From contig OZ244044.1 in NCBI GenBank assembly GCA_965215275.1, positions 1,856,001 to 1,920,000 on the forward strand: 64,000 nucleotides of DNA, in the 5' to 3' direction. The DNA comes from Thermodesulfobacteriota bacterium. GTDB taxonomy: Bacteria > Desulfobacterota_D > UBA1144 > Nemesobacterales > JAJCZQ01. The translations under genes were made by a program, and so were the position numbers. Under the pieces are notes generated by a model that saw only the letters and a program-made list of their open reading frames with translations, had not been told where the DNA came from and did not search any database. Every line of letters begins with the position of its first letter. The stretch's first letter is position 1. This document shows positions 1 through 64,000 of the stretch, one piece after another.

Positions 1-496
1 TGTATATCCTGTCAAAATACTCCGCCTCCATTTCATTGACCTTTTCAAACACGTTCTTTTCAGAGACGTCCAGCCCTAAAAGCCCTGCCTTGAACTCACT
101 GTGCAGCTTACGAAGATCAGAGGATCTTTCTGCTTTTATCAATCTGTTGAAGTTATCTGACAGGTCTTTTATATAAAGCCTGACTTCCAGGGAACCAGCC
201 GCGACGGACCTGCGTTCGTTCAGTTCCGACCCGCTGCTTTCAACCTGCTCCTTACAGTCGCAGATACTTCTGATGTTCTTTCCTGTTTTCTGCTCAAAAG
301 CATCCGTTATACCCTTGATGACCCGCTCTTTTGATAATCCCATATCCTGCCACTTACTGATGAGGTAATAATCACTGGAAGAGACCATAACCCCTTTTCC
401 GCAGAGCGTTAAAAAGTAGTTCTCAATATCTTTGACAAACGTATCGGACTGGCTCATTCGTACACCGACAGATACAACCCCGCGACCCGGGATCAT
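1..496 (-). CDS. Hypothetical protein, runs off the window edge
   Basis: Open frame read by hand from ATG 496 (TGATG overlap with the rpe stop) or ATG 457: MSQSDTFVKDIENYFLTLCGKGVMVSSSDYYLISKW..., no stop before position 1. Confidence 0.6.
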   Translation of the reverse strand, partial: MIPGRGVVSVGVRMSQSDTFVKDIENYFLTLCGKGVMVSSSDYYLISKWQDMGLSKERVIKGITDAFEQKTGKNIRSICDCKEQVESSGSELNERRSVAAGSLEVRLYIKDLSDNFNRLIKAERSSDLRKLHSEFKAGLLGLDVSEKNVFEKVNEMEAEYFDRIY

Positions 497-1167
497 CAGT
501 TTATTAATCTTTTCATCTCCGCGATCGTTTCGGAGTAGCTTTGCGTGGAGAATATACCCGACCCTGAAACTATGACCTCCGCCCCGGCATCGGCAACCTT
601 TCTGACATTGTCCAGTTTAATACCGCCATCCACCTCAATTACAGGTTTTTCAGTTGAATCCATACCGTCAATGATCTCTCTTAATCTTGCTATCTTACCG
701 GTCGTGGACTCTATGAACTTCTGCCCTGCAAATCCCGGCTCAACGGACATTATCAAGATCAGGTCCACTATCGGCAGGACCTGGTCCAGAACGCTCAGCG
801 AAGTGGCAGGATTGACAGCTACACCTGCCATGACACCACAGGATCTGATCTTCGAGACCGTACTGTACAAAAGGTCGCTGGCTTCGGCCTGTACAGTAAG
901 TATCCTGCAGTGAGGAGCGGCAGCTTCTATAAACAACTCCGCAAGCTGATCCGGATTGTCTATCATCAGATGAATGTCCATAGGAGGTGGAGCAATCCGT
1001 GCGAGCGACCTGACCGTGGGAACTCCCATACTTATATTGGGTACAAAATGCCCGTCCATTACGTCAACGTGTATTAAGTCCGCACCGGCTTTTTTCACGG
1101 CACTTACTTCTTCCGCAAGTCTGGAGATGTCTGCTGCCAAAATCGAAGGTGCGATCAGTTTCTTCAT
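496..1167 (-). CDS. rpe: Ribulose-phosphate 3-epimerase
   Basis: IAPSILAAD, IHVDVMDGHFVPN, MSVEPGFAGQKF and VDGG motifs. Confidence 0.97.
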   Translation of the reverse strand: MKKLIAPSILAADISRLAEEVSAVKKAGADLIHVDVMDGHFVPNISMGVPTVRSLARIAPPPMDIHLMIDNPDQLAELFIEAAAPHCRILTVQAEASDLLYSTVSKIRSCGVMAGVAVNPATSLSVLDQVLPIVDLILIMSVEPGFAGQKFIESTTGKIARLREIIDGMDSTEKPVIEVDGGIKLDNVRKVADAGAEVIVSGSGIFSTQSYSETIAEMKRLIN

Positions 1168-1336
1168 TATAAGGGTCCACTTGATTAACTTTCAGGGACT
1201 TAAGATAATACACGAGAAAAAGAAAAAATCTTGTTTTATGAGAATTAATCATATATATATTTCAGGTTTTAATATAACACTCCTGAATTACATATTTTTT
1301 TAAATTCAGCTAAAATTCAAATCGAAAGGAAATCAT

Positions 1337-3774
<2,438 letters not shown>

Positions 3775-3780
3775 AGATCT

Positions 3781-4683
3781 ATGGCGGACAACACCTATGA
3801 GAATATGTTGGAGGCTTATCTGACGTATCTTATAGTTATAAGGGGTTTATCTAAAAATACCGTAAACTCTTATAAAACGGACGTTAAAAAGTTATTTGAA
3901 TTCCTGAAAGCAGCCAACATCAACTCAATGTATGATATACAGCCCGATCATCTGGCTAGATTTATAGCCGATTTGAACGTTAAGGGATTAGGTATCAGGT
4001 CGATAAACAGGTGTACAGTTTCCGTAAAGCAGTTCTTCAGATACTTAATGCTTGAAAATGTCCTTGAAAGTGACCCTGCGAGAAATTTAACAACTCCCAG
4101 AATGAAAAGAGCTCTGCCGGAAGTGCTGTCGGTGGAAGATATTAAAAAGATCCTTGACTCTCCCGACCGGTCAACGTTCGAAGGATTAAGGGACTCCGCG
4201 ATGCTTGAAGTATTGTACGCCTCCGGGATCAGGGTATCTGAACTGGTTAATTTAACCCTTACCAGCTTAAATCAGGACCATGGATACCTTGCAGTGTTCG
4301 GCAAGGGAAACAAGGAGAGGCTGACGCCAATTGGACAACACGCTTTAAAAAAGGTCAGGGATTACTTATCCTTATCCAGACCGCATTTAATAAAGGACAG
4401 GATATCAGACTACGTCTTTATAACAAGACATGGTTCGAAGTTTACAAGACAGGGATTCTGGAAAATAGTAAAAGGCCATGCAGCAAAAGCAGGAATACAG
4501 CAGAATATCAGCCCTCACACCATCAGGCACTCATTTGCTACCCATCTTCTCGAAAATGGTGCCGACCTGAGGTCGATCCAGATGCTGCTCGGACATTCAG
4601 ATATTTCGACAACACAGATATACACTCACGTTGAGAGTAAAAGATTAAAAGAAATTCACAGAAAGTTTCATCCGAGGTCATAA
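3781..4683 (+). CDS. xerD: Tyrosine recombinase XerD
   Basis: LYASGIRVSEL, GKGNKER, SPHTIRHSFATHLL, LGHSDISTTQIYTHV and a C-terminal HPR; next to scpAB. Confidence 0.92.
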   Translation: MADNTYENMLEAYLTYLIVIRGLSKNTVNSYKTDVKKLFEFLKAANINSMYDIQPDHLARFIADLNVKGLGIRSINRCTVSVKQFFRYLMLENVLESDPARNLTTPRMKRALPEVLSVEDIKKILDSPDRSTFEGLRDSAMLEVLYASGIRVSELVNLTLTSLNQDHGYLAVFGKGNKERLTPIGQHALKKVRDYLSLSRPHLIKDRISDYVFITRHGSKFTRQGFWKIVKGHAAKAGIQQNISPHTIRHSFATHLLENGADLRSIQMLLGHSDISTTQIYTHVESKRLKEIHRKFHPRS

Positions 4684-4684
4684 G

Positions 4685-5359
4685 ATGCCCGATCTGAACT
4701 ACAGATTTCTTCTCGTTATTGTACCCGTAATACTTTTTTCTCTGACCATACATGAGTATGCCCATGCATACGTCGCCCATAAGCTCGGTGACGACACGGC
4801 AAAAAGACTTGGCAGGCTCACGCTCAACCCGTTAAAGCATCTGGACGTTATAGGGACCATACTTCTGCTGTTGGTGCATTTTGGATGGGCAAAACCCGTG
4901 CCGGTCGACCCGTCGAACTTTAAAGATCCAAAAAAAGACATGCTTTACGTGGCAATTGCCGGTCCGGTCTCAAATCTCATCACTGCCGTCGTCGCTGCGG
5001 CGTTTTTAAAGCTTATCGTGTTCAATACCTCAATGGGAAGTATCTTCCCGGTCACCGAACCGGTTACTCATATACTTGTATGGTTGATATTCATCAGCGT
5101 GGTACTTGCGGTGTTCAATATGCTGCCCTTCCCTCCACTTGATGGGTCCAGGGTACTTTACGGACTGCTCCCCGATGAAATGAGCCGCCATATAATGAAG
5201 GTCGAAACGTACGGGATATTTATACTGTTTGCAATCATACTGTTCGGAGGGAAATTTTTCTCCTTCATTATCACTTATCCATTCCTTATATTTATAAAAC
5301 TCTGTGAATTCACCAACTATGAGAACTACATAATATTTAACGTGATCTTTAACAGATAA
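4685..5359 (+). CDS. Site-2 protease (M50) family membrane metalloprotease
   Basis: HEYAH, AGPVSN and FNMLPFPPLDG motifs. Confidence 0.93.
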   Translation: MPDLNYRFLLVIVPVILFSLTIHEYAHAYVAHKLGDDTAKRLGRLTLNPLKHLDVIGTILLLLVHFGWAKPVPVDPSNFKDPKKDMLYVAIAGPVSNLITAVVAAAFLKLIVFNTSMGSIFPVTEPVTHILVWLIFISVVLAVFNMLPFPPLDGSRVLYGLLPDEMSRHIMKVETYGIFILFAIILFGGKFFSFIITYPFLIFIKLCEFTNYENYIIFNVIFNR

Positions 5360-5372
5360 TCACCCTGCTGAC

Positions 5373-6125
5373 ATGGAACAATTACAACTTCCATACCTTG
5401 TTAAACTTCAGATATATGAAGGCCCTCTTGACCTTCTTATTCAGCTTATAAGGAAAAATGAAGTTGACATTTATGACATTCCAATTGCAAAGATCACGGA
5501 ACAGTACCTTGAGTATCTGGAAATACTGAAAAAATATGATCTGGCAACCGTTGGAGACTATCTGGCACTTGCAGCACAGCTAAGCCTGATAAAATCCCGT
5601 ATGATGCTTCCCAGCCCTCCATCCGAAGAGGATGAAGAAGATCTACGAGATGAACTCGTAAGGCGATTGCTGGAATATGAAAGATACAAGGAAGCAGCGG
5701 AAGAGTTAAATAAAAACGATATTTTAGGTAAGGACGTATTTACAAGAGGATCAAATTACTATGACGAATTCGGACAGCCTACGGAAGAGACCGAAATAGT
5801 AAAAACGGATATATGGTCCCTGGTAGAAGCGTTCATAGAAATAAGAAGAAGAAAAGATTTCAGCCATACAGAGGATATAGTTTATAAGATCGAGGATTAC
5901 CCAATTGAGAAAAAAACAGATGAATTGCTAATATTTATAAAGTTCAGAGGTAAGACCAGATTTAAGGACCTGTTTGTGAAACTTACCTCCAAGATGGAAT
6001 TCATAGTAACCTTCCTGGCCGTCTTGCAGATGGTCAAGAACGATATACTGAACATGGTTCAGGAAGACCACAACGGCGAAATATCGCTGATATGTTCACA
6101 GGATGACAACGTTGCAGAACGATGA
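5373..6125 (+). CDS. scpA: Segregation/condensation protein A
   Basis: EGPLDLLIQLIRKNEVDIYDIPI; C-terminal VTFLAVLQM. Confidence 0.95.
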   Translation: MEQLQLPYLVKLQIYEGPLDLLIQLIRKNEVDIYDIPIAKITEQYLEYLEILKKYDLATVGDYLALAAQLSLIKSRMMLPSPPSEEDEEDLRDELVRRLLEYERYKEAAEELNKNDILGKDVFTRGSNYYDEFGQPTEETEIVKTDIWSLVEAFIEIRRRKDFSHTEDIVYKIEDYPIEKKTDELLIFIKFRGKTRFKDLFVKLTSKMEFIVTFLAVLQMVKNDILNMVQEDHNGEISLICSQDDNVAER

Positions 6126-6660
6126 GATAAAACGGGTCATAGAGGCGATCATATTCGTTTCACCCGCCCCAGTTACCTTAAAGGAGTTAAAGCACTACTT
6201 TAAGAACTGTGAAACAAAGAACCTGAAGAAACTGCTTGAGGAACTCGTCCTGGAGTTTAACGACTTAGACAGGGGTTTTGAACTGGTGGAGATATCAAAC
6301 GGATACCAGTTCAGATCAAAGCCCGAGTTCGCGGAAGAAATAATAGCTTTTAACAAGGAAATCAAAAAGTTCCGCATCAGTAAAGCATCACTTGAAGTAC
6401 TGTCGATCGTTGCCTACAGACAGCCGGTCACCAGAGTGGAGATAGAACAGATAAGAGGCGTGGACTGCTCCGGCGTGATAAACGCCCTTCTTAATAAAAA
6501 ACTTATGGACATAAGGGGAAGAAAGGACGTTCCTGGCAAACCGTTCATCTATGGAACGACCGATGAGTTCCTGGCAACTTTCAATCTTGAAAGTTTAAAT
6601 GATCTTCCCACTTTGAAGGAAATCGAGAAGATCGAAACCAGTTTAGAATCGCAGATATAG
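6103..6660 (+). CDS. scpB: Segregation/condensation protein B
   Basis: IEAIIF, LEVLSIVAYRQPVTRVEIEQIRGV, YGTTDEFL and LNDLP motifs. Confidence 0.96.
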   Translation: MTTLQNDEIKRVIEAIIFVSPAPVTLKELKHYFKNCETKNLKKLLEELVLEFNDLDRGFELVEISNGYQFRSKPEFAEEIIAFNKEIKKFRISKASLEVLSIVAYRQPVTRVEIEQIRGVDCSGVINALLNKKLMDIRGRKDVPGKPFIYGTTDEFLATFNLESLNDLPTLKEIEKIETSLESQI

Positions 6661-7074
6661 ATCGCACGGTCCATCAAGCAGTTCCTTTTCCTTCTCTCTC
6701 ATTATTCTCCTTTCATTGTGCTTCTTATGATCATAGCCCAGCAGGTGAAGCATCCCGTGGATCAATAATCTTTCAACTTCCTTCTCCACCGTGGTCTTAT
6801 AGATAACGGCGTGCCTCTTTGCCGTCTCAAGGGAAATAACTATATCTCCGAGCAGGTCTCCATCCTGACGGAAAGACAGAACATCGGTAGTTCTGTCAGT
6901 ACCTTTATATTTCTTATTCAGTTCTCTCATAGCCTTATCACTTATAAAAGACACGCATACTTCGGTCTTGTTGGACAATTTCAGGTACTTAAATACTTTC
7001 TCTATGCCTCTTTTTAAATTGAAAATATTCTTTCTACCAATTACATTGTCGTGGTCAACTATATCTATCTGCAT
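6643..7074 (-). CDS. ybeY: rRNA maturation RNase YbeY
   Basis: TDVLSF, LGDIVIS and HGMLHLLGYDH motifs. Confidence 0.96.
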   Translation of the reverse strand: MQIDIVDHDNVIGRKNIFNLKRGIEKVFKYLKLSNKTEVCVSFISDKAMRELNKKYKGTDRTTDVLSFRQDGDLLGDIVISLETAKRHAVIYKTTVEKEVERLLIHGMLHLLGYDHKKHNERRIMREKEKELLDGPCDLYLRF

Positions 7075-7130
7075 ACTGAATTATCTTATCAGATTAAGCA
7101 TATTTATCACGATATGAAGGTTGTACGACT

Positions 7131-8510
7131 ATGAACCATAAAAAACACCGTAAACCACTGGTCGCTATAGTAGGCAGTCCCAACGTCGGTAAATCGACCC
7201 TGTTCAACCGGCTTATTGAGCAGCGAAAAGCAATAGTTGAAGATATACCCGGCGTTACAAGGGACAGAATATACGGCGAGGTCAACTGGAAAGGCAGATA
7301 CTTCTCCGTCGTTGACACGGGTGGCCTGGTGATCAGTCCAGACGATAACAACGAAAAGCTCATAAAGGAGCAGGTTCAGATCGCCATCGATAGTGCGGAC
7401 TTAATACTGTTCGTAATGGACGGTAAAAGCGGACTGATGCCTGAAGACGTTGAAATACTCAACTGCCTGAGAAAATCAAAAACCAATATCATCAACGTTG
7501 TAAATAAAACAGACCACAGTAAACAGGAACTTAAGGCTTATGAATTCTACAGGCTCGGAATGGAGGACTTTATCCCGATCTCGGCACTTCATAACAGGAA
7601 CATCTACGAACTGACAGAAAAGATCGTGGAAAATATTCCAGAAAGCAGATCAGAACGGGTTGAAGAAGAAGACGAAAGCATTATAAATATATCAGTTATA
7701 GGTAAGCCAAACGTAGGAAAATCCACTCTGGTAAACTCGATCATAGGAGAAGAACGCTTTATAACAAGCCCCGTTCCGGGAACCACTCGAGACTCCGTTG
7801 ACACGTCTTTCGTGTTTAACGGAAAGAACTATCTGATAGTAGACACGGCAGGTATAAGAAGAAAATCAAAAATATCGGAACTGCTGGAAAAACACAGCGT
7901 GTTCAGAGCGGTAAGAGCGATCTCAAGATCGGATATCGTTCTGTTCCTCGTGGATGCGGCAGACGGTCCTACCCATCATGATTCACGACTGGGAAACCTG
8001 ATAGAAGGAAGAGGAGCTGCATCTGTCATCTTATTGAATAAATGGGACTTGGCACCCGAGGAAGCAAAGAAGGTAAAAGATATAGATACAATTACAAAAG
8101 AGAGACTTATATCACTGGGTCATTCTCCCGTGTTAAAGTTATCGGCCCTGACAGGCAAAGGGATCCCCAGACTGTTTAAAATTATCAATAAGGTCTATGA
8201 AAACTACGATAGAAAGATCAAGACCAGTGAACTGAACAGGTTCCTTGATGGAATTAAAAATAAATATCCACCCAAGATATACAAGGGCAGTCAACTCAAG
8301 CTCTATTACATGTCTCAGCTTCAGTCCAGACCTCCCACGTTCGTTCTGTTTACGAACGCCCGTAAGGAAATACCGGACAACTACAGGAAATTCATAGAAA
8401 ACCAGCTAAGGATCAGCTTTGATTTTGAAGGTTCTCCTGTAAGATTGATCGTAAGGACCCGGCAGGATGAGAAAAAAGAAGGCGAGAGGAAAAAACTCAC
8501 TCGACGCTGA
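7131..8510 (+). CDS. der: Ribosome biogenesis GTPase Der
   Basis: Two tandem G domains (GxPNVGKS, PGxTRD, DTxG, NKxD) and a KH-like C-terminus. Confidence 0.97.
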   Translation: MNHKKHRKPLVAIVGSPNVGKSTLFNRLIEQRKAIVEDIPGVTRDRIYGEVNWKGRYFSVVDTGGLVISPDDNNEKLIKEQVQIAIDSADLILFVMDGKSGLMPEDVEILNCLRKSKTNIINVVNKTDHSKQELKAYEFYRLGMEDFIPISALHNRNIYELTEKIVENIPESRSERVEEEDESIINISVIGKPNVGKSTLVNSIIGEERFITSPVPGTTRDSVDTSFVFNGKNYLIVDTAGIRRKSKISELLEKHSVFRAVRAISRSDIVLFLVDAADGPTHHDSRLGNLIEGRGAASVILLNKWDLAPEEAKKVKDIDTITKERLISLGHSPVLKLSALTGKGIPRLFKIINKVYENYDRKIKTSELNRFLDGIKNKYPPKIYKGSQLKLYYMSQLQSRPPTFVLFTNARKEIPDNYRKFIENQLRISFDFEGSPVRLIVRTRQDEKKEGERKKLTRR

Positions 8511-9732
8511 GTATAATGTTCTCAATATCCTTAGTCCTGTCAGATGCACTGCACATCCTTGCAACTCTTTTCAGCGAATCCTCTCCCATCTTGAGCCTCA
8601 GCTGCTCGTCATCTACAAGAGTGGCAATGTTCTTTGCCATATCATTTATGTCACCTCTGCCGCTGAGATAACCGGTAACGCCTTTTTTCACGGCTTCGGC
8701 GATCCCGCCGATCTCAAAACCCACCACTGGAAGTCCGCAGCTCATTGCCTCGATTACCGATCTTGGGAACGGATCAGGGTAGCCGGATGGTATAACAAAC
8801 AGATCAAAATCATTTAAGTACGGTCTTACGTCATCTTTGTATCCGGTAAATATAAACCGGTCGTCCAGTCCGTTCTCTTCTACTTTCCTTTTCAGATATT
8901 TCAAATGGTCGTACTGAAAAAAATGAGGAGTGTCCCCAACTACCACAAATCTATAATCAGTATTTTTAACCCTGTCTTTAACCTGACGTGCGGCTCTGAT
9001 AAGATTTTCGTAGCCCTTTCTAGGGACCAGCCTGCCCGTGCTTCCAATAACGACCGTTGCAGGACCTATACCGAGTTCTCTTCTTGTCTGCCCACCTTTT
9101 TTAACCGTGCTGTAATCATCTGTATTTATGCCGTTGTACACTACGTGAGTTTTCTCTTTAACTTTATCAAACTGTGCCGCGGTCGCATTTGAAACGCAGA
9201 TTATCTTCTTTACCGTGTCAAACCTTGAAAGAGTGCCGATTATTGTCTTGAGTATAAACGTCTGCTGAATGTTCCTGACGTGCCATACAACCGGCACGTT
9301 GTTATACTTGCCGATAAAAACGCCCACTATCTTGGCAACAGTACCGTTGCAATAAACAACGTCAATCTGATTTGGTCCGACGTGCCTCGAGGACGTAAGA
9401 ACAAGCAGGACAAGTTCAAGGATATTTACTACCGCACAGATAAATTTTTTTATTTTCGTTATAAGGTCAAGGCTGTCACTTCTGCCCGTAAAAGCGTTCA
9501 GACCCAGCCTCGGACGGAATATATTTTCCGGGAACCTGCTCTCTATAATAACGTTCTGATATTTACCTTCCCGTTTCAGGTCTTCGGAAAAAATATCATC
9601 CTTGGGTATCAGAACGAAAGGATTTATCTTTTCCCTGCTTAAATATTTAAGAATATAAAAAAGACTTCTGCCAGGACCCCCGTCCCTTACGGAATGGTTG
9701 ATAAACAGTACGTTCAAAGGTCGGTTTTTCAT
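8497..9732 (-). CDS. Glycosyltransferase family 4 protein
   Basis: GT-B features: VVYNGI, GRLVPRKG, DPFPRSVIEAMSCGLPVV. Start placed at MKNRPLNV (9732); the ORF extends to 9774. Confidence 0.92.
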   Translation of the reverse strand: MKNRPLNVLFINHSVRDGGPGRSLFYILKYLSREKINPFVLIPKDDIFSEDLKREGKYQNVIIESRFPENIFRPRLGLNAFTGRSDSLDLITKIKKFICAVVNILELVLLVLTSSRHVGPNQIDVVYCNGTVAKIVGVFIGKYNNVPVVWHVRNIQQTFILKTIIGTLSRFDTVKKIICVSNATAAQFDKVKEKTHVVYNGINTDDYSTVKKGGQTRRELGIGPATVVIGSTGRLVPRKGYENLIRAARQVKDRVKNTDYRFVVVGDTPHFFQYDHLKYLKRKVEENGLDDRFIFTGYKDDVRPYLNDFDLFVIPSGYPDPFPRSVIEAMSCGLPVVGFEIGGIAEAVKKGVTGYLSGRGDINDMAKNIATLVDDEQLRLKMGEDSLKRVARMCSASDRTKDIENIILSVE

Positions 9733-9863
9733 AGATTTACGGGACAAGCAACAGCTATCTAAACCAGATATCAAGAGCGTGGAGTGTCAGTTTTACCGTA
9801 CGCTGACAAGATATGGTATAATATAAAGGTACTTTATACAAACCAGCGGGAATTCAATACCTT

Positions 9864-10499
9864 ATGAAAAAATACAAAAACCTTATATACCTTGTCCTGA
9901 CAGCATTCCTGACCATCGGTGGATGTGACGTTGACTTCGGTAATGATGATGAAACGGCAAGCAGTACCTCAACAAGTCGGGTATGGGGAGATATCACAAC
10001 CGTTTTTGACAGTAACGAGGTCGGTGGGATAAGAGTAGTGATACAGAACTCAAACGACGTCACCGGGTCAGACGGGACTTTTAACGTGGAGGGAAGGATA
10101 TCGGGGAATAACGAGGAAATACAGTTTCAGGACACCAATGACGAAAACAGTATTATCGGAAGACTGCGACTCAATATCTGGCCAGGTGCTGAGTTAAACC
10201 TCGGGAGAATAGAAATCAACGAAAATCAGCCTGTAAATATACTTGATGATATTTCAATTGATTTTTCGGGAGAGGTCACCGAGAACAACTGTGACGGCAA
10301 TGCAGGCTCCCTCACGGTGCAAATAGACGACGAGATAGATAGTGAGGTCCTTGTGCAGATAGAGTCTTTAACTGACGTTGAACGCAGTAACGAGGATATA
10401 GAATGCGACGAGATCAAGGAAGGTCAACAATTAGACGTTGAAGGGACCTGCCGTGGTATTGACTGCAACAATGTCAGTGCTGACGGGATTGAGTTTTAG
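9864..10499 (+). CDS. Acidic lipoprotein of unknown function (C-terminus DUF5666-like)
   Basis: Signal peptide with lipobox TIGG-C; extended -10 promoter TGG-TATAAT at 9814-9822. The domain call is by resemblance only. Confidence 0.7.
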   Translation: MKKYKNLIYLVLTAFLTIGGCDVDFGNDDETASSTSTSRVWGDITTVFDSNEVGGIRVVIQNSNDVTGSDGTFNVEGRISGNNEEIQFQDTNDENSIIGRLRLNIWPGAELNLGRIEINENQPVNILDDISIDFSGEVTENNCDGNAGSLTVQIDDEIDSEVLVQIESLTDVERSNEDIECDEIKEGQQLDVEGTCRGIDCNNVSADGIEF

Positions 10500-10620
10500 C
10501 ATCCCATGTTCGCTCACCTTTTCGGTCACATTCGGTCACATGGCCTGCTTACTTGACATTTTCTCTAAATAATTGCACTATTTCCTTTTCTGTAAAATCT
10601 TAACTCAGCTTGGAGAGGCA

Positions 10621-11538
10621 ATGTCGGATCACCCCGAATTAATATGGCTGGATGGTAATTTTGTTCCCTGGGCAGAAGCGAACGTTCACGTACTTACACA
10701 TACTCTGCATTACGGACTAGGTGTATTTGAAGGACTGAGAGCCTATAAATGTGAGAACGGACGAACGGCTATCTTTTTGCTGGACCAGCACATCGATCGT
10801 CTTTATAATTCCTGCCACATTGCCGGAATGAAGATACCCTACACCAAGGAAGAGGTTAAGAGTGCGATCAAGGACCTGCTAAATAATAACAAACTCAATG
10901 AGGCATATATAAGACCAATAGTGTTCATAGGTGATGGAAGTTTCGGAGTTCATCCAAAAGATAATCCTATAAGACTTGCGATCGCGGCGTGGTCATGGGG
11001 AACATATCTCGGAGAGGACGGTGTAAATAAAGGTATAAGGACCAAAGTCTCTTCCTTCACCAGAATGGGCGTCAACTCCTTTATGACAAAAGCAAAGATC
11101 TCCGGAAACTATGTTAATTCAATTTTTGCAAAAGTCGAAGCAATAGGACTGGGGTTTGACGAGGCACTGCTGCTCGACAACGAGGGATATATAGCAGAGG
11201 GAAGTGGGGAGAATATCTTTATAATAAGGAACGACGTTATCAAGACCCCGCCCCTGACCTCGATTTTAGAAGGACTTACAAGGAACTGTATTATACAGAT
11301 AGCAAAAGACGAGAGTTACAGCGTCGTTGAAGAAAGATTTACAAGGGACGAACTTTACATATCTGACGAGGTCTTTCTGACCGGCACCGCGGCAGAGATA
11401 ACCCCTATCAGAGAGGTCGACTTTCGCGTAATCGGTTCAGGCAAACCCGGAAAAGTCACAAAGAACCTTCAGAATATTTTCTTTGACGTTGTAAAGGGGA
11501 GGAGTGAAAAGTACTCGTCCTGGCTTGAGTATTTATAA
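10621..11538 (+). CDS. ilvE: Branched-chain amino acid aminotransferase
   Basis: LHYGLGVFEG, AKISGNYVNS, EGSGENIF and GTAAEITP motifs; RBS GGAGAGG before ATG 10621. Confidence 0.97.
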   Translation: MSDHPELIWLDGNFVPWAEANVHVLTHTLHYGLGVFEGLRAYKCENGRTAIFLLDQHIDRLYNSCHIAGMKIPYTKEEVKSAIKDLLNNNKLNEAYIRPIVFIGDGSFGVHPKDNPIRLAIAAWSWGTYLGEDGVNKGIRTKVSSFTRMGVNSFMTKAKISGNYVNSIFAKVEAIGLGFDEALLLDNEGYIAEGSGENIFIIRNDVIKTPPLTSILEGLTRNCIIQIAKDESYSVVEERFTRDELYISDEVFLTGTAAEITPIREVDFRVIGSGKPGKVTKNLQNIFFDVVKGRSEKYSSWLEYL

Positions 11539-11619
11539 CCCATCCATTCTTCTGTTCTGAATTTCCTGACGTTTTCGAATATTTTACTGTTCTCATATCC
11601 CAAAAAGCCAAAAGATATC

Positions 11620-11706
11620 TGGTGCCCAGGGCCGGACTCGAACCGGCACGGGATCACTCCCGAGGGATTTTAAGTCCCTTGCGTCTACCAATTCCGCCAC
11701 CCGGGC
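11620..11706 (-). tRNA. tRNA-Leu (TAA)
   Basis: Reverse strand GCCCGGGTGGCGGAATTGGTAGACGC...CTTAAAA...GTTCGAGTCC...ACCA; long variable arm, encoded CCA. Confidence 0.97.
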
Positions 11707-11733
11707 AACGTTCTATTTTCCAAACACGTTTTC

Positions 11734-11808
11734 TGGAGGCGACGCCCGGATTCGAACCGGGGTATTACGGTTTTGCAGACCGTTGCCTTACCACTTGGCT
11801 ACGTCGCC
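11734..11808 (-). tRNA. tRNA-Cys (GCA)
   Basis: Reverse strand GGCGACGTAGCCAAGTGGTAAGGC...CTGCAAA...GTTCGAATCC...TCCA. Confidence 0.97.
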
Positions 11809-11863
11809 AGTTTTAACAGACACAATAAGGTAGCTTTAAACTATCCTGAAAAAAGTTCATATT

Positions 11864-12670
11864 TCAAACAAAAAATTCTCCCGCTGCGACAATCTTTGCC
11901 TTCCCGCCCAGTACGACGCCGTGTCCGGTAACCTTTACCTTCACTACCCCACCCCTTTTAGATGCCTGATAACCTGCCAGCTCTGATCTTTTCAGCTTTA
12001 CGCTCCAATACGGACCTAAAGCACAGTGTGCCGAGCCTGTAACCGGATCTTCAGGTATGCCAAATCGGGGAGCAAAAAACCGTGAGACAAAGTCACAGCC
12101 TCTGCTTTTGGCAGTGCTTGTGACGATTATACCCCTGCAATCCACTTTTTTTATAATCTCGATATCGGGAACTATATTCCTGACAATATCCTCCGAACCT
12201 ACCTCAATAAAATAGTCAAAGCTGCTCTTACCGGTGTAGACCGGGATGATCTTAAGTCCATCTATGATCTCTGCAGGACAATCTGCAGTATAAGGCACGT
12301 CAGGTGGAAAGTCCATTTCAATACAGCTGTCAACGTTTCTGGCGACCAGCGTTCCGCTTTTAGTGCTGAACCTTGCTGCCTGATCCAGACCCAGCATTCC
12401 TTTTTCCCATAATACATGAGCAGAAGCCAACGTTGCATGACCACACAGGTCAACTTCTCTCACCGGTGAGAACCATCTTAAACTGTAAATATCTTTTTCT
12501 CTGAATAAATACGCGGTTTCAGAAAGGTTCATCTCTGAAGCTATTTCCTGCAAAATATCGTCTGAAATAAGGTCCTCTAAAATGAATACCGCTGCTGGAT
12601 TACCCGTAAAAACCCGTTCAGCAAACGCATCTACAATAAAGTATTGCAATTTATAAAACCTTTTGATCAT
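11864..12670 (-). CDS. PhzF family isomerase/epimerase
   Basis: VDAF, GNPAAV, NLSETA, EVDLCGHATLA and EDPVTGSA motifs. Confidence 0.95.
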   Translation of the reverse strand: MIKRFYKLQYFIVDAFAERVFTGNPAAVFILEDLISDDILQEIASEMNLSETAYLFREKDIYSLRWFSPVREVDLCGHATLASAHVLWEKGMLGLDQAARFSTKSGTLVARNVDSCIEMDFPPDVPYTADCPAEIIDGLKIIPVYTGKSSFDYFIEVGSEDIVRNIVPDIEIIKKVDCRGIIVTSTAKSRGCDFVSRFFAPRFGIPEDPVTGSAHCALGPYWSVKLKRSELAGYQASKRGGVVKVKVTGHGVVLGGKAKIVAAGEFFV

Positions 12671-12731
12671 ATTAAGATATACTTAAAATAAGTGTAAATA
12701 ACGCAGTTTTAACTGTACATGGAGGATCATT

Positions 12732-14093
12732 ATGTCAAAAGATAATCAAGCCTTGAAGGAAACTGATAATTTTATGAAAGGTCTTATAATGAGAAATCCC
12801 GGAGAAACAGAATTTCATCAGGCAGTGCAGGAAGTCGTCCATGACCTTATACCGTTCATATTGCAAAATCAGAACTACCAACAGAATCAGATACTTGAAA
12901 GAATAACGGAACCTGACAGAACAGTGATGTTCAGGGTGAGCTGGGAAGACGACAGCGGAAATATCCAGGTAAACAGAGGGTTCAGAGTGCAGTTCAGTAA
13001 CTCTATAGGACCATACAAGGGGGGAATGCGATTTCACCCTTCCGTTAACCTAAGCATATTAAAATTCCTGGGATTCGAGCAGATCTTTAAAAACAGTCTG
13101 ACAGGACTGCCAATGGGTGGTGGCAAAGGAGGTTCGAACTTTAACCCAAAAGGAAAAAGCGACAGGGAGGTCATGCGTTTCTGCCAGTCGTTCATGACGG
13201 AGTTCTACAGACACATTGGCCAGGATACCGATATACCCGCGGGAGATATAGGCGTTGGAGGCAGAGAGATCGGTTACCTGTTCGGTCAGTATAAGAGGAT
13301 TAGGAACGAGTACACCGGAACCCTTACGGGCAAAGGACTGTCATTTGGAGGAAGTCTCGTCAGACAGGAAGCCACTGGCTATGGATGTACTTACTTCTGT
13401 GAAGAGATGCTGAATCACAGAGGCGACAGCCTGAAAGGAAAGACCTGCCTTGTGTCAGGGTCAGGTAACGTTGCACTTTACACAGTTGAAAAGGCAACGG
13501 ATATGGGTGCCAGAGTTGTGACCCTTTCTGATTCTTCGGGATTTATTTACGATAAGAATGGAATAGACGAAGAAAAACTTAACTTTATAAAAGACCTGAA
13601 AGAAGTAAAAAGGGGAAGAATTTCAGAATACGCTGACAATTTTAAAGGGGTCAGTTTTCACAAGAACGAAAAACCGTGGAACATTCCTGCGGACGTGGTA
13701 TTTCCAAGTGCCACGCAGAATGAAATATCACTTGAAGACGCTAAAACCATGTTAAAAAACGGCGTCATTGCGGTCAGCGAAGGAGCAAATATGCCTACCA
13801 CGTTCGAAGGAGCAAGTGAGTTCAGAAATGCCAGGATCCTGTACGGACCTTCCAAAGCCGCTAATGCCGGAGGTGTTGCAGTATCCGGACTTGAGCAAAG
13901 CCAGAACTCCCTTCGTCTTTCATGGTCACGTGAAGAGGTAAACTTAAAACTGCAGGAAATAATGAAAAGCATTCACCGGCAATGTATAGAATATGGTAAT
14001 GAAGGAGATGGGTACATTGACTACGTCAGAGGTGCAAACGTTGGAGGATTCGTAAAGGTTGCAGATTCCATGATCGCTTACGGGATCGTATAA
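12732..14093 (+). CDS. gdhA: NADP-specific glutamate dehydrogenase
   Basis: GPYKGG, GGGKGG, PAGDIGVG, SGSGNVA and KAANAGGV motifs. Confidence 0.97.
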   Translation: MSKDNQALKETDNFMKGLIMRNPGETEFHQAVQEVVHDLIPFILQNQNYQQNQILERITEPDRTVMFRVSWEDDSGNIQVNRGFRVQFSNSIGPYKGGMRFHPSVNLSILKFLGFEQIFKNSLTGLPMGGGKGGSNFNPKGKSDREVMRFCQSFMTEFYRHIGQDTDIPAGDIGVGGREIGYLFGQYKRIRNEYTGTLTGKGLSFGGSLVRQEATGYGCTYFCEEMLNHRGDSLKGKTCLVSGSGNVALYTVEKATDMGARVVTLSDSSGFIYDKNGIDEEKLNFIKDLKEVKRGRISEYADNFKGVSFHKNEKPWNIPADVVFPSATQNEISLEDAKTMLKNGVIAVSEGANMPTTFEGASEFRNARILYGPSKAANAGGVAVSGLEQSQNSLRLSWSREEVNLKLQEIMKSIHRQCIEYGNEGDGYIDYVRGANVGGFVKVADSMIAYGIV

Positions 14094-14171
14094 CTGTATT
14101 TAACCTAAAGTAAGTGGGGAGAATCTGTATTCAGGACAATTTAAGCAGAACTGAACAACTCGGAGAAGAAC

Positions 14172-15644
14172 ATGGCCTTGTTAAAAAAATACAATCCTTT
14201 CATAAACGGGAAAGAAGTTAAACCGTCGGGAGGCAAATACTTTGTGAGAGAAAACCCTGCAACGGAAGAAGAACTTGCCAGAATTGCAGAAGGTAATGAA
14301 AAAGACATTGACAGGGCTGTAAACGCGGCAAGAAAGGCCTTTAAAGGATGGTCGAATGTCACAGCTTCCGAAAGGTCAGGAATCCTGCTGAGGATCGCGG
14401 ACGTTCTTGGAAAAAATCAGAAGCGCCTTGCTTTACTGAACACTCTGGAGACAGGAAAGACCATCAGGGAAAGCATCGCCGTTGAACTTGGAGGTTCGAT
14501 CAGGACTCTTGAGTATTATTCAGGTGCCCATACTCAGCTGAACGGGGAGACCATACCGATAAGCAGGGAACAGTTCTCCATGACCATAAAGGAACCCGTG
14601 GGCGTCGTGGCACATATAATCCCATGGAACTTCCCACTGCTGCTGTCCTTCTGGAAGATCGCACCAGCACTTGCTGCAGGATGTACGGTCGTTTTAAAAC
14701 CCGCGGAACTTACCTCCTGCACTATCATTGAAATAGCCAAGTTATGCTCAAAAGCAGGACTTCCCGATGGGGTACTGAACGTCGTTCCCGGAAAAGGTGA
14801 AGTTGCAGGCTCAGTTCTGGTAAGACATCCCGATATAAATAAAGTGGCGTTCACAGGGTCCACATCGGTAGGGAAAAAAGTTATGCAGGATGCTGCCAAG
14901 TCGGTCAAAAACGTATCTCTGGAACTTGGAGGGAAAGCTCCTTGCATTATCTTTGAAGATGCCGATCTGCAAAACGCCGTGGAGGCATGCCTGAGAGGAG
15001 GTTTCTTCAACCAGGGAGAAAACTGTACCGCGGTCACAAAACTCATGCTCCATAAGAAAATATATAAGAGTTTTTTGGACCTGTACGTTTCAAGGGCAAA
15101 GAAAATAATCGTTGGAGACCCCACGGACCGGGATACTGAAATGGGACCAGTAATATCAAAAGAACACCTTGAAGCTGTTTTAAGCTATATTGACAAAGGC
15201 ATATCAGAGGGAGCAAAAGTAAGAGCAGGAGGAAAAAGCCCCAAGAAATTAAAGAAAGGTTATTATATCAACCCGACCATTTTAGAGAACGTCGACCCAG
15301 AGGCCACAGTAGCCTGTGAGGAAATATTCGGTCCTGTGGTAGCGGTAATACCGTTCAGGGAGGAAGATGAAGCCGTAGAGATAGCAAACGGCACAAAATA
15401 CGGGCTTGCAGGTGGGGTCTGGACAAGGGACATCAATCGTGCAATACGAGTGGCAAAGTCCATAAAGGCCGGGTATTTATGGGTAAACACTTACGGCGGG
15501 ATCATCCCTCAGACCCCATACGGAGGTTTCAAACAAAGCGGTATTGGAAAAGAACTTGGAAAAGAGGGAATTGAAAACTACCTTGAGACCAAAACGATCA
15601 ATATCTACACAGGTGATTCAATACCGAAATGGTATAAAGGATAA
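14172..15644 (+). CDS. Aldehyde dehydrogenase
   Basis: PWNFP, FTGS, LELGGK, catalytic Cys in GENCTA, and EEIFGP. Confidence 0.95.
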   Translation: MALLKKYNPFINGKEVKPSGGKYFVRENPATEEELARIAEGNEKDIDRAVNAARKAFKGWSNVTASERSGILLRIADVLGKNQKRLALLNTLETGKTIRESIAVELGGSIRTLEYYSGAHTQLNGETIPISREQFSMTIKEPVGVVAHIIPWNFPLLLSFWKIAPALAAGCTVVLKPAELTSCTIIEIAKLCSKAGLPDGVLNVVPGKGEVAGSVLVRHPDINKVAFTGSTSVGKKVMQDAAKSVKNVSLELGGKAPCIIFEDADLQNAVEACLRGGFFNQGENCTAVTKLMLHKKIYKSFLDLYVSRAKKIIVGDPTDRDTEMGPVISKEHLEAVLSYIDKGISEGAKVRAGGKSPKKLKKGYYINPTILENVDPEATVACEEIFGPVVAVIPFREEDEAVEIANGTKYGLAGGVWTRDINRAIRVAKSIKAGYLWVNTYGGIIPQTPYGGFKQSGIGKELGKEGIENYLETKTINIYTGDSIPKWYKG

Positions 15645-15830
15645 AGCGGAGACAAACTCCAGGAACTACATACATAAGGGGATTTTATATTTAATCAGCC
15701 AGGATCAAAACTGATCTGATCTATAAATATAAAAACTGCGTTTTATTACCTTGATCTTCTTGAATTATACAAAAGCTTAATTTACAATAGTCGTTTTTGC
15801 TGTAGTATTTCAGCAGTTTTATCTTATAAA

Positions 15831-16772
15831 ATGGAAAATACAAGAATATTTAGCGGAACGGCGAACCAGCCACTGGCCGAGAACGTCTGTAAATACCTGG
15901 ACGTGGAACTGGGAAAACTGGAAGTGAGACGTTTCAGCGATGGAGAGGTTTTTGCAGATATTTCGGAAAGCGTAAGGAAGAAAGACACATTCATTATCCA
16001 GCCGACCTGCCCTCCGGTCAATGAAAATCTTATGGAACTTCTGATAATCACCGATGCCCTTAAAAGAGCTTCTGCCGGAAGTATATACGCCGTTATACCT
16101 TATTATGGCTATGCCAGGCAGGACAGAAAAGTGTTACCAAGAGCACCTATTACCGCAAAGCTGGTCGCCAACATCATAGTTGGAGCAGGTATAAGAAGGG
16201 TAATAACGGTAGACCTTCACGCCGGACAGATACAGGGGTTCTTCAACGTTCCAGTGGACCACTTGTACGGATTTCCGGTCTTAATGAAATACTTACGAGA
16301 GAAGTATGGCGATGAAAAGCTGGTTATAGTTTCGCCCGACGCCGGAGGCGTGGAAAGAGCAAGAAGGTACGCCAACGGACTGGGAGCCGAACTTGCAATG
16401 GCGGATAAAAGAAGAACAGGGCCAAACGTTGCTGAAATATCCTACGTAATAGGGGACGTTAAGGATAAAACGGCAATAATAGTCGATGATATAGTCGATA
16501 CGGCAAGAACCGCCACATTAGCGGCCAGGATCCTAATGGAAGAAGGGGCAAAAGAAGTGGTTCTGTGCTGCACTCACGGCGTTCTTTCCGGACAGGCAAT
16601 TGACAGAATAAACGACTCTCACTTTGGTGAAGTAATAATAACTAATTCCATTCCACAGCATGAAAACCAAAAAAAATGTAATAAAATAAAAGTTCTCGGA
16701 CTTGCTGATCTGCTTGGCGAATCGATCAAAAGGATAGTTTCAGGCGAATCGATCAGTTCACTTTTCAACTAA
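15831..16772 (+). CDS. prs: Ribose-phosphate pyrophosphokinase
   Basis: FSDGE, YARQDRK, DLHAGQIQGFF, VSPDAGG and VDDIVDT motifs. Confidence 0.97.
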   Translation: MENTRIFSGTANQPLAENVCKYLDVELGKLEVRRFSDGEVFADISESVRKKDTFIIQPTCPPVNENLMELLIITDALKRASAGSIYAVIPYYGYARQDRKVLPRAPITAKLVANIIVGAGIRRVITVDLHAGQIQGFFNVPVDHLYGFPVLMKYLREKYGDEKLVIVSPDAGGVERARRYANGLGAELAMADKRRTGPNVAEISYVIGDVKDKTAIIVDDIVDTARTATLAARILMEEGAKEVVLCCTHGVLSGQAIDRINDSHFGEVIITNSIPQHENQKKCNKIKVLGLADLLGESIKRIVSGESISSLFN

Positions 16773-16782
16773 GGAGCTTTAC

Positions 16783-17436
16783 ATGGCAAGAAGCACGTTA
16801 AAAGTAAAAAAAAGGTTAAGACTTGGTAAGACAGGCTCAAGACAGGTCAGAAAAGAAGGAAAGATCCCAGCGATCATATACGGTAAGGGAATGGAATCCA
16901 TTCCTTTAATTATTGATCCGGCCGAATTAAAAGGGTCTCTTGACACAGATACCGGAAAAAACACCTTGCTTGATCTTGAAATTGAGACTGAAGGCGAAAA
17001 GATCAGTAAGTTAGGGCTCTTAAAGGACATACAGTTAGACTATATAACGCAAAAACCCATCCATCTTGATTTTCAGGTAATAGATGCTGAGGACAAGGTT
17101 ACAGTAAACGTTCCATTGAACCTGACCGGACGTGCTCTGGGGATCAAGGAAGGCGGGATACTGGAACAGAACATAAGAGAAATAACCGTTGAATGCCTGC
17201 CTGAAAATATACCGCCGGTCATTGAATTTGATATTTCAGATATGCAACTGGGAGATGTTCTGCATATCAGCGATATAAACTTCCCTGAAGGAATTGAAAC
17301 TTTAATAAGTGCCGACAGTCTGGCAGCAAGCATTCAAACGCCAAGAGGAATGGTTACCGACGTGTCTTCAGAAGATACAGAACAGGAGGAGGAAGGAGAA
17401 TCAGAAGAAGCCCCAGTTGAAGAAAAGACCGAATAA
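16783..17436 (+). CDS. rplY: 50S ribosomal protein L25 / Ctc
   Basis: IPAIIYG and HLDF motifs, GIKEGG; lies between prs and pth. Confidence 0.95.
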   Translation: MARSTLKVKKRLRLGKTGSRQVRKEGKIPAIIYGKGMESIPLIIDPAELKGSLDTDTGKNTLLDLEIETEGEKISKLGLLKDIQLDYITQKPIHLDFQVIDAEDKVTVNVPLNLTGRALGIKEGGILEQNIREITVECLPENIPPVIEFDISDMQLGDVLHISDINFPEGIETLISADSLAASIQTPRGMVTDVSSEDTEQEEEGESEEAPVEEKTE

Positions 17437-17471
17437 GGCTTCTGACCGTAACGTAACGATTACAAAATTTG

Positions 17472-18044
17472 ATGGATTTTTTGATAGTTGGTATCGGCAA
17501 TCCCGGGAAAAAATATGAAGGAACCAGACATAACGTAGGATTTATGGTACTGGACAGTTTCTCGGAAAAAACCGGAATAAATATCTCACGACCAGGGTTC
17601 AAAGGATTATACGGAAAGGGAAAATATCTGAACAATACGCTTTATCTCTTAAAACCTCAGACCTTTATGAATAAAAGTGGTGAATCAGTGAAAGAGATGA
17701 AAAATTTTTATAAAATACCATCAGAGCAGATGATCGTCGTTCATGATGAACTGGACGTCAGTCTTGGAAACATGAAGATCAAAGCAGGTGGTGGAACTGC
17801 CGGACATAACGGTCTTGACTCAATAAAAACACTCACAGGCAGTTTGGATTTTTTAAGAATACGAATTGGAATTGGAAAACCGGACGTTAAAAGCAAAACG
17901 GTCGGACACGTGCTTTCTCCCTTCGGCAAAGAAGAGAGGACTTTATTAAACGAGACAGTGAAAAGAGCAACTGATGCGCTTACCGAAATAGTTTCCAGCG
18001 GCGCATACAGTGCAATGAACAAATACAATAACACCTTACAATAA
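17472..18044 (+). CDS. pth: Peptidyl-tRNA hydrolase
   Basis: GNPG..Y..TRHNVGF, KPQTFMN, HDELD and GHNG motifs. Confidence 0.97.
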   Translation: MDFLIVGIGNPGKKYEGTRHNVGFMVLDSFSEKTGINISRPGFKGLYGKGKYLNNTLYLLKPQTFMNKSGESVKEMKNFYKIPSEQMIVVHDELDVSLGNMKIKAGGGTAGHNGLDSIKTLTGSLDFLRIRIGIGKPDVKSKTVGHVLSPFGKEERTLLNETVKRATDALTEIVSSGAYSAMNKYNNTLQ

Positions 18045-18076
18045 AATTACATTAGTTCAAAAGGAGGAACTTTCAG

Positions 18077-20140
18077 ATGGGTGAAACAGGTCAGATACTA
18101 GCCAGCTATGCAGCAATTGTGGTAGGAGTCATTGTACTGGCTTATGCTTTTATGGTTTACAGAAGCATACAGATACTGCCGGAAGGCAGTGATAAAATGC
18201 GTGAGATCGCAGCTGCAATTTATGAAGGAGCAATGGTGTTTCTCAAAAGAGAATATCAGATCATAGCCGTATTTGTCGTGATAGTTTTTATATTACTCGC
18301 AATTTCAATTAACTTTGAAACCGCAATTGCCTACTTGGGAGGTGCAACGTGTTCTATACTGGCTGGGTTTTTCGGTATGAAGGCAGCGACCACAGCAAAC
18401 GTAAGAACTGCCCATGCCGCTTCCACCAGCGGACAGGGACGAGCTCTTGAAGTCGCATTCAAGGGAGGGAACGTTATGGGGCTCTCGGTAGCAGGTTTGG
18501 GACTTCTTGGAATATCAGTGGCTTTTCTTCTTGGAATTACCGTTGCAGAACTGCCCGGGGAGCAAGCCATGCTGAAGGGAGTTTTAACTGATTTTGGAGG
18601 GATGATCGGTGGATTTGCCATGGGAGCCAGTACGGTTGCACTGTTTGCAAGGATCGGAGGTGGTATATACACCAAGGGTGCCGACGTCGGTGCCGATCTC
18701 GTGGGAAAAGTAGAAGCGGGCATTCCCGAAGACGACCCTAGAAATCCTGCAACGATCGCCGACAACGTGGGGGATAACGTGGGGGACGTGGCAGGAATGG
18801 GTGCTGACCTGTTCGAATCTTATGTGGGAGCAGTGATTGCCACTATTGTTATTGCCGCGACCATGGAAAACAATCAGGTCGCACTGATGGCAATTCCAGT
18901 GATCCTGATAACTATCGGAAGCCTCTCATCCCTTATCGGAGCAAAATCAGTTGGGTGGTTTAAAAATCTGGACCCTCAGATCGTACTGCGAAGAGCGACC
19001 ATGTATTCAGGTATTGCCTATCTTGGACTTTCATTACTGGTACTGATCATAATGGCAGGATTAGATGGTATAGACCTTAAACGGATACTGGGAATTTACG
19101 GAGCCTCTGTGCTTGGTCTTGCAGCAGGCATACTGATCGGAAGAGTTACGGAATATTACACCTCGGGAACACCTATAAAAAAGATCGCAGACGCTTCTCA
19201 GACGGGTGTTGCAACGAACATAATAGAAGGTCTGGCAGTTGGAATGATCAGCACCACGATCCCCGTGCTCACAATTGCCGTCGCGATCGGTATTTCATTT
19301 CTGTTTGCCGGCTTATACGGAATTGGGATCGCGGCAGTAAGCATGCTTGCAACCATTGGAATAACAATGTCCATTGACGCGTACGGACCGGTTGCCGATA
19401 ATGCCGGAGGTATTGCAGAGATGTCCGAACTGGGCGAAGACGTGAGAAAGACCACCGACAAACTGGACTCCTTGGGAAATACAACCGCCGCTATAGGTAA
19501 AGGATTCGCAATTGGTTCCGCCGCTCTTGCCGCACTCGCACTTTTCTCAGCTTATGTAAAAGCGGTTGGACTGGATTCTATCAACATTACGAACAGCAAC
19601 GTCGTTGCGGGAATGCTCGTCGGAGGTACCGTACCTTTCTTACTTGCTGCACTCACGATGGGTGCAGTTGGCAGAACCGCTCAGAAGATGGTTTCAGAAG
19701 TCAGAAGACAGTTCAGGGATATAAGCGGCCTGCTCGAAGGTAAGGAAGGAGTAAAAGCAGATTATGCAAGATGTGTGGCAATAAGCACGGACGCCTCACT
19801 CAGGGAAATGATAATTCCCGGGGTTATTGCAGTGGTTGCACCTCTGGTCATAGGGTTCGTACTCGGTCCCGAAGCCCTGGGCGGATTTCTGGCTGGAGCA
19901 GTTGTTTCAGGTGTAATGCTGGCACTCATGATGGCAAATGCTGGAGGTGCCTGGGATAATGCTAAAAAGTATATAGAAGAAGGAAACATGGGAGGTAAAG
20001 GTTCAGACGCACATAAGGCAGCGGTCGTAGGTGATACTATCGGTGACCCTTTTAAGGATACATCCGGACCAGCCATGAACATCCTTATTAAGCTGATGTC
20101 AATTGTATCCCTTGTAGTTGCACCACTGCTTTTGACTTAA
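18077..20140 (+). CDS. hppA: Membrane-integral pyrophosphatase, K+-dependent, probably Na+-translocating
   Basis: [26 protein letters not shown] (Ala, the K+-dependent type) and DLFESY. Confidence 0.93.
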
Positions 20141-20160
20141 CTGCGTCAGGAAGGGAATTT

Positions 20161-20189
20161 TATACTGTGTTATTGTTTTACACAGTATA
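20161..20189. repeat. 10-bp inverted repeat after hppA (terminator or operator)
   Basis: TATACTGTGT-N9-ACACAGTATA. Confidence 0.5.
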
Positions 20190-20207
20190 TTGAGATTATA
20201 ATAATGA

Positions 20208-20253
20208 CTTGTCGCTCTGAGTTATTCTCAGGGAAAAAACCAAGACAGGAGGT
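20208..20253 (+). promoter_or_regulatory. Putative S6:S18-binding leader RNA
   Basis: Outer stem TGTC/GACA next to the RBS, inner hairpin CTGAG/CTCAG and an unpaired CCA, directly upstream of rpsF. Confidence 0.5.
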
Positions 20254-20260
20254 ATTTTTA

Positions 20261-20713
20261 ATGGCAACAAAGCCAAATACTTATGAAACCTTATATCTGG
20301 TAAGACCAGATATGGAGACTGACAAATTAACTGCCCTGCAGGAAAGATTAAACAAAACGATCACCGCCAATCAAGGCGAGATAAAAAAGAATGAAAAATG
20401 GGAAGAAAGAAACCTTGCTTACCCTATCAATAAATATAACAAAGGGTCTTATTATATATTAATATACAAGGCCCTTCCAACGGTCATCTCCGACCTGGAA
20501 AAACTGTTTAATTTAAACAAGTCTGATGTTCTCAGATTTATGACCACCCTGAACGAAGAAGAGCAGTTGCAGGTACAGGAAAAAACGAGCAGAGATTCCA
20601 CTGAAGATCAGAACATCTCCGTGTTTCAATCCGCTGTCAATGCTCAGAGCGAACCTGTAAAGTCTGAAAACACCAACGAAAATACCGAAACCGTAATGGG
20701 AGGTAATAATTAA
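20261..20713 (+). CDS. rpsF: 30S ribosomal protein S6 with low-complexity C-terminal extension
   Basis: YETLYLVRPD, W..RNLAYPINK and VLRFM motifs; RBS AGGAGG. Confidence 0.95.
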   Translation: MATKPNTYETLYLVRPDMETDKLTALQERLNKTITANQGEIKKNEKWEERNLAYPINKYNKGSYYILIYKALPTVISDLEKLFNLNKSDVLRFMTTLNEEEQLQVQEKTSRDSTEDQNISVFQSAVNAQSEPVKSENTNENTETVMGGNN

Positions 20714-20950
20714 ATGAAACAATCAGAAAGAAGATATAATTTCCGGAAGCGAAAATCCCGCAACCTGGCCAAGGAAGGAAAGAAGATCGATTACAAAGAT
20801 GTTGATCTGCTGTCGCAATTCATTACTGAGAGAAAAAAGATCATGCCAAGAAGGACTACGGGCCTGAATGCAAAAGAGCAGAGAAAGATAGCACAAGCCA
20901 TAAAACGTGCCCGGTTCATGGCACTGCTTCCTTATACCGTACTGCATTAA
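20714..20950 (+). CDS. rpsR: 30S ribosomal protein S18 (no Zn-binding Cys)
   Basis: [18 protein letters not shown] and [13 protein letters not shown] motifs. Confidence 0.97.
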
Positions 20951-20965
20951 AATCGGAGGAATAAG

Positions 20966-21433
20966 ATGAAAGTGCTTTTTATAGACAACGTTGAGAACGT
21001 GGGAAAGAGAGGAGATATAAAAGAGGTCAAGGATGGATTTGCCCGAAATCATCTTCTGCCAAAGAACTTTGCAATAAGAGCTACAAATTCCAACATAAAA
21101 TCGTGGGAAAAAAGGCTTCATGCATTAAAGCTGCAGGATACGAAAATCCTTGAAGACGCACAGGTAATAGCCAACTCTCTGCAGAACACGACCATTACAA
21201 TTACAGCCAGAGCGGGTGAGGAAGATAAATTATTTGGTTCGGTAAACTCTCAGAATATAGCGGACTCGTTAAATGCAGAAGGACACAATATCTCCAGAAA
21301 AGACATTCAGATCAAGGAACCGATAAAAAAACTCGGAGAATATAGCATTGCCGTGAAAATACATCCCGAGGTAACGGCAAGTATTGCTCTTAAGGTCGTA
21401 AAAGAAGATGAAGTCAAGAGCGAAGAGCAGTGA
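20966..21433 (+). CDS. rplI: 50S ribosomal protein L9
   Basis: GKRGDIKEVKDGFARNHLLP, KLFGSV and PIKKLG motifs. Confidence 0.97.
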   Translation: MKVLFIDNVENVGKRGDIKEVKDGFARNHLLPKNFAIRATNSNIKSWEKRLHALKLQDTKILEDAQVIANSLQNTTITITARAGEEDKLFGSVNSQNIADSLNAEGHNISRKDIQIKEPIKKLGEYSIAVKIHPEVTASIALKVVKEDEVKSEEQ

Positions 21434-21564
21434 ACTCCTTAAGTGAATCTTTACTTTTCGTATCCATTACCAGAAGACGTGGAGTGAACCCCAGGTAAGC
21501 ATTGAATTAATGTTGAGGTATGATATAGTCTGGGGTTTTTAAGTTATCCGGAGGAATAATATTA

Positions 21565-22374
21565 ATGTCAGATAATCAAGAAAAAACAGCATTCGCTCCC
21601 ATTGGAGAAAAAGAAGTGACCCGTGCTATTGTTGAAGGGTTCGCGAATGAGTTTAATGAATATATTGAAAGCGACGTCATTGTTGTGGGAGCTGGTCCAA
21701 GTGGACTGGTAGCAGCCAAGGATATAGCCAAGAAAAAGTATAAGGTCTTACTTGTGGAAAGAATGAACTATCTAGGTGGAGGTTTCTGGATCGGTGGTTA
21801 TCTGATGAATAAAGTCACCGTCAGAGCCCCTGGACAGATGGTCCTTGATGAAATTGAAGTGCCATACGAAGAGGTCTCAGATGGACTGTTCGTTTCAGAC
21901 GGACCTTACGCCTGCTCTAAATTAATTGCCACGACGTGTGAGGCCGGGGCCAAGATCAGGAACATGACCATGTTCGATGACCTCGTATACAGAGAAAACG
22001 GAAGAGTTGCAGGTATTGTCATAAACTGGACACCGATCGCAAATATGCCAAAAGAGATCACGTGCCTTGACCCAATAGCAATTGAGTCTAAACTGGTAAT
22101 TGATGCAACTGGCCACGATGCCTATCTCGTATCCAGACTTTCTCAACAGGGTCTGTATAATAAACTGCCGGGACACGGTTCTATGTGGGTTGAAAAATCC
22201 GAAGAGGCATTAGTTGAATACACGGGAGAAGTTCATCCCGGCTTAATAGCCTGTGGAATGTCCGTAAACACCACTTATGGCTTACCGAGAATGGGACCCA
22301 CGTTCGGTGGAATGCTCCTGTCAGGAAAGAAAGCCGCCGAAGTAGCGGTCAATATCCTTAAAGAAATGGATTAG
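21565..22374 (+). CDS. thi4: THI4-family thiazole synthase (Cys type)
   Basis: VGAGPSGL, GGGFWIGG, TCLDP, DATGHD and PRMGPTFGGMLLSG motifs. Confidence 0.93.
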   Translation: MSDNQEKTAFAPIGEKEVTRAIVEGFANEFNEYIESDVIVVGAGPSGLVAAKDIAKKKYKVLLVERMNYLGGGFWIGGYLMNKVTVRAPGQMVLDEIEVPYEEVSDGLFVSDGPYACSKLIATTCEAGAKIRNMTMFDDLVYRENGRVAGIVINWTPIANMPKEITCLDPIAIESKLVIDATGHDAYLVSRLSQQGLYNKLPGHGSMWVEKSEEALVEYTGEVHPGLIACGMSVNTTYGLPRMGPTFGGMLLSGKKAAEVAVNILKEMD

Positions 22375-23132
22375 CGTTCGTTACGAAGCGATCTGCTGCA
22401 TCTATCGCAGACAACTTTTTTACACTGCAGAGCCAGCACTTCTTCCTGCCAGTGCGAATTATAAAGGCAACAGTTCGTGTTCTCGCAGAAAGGGATTCCG
22501 TCGATCCTGTTCTTGATCTGCTGAAGAGCATAGGAGCAAACGATTTCTGTCATCCTGTGATCATCGTAATCAATAAACCTGTCTTTATAGATCTCATCCA
22601 GCTTGTCAGTTTTTTTACCCATGCCGAGAAGGTTGGCCTTTACAAAATAGTATTCCCGCGGCCTCGCCGGTGCCTCAACGATACCAGAAGTGGATATTAA
22701 TGACGGTTCCCCAGTCAGAAGGACCCTTGCATGATATCTTTTATTTTCGTAAGTACCGAACAGCTTGCCGGTTATGGTCAAATGCAAGTGCCTGTCGGAA
22801 AGATCCACGAGCGGATTTTTAAACATATATGAAAACAACCTTCTTTGAAGCCAGTAGCCATCTATAAAATCCTCTCTTACGTCCAGATCGGCACCATTAT
22901 CGATATCTTCTTTACTGATGAGGTCATCCAGAGGCCTTTCCAGATCTCTTATTTTTATGGTTTTTATATAGTCATCAAGATCATGCAGTTCTCTCTTATC
23001 TAATCTCAGATAGTTAAAAAAATCACCCCTGTTAATTACCTGAAAATCGAAACCGTTTAAAAGGAAGGCTTTTAACTTATCTACGTTGAAGGACTTTGAC
23101 GGTCTGTCAGTATAAAGGAATACCTTAATCAT
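22371..23132 (-). CDS. Conserved hypothetical protein, putative metallopeptidase-like (DUF6775-like)
   Basis: RYHARV, ISTSGIVEAPARPREYY and a Cys cluster FCENTNCCLYNSHWQ...CDRC. Family recognised from memory. Confidence 0.6.
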   Translation of the reverse strand: MIKVFLYTDRPSKSFNVDKLKAFLLNGFDFQVINRGDFFNYLRLDKRELHDLDDYIKTIKIRDLERPLDDLISKEDIDNGADLDVREDFIDGYWLQRRLFSYMFKNPLVDLSDRHLHLTITGKLFGTYENKRYHARVLLTGEPSLISTSGIVEAPARPREYYFVKANLLGMGKKTDKLDEIYKDRFIDYDDHRMTEIVCSYALQQIKNRIDGIPFCENTNCCLYNSHWQEEVLALQCKKVVCDRCSRSLRNER

Positions 23133-23586
23133 TAAGCTCAGCTATTATTTCCACCTCAACCGGGGAATTCATAGGAAGCCCCGGTACGCCCGTTACGGCT
23201 CTGGCATGTACGCCCTTTCTGCCAAATACCTCATAATACAAGTCAGAAGCACCATTTATTACACTTGCCTGATCATAAAAACCCTTTGAACATGCAACGT
23301 AACCGGTAACCTTGACTATCTGCTCAACCCTGCTTAAATCACCTGTTTCATCTTTTATTATGCTCAAAGAATTGATCGCACATTGCCTTGAAGCTTTTAT
23401 TGCCTGCTCCAGTGACACATCAGAACCAACTTTGCCTTCAAAAAGCAACTTCCCGTCCTTGATCGGTAGCTGACCTGATATGAAAAGCAGATTACCCGAA
23501 ACAACAGATGGTCTGTAAGAACCAAGAGGTCTGGGAGAGGCGTCCAGAACAATTCCAAGTGATTTCAGTTTTTTTTCAATGCTCAT
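23125..23586 (-). CDS. RidA/YjgF family protein
   Basis: LFISGQLP, NGASDL, HARAV and LPMNSPVEVE motifs. Confidence 0.93.
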   Translation of the reverse strand: MSIEKKLKSLGIVLDASPRPLGSYRPSVVSGNLLFISGQLPIKDGKLLFEGKVGSDVSLEQAIKASRQCAINSLSIIKDETGDLSRVEQIVKVTGYVACSKGFYDQASVINGASDLYYEVFGRKGVHARAVTGVPGLPMNSPVEVEIIAELND

Positions 23587-23657
23587 GACAGATCAACTCT
23601 CGTATTTAAGTAAAACATAAATAACACTGCTTTTTCTCTTAAGTAACAAAAGAACGT

Positions 23658-24794
23658 TTATATTGGATCTTTCAGGAGATGGTCCCAGTATTTATAAACC
23701 AGATTGTTCGAGTAAGCCTTCAGCACATAGTCCCTGATATTTGAAAACAACCTGTTGTTCGAATAAACAAGTTTACTCATCATCCTTGATTGATTCTGGA
23801 CTTTATTAACTCTCGGTCTTCTTCTTAACTCGTATTGCTTAAGTGCATGGGAAATGTACCTGGAATCAGCTCTGCACAGTTCCTCAGCTATTACTGCCGC
23901 CGACTCCATTGCCATGGACACTCCAGCTCCCGCGTTAGGAAGAACTGCGTGAGCAGAATCTCCAACCAGAACCACTCTGTTATTGTGCCAGCTGTCCATT
24001 TGAAGGTCGTTATAGGAATCAAAATATATATCTTCAGGATCTGAAAGATGTTTAAGCATCTCAGGCACTATACCACCGAAGTCCTTGAAGCATTCCTTAA
24101 TTCTGTCGATCCTGGTATCTGGATCATCCTCATTATCTTCTACCATCTTGACACTTGTAAATACTGAAAGCCTGCCCTTCGTCGGCCAAACGCCAATGAA
24201 CTTACCTTTCCCCCAGTATTCCACTATACCGTCAGATTTTGAAATATAGGGGTCCACCCAGAATCCCCATCCTGACATTCCGCTGTACGTCAATGGAACG
24301 TCCCCAAAGACCTGGCTTCTTGTTCTGGACCTGATCCCGTCACACCCGATCACCAGATCATATTCTTCAGATACGCCACCATTGAAGTGAACCTCTACAA
24401 CGTCCCTACCCTGCTCTATTTTCTCAACGGTCGAGTTCATATTAAGGACTTCAGGATCAACTGCCTTTACAAGCGTGTCTATGAGTTCAGGTCTGTATAT
24501 GCTTATTATCGGACCATATTTTTCAATAACAGGGTCTATGGTGTAAGTCTTTATCATCTCCCCTTTGTAATTTGACACATAATAACTGGTGAACTGGCAA
24601 CCTTCTTCAAGTAAACGTTCATAGATACCAAGCCCTTTAAGAACTCTGCTTCCCGAAGGCCAGATCACTATTACATAGCCAGCCTTTCCATATTCAGGAG
24701 TTCTCTCCACCAACTTGGGAGCAAACCCTCTTCGTTGAAGCAGTCCAGCAAGAGTTAATCCTGCAACCCCACCTCCTATGATGAGTATCTTCAT
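23658..24794 (-). CDS. FAD-dependent monooxygenase
   Basis: IIGGGVAGL, GCDGIRS and VLVGDSAHA...GAG motifs; the start may lie up to 24875. Confidence 0.92.
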   Translation of the reverse strand: MKILIIGGGVAGLTLAGLLQRRGFAPKLVERTPEYGKAGYVIVIWPSGSRVLKGLGIYERLLEEGCQFTSYYVSNYKGEMIKTYTIDPVIEKYGPIISIYRPELIDTLVKAVDPEVLNMNSTVEKIEQGRDVVEVHFNGGVSEEYDLVIGCDGIRSRTRSQVFGDVPLTYSGMSGWGFWVDPYISKSDGIVEYWGKGKFIGVWPTKGRLSVFTSVKMVEDNEDDPDTRIDRIKECFKDFGGIVPEMLKHLSDPEDIYFDSYNDLQMDSWHNNRVVLVGDSAHAVLPNAGAGVSMAMESAAVIAEELCRADSRYISHALKQYELRRRPRVNKVQNQSRMMSKLVYSNNRLFSNIRDYVLKAYSNNLVYKYWDHLLKDPI

Positions 24795-24942
24795 GTCAGG
24801 ACCATACCTCACTCCCCTATTTGAACCGGTCTTACCTGTGCCGCTGTTCTGCATAACAAAACAATTATACCACATGAGATCGACTTTCCTCTAACCACAA
24901 CTGACTTTTTCCTTTGTAAATACCGTGATAAAATACTCCATT

Positions 24943-25485
24943 ATGTCTTCTGTACTGGAGATCGTCGAACTTGGAAATCCAATACTCAGAGAAACAGCAA
25001 AAGAGGTTAATAATATTGATGCCCCTGAGATCCAAGAGTTGATCGACCATATGATGCTTACAGTTAAAAAAGTTAACGGCGTAGGTCTGGCTGCCCCACA
25101 GGTCAATAAAAATTTGAGAATTTTTGTAATGTCACCTGGTCCAAACCCAAGATATCCGGATGCTCCTTACATGGCACCACAGGAAATAATAAATCCTCAC
25201 ATAACGAAAAAGTCAGCAGATACAGAAAGTATTGAATGGGAAGGTTGTCTCAGCATACCCGGCATACGCGGTCTTGTCCCAAGGCACAGGGAAATACAGG
25301 TAAGGTATTTAAACAGACACGGAGAGGAAAAATTTGATATTTTCAGTGATTTTATTGCCCGGATCTTTCAACATGAACTCGATCATCTGAATGGTCTGGT
25401 TTTTCTGGACAGGATTAGAAGTAACAAGGATATCATTACAGAAAGTGAGTACATTAAACTTATTAAAACAAGAGAACGACAATGA
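24943..25485 (+). CDS. def: Peptide deformylase
   Basis: GVGLAAPQV, EGCLS and QHELDHLNG motifs. Confidence 0.97.
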   Translation: MSSVLEIVELGNPILRETAKEVNNIDAPEIQELIDHMMLTVKKVNGVGLAAPQVNKNLRIFVMSPGPNPRYPDAPYMAPQEIINPHITKKSADTESIEWEGCLSIPGIRGLVPRHREIQVRYLNRHGEEKFDIFSDFIARIFQHELDHLNGLVFLDRIRSNKDIITESEYIKLIKTRERQ

Positions 25486-25658
25486 AAGACAAAAACCGAC
25501 ATTATGCACTTCTCAGCAAGTTACTGCCTAAAAAACCTTGCTTCTGATCAAGTATTGCTGGAATTTCAGAAATATAACGTCACTGGTTTACTGAACGAGA
25601 ATAAAAACTATCTATTTAAGTTGAGAATAATTGATAATCATATAAAATTGAGTTCTAT

Positions 25659-26987
25659 ATGAGTGACTACCCTCCCGGATTAGATTCCGCAATCAATCAT
25701 AATTTTTTTGATGCAGTATTTCAGAGAAGGTCCCGAAGGTTCGGGCTCGGCATGGAGATAGAAAAAGGGCCCCTTAAATATAGATCGAAGCACGAACCTT
25801 TTCCTCTCAGTGAACTTGAAGAGGCAATAATCGTCTGGACAGGATTAGGAATTAAGAATATAAACCTCTCTGATTTTCCTCCTCATGTAGGACTTGATCT
25901 CGAGATGCAGTTTACAAGTAAAACTATTCCTGCACTTGGAGATGTTCACAGAACTGAACTTTTTTATACCAACGACAACGGCCTGTACATGGTCAAAATG
26001 CACGACAAACTTGCTCATGAATTTGAAGGCTTAGAGAAAATGACAAGGTCCCGGAGAATTGACAAAATACTTGAACTATTTAAAGAATCACGAATAAAAC
26101 TCCAGGATGGAAGAGCTGATCTGCCAACTCAGCCACCGGGAATTGCGGCACACAACCTCTGGAACGTCAATAAGCCTGGTACCACGCTTTTCATGCCAGT
26201 AACGGACCTTTCTGCTTGTATTATTAATTTGTACTTTTTCTATATGAGAGCTGACCACAGATTTAACTTTGTGGACGAACTTCATGGATTAAGACATCCG
26301 GGAACTTCCGAATGGATAAAAAGAGGCTTAATTGACGAAGGTAAAAGAATGCCGCTCGTTGAAGCGGAACTGCGATTTGCCAATGGATATATAGCCGAGC
26401 AGGCATTTATGGGACAGAACATGGTGCTTACCCTGCAAACACTTGGACTTGGAGGATGGCTGTTCAGTGGATTTGCCAGCATGTTCATGCTTGGAGGAAC
26501 TCCGTTCAATAAAGGACTTGGATTCAGATTTATAACCCCTGATATAAAAGGAAACACAGGAAATCCAAATCCAGTGGCAGTTGGCAGAGACGACCTGTTC
26601 CATTCATTCTGCCCACCTTACTACAAGGACATGAATGAAGCCGTTGAAGCTTTCAATGATCTAAAGTGGACTAACTGGGAATCGCATCCAATGCCTTATA
26701 AAAATCCCGAAGCAGTTATAAAGGATATTGAAAGACCTTCCAGGGAAGAAATACAGATCGTTAAGGACATCTGCAGCTATATCTACGACACTTATGGCAG
26801 ATTTCCAGCTTTCTCTGACCCTATGTTTCTACGGTTCATGGTTCAGGCACATCATCTTGATCTCGATTTTTACGATAAATTTTATCCTCCCGGAGCATAC
26901 ACCGAAACGCACAAAGATCATTTCAAACTCTGGCACCCTGAAGTTAAAGACCCCTTTTCGGGTGATAATATAGAACAAAGCAACTAA
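25659..26987 (+). CDS. Hypothetical protein, possible nitroreductase-like fold
   Basis: N-terminal RRSRRF and QNMVLTLQTLGLGGW resemble nitroreductase FMN-binding motifs. Confidence 0.6.
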   Translation: MSDYPPGLDSAINHNFFDAVFQRRSRRFGLGMEIEKGPLKYRSKHEPFPLSELEEAIIVWTGLGIKNINLSDFPPHVGLDLEMQFTSKTIPALGDVHRTELFYTNDNGLYMVKMHDKLAHEFEGLEKMTRSRRIDKILELFKESRIKLQDGRADLPTQPPGIAAHNLWNVNKPGTTLFMPVTDLSACIINLYFFYMRADHRFNFVDELHGLRHPGTSEWIKRGLIDEGKRMPLVEAELRFANGYIAEQAFMGQNMVLTLQTLGLGGWLFSGFASMFMLGGTPFNKGLGFRFITPDIKGNTGNPNPVAVGRDDLFHSFCPPYYKDMNEAVEAFNDLKWTNWESHPMPYKNPEAVIKDIERPSREEIQIVKDICSYIYDTYGRFPAFSDPMFLRFMVQAHHLDLDFYDKFYPPGAYTETHKDHFKLWHPEVKDPFSGDNIEQSN

Positions 26988-27799
26988 AGCCCTTGTTCAT
27001 AATCCTTTACTATCCTGCTCACCGTCGAGTAGTGTAGTGAAAAATGATCAGCCAGCTGTTTAAGTGTGTAATCACCACTCAGATATGCTCTTGCAATTGC
27101 GATCTCTTTTGAATCCGATGAACTTACATATTGCTGAATTAAAGCAGACCTCTGTACCTTTGGTATTTCCGTTATATTTTTTTCCTTATCTATATACCTC
27201 TGCACATCATTTATAAACTTCTCATCTCCCAGGAAAACCTGTTTTGTTACCTGATTCAAAATATCTTCCTTTGAACCCACTTTGTCTGAAAATTCTGCTC
27301 TCACGTCATTAAAAAGTCCATTCACATAATTTTTATCAAACCAGTCTGGACATTCTTCTTTATCAAACATGTACTTACAACTGCTCCATTTAAACTGATG
27401 AGGCAACCTTACAAATCCTGATCCCACAGGACAAAATAAAATATATTTAATTAAATCTGCAAGGTACTTATCTTTCTGGATCAGAACTGATTCATACCGG
27501 CCTCGAAAAACGTGTCCATCCCTTCCATGCCTTCTGTTAAAGTTCTGTGTATAAATACCGTTTAACTGTCTCATCCCCTTGGACAGAGTGGGCTTTGGCG
27601 TTTCAATAACTACCATGTACTTATAGCTCATAAGACAATAGGAATAGCAAATCCAGCCAAATCTGCTGCAAACATTCTTAAAAACTTCTAACCATGCTTT
27701 AGCGTCTTCCGACCCCAGGAATATTTCCTGCGAAGCATTACCCTTTGAAGTAATAAAATAAACAGCACCGGGAAACTCTATTCTTAATGGACGTGCCAT
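26984..27799 (-). CDS. REP-associated tyrosine transposase (Y1/RAYT)-like protein with degenerate HUH motif
   Basis: MARPLRIEFPGAVY, GHVFRGRY, KWSS and a C-terminal HTH; YCLMSYKYM stands where YCLMxNHxH is expected. Confidence 0.85.
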   Translation of the reverse strand: MARPLRIEFPGAVYFITSKGNASQEIFLGSEDAKAWLEVFKNVCSRFGWICYSYCLMSYKYMVVIETPKPTLSKGMRQLNGIYTQNFNRRHGRDGHVFRGRYESVLIQKDKYLADLIKYILFCPVGSGFVRLPHQFKWSSCKYMFDKEECPDWFDKNYVNGLFNDVRAEFSDKVGSKEDILNQVTKQVFLGDEKFINDVQRYIDKEKNITEIPKVQRSALIQQYVSSSDSKEIAIARAYLSGDYTLKQLADHFSLHYSTVSRIVKDYEQGL

Positions 27800-27941
27800 A
27801 GGTCTATATTAACCAATAATGTATTTAACAGAAAGACTTGACCCCTAATATACCACACATTTATAATTATGAACATGATTATAATACTGTTCTGCATTCG
27901 ACAGATAACACACCATAGTACAGATAAATAAGTGTCTTTTT

Positions 27942-29207
27942 TTAGAAATTTGAAATATTCAGATTAAATGCAATAAGGTTATCATTAAGAAAATCAAGGT
28001 CTTTAGGCAGTATATCCGTGTCAAGCTCCTGAAGGTCTCCCCATCTATTTGCGAACTGAAGTGCCTCCCTTGTATTTCCTCTGCTAAAGATCTCCATCAT
28101 CTTCTCACATAATTCATCTATATCATCAGACAGACGTTCGAAATCAATAAAATGAACGTTATTTCTTTTAATTTTTATTGCTCCGCTATCCAGAAAGTAT
28201 TTATAAGCCAGATAAGCTGAACCTCCATCGGTATATTTTAGGAAGTTTCCTCTTCTCATGTACCTGAAAGCCTCGGCAAGAAATACCATAAAAACGATCT
28301 CTAGTTCACTCTTATCAAGCAGCTTTTCATAGTTGTTCTTAAGTATATGTAGAGACACGATATCTGATTTCAGTTCATGCAGGACGTAATAAATTCTTCT
28401 ATTGTCCCGCATATTATCAACAAAATTATCCTCTCCGAAGAAATGACCGAGATCATGCCCTCTGAGCCAGAAAATAAGAATTCTGTTCAACGTTTGCTGA
28501 CTTATATTCCCCAGATCATAAAAGTTCTCTATAAATTTACTGCCGAGTCTCTCGGATATGATTTTGTATCTTTTATAATAGACGTTAGTAAATAACACCA
28601 CATGAAACTGCGACAATGATGGCTTTGATCGGTAACCGGAGTAAAAAATTGATATAGGCTTATAGTACTTATTGAACTCTCCTCCAAATGCAATAACATC
28701 AATGCAGGTAATTTCAGACTTGTTTTTCAAAAAAAACTCTCTGCTCTTATCTGCAATGAAAGGAAATCTTAAATATGCATTCTCGGCAATTTTATCGTAT
28801 CTTTGAAGTAACCTGACAGACTCTTCGTTTTTAATTCCAAAAGCCCCTCCAAACCTTTTTCTATAATTGTTCTCAGGAGAAAAAACTTTTCCAAATACGA
28901 GACCCAAAGACATTGATGGATAGTTTATTAACTCAATATCAAACGTTCCAGCGGCAATCTTATCAAGCTTGTGACCTAACTTTACTTGGTCACTCTTATC
29001 AATTCCTTCTATTCCATCTCTTATTGTCTCAATTATTTTTCCGTAGTAATAATCTTCCCAGTTCAGAGATTGTCTGTCCTGTTTGCCCAGTTCGTTCAGA
29101 ATATTAAGATAGCCCAATACGCGGTAGAGAGAACTCAAGGTCCTTTGATTGAGGTTATCAAGGTTGTAGTTAAAGGTTACATTGGAGGTCAGTTTGTAAC
29201 TATTCAT
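27942..29207 (-). CDS. Peptidase M49 (DPP III)-like protein
   Basis: HDLGH followed by HELKSD, spaced like HExxH...EExKAD. Confidence 0.55.
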   Translation of the reverse strand: MNSYKLTSNVTFNYNLDNLNQRTLSSLYRVLGYLNILNELGKQDRQSLNWEDYYYGKIIETIRDGIEGIDKSDQVKLGHKLDKIAAGTFDIELINYPSMSLGLVFGKVFSPENNYRKRFGGAFGIKNEESVRLLQRYDKIAENAYLRFPFIADKSREFFLKNKSEITCIDVIAFGGEFNKYYKPISIFYSGYRSKPSLSQFHVVLFTNVYYKRYKIISERLGSKFIENFYDLGNISQQTLNRILIFWLRGHDLGHFFGEDNFVDNMRDNRRIYYVLHELKSDIVSLHILKNNYEKLLDKSELEIVFMVFLAEAFRYMRRGNFLKYTDGGSAYLAYKYFLDSGAIKIKRNNVHFIDFERLSDDIDELCEKMMEIFSRGNTREALQFANRWGDLQELDTDILPKDLDFLNDNLIAFNLNISNF

Positions 29208-29632
29208 CAGATGATTATATGAAAACTGGTTTATAGGAAAAGAAAACTCATCCGCAGAATGTAGCTATATACCAGTTCTTTTCAACAAACTAATAATTAA
29301 TATAAAAAACCAAGCTATAAACTTTCTAGGCTTGCCATTAATAAGGATATATAGATCTTTTCCATTGAAAACATACACTATTTGACGTCATTCTTCCAGC
29401 AATGACCGATAGGCATGTTACTTGAAAAATTAGTTTTTTTTCAACGCCTTTAAAGGAATCACATCACCATGTTTTTATGTGAGACATTACTTCCGTTCAT
29501 CGTTTGGCATTGGAGTCACAATTGCTGTTATTCGTATCTTGGCCTTCAACATCATTCGTTCGTCAAGTTCAAGACTAGGCAAAAACTGCTTCGACCTTCA
29601 TGAAAATGTATTGAAGTTCAGATAAAAAAGAC

Positions 29633-29651
29633 CTGTGGAAGAGGTAGCATA
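29633..29651 (+). repeat. 19-bp direct repeat, copy 1 (copy 2 at 30746-30764)
   Basis: CTGTGGAAGAGGTAGCATA occurs on both sides of the methyltransferase gene. Confidence 0.8.
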
Positions 29652-29804
29652 AGGCGTTATCGGCAATGACTTGCTTGCAAAAATTCAGAAATGAGCTATA
29701 ATATTTTTTTCTCATCATTAAACGATTCATATAAAATACTATCTATATTAAACTGATATTTTAGTTATGTTTTTACCATTTATTATCACTTTGAATGAAT
29801 AACT

Positions 29805-30515
29805 ATGCTTCACCTTATTCGTACGTGTTTCAGTATTGTTCTAAAAGCAATATATTATTGTGTAAAAGGAATGTATTGCCCAGTATGCGAAAGATCATCC
29901 AGAGAGTTTATTCCTATTAATAATAGAAAAAATGTTAAATGCCCAATATGCGGTTCCCGTGAAAGGCATCGCTTTTTATATTTTTTCCTTTTAAACATAT
30001 ATCTTACCCCCCCCCTTCCATCCGTAAAAGTGCTTCATATTGCCCCAGAGGTGTGCCTTGCACAAAAGTTAAAGGAAAAGTTTGGTAAAGGGTACTTGTC
30101 CGCTGGTCTAAGTGACCGAGACGTGATGGTAGAAATGGATATAACTAACATCAAATATCCAGACCGGTCTTTTGACCTGATCATTTGCAGTCATGTACTG
30201 GAACATATTCAGGATGATAAAAAAGCTATAAGCGAACTATACAGAGTACTAAAGGATAACAGCATGGCTATAATACTATTTCCGATCTCAACTCAAAAAA
30301 CATTTGAGGACCCATCAATAACCGACCCTGAAGAACGCTTCACAACCTTTGGTCAACATAATTATGTTCGGATATGCGGAAAAGATTATATAGACAGAAT
30401 ACGCGATGCTGGATTTCACGTGGAAACTGTTACACAAGATATACTTTTTTCGGATACGGAGATTATAAAATTTGGAATACCTAAGGGAACACGGATTTTT
30501 TTAGCACAAAAATAA
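29805..30515 (+). CDS. Class I SAM-dependent methyltransferase with N-terminal Zn ribbon
   Basis: CPVC...CPICGSRERHR, LHIAPE, FDLIICSHVLEHI; in-frame C9 run at 30007-30015. Confidence 0.9.
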   Translation: MLHLIRTCFSIVLKAIYYCVKGMYCPVCERSSREFIPINNRKNVKCPICGSRERHRFLYFFLLNIYLTPPLPSVKVLHIAPEVCLAQKLKEKFGKGYLSAGLSDRDVMVEMDITNIKYPDRSFDLIICSHVLEHIQDDKKAISELYRVLKDNSMAIILFPISTQKTFEDPSITDPEERFTTFGQHNYVRICGKDYIDRIRDAGFHVETVTQDILFSDTEIIKFGIPKGTRIFLAQK

Positions 30516-30745
30516 CATGCCAAGTGAGACTTTTCACCATAAGATCTGGCAGTCTCTTTTCCAAATTTTCTTTGAATTAAATCCAAAATACAACAACGAC
30601 ATTGGGACTACGACCCTTACCCTTGTATTTACTAGACTTCTGGCACTCCTCCAGTTTCGTAAGGTCTTCGGTTTCGGCGTAGTCTGGAAATGCTAAATCA
30701 GATTTATAACTTTAAGAGAAGACTGGTCTATAGAAATGAAAGGAT

Positions 30746-30764
30746 CTGTGGAAGAGGTAGCATA
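30746..30764 (+). repeat. 19-bp direct repeat, copy 2
   Basis: Identical to 29633-29651. Confidence 0.8.
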
Positions 30765-30950
30765 TTTAATTAATCAGTTTGGCAAGTAAATAGCAATTAG
30801 TTATATTAAAACTAATGAATATTCTTATATAAAGGAAACTTTATATGGGGTGGGACAGCTAAAATGGGGAATAACGCTCCCGATGGTTGCTAATAATATT
30901 TAAAACAGAAGGGAATTGAGGGACTCTGTACTCATAACGATATAGGTAGA

Positions 30951-31111
30951 TTTTTGTCAACTCTCCCATATAATTCCCTTTCTATGGAAGAGGTAATGGA
31001 TGCTATATTTGTTAAACAAAAGGCTATTATCAAGGCAAGAAAACTTAAAAATAAATTAAAAGTTAATGATAACAAGTAGTTAGAGCTTTTGGGTAATTAA
31101 ATATAGTCCCC
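30951..31111 (+). mobile_element. Nested IS1595 relics: a MITE-1-type end abutting the truncated 3' half of a MITE-2 element
   Basis: TTTTTGTCAACTCTCCCATATAATTCCC ends at 30978; 30979-31111 is nearly the reverse complement of 47208-47343. Confidence 0.8.
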
Positions 31112-31164
31112 TTATTATTATCACTATTTACGGTTAAGCATAATAATACACCGACTTTGTTAAA

Positions 31165-33015
31165 ATGAAAAACAACCTCAAGGATTATCTCGATTTAAAA
31201 TTAGAGCATAAAAAGCCACCGCTCTCAATAGAAAAGTATAGTGATAGTATAGAAGAGGTTAATTCATATAATTTGCAAGATATCCAAGAGCCCTGGATAA
31301 GTTTTTTGCTGGTTGTTTATAATGAAGATGAGTTATTATTCAGAGCGTTGAGTTCTATAACATGTGCCAAATCAGGGTCGTATGAAATAGTAGTTGTTGA
31401 TAATGGTCTATCCGAACCAGCTAAAGAGAAGTTACGGTCCTATTCCCTAAAGCATATTGTTATGAATAAAAACGTGGGATGTGGAACGGGAAGGAACATA
31501 GGGAGTTTATACTGCAATGCACCCGTTATTTTTTTTGTTGATGCCGATGGTTATCTTGAAGACGTGGACATAGCGTTTGATAAGGTTCAAGTTCTGATGA
31601 ATGACGCTAAATTAGTGGCAATTAGAGGTAAGGTAAAACAGATCCATACCGGTTTGATTAGAATTGAACCGTGTCATTATGATTTAGGAGATGAAGTTAT
31701 TCCTTGCTGTATAAATGCTGAATGTGTCTCAATGTTCAAGAGGAAGGATTTTATTGAGGTGGGAGGTTTTGAGGATGGTATGGTGGGACACGAGGGTACA
31801 TTTTTGTGTTTTAGAATGGTTGAGTTCTATGGATATGACAAGGATTCTTTTCTTTATGATCCGGAATTAGTTTTATTTCATAATTACTATAATAATTTAA
31901 AACATATATTATCAAAGAAACAGAGGAATAGACATTTATCTTATATATTAACTCTGAAGTACCCACTTATAAAAAATTTTTGTCATTATTATGTAAATAA
32001 TAAGGGTAAGCCAATAAATAAGGGGTATTTAGTAAGGTTTAACCTATTTTTAGACAGGTTAATAAATTACTGGATACGCATGAAGGGTGACAAATATTTG
32101 ATATATATCATGGGACAAAACAATTATAGTTCAAGAAACCTGTCTGTATCCAAGTTCACCGTAGTAATTACCTCTTACAATAAAGGGAAATGGCTGAAGC
32201 AGGCAATTAACTCAGTTCTTAGCCAAACGTTGCAGGATGTGCAACTTATAGTAGTTGATGATTGTTCAGACGACCCTGAAACAATTAAGGTTCTGAACCA
32301 GATTTCAAAGGATGTTCATGTAATAAGACTGGATAAGAACAGAGGAGTTTCAGCAGCTCGTAATGAAGGAATAAGGAATGCAGATTCTGAATATATATGT
32401 TGTCTTGACGGGGATGATTATTTGGAACCGACCTATTTAGAGAAAGCAAGGAACGTGTTTGAAAACTATAAAGATGTTGGAATAGTGGCTTCTTCAATGA
32501 AAAGGTTTGGAGATGTTACCTCAATGTGGAAAATACAAGAAGATGAGACAAGTTTATTTAGAATGTTATGTAGTAATTGTATACCTTCAGCGTCTTGCTT
32601 CAGACGAGAGGTATCCGTTAAAGTGGGGATGTATGATGAAGGATTGAAGAGCCATGAAGATTGGGAGCACTGGATAAATATAGTTAAAGATGGATGGAAG
32701 GTAAAAGTAATACCTGAATATTTAATTAACTATAGAATATATAAAGGTTCAAAGTATGTTAATAACGCCAATAAGGCAAATGTTTATTATTCCTACATCA
32801 TAAATAAGCACAGAAAGTTATATGAAAAACATTGGGTTGAGGTCTTGTCCATAAAGCATCTGCAAACTAGTGATAGGCTAGTAGAAAATAACAGATTACG
32901 AAGTTTCCTGTTATTACGGATTATGTTTTGGATATGGTTTAATGTACTCAAGAGATTTCTCCCTGAAGGTCTGCAGAAGTTAATATACAAATTATTGATG
33001 ATAATTGCTCTATAA
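31165..33015 (+). CDS. Double-domain glycosyltransferase family 2 protein
   Basis: Two GT-A domains (VVVDNG...FVDADG and VVDDCSDD...CLDGDD...HEDW); AT-rich. Confidence 0.92.
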   Translation: MKNNLKDYLDLKLEHKKPPLSIEKYSDSIEEVNSYNLQDIQEPWISFLLVVYNEDELLFRALSSITCAKSGSYEIVVVDNGLSEPAKEKLRSYSLKHIVMNKNVGCGTGRNIGSLYCNAPVIFFVDADGYLEDVDIAFDKVQVLMNDAKLVAIRGKVKQIHTGLIRIEPCHYDLGDEVIPCCINAECVSMFKRKDFIEVGGFEDGMVGHEGTFLCFRMVEFYGYDKDSFLYDPELVLFHNYYNNLKHILSKKQRNRHLSYILTLKYPLIKNFCHYYVNNKGKPINKGYLVRFNLFLDRLINYWIRMKGDKYLIYIMGQNNYSSRNLSVSKFTVVITSYNKGKWLKQAINSVLSQTLQDVQLIVVDDCSDDPETIKVLNQISKDVHVIRLDKNRGVSAARNEGIRNADSEYICCLDGDDYLEPTYLEKARNVFENYKDVGIVASSMKRFGDVTSMWKIQEDETSLFRMLCSNCIPSASCFRREVSVKVGMYDEGLKSHEDWEHWINIVKDGWKVKVIPEYLINYRIYKGSKYVNNANKANVYYSYIINKHRKLYEKHWVEVLSIKHLQTSDRLVENNRLRSFLLLRIMFWIWFNVLKRFLPEGLQKLIYKLLMIIAL

Positions 33016-33429
33016 AGGAATCCAGTGCCTGGATTAAGATTAGTCAGCTAAAGACGGGAACGACGCTTCCTATTTTATACATGTCCACGGGACGGAAAAA
33101 ACGCTGACCTCTACCGTTGTAATCAAACTGTTTCATAAGTTTATTGGTCGTGACGATTTGTTTATTAGATTTAACAAAGATAAAAAACTATGCAATCATC
33201 CGTAACAATAACAGTTTTAAGATACATAATAGTGATTTTATCAAGGAAGAAAAAACAGTTATTGCCTTTATTTTCTTTATAACTAAGATAGCTGAGAAGG
33301 ATAACAAAATCAGTACCATTATTATAATTTAGACGATTCTGTGTCAAGTTTTGATCAAACATTTTTACCAAGGTCATACCTCTTATAAGAGTGATTTGAA
33401 ATTCTTTCAGAATTGGAGGAATAGAACCT

Positions 33430-34719
33430 ATGAAGATTATATATACAAAATTAAAATCCTTTCCATATATCATTATACTGTTGGTTCTGGAGCTGAGCGT
33501 TGCGGCTGCTGATACCTCTACATATCATGTTACCATCCCGGCTGATAGTGGTACTGGTTCGCTACGAGATGCGCTGTCTAAAAAAGGAGTGATTAGAATA
33601 GTCCTCCTGCCCGAAGTCCGCACTATCAAGATTAAAAAACCTCTTATCTACGATGGTAAAATGCCACTGATTATCGTTGGTTCCGGTCAGACCATTAGTG
33701 GAGAAGGACTCGGGATGAACTTGTTAGAGGTTACAAACGGTGCAGACCTTACCATCTCCGACCTCAGTTTTACTGACGACAGAGGTTATTCAGTCAACAG
33801 GCAAGGTGGTGGTAGTGGTATTAAAGTTAAGGTGCCACCGAATCGGACCGGATCTGTTTCCGTAAGTCTCATCCGGGTCAATGTGACCGGTGTAGGTGAC
33901 CACGGCATCCATGTTCTTGATTGTGACCGTACTGATTGTGGGTCTGGTTCCGATGGCGACGGAAAAGGTTCTCGTGCCTCGATCAGTTTAACCTTGGACG
34001 AAGTCTTTATCAGAAATGTAGGCAACGGTCATTTTGATGCCGATGGTATTCGGGTGGACGAACGAGGTGAAGGTAACATAATATTCAATGCTACTAGTTC
34101 CAGTTTCATTGGCGTTGGCGCCGATGGTATTAAACTGGATGAGGGTGGAAGCGGCAGCGTGAAAATCACTGCAGATAACTTGGTGATGCGTGATAACGGT
34201 AGTTACTGTTCTCCCATTAAGCCTGCAAGACCACCCTATGCGGATGACAGATGCGTTGACAATACTGGAAGACGACCGGTGCTGGATCTGGATGACGGCT
34301 TTGACATTGATGAGGCAGGACCCGGTTCCATAACTGGTAGGATTTCCGACAGTAAGTTGCTCTTGAACTTTGATGAAGGTCTGGATTTTGACGAAGAAGA
34401 TGCCGGAGACGTCGATATCGGACTAATTAACGTCTATGCCTCCCAGAACAAAGATGAAGGCGTGAATATTTCCGAAGAGGATGAGGGTGATATTAAAGTC
34501 AAGTTGCGGGCAGTTCAATCAGTTCGTAATTTTGACGATGGCATACAGATAAAAGAGGAGGATGGTGGCAACCTTGGAGTTATTTTCAATGGTGTTATTA
34601 CCCGGAGCAACAGAAAGTTTGGTGCCAACGTCAAGCAAAGAGGCCCCGGTCGTGGTTACATTGTCGTCAAGCACTCTCAGATAGACAAACTTTACACCAA
34701 AGGCGTTAAGGCTAAATAG
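33430..34719 (+). CDS. Secreted acidic repeat protein (probable parallel beta-helix)
   Basis: Signal peptide, DSGTGSLRDAL, and repeated DG(I/F)xxDExGxG units. Confidence 0.75.
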   Translation: MKIIYTKLKSFPYIIILLVLELSVAAADTSTYHVTIPADSGTGSLRDALSKKGVIRIVLLPEVRTIKIKKPLIYDGKMPLIIVGSGQTISGEGLGMNLLEVTNGADLTISDLSFTDDRGYSVNRQGGGSGIKVKVPPNRTGSVSVSLIRVNVTGVGDHGIHVLDCDRTDCGSGSDGDGKGSRASISLTLDEVFIRNVGNGHFDADGIRVDERGEGNIIFNATSSSFIGVGADGIKLDEGGSGSVKITADNLVMRDNGSYCSPIKPARPPYADDRCVDNTGRRPVLDLDDGFDIDEAGPGSITGRISDSKLLLNFDEGLDFDEEDAGDVDIGLINVYASQNKDEGVNISEEDEGDIKVKLRAVQSVRNFDDGIQIKEEDGGNLGVIFNGVITRSNRKFGANVKQRGPGRGYIVVKHSQIDKLYTKGVKAK

Positions 34720-34772
34720 CACATAAACCGTTGCGTGATTATCAGATGTAATTGTGTATAATTCCCTGTGTT

Positions 34773-36056
34773 ATGCAAGTGGTAAAAGTTACGAAAAGCA
34801 ATTTACGCAGGATTACAGACAGTATAGAAGAAGGATATCTGCAGTTTAACTCTAAACAGGATAATACAACTGAAAAGATCATCAAGGACGTTTTAAGGAA
34901 CGGAGATGATGCTCTTTTTAAATACACGAGAAAATTTGATGGATTTGAAGCTAATAAGAAGAACATCGTTGTCACAGATAAAGAAATAAAAGATGCTCTG
35001 GACTGTATTCCCAAAGAGATCACAGAAAGTCTGAAAATCGCTGCGGAACGGATAGAAAAATACCAAAACAGATTGCTGCCAAAACCCGGTTCCTTTAAAG
35101 ATGAGTTCGGAAATGAGCTTGGTTGGGAGATCAGAACGGTCGATAAGGTTGGTATATATGTTCCTGGTGGCAAAGCCTCTTATCCTTCCACTGTGCTTAT
35201 GGCTGCAATTCCCGCAAAGGTTGCAGGGGTAAATGATATTTCTATTGCCACTCCGTCTCATAATGGGATAATAAATCCTGCAGTTTTGGCAGCTGCTTCG
35301 ATCTGTGGAGTAAATAGAATATACAAGATGGGGGGAGCACAGGCGATCGCATCCCTTGCCTATGGGACTGGATCGGTCAGTAAGGTTGATAAGATAGTTG
35401 GACCCGGAAATGTATATGTAACAATTGCCAAGAAGGACGTTTATGGCACCGTGGGCATTGATACACTTGCTGGACCAAGTGAAGTGTTGATAATTGCCGA
35501 TGGTTCATGTCCGGCATCTTGGGTTGCAGCTGACCTGCTCGCTCAGGCTGAACACGATGAAATGGCAAATCCTACCCTAATAACAACCTCAAGCAGGTAC
35601 GCGGATGAGGTCAAAAAAGAACTATGTGAACAGCTAAGCAAGCTCCAGAGAATAAAGATCGCACAAAAGTCGATTAAGAATAACGGCAGGATATATGTTG
35701 TTAACGGCCTTGATCGTGCAGCGGATATTTCAAACAAGATAGCACCTGAGCATTTGGAGTTGTGCGTGAAAGCACCAAAGAGACTCCTCAAGAAGATAGT
35801 TCACGCTGGAGCGATATTCATAGGGGCGATGTCAACTGAGTCTTTTGGTGATTATATATCTGGACCAAGTCATGTACTTCCCACTGGAGGTGCCGCCAGA
35901 TTTTCCTCCCCGCTCAGCGTTTATGATTTTATAAAAATGCCCAGCGTGATCTGTATGTCCAGGAAAGGATTTAAGGAATTGTCCAATTCAGTGATAAATT
36001 TAGCTTATTCGGAAGGCCTTGAAGCACATGCGTTTTCGGTAAAAGTAAGGCTTTGA
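34773..36056 (+). CDS. hisD: Histidinol dehydrogenase
   Basis: GIYVPGG, GGAQAI, GPGN, AGPSE, QAEHD, APEHL and GPSHVLPT motifs. Confidence 0.98.
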   Translation: MQVVKVTKSNLRRITDSIEEGYLQFNSKQDNTTEKIIKDVLRNGDDALFKYTRKFDGFEANKKNIVVTDKEIKDALDCIPKEITESLKIAAERIEKYQNRLLPKPGSFKDEFGNELGWEIRTVDKVGIYVPGGKASYPSTVLMAAIPAKVAGVNDISIATPSHNGIINPAVLAAASICGVNRIYKMGGAQAIASLAYGTGSVSKVDKIVGPGNVYVTIAKKDVYGTVGIDTLAGPSEVLIIADGSCPASWVAADLLAQAEHDEMANPTLITTSSRYADEVKKELCEQLSKLQRIKIAQKSIKNNGRIYVVNGLDRAADISNKIAPEHLELCVKAPKRLLKKIVHAGAIFIGAMSTESFGDYISGPSHVLPTGGAARFSSPLSVYDFIKMPSVICMSRKGFKELSNSVINLAYSEGLEAHAFSVKVRL

Positions 36057-36074
36057 TTTGTTCTATAAGAAAAA

Positions 36075-37151
36075 ATGTCAGACATTAAAGATAATTACAG
36101 GGAAAGGTTGTGCAGAGGTCTGGAGAACATCGAGTCGTATTCAGCACCGGGGGTTATATGTGAGATCAAGCTGGATGGAAATGAAAGTCCTTTTGAGTTA
36201 AATTCGGAGATCAGGGATGAAATACTTGAAAAAATTCCATCTCTTAATTTAAATCGTTATCCGAGTTCCGGTGCTGTGTCCTTGAAAAAAGCGGTAAGCA
36301 GTCGCTATAACGTTCCGGAAGACAATATATTGTTTGGCAACGGTTCTGACGAGTTGATACAGATACTGATAGAGGTATTTACCGGAAAAAGTTCTACTGT
36401 GCTTGCTCCCCAACCTACCTTTTCAATGTACGCACTTTCAAGTTTGGTACTTGGAAAAAAGATAGTTGAAGTTAACCTGGACCATAATTTTGACATAAAC
36501 CTTGATTTTACGCTGAAATGTATAGAGCAGTATGATCCGGATATTACTTTCTTTTCCACTCCAAACAATCCTACGGGCAATTCTTTCTCAAGAGAGAAAA
36601 TACTTACGGTCCTGAACTCTACAAGCGGACTTATACTGGTTGATGAAGCCTATTTTGATTATCATGGAGAAACTTTTCTGCCTCTACTGAGTAAATTTGA
36701 TAATTTAGTTGTTATGAGAACGATGTCGAAAGTGGGTTTTGCATCAATAAGGCTTGGAATGTTATTTGCCAACGCTCATTTAATTCATGAATTGAACAAG
36801 GCAAGGCTTCCTTATAACGTAAATTCAATAACGCAGCTGGTTGCTGAAGTTGTTATCGATAAATATGAACTACTCGAATCCAGTTTCTCCGAGATAAAAA
36901 TAGAGAGGGACCTTCTATATGAAAGTCTGAAAAGGGTTCCCAATATAGAGGTTTTTCCAAGTGATGCCAATTTTTTATTGATTCGGGTTTCTGATGCCGA
37001 CTTGTATTTCAGCAAGTTGTTGGAAAGAGGTATTTTGGTGAGGAACTTCAATGGGACCCCGTGCCTTGATAACTGTATTAGAGTGACGGTTGGTACCTCT
37101 TTGGAGAATGCAAGGTTCCTGGATGCTTTCTCAGCCATATCGTCTTTTTAA
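36075..37151 (+). CDS. hisC: Histidinol-phosphate aminotransferase
   Basis: NESP, GNGSDE, PNNPTG, VDEAY and RTMSK motifs. Confidence 0.96.
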   Translation: MSDIKDNYRERLCRGLENIESYSAPGVICEIKLDGNESPFELNSEIRDEILEKIPSLNLNRYPSSGAVSLKKAVSSRYNVPEDNILFGNGSDELIQILIEVFTGKSSTVLAPQPTFSMYALSSLVLGKKIVEVNLDHNFDINLDFTLKCIEQYDPDITFFSTPNNPTGNSFSREKILTVLNSTSGLILVDEAYFDYHGETFLPLLSKFDNLVVMRTMSKVGFASIRLGMLFANAHLIHELNKARLPYNVNSITQLVAEVVIDKYELLESSFSEIKIERDLLYESLKRVPNIEVFPSDANFLLIRVSDADLYFSKLLERGILVRNFNGTPCLDNCIRVTVGTSLENARFLDAFSAISSF

Positions 37152-38678
37152 ATGTTTGTGAAATACAAATAATATGAACAAAGTTAAACATAACCAAGGG
37201 AATATATTGCCTACTTTCATATAAATGGTGTCGCTGTAAAGCAGGGCGACATGGTCTGTAAAAATCTCTTTTTTAAATATCTGTGTTTTATTTCTTACTT
37301 TTCCAACCGGAGTTACGACTGCACTTACACCGGTGTTTGTGGCTCTTACCAAGTAGCGGCGATTTTCCACGGCCCGTGGTATTGCAACGAGAAGATGTTC
37401 ATAAGGAGCGAACGACCTTCCAAACCATGCGTCATTTGTCAGATTAATCAAAATATTTGCTCCCTTTAAAGCGAATTTTCTGCTGAACTCCGGGATCAGG
37501 TCTTCATAACATATCAGAGTACCGATTTTTATACCTTTATCTCTGATACTTAAGACGTTTAGATCTGTACCAGGTGAGAGAAACCCTTCTGAGACAGCAC
37601 TCATGTATTTATTCCAGGGAATAAAATTTTCAAACGGTAGATATTCACCAAAGATAAGAAGTTTGTTCTTATCATATCTGTCAAGGACTTTTCCGTTCCA
37701 GTTGGTGAGGAAAGCACTGTTGTACTGTTCGGTTTCGGGACCGTGGACAATACTGTCTTCGTTGTATGAGACCCCTCCGATCAGAAAGTACGTGCCTTCG
37801 ATTTCTGGGATGATTTTTTCAGATCCGGGAAGTTCCAGATACTCAGAATGACGCGGTATTGGTTGCTGCACCGAAGCTTCTGGCCATATTATCAGATCGA
37901 CGTTACCGATCATCTCCGACATTCTTTTATGCTCTCTTATTATCCATCCCGAGTTATCCAGAATTCTTTCAAAAAAGTCAAAATTAGCTTGTACAACCCC
38001 GACGTTGATCTTTTCTGCTTTGGCAACTTTTGAAGTTATCTGATTTATTCTTACCGACCCATATATGATTAAAAAGGCTATAAGGGCTATTGATAAAGAT
38101 GTTGCAATGATGGGCTTTTTGTTTTCTAGGAAGATAGAACTTATTATCAAAAAAGCTGCAAGATTGACAAACACCATTATAAAACTCAGAAAAGAAACAC
38201 CCAGCAGATCGGATATCTGTATGATCTTTAAGTTGTATGCTTGAGTATTACCTAATCCGTAGGGAAAAAGGGACGGATAGAAATACTCAAGAACTGTCCA
38301 TAGAAAACATATAATTAGCAGATTGATAACTTTGGTATTTTGAATTAGCTTGAGTTTGCTTACAAGGCAGGTGAACAACGCATATTGAACCCCGAGGTAC
38401 AGGCAGTATATAAAGATAAGAACAAAGCTGACCCATATTGAAAATCCCCCGAACCTTGTAAGCGTTCCCACAAGCCAGTAGTGTCCTGCAAAACTGGCGA
38501 TGGTACCAAAAACAATGCCAATGCTGAAAGCTCTGCTGGGTTTTATCCTCAATGAGTAAAACAAGGGAACAAGCGAGACCCAAGCTATTAGTGAAAAATG
38601 TTCTGAGAGAAAGGGAAGAACAAATAAAATTCCGGACAGAACCGATAAAAGGTATTCAAATCTTAATAATTGTTTCAT
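37131..38678 (-). CDS. lnt: Apolipoprotein N-acyltransferase
   Basis: Catalytic triad in WPEA, YDK and ICYE; TNDAWF, RATNTG. The ORF extends to 38702. Confidence 0.96.
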   Translation of the reverse strand: MKQLLRFEYLLSVLSGILFVLPFLSEHFSLIAWVSLVPLFYSLRIKPSRAFSIGIVFGTIASFAGHYWLVGTLTRFGGFSIWVSFVLIFIYCLYLGVQYALFTCLVSKLKLIQNTKVINLLIICFLWTVLEYFYPSLFPYGLGNTQAYNLKIIQISDLLGVSFLSFIMVFVNLAAFLIISSIFLENKKPIIATSLSIALIAFLIIYGSVRINQITSKVAKAEKINVGVVQANFDFFERILDNSGWIIREHKRMSEMIGNVDLIIWPEASVQQPIPRHSEYLELPGSEKIIPEIEGTYFLIGGVSYNEDSIVHGPETEQYNSAFLTNWNGKVLDRYDKNKLLIFGEYLPFENFIPWNKYMSAVSEGFLSPGTDLNVLSIRDKGIKIGTLICYEDLIPEFSRKFALKGANILINLTNDAWFGRSFAPYEHLLVAIPRAVENRRYLVRATNTGVSAVVTPVGKVRNKTQIFKKEIFTDHVALLYSDTIYMKVGNIFPWLCLTLFILFVFHKHLKRRYG

Positions 38679-38698
38679 TAAGCATAGACTTCCGAATA

Positions 38699-39445
38699 TC
38701 AACGGCGTCTTAGCTGATAGATCTTAATCACTCCTGTAAGTAATATCAAAACAGCTATAATTTGAGCGATAGACAGATTAGGCACGGGGCTCGGCGTGGT
38801 ATTTCGTATAAATTCTATAAAAAATCTCTCACTGCCGGCCAGTATGAGGTATAGTGAAAAAAGATAACCGGTTTTGAAATCCCGCTTTCTTATCTTCCAC
38901 AGATATAGGAATACAAGTCCTATAATTATCATTTCATATACCTGAGTTGGATGGACCGTTTCTATTGTCGGAGGAAGTCCTTGCGGAAATGACATAGCCC
39001 ATGGAAGGTCTGAGGGTATGCCATAGTCGTCTCCGACCAAAAAGCATCCTGTTCTGCCAATGGCATAAGCAATTGCCAAACCAGGGGCAGCTGCATCTCC
39101 CATAGCCCAGAAGTTCACTTTATGTCTTCGTCCAACTATCCACGCGAGAAGAACAGCTAAAAGCAGTCCTCCATAAAATGTCAGACCTCCTCGTGATAGA
39201 AAATGCTTGAACGGGTCGGCAAGGATTTCCTGCATCGGAACGTTTTCAAAGACATACATCATCTTTGCTCCGATGATTCCACCTGCCATCGCCACTAGAA
39301 AAACGTTATTCAGGGCGTCTTCGGACAGTCTTTTTCTTCTGAATTCCTTCAGACACAACATGTATGCTGTTAAAAAACCAGCAGCGACCATTACTCCGAA
39401 GGATGAAATGACAAAACCGTTTATTGTTAAAAGTTCTGGATACAT
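38699..39445 (-). CDS. lgt: Prolipoprotein diacylglyceryl transferase
   Basis: GGLTFYGG, IGRTGCF, HPTQVYE and RFFIEFIR motifs. Confidence 0.95.
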   Translation of the reverse strand: MYPELLTINGFVISSFGVMVAAGFLTAYMLCLKEFRRKRLSEDALNNVFLVAMAGGIIGAKMMYVFENVPMQEILADPFKHFLSRGGLTFYGGLLLAVLLAWIVGRRHKVNFWAMGDAAAPGLAIAYAIGRTGCFLVGDDYGIPSDLPWAMSFPQGLPPTIETVHPTQVYEMIIIGLVFLYLWKIRKRDFKTGYLFSLYLILAGSERFFIEFIRNTTPSPVPNLSIAQIIAVLILLTGVIKIYQLRRR

Positions 39446-39724
39446 TTTGAGAATTATCCTCCGTTGGTCCTTTGATCCAGTTTGTTTTTCAGTTTGTTAC
39501 TCGAGCGTATGAGTAAAAATATTGATATGAAGGTGACGATACACAGAAAGATTTGAAAGTAGAGATTGGTTATAATGTTCATTAATAGTTTCTTAACGAT
39601 ATTTTAGCTGGAAAAATTAAAATATAACAGTAGAAATAAAATACAACCATGAAAATAAAAACATCCATTTAAATTAGAAGATAATTCTTGCACACTTTTT
39701 TTCAATAGGTAGGCTGGTTTTAAT

Positions 39725-40321
39725 ATGCTTTCAAGTCCGGTGCTTGTGTTAAACAGATTTTTCATGCCTATTTCAGTTACAAGCCTCAAGAGAGCCTTCA
39801 TACTTCTTTATGGCGGTGCTGCAAAGGCCGTGTCAGTGGATTATGAAATATTTGATTTCAATTCATGGTCTGAGGTAGCTGCATCTGCCGAGGATGACTG
39901 TGTCAGGACGGTTTCTCATATTATCAAAGCCCCTAGGGTTATTATACTTATAAGGTATGAAGGAAATCACAGAAAGCAGCCGAAGTTCAACAGGATAAAT
40001 ATATTCAGAAGGGATGGAGGAAATTGTCAGTATTGTGGCAAGTCTTTTCCCAGACAGGATTTGACCCTTGATCATGTTATTCCTAAATCTCAAAATGGAA
40101 GTAGCACTTGGGAGAACATGGTTTGTTGTTGTGCAAAATGTAACAGAAAAAAAGGTGGTAAAACCCCTGCGCAGGCAGGAATGAAACTCCTGAACAAACC
40201 TGTAAAGCCGAGGTGGAACCCTTTTTCAAACGTGTTTGTAAGAGCAGTTCAGTATAAAGAGTGGGAACCTTTTCTGAACTTTGTGGACGTATCTTATTGG
40301 AACGTGGAACTGCAAGATTAG
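39725..40321 (+). CDS. Stand-alone HNH endonuclease
   Basis: RDGGNCQYCG, TLDHVIPKS and WENMVCCCAKCNRKKG motifs. Confidence 0.92.
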   Translation: MLSSPVLVLNRFFMPISVTSLKRAFILLYGGAAKAVSVDYEIFDFNSWSEVAASAEDDCVRTVSHIIKAPRVIILIRYEGNHRKQPKFNRINIFRRDGGNCQYCGKSFPRQDLTLDHVIPKSQNGSSTWENMVCCCAKCNRKKGGKTPAQAGMKLLNKPVKPRWNPFSNVFVRAVQYKEWEPFLNFVDVSYWNVELQD

Positions 40322-40397
40322 CGGATATAGGTATTTATATCTGTCCGTAGTGTGATTATAATCTAGTTATACTAACTATGTTTTAAATAGATTTGTG

Positions 40398-41681
40398 ATG
40401 AAAAAGCTACTGTTAACTTTATTTTTAATGTTGTTCATTTTTATTGGGTACAATTCCTACTCGCAGATACTCCTGCCCGGAGTGTCGTCCCCTACAATTC
40501 AGAAAATATCCGTTGTGATCGCTCCACTTGAGAACCTAGGTATAAAAAGCCCTTACGCGGACAGCTTTGAACAAGTTCTGAAAAACGACCTCGAAAACGC
40601 TGCGTTATTTGACGTCAGGTATGAACCGGTTTCTGACTCAGAAGGAGGAAGTATTGATTTTCAATCTCTTTATGAGAAGGGAATAGATGCCGTCATTGCA
40701 GGCCAATATAAGATAGTTGATAATAAACTGATCTTGTCGCTTAGGGTCTTTGATGTTTGGTGGGAGCGTCCGTTAGATGGAAAGACATATACTGCCAGTC
40801 CTCTAAAGATCAGAGAAGCTGCCCATAGATTTGCAAACGTAGTAATAAAAAGTTTGACGGGAATAGATGGCTTTTTTACCTCCAAGGTGGTTTTTGTTAA
40901 AGGGGATAAGAAGAAAAAAGACCTTTTCATAATGGATTATGATGGATTCAACGTTAAAAAGCTGACTTCCCATCAAGCCAACGTTATGTCACCGGACTGT
41001 TCCCAAGATGGACGCAAACTCATTTTTAATTCAGATAAGGACTGGGACCACGATGTTTATGTCCTGTATCTGCTTCCGAGAAAGTGGGAACAAAAAGAAC
41101 AAAACATTTCCAAGGCTTTTATTCTTGAGCAAAGTGCAGAATGGTCTCCTGACGGTTCACATATTGCCTTTAGCTCCAAAGGAGATATATACGTGTCAGA
41201 TAAAAGGGGCAAAGGTTTAAAAAGGCTGACACGAGGATACAAAATTGACGTTTCACCAACTTGGTCCCCCGATGGAAAATCAATCGCATTTGTGTCAGAC
41301 AGGTCAGGGAGTCCACAGATATATGTTGTTAGTGCTAAAGGAGGCAAATCACGAAAGATTACCTCCTCAGGAAATTATAATACCAGTCCTTCATGGTCAC
41401 CAAATCCGAGAGTGAACAAGATAGCTTACGTTAGTGTAAAAGGCTTACATTCCAATGTATTTACCGTGAATCCCGACGGTAGCGACGTTAAGCAACTTAC
41501 GTTCGGGTCGAAAAAGAACGAAAACCCTTCATGGTCTCCCGACGGATACTTTATTACGTATTCTTCCGATTCAAATGTAAAGGGTAAGGATGGCATTTAT
41601 ATAATGTACTTTACTGGTGAGAATCAGAAAATGCTTACAAAAGATAACGGAAGGCGATTTCCTGTTTGGTGTAAAAGATGA
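40398..41681 (+). CDS. tolB: TolB family protein (PD40 beta-propeller)
   Basis: Signal peptide, AHRFAN...LTGIDGFF, repeated PxWSPDG. Confidence 0.88.
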   Translation: MKKLLLTLFLMLFIFIGYNSYSQILLPGVSSPTIQKISVVIAPLENLGIKSPYADSFEQVLKNDLENAALFDVRYEPVSDSEGGSIDFQSLYEKGIDAVIAGQYKIVDNKLILSLRVFDVWWERPLDGKTYTASPLKIREAAHRFANVVIKSLTGIDGFFTSKVVFVKGDKKKKDLFIMDYDGFNVKKLTSHQANVMSPDCSQDGRKLIFNSDKDWDHDVYVLYLLPRKWEQKEQNISKAFILEQSAEWSPDGSHIAFSSKGDIYVSDKRGKGLKRLTRGYKIDVSPTWSPDGKSIAFVSDRSGSPQIYVVSAKGGKSRKITSSGNYNTSPSWSPNPRVNKIAYVSVKGLHSNVFTVNPDGSDVKQLTFGSKKNENPSWSPDGYFITYSSDSNVKGKDGIYIMYFTGENQKMLTKDNGRRFPVWCKR

Positions 41682-41940
41682 AACTAACATTTTAAGTAAG
41701 GATTTCATTAGAGTATTTTTGCGGTTTTGCTACAGTAGGCAGCTAAGAAAAAGATTGCGGGATATATTAGATATCTGAAAAAATGGTAGAGAGGGTCAAG
41801 TGGAAAAAAGAGAGAAATATACTTAATACTCAAGTTTATGAGGCTTTTTGAAAGCGATATGATTCCGAACCAAAAAATCTCCTCTTTCTACCTTTTACTA
41901 TCGACCCGTGTTTTTCAAACAAATCAGGAAGTATATTTTT

Positions 41941-41965
41941 GGGGATTATACGGAAAACTTGACAA
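41941..41965 (+). mobile_element. Orphan IS1595-type terminal repeat
   Basis: GGGGATTATACGGAAAACTTGACAA resembles the MITE-1 ends. Confidence 0.6.
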
Positions 41966-42057
41966 GGTAAATAATTGCCTATTTTTAGATTTTGCAATAT
42001 GAAATATAGACTTAAACTTGCTGTCACTTGTATTAAAATTCTTCTTATAAAAATTTA

Positions 42058-42472
42058 GGGAATTATATAGGAAAGTTGACAAAATTCCATAACTCACTTT
42101 AATCATTAACTTCTTTTATAAAAGGATTTACTTTAGAATCTACTACTAATTTAAACCTTTTTTCAGTTCTTCTTTAATTGGTTTTTTAGGTTGTTTATGC
42201 GGGATCGACCCCATTTGTAAGAACATCTATTGCTTGTTGTTTTTCTTTTTTGCTTTTAATTTTTTCATTATAAAACGAATAACTACTATATATAATTAAG
42301 ACTCCTCCATACTATGTTATCACTACTTAATTCTTCAAAGGTAATAGTTTTTCTTACCATACTGTAAAAAGAGCATCCGACCGGTCTTGTGTTTCTGTTT
42401 TAACAATCATCATGAAAACCTATCTATATACTTCTCAAATTGCTATTTTGTCAATTTTCCTATATAGTTCCC
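42058..42472 (-). mobile_element. MITE-1a: internally deleted IS1595 derivative
   Basis: 28-bp TIRs GGGAAYTATATAGGAAARTTGACAAAAT; interior keeps a decayed transposase C-terminus; paralogous to 44512-44957. Confidence 0.85.
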
Positions 42473-42473
42473 C

Positions 42474-42521
42474 TTATTGAACGTCTGCAAAGATCCAGTT
42501 GAAGTTCTGAGGTATGAATGA
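42474..42521 (+). pseudogene. 3' stub of a lolC/lolE-type permease gene
   Basis: Reads ...KDPVEVLRYE*, the typical LolC/E C-terminus, with a TGATG overlap into lolD. Confidence 0.7.
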
Positions 42522-43201
42522 TGAAAAACGTATTTGAGGTCGATGGTATTTACAAGACCTTTTCAAATAAGAAAAATAAAGTCGAAGTTTTAAAGGGAAT
42601 AACCCTTAATATACGCGATGGTGAAACGTTCGGTATACAGGGAGTATCAGGGGCCGGCAAGAGCACTTTACTGCATATACTGGGAACTTTAGAGAAACCA
42701 ACGGAGGGCAGGGTTCTGTTCGATGGGGTAGACGTCTTTAAGCATGATGACAAAGACCTGTCACGTATCAGGAACGAGAAGATAGGGTTCGTATTTTTGT
42801 ACCCCTATCTTCTTCCGGACCTAAATGCCTTGGAAAATGTTATGTTACACTGTTTGGCGAACGGAATGGAAAATAAAACAGCAAAGGAAAGGGCCTTGGC
42901 CATGTTGGAAAGGGTCGGTTTAGCAAATAAATCAAGCCATAAGCCAAGTGAACTGTCAGGTGGTGAACAGCAAAGAGTTGTAATTGCAAGGTCTGTTGTT
43001 TTAGGTCAAAAAGTAGTGCTTGCAGATGAACCGGTAGGTAACCTGGACTATAAAACAAAGATGAGTATAGTCGACCTCTTTTTAGGATTGAACGAGGAAA
43101 AAGGCATTACGTTCGTGATAATTACCTATAGCTCCAGGATATTTGACAGACTGAGCAGAAGGGCAATACTGTCGGATGGGAAAATAGTCGATGTTAACTA
43201 A
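42521..43201 (+). CDS. lolD: LolD-type ABC ATPase with degenerate Q- and H-loops
   Basis: GVSGAGKST, LSGGEQQRV and LADEP are present, but FVFL replaces FVFQ and ITYS replaces VTH. Confidence 0.85.
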   Translation: MKNVFEVDGIYKTFSNKKNKVEVLKGITLNIRDGETFGIQGVSGAGKSTLLHILGTLEKPTEGRVLFDGVDVFKHDDKDLSRIRNEKIGFVFLYPYLLPDLNALENVMLHCLANGMENKTAKERALAMLERVGLANKSSHKPSELSGGEQQRVVIARSVVLGQKVVLADEPVGNLDYKTKMSIVDLFLGLNEEKGITFVIITYSSRIFDRLSRRAILSDGKIVDVN

Positions 43202-43256
43202 AATTTATAGTGTTATTAAGTTCTTTCTCGCTTTTGTCACTAAAGCATATAATTCC

Positions 43257-43715
43257 TTTCGGATCAGGGGAACGACTGAGAGAATTAGAACAATATATTG
43301 CTAAAGCAAAAGAACAATACAAGGAAGCGACCCATGACTTTTACGGTTATATGAGGAAGCAATTGCAGACTTCGATAAAGTAGTAGAGATCGACCCGCAA
43401 GATATAAACTACTGTTACAGATGGATAGCAAATTCGGACAAGAGAAATAACTGAGAGAGATAGAACAAGATAAAGCCGCTGCAGGTTTAGAGCGTGCCGG
43501 CAGATTGCGGAAAAAAAGATATTTCGAAGAAGTTCGCTTAGTGTATACAGAAAATACTTTATGAACTCCTTAGCAGAGGTAACTGGCTGATCGGAGTATT
43601 AAATCCCGATCTTTTAGTTATGGTAAAAGAGTTCAAATTTTTTCAGACGATATAAACCTTCTGCAATTTGTACTGTATAATAGTCAGTAAAGGATACAAC
43701 TTTCAGATAATAAAC
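43257..43715 (+). pseudogene. 3' relic of a TPR paralogue plus the conserved TPR intergenic spacer
   Basis: Encodes ...EQYKEATHDFYGYMRKQLQTSIK*; the spacer matches the reverse complement of 57527-57865 and 56073-56317. Confidence 0.8.
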
Positions 43716-44556
43716 ATGGACAGATCAAATACCTTACCAGAACCAAGAGATGCAAAAGGATACTTTGAACGCGGAAAAGACTTTTTGAACAAAGGAGAGA
43801 TTCTAAAAGCCATTGATGATCTAGATGAGGCAGTCCACCTTAATCCCCAATTTGCAATAGCTTACTATCATAGAGGGCTTGCCAAAAATGAACTTGGACA
43901 ATATAAGAAAGCGATCGAGGACTTTGATAAAGCAATAGGGAGCAATTTCCCCCCCCCCTCGAGATACAGAAATCTACTACCGCAGAGGGCTTGCCAAATA
44001 TAAACTTGGGCAATACAGAGAAGCAATTAAGGAGTTTGACAAACTAATAGAGGTCTATCCGCAATTAATAAGAAGTTACCATCTCAGAGGGATTTTCAAA
44101 AAAGCACTTGGTCAACACAATGAAGCACTTAAAGACTTTGGCAAGGTCATAGAGATTAATCCGAAATTCACAAGAGACTACTATCATAAAGGGCTTGTCA
44201 AAAATGAACTTGGACAATACAAGGAAGCGGTCAAGTACTTTGACAAAACAATAAAGTTCTCACGATTTCCAAGAACTTGCCATCAAAGAGGGCGTGCCAA
44301 ATACAAACTTGGTCAATACAATGAAGCACTTAAAGATCTTGACGAAGCAATAGAGATTAATCCACAATTAACAGAAACATACTATGACAGAGGGTGTGCC
44401 AAATATAAACTTGGTCAATACAGAGAAGCGACCCATGACTTTTATCGTTATATGAGGAAGCGATTTTGCAAGATACAAAATCTTGCTATTACAAGGGTGA
44501 TAGCAAATTTGGGGAATTATATAGGAAAGTTGACAAAATCCCATAACTCACTTTAA
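43716..44556 (+). CDS. TPR protein A, frameshifted at C10 (43949-43958); 279 aa if the tract is C9
   Basis: MDRSNTLPEPRDAKGYFERG start; after the tract the +1 frame stays open (RDTEIYYRRGLAKYKLGQY...) to TAA 44556, which lies inside MITE-1b. Confidence 0.85.
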
Positions 44557-44957
44557 ATAGTTAACTTCTTTTATAAAAGGATTTACTTTAGAGGTTACTA
44601 CTGATTTAAACCTCTTATTCAGTTCTTCTTTAGGTGGTTTTTTTAAGTCGTTTGTGCGGGATTAGTTCCATTTTTAAAAACATCATTGATGCTTTATCTA
44701 TTGTTTGTTGTTTTTCTTTTTTTTGCTTTTAATTTTTTCATTATAAAACAAATAACTATTAAATATGATCAAGACTCCTCCATACTGTATTATCATTACT
44801 TAATTCTTCAAAGATAATAATTTTTCTTAACATACTGCTAAAAAGAGCATCCAATCGGTCTTGTGTGTCTGTTTTAACAACCATCATTTAACTTGAACGA
44901 AAATTCACCTATATACTTCTCAAATTGCTATTTTGTCAACTTTTCTATATAATTCCC
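44512..44957 (-). mobile_element. MITE-1b: internally deleted IS1595 derivative
   Basis: TIRs as in MITE-1a; reverse strand reads QFEKYIGEFSFKLNDG.../KTDTQDRLDALFSSMLRKIIIFEEL, an IS1595 transposase C-terminus. Confidence 0.85.
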
Positions 44958-44963
44958 ATAATT

Positions 44964-45180
44964 TTACTTATCTGTTAAATCCCTTGAAAGTTTCAAACTT
45001 GAAACTCCTTTAAGATTTGTTGTTAACAAGTAAACAGAGATAAGCCAAATCTGGAGTGGTAATTTGCTTTGCTCTAATATCGTCCCCTGTCTGATACTAA
45101 ATCTTTTTCTGCAATCCTTAATATTACCATAATATCAATTAGTCTTTTTGATTCTTTGGGTAATTAAGTATATATTCCCC
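44964..45180 (-). mobile_element. IS1595 relic: left end plus an N-terminal transposase fragment
   Basis: End GGGGAATATATACTTAATT at 45180; 45119-44964 reads KDCRKRFSIRQGTILEQSKLPLQIWLISVYLLTTNLKGVSSLKLSRDL. Confidence 0.85.
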
Positions 45181-45341
45181 TTAAATATCAAGATACTTAC
45201 TAAGGCATTAAATATATATAAAAGAGATTAATATAGGTAAACCTCTTTCAGCTATTCATCCTGTATTGGGAATAATATGACTCTAGCGGTGACCTGAAAC
45301 TTCTATTAAATGGTAAAGAATACACCTTTCGGAGAATAAAC

Positions 45342-46585
45342 ATGGACAGATCAAATACCTTATCAGAACCAAAGGATGCAAAAGGATACTTTGAACGCGG
45401 AAACGCGTTTTTGGACAAAGGAGAAGTCTTAAAAGCTATTGATGATCTGGATGAGGCGATTCATCTCAATCCCCAATTTGCAAGAGCTTACTTTAATAGA
45501 GGGCTTGCCAAAAATGAACTTGGACGATACAAGGAATCGATTGAGGATTTTTATAAAGCAATAGGGACCAATCCCCCCCCCTCCCCCATCAAGATGCAGG
45601 GTTTTACTATTGTAGAGCTGAATATTGTACAGGGCGAGAGCCTGTCAAAAACGAACCTAGGGAAACGATCAAAGACCTTGACAAAGTAATAGAGGTCTAT
45701 CCCCAATTTGCAAGAGCTTACCAACGTAGAGGGTTTGCCAATTATAAACTTGGGCAATACAGAGAGGCGATCAAGGACTTTGACAAAGTAATAGAGGTCT
45801 ATCCCCAATTTGCAAGTGCTTACTATCGTAGAGGACTTGCAAATTATGAACTTAGGCAATACAGAGAGGCGATCAAGGACTTTGGCAAAGCAATAGAGAT
45901 CTATCCCTATCCGCACCTTATAAGCCTTAACTATCAAAGAGGACTTACCAAAAATGAATTTGGGCAATACGAGAAAGCAACCAAAGACTTTGATGAGTCA
46001 AAATCCTACTATGACAGAGGGTGTGCTAAATGCAGGCTTGGGCAATACAAGAAAGCGATCGAATATTTTGACAAATCAATAGAGACCAACCCGAAATTAT
46101 CAGAAGACTACTTTACGAAAAAGTATGCCAAAAACAGACTTAAATACTACAAGTACATAATTACAGAAAATTACTATAACAGAGGACTTGCTAAAGTCAG
46201 GCTTATGCAATATAAAGAAGCGGTCGAAGACTTTGACAAGGCAATAGAGATCAATCCGCAATTAACAATAGCTTATTATAACAGAGGACTTGCTAAAGTC
46301 AGGCTTATGCAATATAAAGAAGCGGTCGAAGACTTTGACAAGGCAATAGAAATCAAACCGCAATTGGTAATAGCTTACAATGACAGAGGGTCTGCCAAAT
46401 ACGAACTTGGACAATATAAAGAAGCGGTCGAAGACTTTGACAAAGCAATAGAGATCAATCCGCAATTAACAATAGCTTACAATAACAGAGGACTTGCTAA
46501 AGTCAGACTTAGACAATACAAAGAAGCGACCCATGACTTTTACGGTTATATGAGGAAGCGACTGCAGACTTTGATAAAATGGTAG
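45342..46585 (+). CDS. TPR protein B, frameshifted at C9-T-C5 (45573-45587); 414 aa with one extra C
   Basis: Hand translation shows no stop in the downstream frame from 45587 into ORF 46205-46585; near-identical 102-bp TPR units at about 46178-46500. Confidence 0.87.
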
Positions 46586-46760
46586 AACCGACCTGCAAGA
46601 TGCAAAATCCTATACTGACAGAGAATTTGCTAAAACCCGACTTAGGCAATACAAAGAAGCAATTAAGGAATTTGACAAGGCAGTAGAAATTGATCCAGAT
46701 GAAGATCACAACTGCTATGAACGGGCAATTATGAAACTATGCCTGAGTGAATAGGAAAGT
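46586..46760 (+). pseudogene. Decayed TPR coding relic downstream of TPR B
   Basis: Reads DAKSYTDREFAKTRLRQYKEAIKEFDKAVEIDPD..., then an in-frame stop. Confidence 0.65.
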
Positions 46761-47207
46761 GCCAAAGCAGACCTGATCATTATTATAAAATGGTTTAATA
46801 TTGCCTGCTTTTTCCACGATGAGCATAAAAGCGTCACTGAATTAGAGAAAAGATTTAATGTTATACTGCAGGCAGAGATCAAGACGCTGCTGACCTGATA
46901 AGATGAAGATTGAAGATCAGGCGCAAAAGGATGCTTTGAACGCTGAGATGATAATTAAACAAAACCGGTGATTTTTAACCTCTTGAAAATTCCAAAGACA
47001 CCTTTACTTATCCCGCAAGTCTTTCACAGCTGAGGAGTTGCTGAAATAACCTTGTACAAGTTGTCAGCACGGATAAATAAAGCAGTCAGTTAAATGCAGC
47101 ATAAAGACTAAAAGATCTGAAAGTTAAGCATCTGACCTAACTTAGCTGCTGAAGGTATATGGCCTTAATTTATCTGTTAAAAAAGCTCTTTATGGTTTAT
47201 TATATTG

Positions 47208-47452
47208 GGGGACTATATACTTAATTATCCAAAGAGATCTAACTACTTGTTATCATTAACTTTTAATTTATTTTTAAGTTTTCTTGCCTTGATAATAGCT
47301 TTTTGTTTAGCAAATATAGCATCCACTACCTCTTCCATAGAAACTTTTACAGGCTGTATTAATTTTGGTTTTATTCCCATTTATCCCCCTCTCTCTTAAT
47401 ACTTAATATATCCCCTTTTTTGATTTTATGGGGAATTAAGTATATAGTCCCC
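47208..47452 (-). mobile_element. MITE-2: 245-bp non-autonomous IS1595 derivative carrying only a small ORF
   Basis: Perfect 19-bp TIRs GGGGACTATATACTTAATT; same end type as the transposase relic at 45180. Confidence 0.88.
47243..47380 (-). CDS. 45-aa basic IS1595 accessory peptide
   Basis: MGIKPKLIQPVKVSMEEVVDAIFAKQKAIIKARKLKNKLKVNDNK, preceded by RBS-like GAGGGGG. Confidence 0.65.
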   Translation of the reverse strand: MGIKPKLIQPVKVSMEEVVDAIFAKQKAIIKARKLKNKLKVNDNK

Positions 47453-47787
47453 TTAATTTTTGCCACTTCTTAAGTTTGTTTATAAGATTTGGGTTGTGAA
47501 TAAATTCTTACGGGTTCTCAATTCCTCACTGACTATTTTTGTAATTTTTCTACATTCATGTCCATCGTCAAAAAATACTCTGTTGCATCGTTATTTTGCT
47601 TAGTTTGTTTTTTATAAACTTGCAGTTCTCTATATGACTCAAAAGTCATTTTCTTGTATACAACAAATTTGCCAATTATAGATTGAGAAGTATCAGAGTC
47701 ATAACCCCAATTATGATTTTTATAATTTGACAATTTGTTATAGTTTAAGGAAAATTTATCTTCAATACAATTTACTTGGAGATAAAG

Positions 47788-48102
47788 ATGTTAGCTGTAA
47801 TCAAAACCTGCGGGAAGCAGTATATGGTTAAACCCGGCGATGTAATTAATGTTGATAAGATACAAGGGGAGCATGGGTCCGAAGTACAGTTCAGCGAAGT
47901 TCTCATGTTATCAGATGGAGAAGGAAGTGTGAAAGTAGGAACTCCATTTGTTGATGGCGCACTGGTTAATGGTATAATCCTTGGAGAGAAGAAGGGAGAG
48001 AAGTTAACCATATTTAAGTTCAGAAGAAGAAAAGGTTATAGAAAAAAAACGGGACACAGACAAAGATATACATCAGTTAAAATAAATAGTATTAACGGCT
48101 AA
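47788..48102 (+). CDS. rplU: 50S ribosomal protein L21
   Basis: [16 protein letters not shown] and GHRQRYT motifs. Confidence 0.97.
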
Positions 48103-48116
48103 ACCGGGAGGTTCTT

Positions 48117-48371
48117 ATGTCTACTAAAAAGGGTGGCGGCAGCACAAGCAACGGAAGAGACTCTGCCGGTAAAAGGTTAGGAGTTAAGAAATTCGGAGGT
48201 CAATCCGTTAGAGCCGGTAATATAATTGTGAGGCAGCGCGGTACGAAAGTTCATCCCGGTCCGAACGTCGGACTTGGCAAGGACTACACGCTTTTTGCAC
48301 TGATCGATGGTTCCGTTAAGTTCGAAAGATTCAAAAAAAATAAAACTAAAGTAAGTGTTTATCCCAATTAA
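48117..48371 (+). CDS. rpmA: 50S ribosomal protein L27
   Basis: [13 protein letters not shown] and [10 protein letters not shown] motifs. Confidence 0.98.
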
Positions 48372-48488
48372 GTTCCCCGTTTTTCACTTATTCCTCTACA
48401 AATTTAACCATTAGCGTATTCTTTCATTGTACGTACAATGTATAATATAATTAGTGTCAGGGTTTATCTGATACTAACGTGGGATTTT

Positions 48489-50042
48489 ATGAATACCAGA
48501 TCGGCTAAAGGTTATATTAAATTTTCGTTTTCATTGTTCATCACATTTTTGACATGTGTGATTATAGCTGTTGGCGTGGCTTTGTTTCACAGCCAGTACT
48601 TTGCCAATAAGATCATTGAATATAAGTCCTCCGAAATATCACAGGAGTTCAATAACTCTGACTCCCTTTCTCTTACTGCAAGGAATATGCTTCATAAGAG
48701 AGACGATATAAGCTACTTGAATATATTCAACGAAGAGGGTGTGTTACAAGAAAACTTTAGCATCGGCGATGCTGTCGGGACCAAAGAGGTTGTTTTAAAG
48801 TTATTTGACGGCCAATTTATAGGTTTGGGGTTAAGAACCGACGTGGTCCCACTCGTGGATTCCTATGCACTGTCTTGGAGTCTTATTATTGGTATAATTT
48901 CGGCTATTATTTTGCTCTTTATCATTTCAATCAGGGATTCAAAGGAGACCAAGCCGTTAAAGGAGTTTGAAAAAGCGATGGAAAGCATTTCTCAAGGTGA
49001 TTACACTGTCAGATTGGGCGGTTCTTTTCTTGGTCAAGATGGTAGTAAAAAAGATTATAACAGCACTTATATGATCTTTAATAAGATGGCGAGACATCTA
49101 TACGTAAAATACAGAGAGCGGAATATCTCTTATGTCCCGTCTATGGATGTACCACTTGAACTGAAAGAGAATAATGACCTTGATAATGGTGTGTCTGATA
49201 GCAGTTCAGAATTAGAATATAAATTAGAAGATGAACCAGAAGACACGAGTGCCGGACTTATTGGCCAGGAGTTTTTATTGGATGAAGGGAATAAGGACGA
49301 GGGATCTGAGGTGAAAGTGAAATTGGAGACTTCAGATATATCTACAGAACAAGATAACAATAATAACGGTGAGGTAATGGACCAAGTGGAAAAGACAGAA
49401 GACGACCTTGATGGACAAGAAATCCAAGAAGTCCCGAAAGAACCCGAGACTAGCGTGGAAGAAACAGTAAGACGTTCGTTTTTCGTCTCGGCAGTTGCCA
49501 AGTCGCATGAAGCACGTTCTGACTTGAGACATGTGAGCGTCCTTGTTGTTATAACAGAAGGTCTTGAGAATCTGCCCTGTGAAGAATATATGCAAAGTTT
49601 TTCAGAAATGATCGTAAGTTATGGAGGGAAGATAGACCATTCATTGCAAAGTGTGTTTGTTGCTGTTTTTAATCCTTCCGATGATAACTATCCATGTATG
49701 AGACCAATGTGTGCGGCGGTGGAAATATTAACAAAGCTTGCAGATACTGCGATAAGAAGCAAATCTGAAAACATGAAAACCGTGACCGGCAAAGTCGGTA
49801 TAAGCACAAAATCACTGTCCGATGTTTCAGATTCGCTTGAAGATTTGATAGAAGATGCCAAGCAGATCTGTGAGATTACACAGACTTGGAAGCTTTCAAT
49901 TTCCTCTGAGTTGTACGAAGAGGTAAAAGATTTTGTTGAAGCAAGGAAGTACACGGTTGATGGCAAGGATATTTATTCAGTTAAAGGTGTTGAGCATGGA
50001 GTGGTCCGTCCTGAAGGGAGACCTGAAAAAACCGACATGTGA
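48489..50042 (+). CDS. Membrane protein: two TM helices, HAMP domain, acidic linker and degenerate class III nucleotide cyclase domain
   Basis: KPLKEFEKAMESISQGDY...FNKMA (HAMP); RHVSVLVV, YGGKIDH and KVGIST form a cyclase scaffold without the catalytic Asp residues. Confidence 0.65.
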   Translation: MNTRSAKGYIKFSFSLFITFLTCVIIAVGVALFHSQYFANKIIEYKSSEISQEFNNSDSLSLTARNMLHKRDDISYLNIFNEEGVLQENFSIGDAVGTKEVVLKLFDGQFIGLGLRTDVVPLVDSYALSWSLIIGIISAIILLFIISIRDSKETKPLKEFEKAMESISQGDYTVRLGGSFLGQDGSKKDYNSTYMIFNKMARHLYVKYRERNISYVPSMDVPLELKENNDLDNGVSDSSSELEYKLEDEPEDTSAGLIGQEFLLDEGNKDEGSEVKVKLETSDISTEQDNNNNGEVMDQVEKTEDDLDGQEIQEVPKEPETSVEETVRRSFFVSAVAKSHEARSDLRHVSVLVVITEGLENLPCEEYMQSFSEMIVSYGGKIDHSLQSVFVAVFNPSDDNYPCMRPMCAAVEILTKLADTAIRSKSENMKTVTGKVGISTKSLSDVSDSLEDLIEDAKQICEITQTWKLSISSELYEEVKDFVEARKYTVDGKDIYSVKGVEHGVVRPEGRPEKTDM

Positions 50043-50069
50043 TCCCATCAGTGTGTTTGATCTTAAGCA

Positions 50070-51131
50070 ATGCAAATGCAAGTCCAAAACATTAAAGAGT
50101 TATCGCCGAACAAGCTTGAAGAAGCCATTCTGGATATTGGAGAAAAATCCTACCGTGCCGGTCAAATTGGCAGATGGCTTTATCAAAAATACATAAGTAA
50201 CTATGACGATATGACGGATTTATCCGTCGGGTTGAGAAACAAGCTACGAAATGTTCTTCCCATAAATAGAACCCTGCATCTGGTAAAGGAGCAACTGTCC
50301 CGGGATGGAACGATCAAATATCTTTTTATGCTCAACGACGGCAACAGGATTGAATCAGTCTTAATTCCTGATAAAAAAAGATTTACACTGTGTGTTTCTT
50401 CACAGGTTGGTTGTGCCCTTGGGTGTAAATTTTGCCTTACTGCAACCGTGAGAAGGATAAGGAATCTGAACACTGCAGAGATCATTGATCAAGTGTTGTA
50501 CGTGAATTCGGTTAGAAGTAAGCCGATTACAAACATTGTCTTTATGGGAATGGGAGAACCTCTGGATAATCTGGATAACCTTGTTAGCTCAATTCAAATA
50601 TTAACGGATAAAAGGTGCTTTGGAATATCTCCGAGGAAAATTACCGTGTCCACTTCTGGACTGGTTGATCAGATAGAGGAACTTGGAAAGAGGGTAAGCG
50701 TGAACTTATCCATTTCATTAAATGCGTCCAACGATGGAACAAGAAGCGATATAATGCCTGTAAACAAAAAATACCCGATCCGGCAGTTACTTACTGCTGC
50801 TGTTAAATATCCTTTGCCAAAGAGAAAACTGCTGACATTTGAGTATGTTTTACTTAAAGGCGTTAATGACTCCGATTTTGATGCGTCGGCACTTGCGGTC
50901 CTGTTAAAAGGTTTAAACGTTAAGGTTAACCTTATTCCCTATAACGAATCTCACCCTCTTCCTTACAATAGCCCTGACGCAGACAGAGTATTGAACTTTC
51001 AGAAAATACTTATGAATTCCCATATTAATGCAAAGATCAGGAAAAACAGAGGTAGAGATATTCTAGCTGCCTGCGGACAGTTGGCTTCGGGATATTCTCA
51101 TAACACTGTGTTTGAGAGGAACTGTTATTAA
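50070..51131 (+). CDS. rlmN: 23S rRNA / tRNA m2A methyltransferase
   Basis: CVSSQVGCALGCKFC, FMGMGEP and AACGQL motifs. Confidence 0.97.
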   Translation: MQMQVQNIKELSPNKLEEAILDIGEKSYRAGQIGRWLYQKYISNYDDMTDLSVGLRNKLRNVLPINRTLHLVKEQLSRDGTIKYLFMLNDGNRIESVLIPDKKRFTLCVSSQVGCALGCKFCLTATVRRIRNLNTAEIIDQVLYVNSVRSKPITNIVFMGMGEPLDNLDNLVSSIQILTDKRCFGISPRKITVSTSGLVDQIEELGKRVSVNLSISLNASNDGTRSDIMPVNKKYPIRQLLTAAVKYPLPKRKLLTFEYVLLKGVNDSDFDASALAVLLKGLNVKVNLIPYNESHPLPYNSPDADRVLNFQKILMNSHINAKIRKNRGRDILAACGQLASGYSHNTVFERNCY

Positions 51132-51146
51132 TTACTGACGGACGCC

Positions 51147-53795
51147 ATGCAAACAATGACTGGAAGTGAAATAAGAACCCTTTTTTTGGATTATTTTAAA
51201 AGCAAGGGACATATGGAAGTAAGTAGTTCTTCTTTAATTCCAAAGGACGACCCAACGCTTCTTTTTGTCAACGCGGGTATGGTGCAATTTAAAAATGTGT
51301 TCCTTGGAACGGAGAAAAGAGATTATAAACGTGCAGTTTCATCTCAAAAATGCGTGCGTGCAGGTGGAAAGCATAATGACCTTGACAACGTGGGATACAC
51401 TTCCCGTCATCACACATTTTTTGAAATGCTGGGCAATTTTTCATTTGGAGATTATTTTAAGAAAGAGGTCATTGAGTTTGGATGGGAACTTATTACAAGT
51501 GTATATGGGATAGCGGAAGATAAGCTATGGGTAACTGTATTTAAAGAAGACGATGAAGCATACGACCTTTGGAAGAACCATATAGGCATCAGTGACGGCA
51601 GACTGGTAAAGATGGGGGAGAGTGACAATTTCTGGTCAATGGCTGATACCGGACCGTGCGGTCCCTGCTCTGAGATCATTGTTGATCAAGGTGAGAGATT
51701 TGGCTGCGGAAAAAAAGATTGTAAAGTCGGATGTGATTGTGACAGATATCTGGAAATATGGAACTTGGTATTTATGCAGTTTTATAGAGATGATGCTGGC
51801 AATTTAACCAGACTTCCTAATCCGAGCATTGACACGGGGATGGGACTAGAGAGAATAGCGGCTGTGCTTCAGGCCGTAAAAAGCAATTACGAGACCGATC
51901 TTCTTCTTGAGATTATAGAAGATATCTCCGCGTTTTGTGGAACTGAGTACAAAAGAGGAACCAGTGAGAGTGATATTTCTATGAGGGTTATTGCAGATCA
52001 CTCAAGAGCGGTGAATTTTCTGATTTCCGATGGAGTATTTCCCTCTAACGAGGGTAGAGGATATGTTCTCAGACGAATACTGCGCAGAGCTGTAAGGCAT
52101 GCAAAAATGCTCGGGGTTGACAAACCGTTTCTTTACAAAACACTACCCAGCGTAAACAGGATATTCGGAGATGTCTATCCTGAACTTATAAAACGAGCGG
52201 ATTTTGTTTCACGAGTTGTTAGAACTGAAGAAGAGAGATTTCTGGAGACCATTGACCGTGGGCTTGAGCTTCTTGAGACTGAGGTAGCTGAACTTCAGGA
52301 AAGCAGTATCTTATCTGGAAAAGTAGCATTCAGGCTATACGACACTTACGGCTTTCCCTATGATCTGACAGAGGATATTACAAAAAGCAAAGGAATAAAA
52401 ATTGACTCTGCTGAGTTTAACCTGGCAATGAAGAAGCAGCGTGAACAATCAAGACAATCATTGAGGAAGACCGATGAGGGATTTACTGCCGGTTTATACG
52501 GAGACTTTGTCGCAGGAGGTTTGAGTGTTGATTTCACGGGCTATGAGCAGTTGGAGGGTCAGGCCCTGATTATGATGATAATAAATAACAATCAAGCTGT
52601 CGATAGTGCTTCTGAAGGAGACCTAGTGGAATTGATAACCGACTCAACGCCGTTTTATGGCGAATCCGGAGGACAGATAGGAGATAAAGGCAGGATAGAG
52701 TCCGGCAGGTTCAAGGGTGAAGTAGTTGACACGAAAAAACCGTTTACAGATCTTATAGTTCATAAAGTTAAGATAAAGAGAGGCACAGTATGGGTCGGTG
52801 ATAGGGTGAGTCTTATAGTGGACAAGGATTTCAGATCGGGAGTAAGTGCTCATCACACCTCCACGCATATACTTCACGCCACTCTTAAGGAAATACTTGG
52901 TGACCATGTAAACCAGGCAGGGTCGCTCGTAACCCCAGATAGACTGCGTTTTGATTTCAGCCATTATTCAGGGATAGAAAGTAAGGATTTAAGAAAGATA
53001 GAAGAGTTGATGAACGAGAGAGTGAGAACAGATGATGCCGTTGAAGTTCGTAGTAATATTCCATACGATGAGGCTATAAAGGATGGAGCCACGGCGATTT
53101 TTGAGGAAAAATATGGCGACAAGGTAAGAATTGTATCCATTGGAGATTATAGTAAGGAGCTTTGTGGTGGCACGCATTTATGCAGTTCAGGGGAGTCGGG
53201 ATTTATAAAGGTGATTAGTGAGGCGGCATCTTCAGCTGGAGTTAGGCGAATTGAAGCTGTAGCATCTGAATCTGCCGTAAAACTTTTCCATTACTACAAT
53301 AAAATAATTGAGAATGTAAGGTCTGAATTACAAGTTCCACATTCGCAGCTGATAAAGGGACTGAAAATGGTTGTTGATGAGAATGAGAGTCTGGTAAAGA
53401 AGTTGAAGAAATTTAAAGACCGTACTTTTTACAACGAGGTGGAAAGTTTTATAAAAAATGTTAAAAAAGTCAATGGTATAAAACTGCTCATCCAGGATAT
53501 AGAAGGTGCATCCGCGACGGATTTGAGAACCGTCTGGGACAGTGTTAAGCCAAAGATCTGTTCTGGTGTAACGGTCCTTGCGAGCAAAAATTCCGAGAAA
53601 GTTTTCCTGCTGGTTGGTGTTACAGAGGACCTTCTGGAAAAATATCACGCTGGTAATATTGTCAGGGAATTATCACGGATCGTTGGGGGGAAAGGAGGTG
53701 GAAAACCTGACCTTGCACAAGGTGGGGGAAGTATTACTTGTAAAATGAACGAAGCATTGGCGGCCGCTGGGGAAATAATAGAGGGAACATTTTAG
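51147..53795 (+). CDS. alaS: Alanine--tRNA ligase
   Basis: NAGMVQFK, HHTFFEMLGNFSFGDYFK, DTGMGLER, HTSTH...ELCGGTH and GGKGGGK motifs. Confidence 0.99.
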   Translation: MQTMTGSEIRTLFLDYFKSKGHMEVSSSSLIPKDDPTLLFVNAGMVQFKNVFLGTEKRDYKRAVSSQKCVRAGGKHNDLDNVGYTSRHHTFFEMLGNFSFGDYFKKEVIEFGWELITSVYGIAEDKLWVTVFKEDDEAYDLWKNHIGISDGRLVKMGESDNFWSMADTGPCGPCSEIIVDQGERFGCGKKDCKVGCDCDRYLEIWNLVFMQFYRDDAGNLTRLPNPSIDTGMGLERIAAVLQAVKSNYETDLLLEIIEDISAFCGTEYKRGTSESDISMRVIADHSRAVNFLISDGVFPSNEGRGYVLRRILRRAVRHAKMLGVDKPFLYKTLPSVNRIFGDVYPELIKRADFVSRVVRTEEERFLETIDRGLELLETEVAELQESSILSGKVAFRLYDTYGFPYDLTEDITKSKGIKIDSAEFNLAMKKQREQSRQSLRKTDEGFTAGLYGDFVAGGLSVDFTGYEQLEGQALIMMIINNNQAVDSASEGDLVELITDSTPFYGESGGQIGDKGRIESGRFKGEVVDTKKPFTDLIVHKVKIKRGTVWVGDRVSLIVDKDFRSGVSAHHTSTHILHATLKEILGDHVNQAGSLVTPDRLRFDFSHYSGIESKDLRKIEELMNERVRTDDAVEVRSNIPYDEAIKDGATAIFEEKYGDKVRIVSIGDYSKELCGGTHLCSSGESGFIKVISEAASSAGVRRIEAVASESAVKLFHYYNKIIENVRSELQVPHSQLIKGLKMVVDENESLVKKLKKFKDRTFYNEVESFIKNVKKVNGIKLLIQDIEGASATDLRTVWDSVKPKICSGVTVLASKNSEKVFLLVGVTEDLLEKYHAGNIVRELSRIVGGKGGGKPDLAQGGGSITCKMNEALAAAGEIIEGTF

Positions 53796-53837
53796 GCAAG
53801 ATATGGCGGAATGCTCAGTAAGTCCGAACAATCCCTG

Positions 53838-54740
53838 TTATAGGCTAACGTCTTTTATCCCTTGTTTACTTAAAACATCTTTAACTTTTTTTAAAGCTGC
53901 GATTTTAATTTGCCGTACTCGTTCGCGCGATATACCGTATCTCTTACCAATTTCCTCAAGTGTCAATGGATTATCGCTGAGAACATTATGTTTAATCACG
54001 TATTTTTCTCTTTTCTTTAGTGGCTTGAGTATTTCGTTGATATTTTCTCTGATAGCTGATTCAATCTGATTTTTGGCAATTAAATCTTCCTGATTATATT
54101 TTTCATCTTTCAGATAGTTTATAAAACTGGTTTGCTGGCCGTCTCCTATTTTGGCATCAAGGGAAAGGTCTTTATGGGTCATCCTCTGATCCATTTTTAC
54201 TACTTCTTCTACCTTTACCCCGAGTTGTTTTGCAATCTTTGAATAATCATCATCATTTATTACATTTGTTTCCTTACCAAGCGTGTTCTTAGTTGATCTT
54301 AACTTATAAAATAACTTTCGCTGTGCTTGATTTGTTCCTAATTTGACCAAGCTCCATGATTGTATAAGAAAATTATGTATATATGCTCTGATCCACCATA
54401 CTGCGTAGGAGATCAGTTTATATCCCTTTGTCGGATCAAATCCTTTTACGGCTTGCATGAGCCCTATGTTCCCTTCTTGTATTATGTCCATAATATTTAC
54501 GCCGTAGTTCTTGTACTCATGAGCAATTTTTACAACGAACTTGAGGTTGCAAGAGACAAGTTTTCTGGCGGCTTCAAGATCGCCTTCTGTCTTGTATCTC
54601 ATAGCTAACTCATATTCTTCTTTTCTGCTCAGAATTGGGTTGTTACTTATATCGGCTATGTATCTTTCAAGTGAATTAGTAGTTGTTGGAAGATTTGCTG
54701 AATAACTTTTTGTTTCTTCTTTTTCCCTGCTTTTCATCAT
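53838..54740 (-). CDS. rpoH: RNA polymerase sigma-32 factor
   Basis: Region 2 QEGNIGLMQAV..FDP, RpoH box QRKLFYKLR, region 4 SRERVRQI. Confidence 0.92.
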   Translation of the reverse strand: MMKSREKEETKSYSANLPTTTNSLERYIADISNNPILSRKEEYELAMRYKTEGDLEAARKLVSCNLKFVVKIAHEYKNYGVNIMDIIQEGNIGLMQAVKGFDPTKGYKLISYAVWWIRAYIHNFLIQSWSLVKLGTNQAQRKLFYKLRSTKNTLGKETNVINDDDYSKIAKQLGVKVEEVVKMDQRMTHKDLSLDAKIGDGQQTSFINYLKDEKYNQEDLIAKNQIESAIRENINEILKPLKKREKYVIKHNVLSDNPLTLEEIGKRYGISRERVRQIKIAALKKVKDVLSKQGIKDVSL

Positions 54741-54803
54741 GATGAATTTTAGATTCTTATCATAATCGTTTGGGAATTATATACAATAGTGACGAAGCCT
54801 GGA

Positions 54804-54992
54804 TTATTTCTTGTTTTTTGAACGTTCAGCAATGTGTTTCTTTACACCCTTCTTTTTAACATTGACAGGCTGGAGGATAGCTTTTGCTAACTTTTGCGGA
54901 GTTGTATAAATAGCAAACGGATGCTCTTTCTCTTCTTCTGTTGGTTCATAACTGCCTGGTAAGATCTCTGTTGTTTTTTTCTTATTCGTCAT
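54804..54992 (-). CDS. 62-aa basic IS1595 accessory peptide
   Basis: Intact ORF between the transposase and the right TIR; identical to 62093-62281. Confidence 0.65.
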   Translation of the reverse strand: MTNKKKTTEILPGSYEPTEEEKEHPFAIYTTPQKLAKAILQPVNVKKKGVKKHIAERSKNKK

Positions 54993-55046
54993 TGTAAGTT
55001 TATTTTATTTTTTTGGTCTGTTTTTTATCGTATAACATTATTCATC

Positions 55047-55959
55047 TTACCTTATCAGTTCTTTATAAGGCAAGATTTTTCCATACATTGCCTTTGCTAT
55101 TGTTCCCATCTGATCTTTCGTATCCAGTCTTCTTATATTATGCCTTCCCGCAAACTCATTTACATAACGATTTAAATGCTTTTTACTCATTCTGTGGAAT
55201 GTGCAGTTATATCCTCTTTTTAACATTGCCCAGAATGATACCACTCCGTTTACATATGCCTGCTCTTTAACATATTCCCTTACACTATGATTCACGCTTT
55301 CATGGTCATAAGGCAGCCCTGTATAGCTTTTATGATCATCGGTATATATTTTTACTCCCCGACCGACCTTCTTTACTATAAAAACCCTGTATTTCCTCTT
55401 TACTCCGTTCACCAACAAGTTGTGCTATCACTCTGTTTGTCTCTCCGTTCTTCATTCCTGTAACAATTGACTTCCCACCAGGCCCTCGTGTATGACTACG
55501 CTTGTCCTTATGTTTATTTCTCTCCTTTCCACCTGTAAACACTTTCAGTTCTTCTCTGTTCCATGCCTCTCTGATCCGATGCGATAAATGCCATGCTGTT
55601 CTCTGGGTAATATCCAGATCTCAATGCAGTTTCATACTTGATACTCCCTTTAATGACGTGGTAAATAGATATATAGCTACTGCCCAAACCTGATACTTGA
55701 TATTAGAGGACTGCATAACTGTCCTGATACTTACACTAAACCATTTTGCACATCCTTTTTCCCTGAACCTGTACGACATGGTCTTATGACCTATTCCAGT
55801 TTGAACGTTTCTTGTCCCACAATACGGACAAACGGGTTCCTTTCCCCACCTCTGTTCGGAAAACCATTTCTCTGCAACGGCATCGTCAGGAAATTTCTTG
55901 AATAAATTAACTAACGATATCCCTTTCCTGTATGATTTCCCATGTGCTTTGTTTGACAT
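55047..55959 (-). pseudogene. IS1595 transposase pseudogene
   Basis: Zn ribbon CPYCG; TGA after MKLH; the VExDETY segment is missing; frameshift before IYTDD. Confidence 0.9.
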
Positions 55960-56072
55960 ATAACTTCCTCCCAATTATTTAACTTTCTTACCTCTAATAC
56001 TGACAAAACTTTAGCTTTGTCAACTGTTTATTTGGAGACTTCGTCACTATTGCATATAATCCCCATTTTTAT

Positions 56073-56470
56073 ATAATTAAAAAGTCGGGCTTTTTAATCC
56101 TCTAATCAACCAGCTACTTCTGCTACGGAGTTCGTAAATGTTCTCCGTATACATTAAATAAACTTCTCAGAAATCTCTTTTTTCAGCAATCTGTCGGCAC
56201 GCTCTAAACCTGCAATGGCTTTACCTTGTTCTAGTTCTCTCAGTCGTTCTCCCAATCCGAATTTTCTATTCCCTCTGTAACAGTAGGTTTCTACATCTAC
56301 ATCTTGCAGGTCGGTCTCTACCCTTTTATCAAAGCCTGCAATCGCTTCCTCATATAACTGTAAAAGTCCTGGGTCGCTTCTTTGTATTGTCTAAGTCTGG
56401 CTTTGGCAAGTCCTCTGTTATAATAAGTTTTTGCATCTCGCGGATCTATCTCTATTGCTTTGTCATAGTC
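56073..56470. repeat. Direct repeat of TPR 3' end plus spacer (partner 57621-58018)
   Basis: Offset 1548 bp; about 200 nt from 56221 look identical to the sequence from 57769. Confidence 0.9.
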
Positions 56471-57526
56471 CTTAATCGCTTCCGTGTATTGACCAAGTCC
56501 GCCTTTGGTATTTCCTCTGTTATTGTAAGTTTCTGCAATCGCTTCCTTGTATTGATTAAAGTTTTTTTCGGCAAAAAATCTGTTGTTAAAGTAATTTCCT
56601 GCTAATTGAGGATCAAGTTCTGTGGTTTTGTCAAAGTCTTTAATTGCTTCTCTGTATCGTCTAATGTAGGTTTTGGCAAGTCCTCTGTTATAGTAAAGGT
56701 TTGCAATCGCTTTCTTGTATCTACCAAGGTCTTTTTTGGCAAACTTGCTGTTAAAGTAATCTCCTGCGAATTGCAAGTCGGTCTCTATTGCTTTGTCAAA
56801 GTCTTCGACCGCTTCCGCATATTGACCAAGTTCATGTTTGGCAAGCCCTCTATTATAGCAAACTCTTATAAACTGTGGATAGACATCTATTGCTTTGTCA
56901 AAGTCTTCGACCGCTTCCGCATACTGACCAAGTTCATGTTTGGCAAGCCCTCTATTATAGCAAGGTTTTGCAAATCGCGGGTCGATCTCTATTGCTTTGT
57001 CAAAGTCCTTAATTGCTTCCTTGTATTGACCAAGTCTGTTTCTGGCAAGCCCTCTGTTATGGTAATATCTTGCAAATTTCGGATGGACTTCTATTGCTCT
57101 GTCAAAGTCCTTAATTGCTTCTCTGAATTGCCCAAGCCTAAAATTACCAAGCCCTCTACTGTAGTAGAGTTCTGTATATTGTGGGGGGAGAGATTTAGTC
57201 CCTACTGCTTTGTAAAAGTCCTTAATCGCTTCCTTGTATTGACCAAGTTTGTTTCTAGTAAACCCTCTATTATAGTAAGCTCTTACGAATTGCGGGTCGA
57301 TCTCTATTGCTTTGTTAAAATCCTTGACCGCTTCCGCATACTGACCAAGCCTGTTTCTGGCAAGCCCTCTGTTATGGTAAGCTCTTGCAAATTGGGGATC
57401 AAGATGGATCGCCTCATCTAGATCATAAACAGCTTTTACGACCTCTCCTTTGTTCAAAAAGTCGTTTCCGCGTTCAAAGTATCCTTTTGCATCCTTTGGT
57501 TCTAATAATGTATTTGATTTACCCAT
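56318..57526 (-). CDS. TPR protein D (402 aa), in frame through a short C6 tract
   Basis: 34-aa repeats YxNRGLAxxxLGQYxEAxxDFxKAIExxP; G6 on the + strand at 57183-57188. Confidence 0.93.
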   Translation of the reverse strand: MGKSNTLLEPKDAKGYFERGNDFLNKGEVVKAVYDLDEAIHLDPQFARAYHNRGLARNRLGQYAEAVKDFNKAIEIDPQFVRAYYNRGFTRNKLGQYKEAIKDFYKAVGTKSLPPQYTELYYSRGLGNFRLGQFREAIKDFDRAIEVHPKFARYYHNRGLARNRLGQYKEAIKDFDKAIEIDPRFAKPCYNRGLAKHELGQYAEAVEDFDKAIDVYPQFIRVCYNRGLAKHELGQYAEAVEDFDKAIETDLQFAGDYFNSKFAKKDLGRYKKAIANLYYNRGLAKTYIRRYREAIKDFDKTTELDPQLAGNYFNNRFFAEKNFNQYKEAIAETYNNRGNTKGGLGQYTEAIKDYDKAIEIDPRDAKTYYNRGLAKARLRQYKEATQDFYSYMRKRLQALIKG

Positions 57527-57865
57527 GTTTATTATCAGAAAGTTGGATTCTTTACCAACTACTATACAGTAACAATTGCAGAAGGTTTATATAGTCTGAA
57601 AAAATTTGAACTCTTTTACCATAATTAAAAAATCGGGCTTTTTGATACTTCAATCAGCCAGTTACCTCTGCTACGGAGTTCGTAAACGTTCTCCGTATAC
57701 ATTAAACAAACTTCTTATAAATCTCTTTTTTCAGCAATCTGTCGGCACGCTCTAAACCTGCAATGGTTTTACCTTGTTCTAGTTCTCTCAGTCGTTCTCC
57801 CAATCCGAATTTTCTATTCCCTCTGTAACAGTAGGTTTCTACATCTACATCTTGCAGGTCGGTCT

Positions 57866-60800
57866 CTACCCTTTTATCAAAGCCTGCAATCGCTTCCTCA
57901 TATAACTGTAAAAGTCCTGGGTCGCTTCTTTGTATTGTCTAAGTCTGGCTTTGGCAAGTCCTCTGTTAAAATAAGTTTTTGCATCTCGCGGATATATCTC
58001 TATTGCTTTGTCATAGTCCTTGATCGCTTCTTTATATTGCATAAGCCTGACTTTGGCAAGCCCTCTGTTATTGTAAGTTTCTGCAATCGCTTCCTTGTAT
58101 TTACCAAGGTCTTTTTTGGCAAACTTGTTGTTAAAGTAATCTCCTGCGAATTGCAGGTTGATCTCTATTGCTTTGGCAAAGTCTTTAATTGCTTCTCTGT
58201 ATCGCCTAATGTAGGTTTTGGCAAGTCCTCTGTTATAGTAAGCTTCTGCAATCGCTTTCTTGTATTTACCAAGGTCTTTTTTGGCAAACTTGTTGTTAAA
58301 GTAATCTCCTGCGAATTGCAGGTTGGTCTCTATTGCTTTGTCAAAATCCCTGATCGCTTCCGCATATTGACCAAGTTCATGTTTGGCAAGCCCTCTATTA
58401 TAGCAAACTCTTATAAACTGTGGATAGACATCTATTGCTTTGTCAAAATCCTTGATTGCTTCCGCATATTGACCAAGCTTATGTTTGGCAAGCCCTCTGT
58501 TATAGTAAGTTTTTGCAAATCGTGGGCTGATCTCTATGTCTTTATCAAAATCCTTGATCGCTTCCGTGTATTGACCAAGGCTGTTTTTAACACGTCCTCT
58601 GTTATAGTAAGCTCTCGCAAATTTCGGATAGATATCTACTACTTTGTCAAAGTCCTTGACTGCTTCCTCATACTGACCAAGTTTAACTTTACCAACCCCT
58701 CTGCTGTAGTAAAGTTCTGTATATTGGTGGGGGGGGGGGTATTGGTCCTTATTGCTTTGTAAAAATCTTGGGTCGCTTCCTTGTATTGACAAAGTTTGTT
58801 TCTAGTAAGCCCTCTGTTATAGTAAGCTCTTACGAATTGCGGGTCGATTTCTATTGCTTTGTTAAAATCCCTGACCGCTTCCGCATACTGCCCAAGCCTT
58901 TTTCTGGCAAGCCCTCTGTTATAGTAAGCTCTTACGAATTGCGGGTCGATTTCTATTGCTTTGTTAAAATCCCTGACCGCTTCCCCATACTGCCCAAGCC
59001 TAAAATTACCAAGCCCTCTGTTATAGTAATTTTCTACAATTGCTTTCTGGTATTGCCCAAGCCTTTTTCTGGCAAGCCCTCTGTTATAGTAAGCTCTTGC
59101 AAATTGCGGGTCGATTTCTATGGTTTTGTCAAAATCCCTGACCGCTTCCGCATATTGACCAATCCTGTTTCTGGCAAGCCCTCTGTTATAATAAGCTCTT
59201 ACGAATTGCGGAGACATCTCTATAGCTTTGTTAAAATCCTTGACCGCTTGCGCATATTGACCAATCCTGTTTCTGGCAAGCCCTCTGCTGTAGTGGAGTT
59301 CTATTTCTTGTGAGAGGTGAAATTTGCTCCCTATTGCTTTGTCAAACTCCTTAATTGCTTCCTTATATTGACCAAATTTGTTTTTGGTAAGTCCTCTTTC
59401 ATAACAAATCCAATAGATACGTTCTGCAAATCCCGGATTGAGTTTTATTGCTTTATTAAGATCCTCAATTGCTTCCTCATATTGACCAAGGCTGCTTTTG
59501 GCAAGCCACCTGTTATAATAAACGCAAGGATAGAATATATCCTCAAATTGGGGATTGATCTGTATTGCTTTGTCAAAATCCTTGATCGCTTCCTTGTATT
59601 GTTCTTTTGCCTTAACAGTATCTTGTTCTAATCTTCTCAGTTGTTCCCCTAGTCCTAATTTGCTATCCCCTCTGTCATAGTAGGATTTTGCATCTTGTGG
59701 ATTGATCCTTATTGCTTCGTCAAAATCTTTAATCGCTTCCTCGTATTGCTCAGATTTTAATTTGGTATTTCCTCTGCTATAGTAACTTTCTGCATTTTGC
59801 GGACCGATCTCTATCACTTTATCAAAGTCCTTGATCGCTTGTTGGTAGCATCCAAAGTTGTATTTTGTAATTCCACTGCTGTAGTAGACTTCTGCATTTT
59901 GCGGACCGATCTCTGCCACTTTATCAAAGTCTTCAATAGCTTCTTCTAAATTTTCATCCCAGTTCTCAACCTCCTGCTTACATGATCCAAACAAAGCTCT
60001 GGCAAGTCCTCTATTATAGTAGGCTTCTTCATCTTGTGGGTTTATCTCTATTGCTTTGCTAAAGTCTTTGATCGCTTCCTCATATTGACCAAATAAAATT
60101 CTGACACGCCCTCTGTTACAACGGGATTCCGTGTCTTGAGGAGCCACCGTTATTAATTCGTCAAAATCTTCGATCACTTCTCCGTGTAACTCAAGCAAGT
60201 TCTTGGTAACCTTTCTACCAGCGTGGGCAAACAGATATTTCGGGTCGACTTCTATAACTTTGTCAAAATCCTCAATCGCTTCTTTGAGTCTCCCAAGGCT
60301 GCCTTTGGCACGTCCTCTTTCATAATAATAGTGAAAATCCACAAATTGTGGTTTGTTTTTTATGACTTTATCAAAGTCCTTGACCGCTTCTTTGTATTGC
60401 CCAAGTTCGTTTCTAGCAAGCCCTCTGTTATAGTAAGCGCCTATTAATTGCGGATTGCTCCCTATCGCTTTGTTAAAGTCCTTAACCGCTTCTCTGTATT
60501 GTTTAATGTAGGTTTTGGCAAGTCCCCTGCGATTCCAAGACTCTGCATCTTTCGGGTTGATCTCTATGGCTTTGTTAAAATCCTCAATTGCTTCTTTACA
60601 TTGCAAAAGTTGGGTTTTAGCAAATCCTCTGTCAGTGTAGTTTTTTGCATCTTTCGGGTTGATCTCTATGGCTTTGTTAAAATATTCAATTGCTTTATCG
60701 TATTGCTCAAGTTTGACCGTGGCAATCCCTCTGTCAGTATATGCTCTTGCAAATTGGGGATCAAGATGGATCGCCTCATCTAGATCATAAACAGCTTTTA

Positions 60801-60888
60801 CGACCTCTCCTTTGTTCAAAAAGTCGTTTCCGCGTTCAAAGTATCCTTTTGCATCCTCTGGTTCTGATAAGGTATTTGATCTGCCCAT
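57866..60888 (-). CDS. TPR protein C, frameshifted at C11 (G11 at 58729-58739); 749 aa as read, 1007 aa with C12
   Basis: ORFs 58639-60888 and 57866-58792 overlap at the tract; the TPR register resumes as HQYTELYYSRG. Confidence 0.9.
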
Positions 60889-61125
60889 GTTCTCCGGAAG
60901 TTTGACTCTTTACCACCTAATACAAGTTTCAGGTCACCGTTAGAGTCATATTATCCCAATACAGGATGAATAGCTGAAAGAAACTTACCTAGATTACTCT
61001 GTATATACATTTAATGCATTGGGGATTATATACAATAGTGACGAAGTCTCCAAATAAACAGTTGACAAAGCTAAAGTTTTGTCAGTATTAGAGGTAAGAA
61101 AGTTAAATAATTGGGAGGAAGTTAT

Positions 61126-62038
61126 ATGTCAAACAAAGCACATGGGAAATCATACAGGAAAGGGATATCGTTAGTTAATTTATTCAAGAAATTTCCTGAC
61201 GATGCCGTTGCAGAGAAATGGTTTTCCGAACAGAGGTGGGGAAAGGAACCCGTTTGTCCGTATTGTGGGACAAGAAACGTTCAAACTGGAATAGGTCATA
61301 AGACCATGTCGTACAGGTTCAGGGAAAAAGGATGTGCAAAATGGTTTAGTGTAAGTATCAGGACAGTTATGCAGTCCTCTAATATCAAGTATCAGGTTTG
61401 GGCAGTAGCTATATATCTATTTACCACGTCATTAAAGGGAGTATCAAGTATGAAACTGCATTGAGATCTGGATATTACCCAGAGAACAGCATGGCATTTA
61501 TCGCATCGGATCAGAGAGGCATGGAACAGAGAAGAACTGAAAGTGTTTACAGGTGGAAAGGAGAGAAATAAACATAAGGACAAGCGTAGTCATACACGAG
61601 GGCCTGGTGGGAAGTCAATTGTTACAGGAATGAAGAACGGAGAGACAAACAGAGTGATAGCACAACTTGTTGGTGAACGGAGTAAAGAGGAAATACAGGG
61701 TTTTTATAGTAAAGAAGGTCGGTCGGGGAGTAAAAATATATACCGATGATCATAAAAGCTATACAGGGCTGCCTTATGACCATGAAAGCGTGAATCATAG
61801 TGTAAGGGAATATGTTAAAGAGCAGGCATATGTAAACGGAGTGGTATCATTCTGGGCAATGTTAAAAAGAGGATATAACTGCACATTCCACAGAATGAGT
61901 AAAAAGCATTTAAATCGTTATGTAAATGAGTTTGCGGGAAGGCATAATATAAGAAGACTGGATACGAAAGATCAGATGGGAACAATAGCAAAGGCAATGT
62001 ATGGAAAAATCTTGCCTTATAAAGAACTGATAAGGTAA
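61126..62038 (+). pseudogene. IS1595 transposase pseudogene
   Basis: Same lesions as copy 1: TGA at 61462-61464, missing DETY segment, frameshift. Confidence 0.9.
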
Positions 62039-62092
62039 GATGAATAATGTTATACGATAAAAAACAGACCAAAAAAATAAAATAAACTTACA

Positions 62093-62281
62093 ATGACGAA
62101 TAAGAAAAAAACAACAGAGATCTTACCAGGCAGTTATGAACCAACAGAAGAAGAGAAAGAGCATCCGTTTGCTATTTATACAACTCCGCAAAAGTTAGCA
62201 AAAGCTATCCTCCAGCCTGTCAATGTTAAAAAGAAGGGTGTAAAGAAACACATTGCTGAACGTTCAAAAAACAAGAAATAA
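62093..62281 (+). CDS. 62-aa basic IS1595 accessory peptide
   Basis: MTNKKK...PFAIYTTPQKLAKAILQPVNVKKK... Confidence 0.65.
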   Translation: MTNKKKTTEILPGSYEPTEEEKEHPFAIYTTPQKLAKAILQPVNVKKKGVKKHIAERSKNKK

Positions 62282-62517
62282 TCCAGGCTTCGTCACTATT
62301 GTATATAATTCCCAAACGATTAATACTTGTCTAGTGTAATCTTTAAAGTATAACACCAGATAATTGTTTATGAAAATTATGTATTTTTGTCCACATAAAA
62401 GTTTTATTTGATGAGAAAAACCCATAAACTTGATGGGCATGCTTGTCCTCAAATCAACTATCAAAGTTTCTTGACTGACTACTTTTTAACATTTAAACTA
62501 ATCCACTTTGACGCAAG

Positions 62518-62593
62518 TCCGGCGTAGCTCAGTTGGCAGAGCGGATGACTGTTAATCATTAGGTCGCAGGTTCGAACCCTGCCGCCGGAGCCA
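62518..62593 (+). tRNA. tRNA-Asn (GTT)
   Basis: TCCGGCGTAGCTCAGTTGGCAGAGC...CTGTTAA...GTTCGAACCC...GCCA. Confidence 0.97.
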
Positions 62594-62716
62594 GTATATT
62601 CAATTTTGTAGCAAACATGACTTTTATAGTACTGGTGGCAAGATTGTGATAAGCATTTTAGTGTAAGAACCAACACATTATTATCTGAGAGCAGGATACC
62701 CCTTCATAAATGGCTA

Positions 62717-63397
62717 ATGGTTGTATACTTGCTGAATACTGATCTGAAAGGAGTATCCAGTTGTAAACTGGGTAGGGATATAGGAGTAACGCAAACGACC
62801 GCCTGGTATTTAGGACATAGAATAAGAAAGGCGTTTGAAGAGCAGTCTGACGATCCATTACTGTCTCCGGTAGAGATGGATGAGACGTATGTAGGAGGAC
62901 TGGAAAAGAACAAACACGCAAGTAAGAAGACAAAAGGGACACAAGGTAAAAGTACCAAGACCAAGACAGCAGTAGTGGGAATAAAATCAAGAGTAGATAA
63001 GAAAGTAAAAGCAAAGGTAACAGAAACTGTAAAAAGAGAAGAACTACAAAGTATGATAAAAGAAACAGTTAGAGATGGATCAACGATCTATACAGATGAG
63101 AATTTGGGATATAGGGGACTGAACAAGAAGGGATATAAGCACGAGAGGGTAAATCATAGTTCAGGAGAGTATATAAAAGGTCAAGCCCATACCAATGGGA
63201 TGGAAAGTTTCTGGTCTATGTTAAAAAGAGGACATAAAGGAGTGTATCACAAGATGTCTAAGAAACACCTGCAGCGTTATGTAGATGAGTATGCAGGCAG
63301 GCACAATAACAGAGCATTAGCAACAATGGATCAGATTGAAAAAGTGATAAAAGGATTGTCAGGTAAGCGTCTTCAATACAAAGAGTTGATCAGTTAA
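62717..63397 (+). pseudogene. IS1595 transposase lacking the N-terminal Zn ribbon, catalytic core intact
   Basis: VEMDETYVGG, IYTDE, HTNGMESFWSMLKRG and KHLQRYVDE motifs; the frame extends upstream (DCDKHFSVRTNT) without a normal start. Confidence 0.85.
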
Positions 63398-63398
63398 A

Positions 63399-63566
63399 AT
63401 GGCAAGATCAGCAGGTAGAAAACAAAAGATAATCCCTCATATACCAGGGACTTTAGAAGAAACAACAAGAGCAGTTTTATCTCCTAATTTTCAATTTATT
63501 CAGAAACAGAAACAAAAAAATATTAATCAAAAAACAAAAAGTAAAAAATCTAATAAATCTAAATAG
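63399..63566 (+). CDS. 55-aa basic IS1595 accessory peptide
   Basis: MARSAGRKQKIIPHIPGTLEETTRAVLSPNFQFIQKQKQKNINQKTKSKKSNKSK; starts 1 nt after the transposase stop. Confidence 0.65.
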   Translation: MARSAGRKQKIIPHIPGTLEETTRAVLSPNFQFIQKQKQKNINQKTKSKKSNKSK

Positions 63567-64000
63567 TTATATTATCTTCGGTACTTAACTATATAATCCC
63601 CTAAATTAGTGTATAAAGTGTTGAAAGAGAATTACAGAGAGACGGGGAAATATACACAAGACACATAAGCGAGTATGATTATAAAAAAACAGAGCAGTTA
63701 GGGATTGAATGATATTCCGTTTGTTTACTAAAGTATATAATTCCCATTTAAAAAGACTATTTCCCAGAGCGTATGACTGGCTACTTAGACACAAAAACTA
63801 TTAATTAGAGATAAAGATGAATTTGATTCTAATAAGTGTTATAGCTTTGGTAGAGAAGTGTCTATAGTTAAAGGATTTTTGAGAAAATATTGATTTCTTG
63901 TGTGAATCTTAAACCAAATTTTCAATATTGTGTGGATACGATTCTCTGTTTGATGGTGGATACTACATAAAAACCAATTCCAAGTATCAATGTAAACACT

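Follow-up and report, generated by a model that had tools for sequence, protein, structure and literature searches.

Probable slipped-strand phase variation at a homologous poly-C tract in a TPR gene family of an uncultured bacterium

The TPR genes and their origin

The window, the whole 64,000-nt stretch of DNA analysed here, comes from the ~2 Mb genome (99.9% complete) of an uncultured bacterium and contains four TPR genes, designated A to D, among the following features.

42518..43201, + strand: LolD-like ABC ATPase copy, 227 aa, preceding a TPR array; Q-loop and H-loop altered
43300..43560 (approximate), + strand: 3' end, decayed, of an earlier TPR unit
43641..43715, + strand: region upstream of A with a TATAAT-like box, common to most family members
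43716..44003, + strand: gene A, current OFF product 95 aa, two TPR_1 stretches
43949..43958, + strand: C10 tract of gene A
43960..44556, + strand: post-tract frame of A, 198 codons, four TPR_1 stretches
45342..45689, + strand: gene B, current OFF product 115 aa
45573..45587, + strand: C9-T-C5 tract of gene B, bridged without gaps by contigs of four runs
45590..46585, + strand: post-tract frame of B, 331 codons, six TPR_1 stretches
46617..46895, + strand: remains of the ancestral final TPR and C-terminal cap, out of frame behind B, 77% identical to the intact copy, one stop
54763..56065, - strand: IS1595-type element with a fragmented transposase, repeated in inverted orientation at 61020-62322
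56318..57526, - strand: gene D, in frame, 402 aa, eight TPR_1 stretches
57183..57188, - strand: tract of D, short and interrupted (TCTCT-C6), in frame
57866..58726, - strand: post-tract frame of C, 286 codons, 80% identical to that of D
58639..60888, - strand: gene C, current short product 749 aa, 15 TPR_1 stretches
58729..58739, - strand: C11 tract of gene C, bridged without gaps by contigs of two runs
59308..59322, - strand: second loop copy within C, fully interrupted, in frame and without a run: TTTCACCTCTCACAA
61020..62322, + strand: the other IS copy, 1303 nt in length and 100% complementary to the first (54763-56065)

The tandem 34-residue repeats belong to the TPR superfamily, PF00515 scoring above the Pfam cut-off in all five segments scanned. 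Genes C and D are flanked on both sides by the IS pair (54763-56065 and 61020-62322), which was labelled IS1595-type from its likeness to a PF12762 ORF at 62717 and from its end motif. Four copies of the LolD-like ABC ATPase adjoin TPR arrays and a fifth (C1:249333) has normal motifs; dN/dS among the five was 0.21-0.33. A promoter may lie in the family's shared upstream region (43641..43715), where the TATAAT-like box was not above chance in a promoter scan.

The initial annotation had described A, B and C as broken at one homologous loop and D as in frame, and all of its coordinates and tract lengths were right, as were the products of 279, 414 and 1007 aa that A, B and C would give if in frame. 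The open downstream frames, put at about 200, 330 and 290 codons, measured 198, 331 and 286, and the internal loop copy of C, said to have no run, was borne out at 59308-59322, in frame. The four paralogues stand, but the family is bigger, with 12 leader copies and nine loop-bearing genes genome-wide, five of the latter beyond A-D. The six in-frame copies had a loop of 15 nt and the four OFF ones had loops of 16, 17, 20 and 20 nt; the interrupted short loop of D and the one inside C were both in frame. Like D, the member at C1:20505 is naturally in frame. The frame offset was +1 in A and +2 in B, C and the copy at the fifth locus. The loop is homologous throughout, so that the tract family is to be counted as a single origin.

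All nine loop genes, ON or OFF, stop at or just past a common out-of-frame junction (EATxDFYxYMRKR...). The claim that the tract is the only frameshift in A, B and C holds up to the present end of the family, where this shared junction lies. On sequence comparison, the junction evidently removed the ancestral C-terminal cap in all loop-bearing members; the cap is intact in the gene at C1:1750466, with relics behind B and C1:1069233. Decayed relics occur within the TPR family. The cap is 55% and 48% identical to those of the two FRG-TPR proteins of this genome, and 57 of the 120 best protein-database matches to the post-tract part of B carry FRG. The FRG domain (PF08867) was found in two other genes of this genome and was absent from the families listed for the A-D segments (the best 25 listed for C and D); A-D have no space for it before the first repeat. 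The arrays probably come from FRG-TPR proteins minus the FRG domain, and the family leader probably derives from a conserved single-copy TPR gene of 236 aa.

Frame states, selection and tract lengths

Among homologous loci of the family both ON and OFF states were found, since four of the family's eight long tracts are in frame and four out of frame, these being paralogues and not alleles. Other features expected of contingency loci were also present: 1) a C/G run of at least 8 lies inside the coding frame and 2) the tract length alone sets the frame, the downstream sequence being otherwise intact. No stop occurred in the 1,064 post-tract codons of the four OFF genes, whereas about 26 would be expected under neutral evolution since each diverged from its nearest paralogue. 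Their post-tract dN/dS values were 0.67, 0.61, 0.39 and 0.52, below 1 at p<0.05 in three of the four genes, the exception being gene A (p 0.12). These values are fairly high. The lack of stops and dN/dS of 0.39-0.67 agree with the view that the downstream sequence is unlike pseudogene decay, although a recent one-way break would fit the intact frames as well. The tracts have been kept at 9-11 pure C between paralogues with dS of 0.24-0.93, with both gains and losses.

Tract lengths were compared in contigs of seven of the 14 listed sequencing runs (X1, X3-X8). The X1 contigs carried the OFF lengths of B and C without gaps at 125x and 133x (single copy 127x) and the X4 contigs at 488x and 471x (single copy 608x). 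A single out-of-frame length of B was found in X1, X3, X4 and X8 and a single one of C in X1 and X4, with no second length at either; X1, X3 and X4 are three samples of one study and possibly the source data, X8 is from another study at 2.5x, and near-identical sequence is present at low depth in X5 and X8, which may not be independent. The sequence of a 97%-identical strain leaves the B and C tracts uncovered. Since k-mer contigs carry them at near single-copy depth, the out-of-frame lengths of B and C are not assembly errors, and homopolymer error, which the initial annotation had named as grounds for refutation, is ruled out for these two genes. The majority tract states of B and C did not differ between runs. 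Single lengths neither show nor exclude mixing, because contigs drop minor alleles.

The A tract was bridged by no contig among the matches listed. A gap of one base was present at 43947 in an X4 contig and at 43948 in an X8 contig, but neither was taken as an allele: the X4 contig fits, and probably belongs to, the C1:1069233 paralogue, which is one T shorter, and the X8 contig has 12 further differences and a loose end resembling the paralogues C1:20505/31786, its likely source. The reduced X4 depth across B and C (488 and 471 versus 608) was too large for the few tract-spanning words and was not used. No in-frame allele of A, B or C was found, the protein database held an in-frame allele of neither A nor B (identity at most 49% and 42%), the TPR loop pattern had no matches in the JGI scan and none of 100 other genomes of the order had a close copy of the family.

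The TPR tracts are eight of 139 C/G runs of at least 8 in the genome. Runs of length 5 to 11 numbered 787, 78, 0, 6, 68, 32 and 18, with none of 7 and a peak at 9-10; A/T runs were never longer than 9. There were 133 C/G runs of at least 9 against ~0.3 expected genome-wide by extrapolation from lengths 4-6, an excess that is not chance. Of the 139 tracts, 49% have length 9 and 23% length 10; for Campylobacter tracts the figures are 53% and 26% (PMC6321876). A frame break coincided with 12 of 21 mid-gene C/G runs of at least 8, versus 10 of 134 A/T runs of at least 8 (Fisher p 4e-7), and A/T runs of 8-9 were broken no more than background.

Forty-eight S8-protease-like surface genes carry a C/G tract at their 5' end, and many DNA methylases have one too. 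The S8 genes are OFF in 44 of 48 cases (two read ON if the ATG is taken four bases upstream), yet 44 of 48 are unbroken from tract to membrane anchor. The 139 tracts occupy ~110 loci, with a two-tract arrangement that would act as an AND gate on 28 surface pseudo-proteases, the S8 catalytic-residue calls being made at regex level with many genes missed. Among 76 S8 tracts, length differed in 3/8 pairs with identical 60-nt flanks and in 17/25 pairs with one or two flank mismatches, the pairs not being independent; judged from these alignments, S8 tract length evidently changes faster than point substitution. An orthologous methylase tract is C13 in this genome versus C9 in genome G001, OFF in both. 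An order-wide DNA search with the window's methyltransferase matched only G000 (1 of 101 genomes), and the nine JGI matches to the S8 leader pattern, none with a C run, were taken as chance. A mutator background was rejected, mutS and mutL being intact, as was a demand of the protein for poly-proline, since CCC is used least of the Pro codons and runs of at most 5 suffice for 63 of 85 PPP motifs.

Slipped-strand switching and its alternatives

The family is probably subject to slipped-strand phase variation, a known mechanism with an unusual cargo. The poly-C run, situated at a single proline turn in a TPR gene that has been duplicated, would form a reversible switch: replication would add or remove one C, toggling A and B between a two-TPR stub and products of 279 and 414 aa and C between 749 and 1007 aa, and a copy whose run is interrupted, as in D and in the loop inside C, would stay locked ON. 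Cells would thereby differ in which short and long TPR proteins, probably cytoplasmic, they contain. The ON/OFF or length switching proposed initially is the best reading, although no second length appeared at B or C in any run, and it is strengthened by the genome-wide tract signature, the mixed states, the intact post-tract frames and the exclusion of assembly error at B and C.

It is rather unlikely that the tract is instead a one-way hotspot, with A, B and C being young pseudogenes of dispensable duplicates fixed by drift in a small population, for which slippage-driven gene loss in Sodalis offers a comparison (PMC4948707). The identical OFF length in every run bridging B and C would be accounted for, as would the relics, shared old truncation and IS copies that surround the family and dN/dS of up to 0.67. 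However, decay predicts neither the retention of 9-11 pure C over dS of 0.24-0.93, with gains and losses, nor the absence of length-7 runs, nor the same device in 48 surface genes and methylases.

Recoding, in which the RNA polymerase slips or the ribosome shifts frame on the C run so that a fixed DNA sequence yields both products, is very improbable: half of the copies are in frame, A is offset by +1 but B, C and the copy at the fifth locus by +2, near-identical paralogues differ in DNA length and transcriptional slippage is known mostly at A/T runs, even though the majority lengths are fixed in the runs compared and the downstream frames intact. That the genes are actually intact and misassembled can practically be dismissed, being refuted for B and C by gap-free contigs in X1 and X4 (for B also X3 and X8) and disfavoured by the A/T runs of 8-9, not broken above background, despite A being bridged by no listed contig and X1-X4 possibly being source data.

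Possible function and comparison with known systems

Given slipped-strand switching, the products may, tentatively, be effector-less binding modules in intracellular conflict with phages or mobile elements, which might, for example, modulate the two intact FRG-TPR proteins or act as their decoys, cell-to-cell variation then serving as a bet-hedge. FRG is a potential anti-viral effector/NADase of the ART family (PMC9503650). PADLOC gave only weak generic TPR matches for the family.

It is doubtful that, again given switching, the products are eukaryote-like host-interaction factors that leave the cell by lysis, in vesicles or by some unrecognised route. A TPR protein does figure among the ELP classes of sponge symbionts that were assayed for phagocytosis escape (PMC13747020), an H. 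pylori TPR gene had its intragenic tract altered on mouse adaptation (PMC5381349), and the large surface family of the same genome is switched by the same device. However, the products have no signal peptide, as initially noted (the sequence has no hydrophobic leader), and no membrane segment; the type VI, III and IV markers VipB (PF05943), FHIPEP (PF00771) and VirB4-type (PF03135) had no match in the 99.9% complete genome, where HlyD (TIGR01843) was below cut-off; and the arrays trace to FRG-TPR proteins, not to secreted eukaryote-like proteins. The host-interaction role suggested at first is therefore poorly supported. It is conceivable, if unlikely, that in this Dadabacteria-type bacterium a homopolymer switchboard ranking with the largest on record (139 tracts, ~110 loci) has been extended inward to effector-stripped TPR sensors of FRG-TPR origin, which would be intracellular decoys or regulators of the cell's own anti-phage machinery, each cell having a random set.

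The loop series, in which the run is pure, has expanded again after interruption or is interrupted and held in frame, would show a switch arising from a TPR proline turn and then lost, and the existence of deep reads (X4, ~600x) makes switching at all 139 tracts directly testable.

The Campylobacter poly-G/C contingency loci catalogued with PhasomeIt are alike in having intragenic G/C homopolymers that peak at 9-10 with mixed ON/OFF states, and they also target methylases and glycan-modifying genes (PMC6321876). H. pylori fliP (PMC11394524) and the C8 tract of group A Streptococcus mga (PMC10330708) resemble the family in their mid-gene, coding-strand poly-C frameshift, mga giving length variants as proposed for gene C; both are described as single genes with measured reversibility, whereas here one tract is spread over paralogues. 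The H. pylori TPR-family gene UM032_0224, turned pseudo by an intragenic homopolymer change (PMC5381349), is likewise a single gene. No poly-C switching TPR family was found in searches of the open literature. The FRG-TPR and TIR-TPR proteins (intact FRG-TPR genes number two in this genome and are also present in G002) have a TPR array and C-terminal cap homologous to those of the switched family, which, unlike them, has no FRG or TIR domain, a borrowed leader and, in its loop-bearing members, no cap. Cpn1054/ppp of Chlamydia pneumoniae and pilC/opa of Neisseria likewise have a slippery tract that is homologous among the paralogues of each family, but these are membrane or surface proteins of pathogens with the tract near the 5' end. 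To our knowledge, homopolymer phase variation has been studied almost only in pathogens and in surface or methylase genes; here its signature is seen on a larger scale, in an uncultured lineage whose mismatch-repair genes are intact, and reaches proteins that have no export signal.

Tract-bearing TPR genes

Recomputation of the four TPR paralogues, A to D, gave the tracts, frames and open post-tract stretches described in the initial annotation.

Gene A, start 43716, + strand: C10 tract at 43949-43958; 95-aa product at present, then 198 open codons in the other frame
Gene B, start 45342, + strand: C9-T-C5 tract; 115 aa at present, then 331 post-tract codons
Gene C, start 60888, - strand: C11 tract at 58729-58739; 749 aa at present, then 286 post-tract codons
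Gene D, - strand: TCTCT-C6 tract, in frame; 402 aa

The hypothetical in-frame products of A, B and C, computed as 279, 414 and 1007 aa, agreed with the corrected lengths proposed there. All segments of A-D matched as TPR arrays in a profile search, and the C-run was located in the turn between two repeats, which was G-S/T-N/K-x-P-P-P in the tract unit versus I-D/N-P-Q in ordinary units. The source genome, G000 (1.99 Mb, single contig, 99.9% complete), in which the window is C1:1856001-1920000, had the leader in 12 genes and the loop in 9. Between fixed anchors the loop was 15 nt in six in-frame copies (four with C9-C10, interrupted D and the interrupted internal loop of C), while the out-of-frame (OFF) loops measured 16 nt in A, 17 in C, 20 in B and 20 in the copy at C1:1964984 (G000 position).

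The family copies form small tandem arrays, four of which follow a LolD-like ATPase copy (window 42518-43201; C1:18008, 33331 and 1964018). The four ATPase frames were open with dN/dS of 0.21-0.33, the Q- or H-loop was altered in several, and no permease adjoined them. Two identical, inverted 1303-nt IS copies (54763-56065 and 61020-62322) flank C and D and have a common outer 8-nt flank, inverted rather than direct in orientation, which a third IS copy (C1:1923980) lacked. The C-D cassette could invert by recombination.

Tracts elsewhere in the genome

C/G runs of 5 to 14 in G000 numbered 787, 78, 0, 6, 68, 32, 18, 6, 5 and 2, respectively, with two longer ones, of 17 and 26, so that 139 runs of 8+ were observed versus about 2 expected. 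Of the 133 runs of 9+, 103 had their C's on the + strand; most S8 genes (an S8-protease-like surface family) were also on this strand, all around the chromosome. G000 ranked first of 101 genomes of the order for runs of 9+ (133), followed by 130, 113, 75, 53 and 43, while genomes of its own taxonomic family had 21, 3, 0 and 0, possibly undercounted in fragmented genomes. Both mutS and mutL were intact in G000. Relatives of its AlaRS bore the labels Deltaproteobacteria (67%) and Thermodesulfobacteriota (57%), the latter a phylum that includes Candidatus Dadabacteria, and we take the lineage to be Dadabacteria-type.

Most runs of 8+ were in the S8/P-domain family, which has a signal peptide and a C-terminal membrane tail. 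The family core was found in 58 frames, 48 of them with a promoter and one (n=20) or two (n=28) tracts in the first codons (for example, L014:1199-3283 and L014:15582-18842). Only 4 of the 48 were ON (6 if another start is taken in two genes) and 44 were OFF; 44 of 48 were unbroken as far as the membrane anchor, and tract length was often unequal between near-identical leaders. A single frame traversed the spacer in all 28 double-tract genes, an arrangement that would be an AND gate, provided that translation starts at the first ATG. Three single-tract genes had their first tract fused directly to post-second-tract sequence, as if the 70-nt spacer had been deleted between runs. The catalytic His and Ser were replaced in most genes where the motif patterns matched.

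Other tract genes are presumably DNA methylase/restriction, SAM methyltransferase, sulfotransferase-like and lipoprotein genes, the labels coming partly from characteristic motifs. The SAM methyltransferase at window 29805-30515 was in frame (ON) across C9 at 30007-30015, and two paralogues (C1:558385 and 1844265) were out of frame. Four short paralogous ORFs, which we take to be YkvA-like, were interspersed among methylase genes and tandem duplications (L013, C1:832440-837314). Many runs in two other genomes of the order, G011 and G001, were poly-G tracts within lipoprotein-gene promoter spacers (20 stretches examined each), located between TTGAC[AT] and TA[GA]AAT upstream of paralogous genes (L132-L151 and L017-L036) in spacers often of 15-16 nt versus the usual 17. 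Three G000 lipoprotein paralogues (C1:94069, 1295437 and 1301357) had G9-G10 inside the ribosome-binding region.

Probable switching and its alternatives

Reversible slipped-strand switching at the TPR tracts is the probable explanation. Replication slippage, by gain or loss of one C, would give A and B either as a two-repeat stub or as the full array, and C as a protein of 749 or 1007 aa; interrupted runs would lock copies ON. The tracts, frames, mixed states and intact frames, all observed, as were the hypermutable lengths of S8 paralogues, support the ON/OFF or length switching claimed initially; however, no second tract length was found in any run bridging B (X1, X3, X4, X8) or C (X1, X4), and no in-frame allele in the protein database, a JGI scan or 100 other genomes of the order.

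Downstream of the tract, the four OFF genes had no stop in 1,064 codons, where neutral evolution after divergence from the closest paralogue would have given about 26; dN/dS there, a check suggested in the initial annotation, was 0.67, 0.61, 0.39 and 0.52. The frames were thus used through most of their history; current use does not follow. One-way hotspot decay at the tract, with which a single fixed length is compatible, is improbable. Recoding at the C-run without DNA change, which would leave one DNA length, is more doubtful still.

Assembly error at homopolymers is scarcely credible and was rejected at B and C, since gap-free Logan contigs, taken as accurate-read evidence (X1-X4 are sequencing runs of one study, possibly the assembly's source data), confirmed the out-of-frame lengths, and frame breaks occurred at 12/21 mid-gene C/G runs of 8+, compared with 10/134 A/T runs of 8-9 and a C/G5 background of 20/494. 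The B tract was bridged with zero differences or gaps in X1 (124.8x), X4 (487.5x), X3 (17.3x) and X8 (2.5x), and the C tract in X1 (132.9x) and X4 (470.5x), the single-copy depth being 126.7x in X1 and 607.5x in X4; most accurate words therefore carry the out-of-frame length. For A, position 43948 was covered in X3 and X5, with neither indels nor a bridging piece among the matches listed.

Origin and possible role

Judged from sequence matches, the arrays appear akin to FRG-TPR proteins (FRG domain plus TPR array) and the leader to a 236-aa single-copy TPR gene, which it matched and which is also present in G001 and G002. A tract-free member (C1:1750466) has a C-terminal cap that shares 55% and 48% identity with the two FRG-TPR proteins encoded by G000, and FRG occurred in 57 of the best 120 database matches, a ranking by a score that favours long arrays. 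The nearest DNA among the 100 other genomes of the order was in two G002 genes, one TIR-TPR and one FRG-TPR, both free of C runs. Each of the nine loop genes terminates at, or a little beyond, one common old out-of-frame junction, and the lost cap persists as a relic, with further breaks, behind B. The only gyrB match in G000 fell within a single open frame of 1252 aa, counted from the first Met, which also has a long TPR array at its N-terminal end (L176, C1:845132-848941).

No export signal was visible in the TPR family, and a profile search of G000 gave no type III, IV, VI or HlyD-type export markers over the cut-off, so a cytoplasmic role is more likely than the host-facing one suggested initially. 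Given switching, we favour effector-less binders in intracellular conflict, tentatively, over host-interaction factors, which are unlikely.

The TPR tracts have the structural features of contingency loci. The mechanism is already known; what is new is the cargo, the paralogue-wide tract with its origin at a TPR turn, and how large the tract set is in this lineage.

Follow-up and report, generated by a model that had tools for sequence, protein, structure and literature searches.

We analysed a 64,000-nucleotide window of a Thermodesulfobacteriota genome, in which a 7,542-bp block lies between rpoH and a tRNA-Asn gene (Table 1). The block consists of two arms, each a 1,293-bp copy of an IS1595 element, and of 4,956 bp between them that hold TPR C and TPR D; these coordinates bear out the first-pass annotation of the window, which had described two inverted 1293-bp copies bracketing approximately 4.96 kb. 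By the definition of a composite (compound) transposon taken from PMC12561309, the locus has the requisite pair of IS copies around cargo, here in opposite orientation. We found that the 1.3-kb arms are 99.9% identical, far beyond chance, and that they differ at a single position (56053/61032), the twelfth of the left-end, inner-facing terminal repeat, which is the difference in the left terminal inverted repeat (TIR) that had been spotted earlier. The TIRs are 26 bp long, show 1-2 mismatches end to end and, as in the IS1595 family, start with GG. The right ends of both copies face outward and share one 26-bp sequence, and the perfect inverted repeat extends 9 bp past the outer ends (54763-56065 / 61020-62322).

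Table 1. Features of the 7,542-bp block and its surroundings, in window positions.
Feature	Position	Strand	Remarks
rpoH (sigma-32)	53838..54740	-	intact, 300 aa; insertion in its 5' leader
Left target copy AATCGTTT	54764..54771	+	reverse complement of the 8-bp target; 6/8 as direct repeat
Left dead IS1595 copy	54772..56064	-	right-end TIR 54772-54797 outside, left-end TIR 56039-56064 inside
62-aa ORF in left IS	54804..54992	-	retained in siblings; no family
Transposase pseudogene, left copy	55047..55959	-	nonsense 55621-55623, 30-bp deletion at 55541, +1 frameshift
TPR C, 402 aa	56318..57526	-	in frame; C6 at family tract position
TPR D 3' part, out of frame	57866..58728	-	286 open codons past tract
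TPR D, 749-aa ORF	58639..60888	-	716 aa before tract
C11 run shifting TPR D out of frame	58729..58739	-	candidate slipped-strand switch
Right dead IS1595 copy	61021..62313	+	left-end TIR 61021-61046 inside, right-end TIR 62288-62313 outside
Outward promoter-like site, IS left end	61025..61052	-	TGGAGA-16-TATAAT, 10/12, points at TPR D
Transposase pseudogene, right copy	61126..62038	+	same lesions as left copy
62-aa ORF in right IS	62093..62281	+	
Right target copy AAACGATT	62314..62321	+	7/8 match to empty-site target
Predicted native rpoH promoter (TG-n-TATACT)	62347..62376	-	now 7.6 kb away from rpoH
tRNA-Asn(GTT)	62518..62593	+	ancestral divergent rpoH neighbour; its promoter-like site 62471-62499 still attached

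Using an intact sibling element in the genome as the reference for lesion calls, we found that the two transposase genes have in common a TGA nonsense codon (61462-61464 in the right arm, 55621-55623 in the left arm), a 30-bp deletion after 61544 (55541) by which FTGSVEADET, including the first catalytic Asp, is lost, and a frameshift due to one T too many in the run 61701-61705. Two further shared changes are an E-to-V replacement of the third acidic residue (61844-61846) and C65F in the zinc ribbon. The catalytic triad is broken in both copies, so both are pseudogenes and neither is an autonomous element with an intact triad. The nonsense codon, the loss of a catalytic segment and the frameshift had all been recognized in the first-pass annotation and stand; its reading of the lost segment as DETY does not, as the siblings read DETF. 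Pieces of the transposase match PF12762 (DDE_Tnp_IS1595; E 1.7e-19 and 8.3e-5), and the zinc ribbon PF12760 is found with E 2.2e-5 and 24.8 bits, slightly below its cut-off of 25.4; the intact sibling scores 132 bits for PF12762 and 170 bits for NF033547 (cut-off 75). From the resemblance of its GGGAATTAT ends, we take the element to belong probably to the ISNwi1-like group of IS1595. Each arm also holds a 62-aa ORF to which neither Pfam nor NCBIfam gives a family, and its best Atlas match (0.90, to unnamed clusters with low recognition) is a weak lead. The element resembles the IS1595 family in its N-terminal zinc ribbon, DDE domain, 26-bp TIRs starting with GG and 8-bp A/T-rich duplications (PMC8101967), whereas the present copies are pseudogenes of an isoform that lies approximately 8% from its siblings and carries the extra 62-aa ORF.

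Duplication of the element after its inactivation, as proposed earlier, fits what we found in the rest of the genome. A third dead copy (G000:1923981-1925273), identical to the right copy, lies 4 kb past the window; the three dead copies show 0-1 differences among them, have five lesions in common and are 104-125 substitutions away from all six full-length siblings. We considered a long neutral decay before copying, which is unsupported because the ratio of private changes (25 synonymous to 27 non-synonymous) resembles that of the siblings (22:21). Target duplications of the siblings match at 8/8, 9/9 and 7/8, as expected of 8-bp duplication in this element family, and the three dead copies taken singly have none. 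The search for an intact transposase with the same 26-bp TIR, suggested in the first-pass annotation, was successful: four Cys are kept in five of the six siblings, and the full set of four Cys plus D, D and E is found in G000:540452-541769 only, both ends of which equal the outer 26-bp ends of the cassette and which has a perfect 8-bp duplication. Judged by its sequence, this element is a candidate source of a helper transposase for the block. When IS DNA was compared with the genomes of the family, short weak matches only were found, in two of four. Five pieces that share the exact sequence of the dead copy have contig depths of 1,195-1,615, compared to 607.5 on rpoH; these depths fit several dead copies and yield no copy number.

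The genome contains 130 IS1595-type ends, which lie close to TPR genes. A C9-C11 coding run sets the frame in 8 of 13 TPR paralogues, and four of those eight are out of frame. The tract that sets the coding frame is similar to homopolymer phase variation, the mechanism of contingency loci, although tract length may be a sequencing error. Loss of mismatch repair as the cause of the tracts or of conversion was rejected, as mutS and mutL are both present. The promoter-like site that points at TPR D was placed by symmetry from a match at 56033-56060 in the left copy; counted by consensus match only, three promoter-like matches were found and 4.5 were expected in shuffles. Compared with relatives, cargo DNA gave weak TPR matches only, in 8 of 20.

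The rpoH product scores 324.9 bits for NCBIfam PRK06596 (cut-off 241) and 322.4 for TIGR02392, slightly below 323.1. The tRNA-Asn gene adjoins rpoH at 15 of 19 relatives' loci, with a cut-off piece in a 16th, and the 9-mer of the predicted rpoH promoter recurs upstream of rpoH in G001. The insertion is one that parts rpoH from its predicted promoter. We searched the right end of the IS for an outward sigma-70 promoter that could serve rpoH; TATAAT is present, and the promoter scan found no site. These data predict a testable change in the control of the heat-shock sigma factor.

We asked whether relatives retain an empty rpoH/tRNA-Asn site, which the first-pass annotation had recommended seeking, and compared 8 of the 16 sequencing runs listed. 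It is present in run X14, where a 5,714-bp contig from an approximately 96%-identical relative matches window positions 53700-54765 with 46 substitutions and one gap; of the 30 letters that follow in the contig, 24 agree with 62316-62345 when aligned by eye. In this contig a single 8-mer joins both flanks 23 nt upstream of rpoH, and the TPR genes are absent. Relative to the empty site, the net gain is the block plus exactly 8 bp. Because this gain lies at a single 8-bp target, our data indicate that the block entered as a unit; this site, together with a candidate helper with matching ends, backs the earlier proposal that the cassette could move as a non-autonomous unit. The comparison covers one occupied allele and one empty allele. 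Runs X11-X13 gave nothing at the joint, and the loose ends inspected in runs X6 and X7 did not include an empty site. The relatives' genomes are too divergent for the target to be read (closest RpoH 83%), and a candidate from JGI metagenomes, one match to a 21-mer, was a chance match in an unrelated gene.

The outer flanks have the right length, and they match at 6/8 as a direct repeat and at 8/8 as an inverted one. Since the direct duplication is only 6/8, the classic composite footprint is absent as such. Among 31 facing end pairs, 10 have a perfect 8-bp direct repeat and one a 9-bp direct repeat; this cassette alone has a perfect inverted 8-bp flank repeat, and nearly all of the other 30 are left-right pairs. 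Other ways of pairing the flanks were rejected: no crossed duplications between both copies were found, the flanks of a direct-repeat composite made of the right copy and the third copy match at 1/8, and intramolecular replicative inversion, which requires the left outer flank to equal the right inner flank, meets a match of 5/8.

What we observe directly is the anatomy of the block, its lesions, an empty site and a net gain of exactly 8 bp; from these we infer a sequence of steps. The block probably inserted as one non-autonomous composite transposon at a single 8-bp target in the predicted rpoH leader, likely moved by the transposase of the intact sibling. We speak of a non-autonomous variant, not of a classic composite, because no flanking IS encodes a transposase. 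The IS isoform, dead already, would have been copied in trans at least three times, and two dead copies would then have come to flank the TPR pair at a donor site. Joint use of both outer right ends would have produced a direct 8-bp duplication. The target is palindromic at 6 of 8 positions, and therefore the 8-mers would have extended the 1.3-kb inverted repeat; recombination between the arms or template switching could then have changed two left-copy bases to the right-arm version. Most likely, the left target copy was converted from the right arm by one of these two processes; recA and ruvC are present in the genome, and conversion between IS inverted repeats is documented (PMC3004938, PMC5941160). 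Cut off from its own promoter, rpoH would depend on IS-derived transcription. Several observations count against this reading. The empty site is one contig of one run with 30 loose letters visible past the left flank, a search for the donor scar with two patterns recovered only known paralogue sites, the genome holds no recent copy of the cargo (82% at best), and the third dead copy lacks a target duplication (2/8) and has to its right an 8-mer that we cannot explain. If correct, the locus would offer a clean natural example of a composite transposon made from two IS copies that were already dead, and one for which an empty allele exists; the absence of a direct repeat need not exclude unit transposition, given that the repeat here was apparently overwritten with the opposite arm's sequence. 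The locus also points to the way in which a large family of TPR genes spreads in this little-studied genome of 2 Mb. This does not overturn the known view of composite transposons; the element is of a known kind, and its footprint is unusual in one respect. Our literature search, mostly of open-access papers and with the main IS1595 reviews outside its reach, found no composites with two inactive transposases.

The same unit insertion could have made the inverted target copy during insertion itself, if in the filling of two 8-nt gaps the 3' end of the left flank used the single-stranded target of the opposite junction as its template and continued into the identical right-end repeat. We regard this as unlikely. 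The change coincides precisely with the 8-bp target, the neighboring outer base (T at 54763, A at 62322) would offer a 1-bp priming match, and the two outer ends share a single 26-bp sequence; moreover, homogenization of the arms is incomplete, since one inner base still differs. However, later conversion needs only processes documented in PMC3004938 and PMC5941160, the pattern is absent from the other 30 facing pairs, though these are nearly all left-right, and the mostly open-access literature search found no paper on inverted target duplications made by an IS. A broader proposition, to which we give similarly low credence, is that, when an IS1595 composite uses a pair of identical right ends, template switching between the junctions during insertion can yield an inverted target copy in place of a direct one, and that dead IS1595 ends may serve as a general engine for spreading and rewiring the phase-variable TPR genes of this lineage and, at the present locus, for rewiring rpoH as well. 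If true, elements with inverted targets would escape searches that rely on direct repeats. An improbable alternative has two steps, in which a single IS sat at the target and later recombination or replication copied the IS and its 8-bp right flank in inverted orientation, bringing the TPR segment between. This would account for the same right flank on both copies, and a 3-bp TAA match is present at the left joint, but the scheme requires an extra illegitimate joint plus a source of cargo, and joining two left ends into one circle predicts matching inner 8-mers, whereas ATTTTTAT and AATGCATT mismatch.

We also questioned whether the cassette is a working inversion switch for TPR expression, which we consider very unlikely. 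Inverted 1.3-kb arms lie 5 kb apart in a genome with recA and ruvC, and the converted left flank is a hint of past contact between the arms; Tn5 inverts between IS50 copies and inversion between IS1595-family copies has been described (PMC3004938 and PMC12561309, respectively). However, the same IS left end precedes TPR D in both orientations with no change of promoter, the cargo is TPR genes only and its likely switch is the C11 run, and no second orientation was seen in the short-read contigs, none of which spans an IS copy. Inversion is unlikely to act as a switch because the TPR genes would still adjoin identical IS ends, and inversion of the cargo, although possible, would change little. 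That the inverted pair is an assembly artefact is more improbable still. Near-identical repeats favor mis-joins, and the contigs compared reach the left-hand joints of the block, with no piece spanning it. Against an artefact, the joint of rpoH and IS recurs with zero differences in a 7,449-bp X1 contig that ends at 54792, where a 31-mer graph would be expected to break off, provided that two different neighbors adjoin the 9-bp flank plus TIR; the inner left joint is present in X5 and X7 contigs from two other studies, and the flanks rejoin as the X14 empty site. Finally, two independent IS insertions around a resident TPR locus almost certainly did not occur. IS1595-type ends are common in the genome (130) and near TPR genes, but neither copy has its own duplication (direct matches of just 4/8 and 5/8), so the separate target duplications named earlier as grounds for refutation are missing, the crossed pattern of an inversion is likewise missing, and an empty site without TPR genes contradicts this reading.

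One IS50 copy of Tn5 is active; the present block, unlike Tn5, needs a helper because both of its transposases are dead. As in Tn5, opposite-orientation copies of one IS flank the cargo and the whole entered one target, whereas here the left target copy is inverted, not direct, and the cargo is TPR genes, not resistance genes. The arms of both should be able to recombine, as Tn5 inversions indicate (PMC3004938). In PMC12561309, Tn7560 and the ISApl4-bounded cpxRA inversion of Actinobacillus pleuropneumoniae also have IS1595-family copies bounding cargo; the ISApl4 copies involved lack 8-bp repeats, and two close copies invert a segment. Tn7560 differs in its direct, intact copies and resistance cargo (ours are inverted and dead), and in the cpxRA case resident genes were inverted, while the cargo here is foreign to the site. 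In the TIR-TIR recombination of Wolbachia ISWpi1, conversion likewise erases a mismatch between inverted arms one way, but the converted base lies within the 23-bp TIR of one IS and inversion was observed (PMC3004938); here the converted bases lie in the target copy outside the 1.3-kb arms, and no inversion was seen. The genome itself holds a second case, G000:17470-21955, in which two non-coding IS1595-type elements flank an ABC ATPase and two TPR genes within a perfect 8-bp duplication. As far as sequence comparison goes, this second TPR-carrying, transposase-free composite family is an in-genome precedent, and a related copy with different flanks lies at window positions 42058-44957.

Our data indicate that the cassette (54772-62313, 7,542 bp) consists of two IS1595 copies, spaced 4,956 bp apart, around TPR C and TPR D, with rpoH on one side and tRNA-Asn on the other. 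This is the anatomy described in the first-pass annotation: two inverted, identically dead copies one base apart. We place the differing site in the left copy, within its inward-facing terminal repeat. The broken reading frames of both copies match the IS1595 zinc-ribbon and DDE models, and each copy has 26-bp terminal repeats, with left ends inward and right ends outward. The whole genome (G000) is a single contig of 1.99 Mb, and the host lineage is likely Dadabacteria-like, judging from the named relatives of RpoH, which are MAGs under various labels and include one Candidatus Dadabacteria record at 57%.

Features of the cassette and of related elements (window coordinates unless prefixed G000)
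Feature	Position	Strand	Length or remark
Left IS1595 copy	54772-56064	-	1,293 bp
Right IS1595 copy	61021-62313	+	1,293 bp
TPR C	between IS copies		402 aa
TPR D	between IS copies		749 aa; beyond the C11 run at 58729-58739, 286 further codons stay open in a different frame
C9-C11 runs in TPR paralogues	43949-43958; 45573-45581; 58729-58739		same motif, all three out of frame
IS1595 siblings without third acidic residue	G000:396221; 1098282; 1970729; 1973424; 1982938		

We found that tRNA-Asn adjoins rpoH in 15 of 19 loci from relatives and is absent from three (best 20 loci from 31 genomes, our own included), so the block between the two genes is an insertion. The same-genus genome has a cut-off tRNA-Asn piece beside rpoH at a contig end. 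The empty rpoH/tRNA-Asn site that had been proposed as a check is present in a 5,714-bp contig of a relative (run X14), which differs from 53700-54765 by 46 substitutions and one gap; its next 30 letters, compared by eye, agree ungapped with 62316-62345 at 24 positions. In the empty allele a lone 8-mer separates the two flanks; it is AAACGATC there and AAACGATT at 62314-62321 in the window. The occupied allele thus exceeds the empty one by the block plus exactly 8 bp, and 8 bp is the usual IS1595 duplication length according to two papers (PMC8101967; PMC5704250). Neither IS copy has a duplication of its own (flank matches 4/8 and 5/8), and the separate target duplications that would have pointed to two independent insertions were not seen. 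Together, the single 8-mer, the net gain and the lack of per-copy duplications indicate, on the basis of one contig, that both outer ends entered one target as a unit.

A duplication of 8 bp is also the local norm: across the genome, a perfect 8-bp direct repeat flanks 10 of 31 facing pairs of IS1595-type ends. A perfect inverted flank occurs in one of the 31, the cassette only: at 54764-54771 its left target copy reads AATCGTTT, which is the target in reverse complement. Because the target is nearly palindromic, its two orientations differ at only two bases; equal self-complementarity is found in 21 of 130 end flanks, and 8 of 8,385 end pairs have identical flanks. It is unlikely that two point mutations would each have perfected the inverted repeat, since the 1,293-bp arm gathered just one change. 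The simplest reading is that the left target copy was rewritten by one-way copying from the right arm, via recombination with conversion or template switching, as described in papers on inverted repeats (PMC5941160) and on IS ends (PMC3004938); recA and ruvC are both found in the genome. Had the template switched while gaps were being filled at the insertion itself, the outcome would be identical to that of later copying. Our literature search, with poor coverage of subscription papers, found no report of inverted target copies at IS insertions.

A 7,449-bp contig from run X1, possibly the sample of origin, spans rpoH into the IS with zero differences and stops at 54792, 30 bases past the start of the 9-bp flank, as would fit a 31-mer graph that breaks where the flank and end together continue into two different sequences. 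The inner left joint is crossed without differences by contigs of two other studies (runs X5 and X7), so that contig support covers these two joints rather than the right-hand joints or the whole block.

We found a third dead copy (G000:1923981-1925273), identical to the right copy, as well as six full-length siblings (313-aa frames) and some IS fragments. Five lesions are common to all three dead copies: codon 113 is TGA, 30 bp between short direct repeats are deleted and with them the first catalytic Asp, the frame is shifted by +1, the zinc ribbon has C65F, and the third acidic residue has gone from E to V. Catalytic residues were assigned with the help of the motif printed for ISApl4 in PMC12561309. 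The dead copies differ by 0-1 substitutions among themselves and by 104-125 from every sibling. The shared lesions and near identity argue that copying, or homogenisation of existing copies, followed the damage, in agreement with the duplication after inactivation first proposed. A genome search for an intact transposase with the same 26-bp terminal repeats, also suggested earlier, returned G000:540452-541769, the only sibling that keeps four Cys and D, D, E; both of its ends match the outer ends of the cassette exactly, and a perfect 8-bp duplication flanks it. This element is a candidate helper transposase, presumed active from its sequence. The other five of six siblings have lost the third acidic residue (V or G) while the 313-aa frame is still open. 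The third dead copy (L001:7981-9273 in an extracted locus) lies where the units of a tandem glycosyltransferase duplication meet. The 8-mer on its right does not match the paralogous unit, although the sequence otherwise agrees with that unit over 523 bp.

Under the definition in PMC12561309, the cassette works the same way as a composite transposon with inverted arms, but it has no transposase of its own and its duplication is rewritten; we therefore file it as a non-autonomous variant. For ISApl4 the same paper describes cargo enclosed by IS1595-family copies, as well as an inversion between two copies that lie near each other. The finding itself is real, and its explanation is now better than the one first put forward, but the cassette belongs to a known kind of element, with a single unusual footprint and a testable side effect.

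The side effect concerns rpoH. The target lies 23 nt upstream of the rpoH start, and 25 nt past the right target copy there is an extended -10 site on the minus strand, TG-n-TATACT (62347-62355). The same-genus genome also has this 9-mer ahead of rpoH. Of 18 rpoH loci from relatives (L010, a misplaced window, is excluded), 9 show TATACT or TATAAT by eye no more than 70 nt from the start of the match. This arrangement suggests that the cassette likely cut rpoH off from its predicted promoter. Transcription of the left IS runs toward rpoH, and the right end of this copy has TATAAT with no scored -35, so read-through from the left IS would be the likely substitute. A promoter-like site (10/12) faces outward in the IS left end and, in the right copy, is aimed at TPR D; promoter-like matches in the cassette region do not exceed chance (3 found versus 4.5 expected). 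Because the arms are identical, a flip of the cargo would leave the effect of this site the same, and an inversion switch is unlikely; control by the C11 run is more plausible.

TPR proteins generally serve in protein binding, and by eye these lack a hydrophobic leader. A coding-region C9-C11 run occurs in 8 of 13 TPR paralogues, out of frame in 4 of those 8. The genome contains 133 C/G runs of at least 9 and 6 of length 8, and it lacks runs of length 7 altogether, where 48 would be expected. This is a very strong signature of contingency loci, despite the presence of both mutS and mutL. In a large subtilase family (PF00082; L026:2225-3655 and paralogues), a C run of at least 8 lies just upstream in 36 of 57 N-terminal tblastn hits, and many hits have two C runs about 70 bp apart.

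A 12-letter motif identified 130 IS1595-type ends, compared to 4-6 in three shuffles. Of the 13 TPR paralogues, 8 start no farther than 1.5 kb from such an end, versus 14% of random positions. This figure overstates proximity, as two of the eight are the cassette's genes, several paralogues arose by block duplication, and TPR genes and IS ends alike concentrate in variable regions. A second composite (G000:17470-21955), with a perfect 8-bp duplication, holds an ABC ATPase and two TPR genes between two non-coding direct-orientation elements of about 420-440 bp. A related composite (window 42058-44957; main blocks 84-93% identical) likewise carries an ABC ATPase and TPR genes but has other flanks (6/8); across both composites the bounding elements are IS1595-type, transposase-free, in direct orientation and 415-446 bp long. 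These composites suggest that transposase-free IS1595 ends likely moved TPR genes in this genome more than once. Genome searches found no recent twin of the cassette cargo (best match 82% over 1.6 kb) and, by pattern, no donor scar.

An inverted same-family IS pair (G000:1970729-1974742), with right ends outside, 1.37 kb apart and arms 59 substitutions apart, has no outer duplication (5/8) and probably reflects independent insertions. Just after tRNA-Asn, a truncated IS1595 of another subfamily (window 62640-63602) is 89-91% identical to G000:436372-437331 and 1980607-1981569. An 802-aa glycosyltransferase (L001:9455-11863) has a long tandem KHKDLEV heptad run near its C-terminus, and glycosyltransferase paralogues at several places (window 31165-33015 and 64101-67656, the latter L001:4101-7656) have near-identical 5' halves and mosaic 3' halves.
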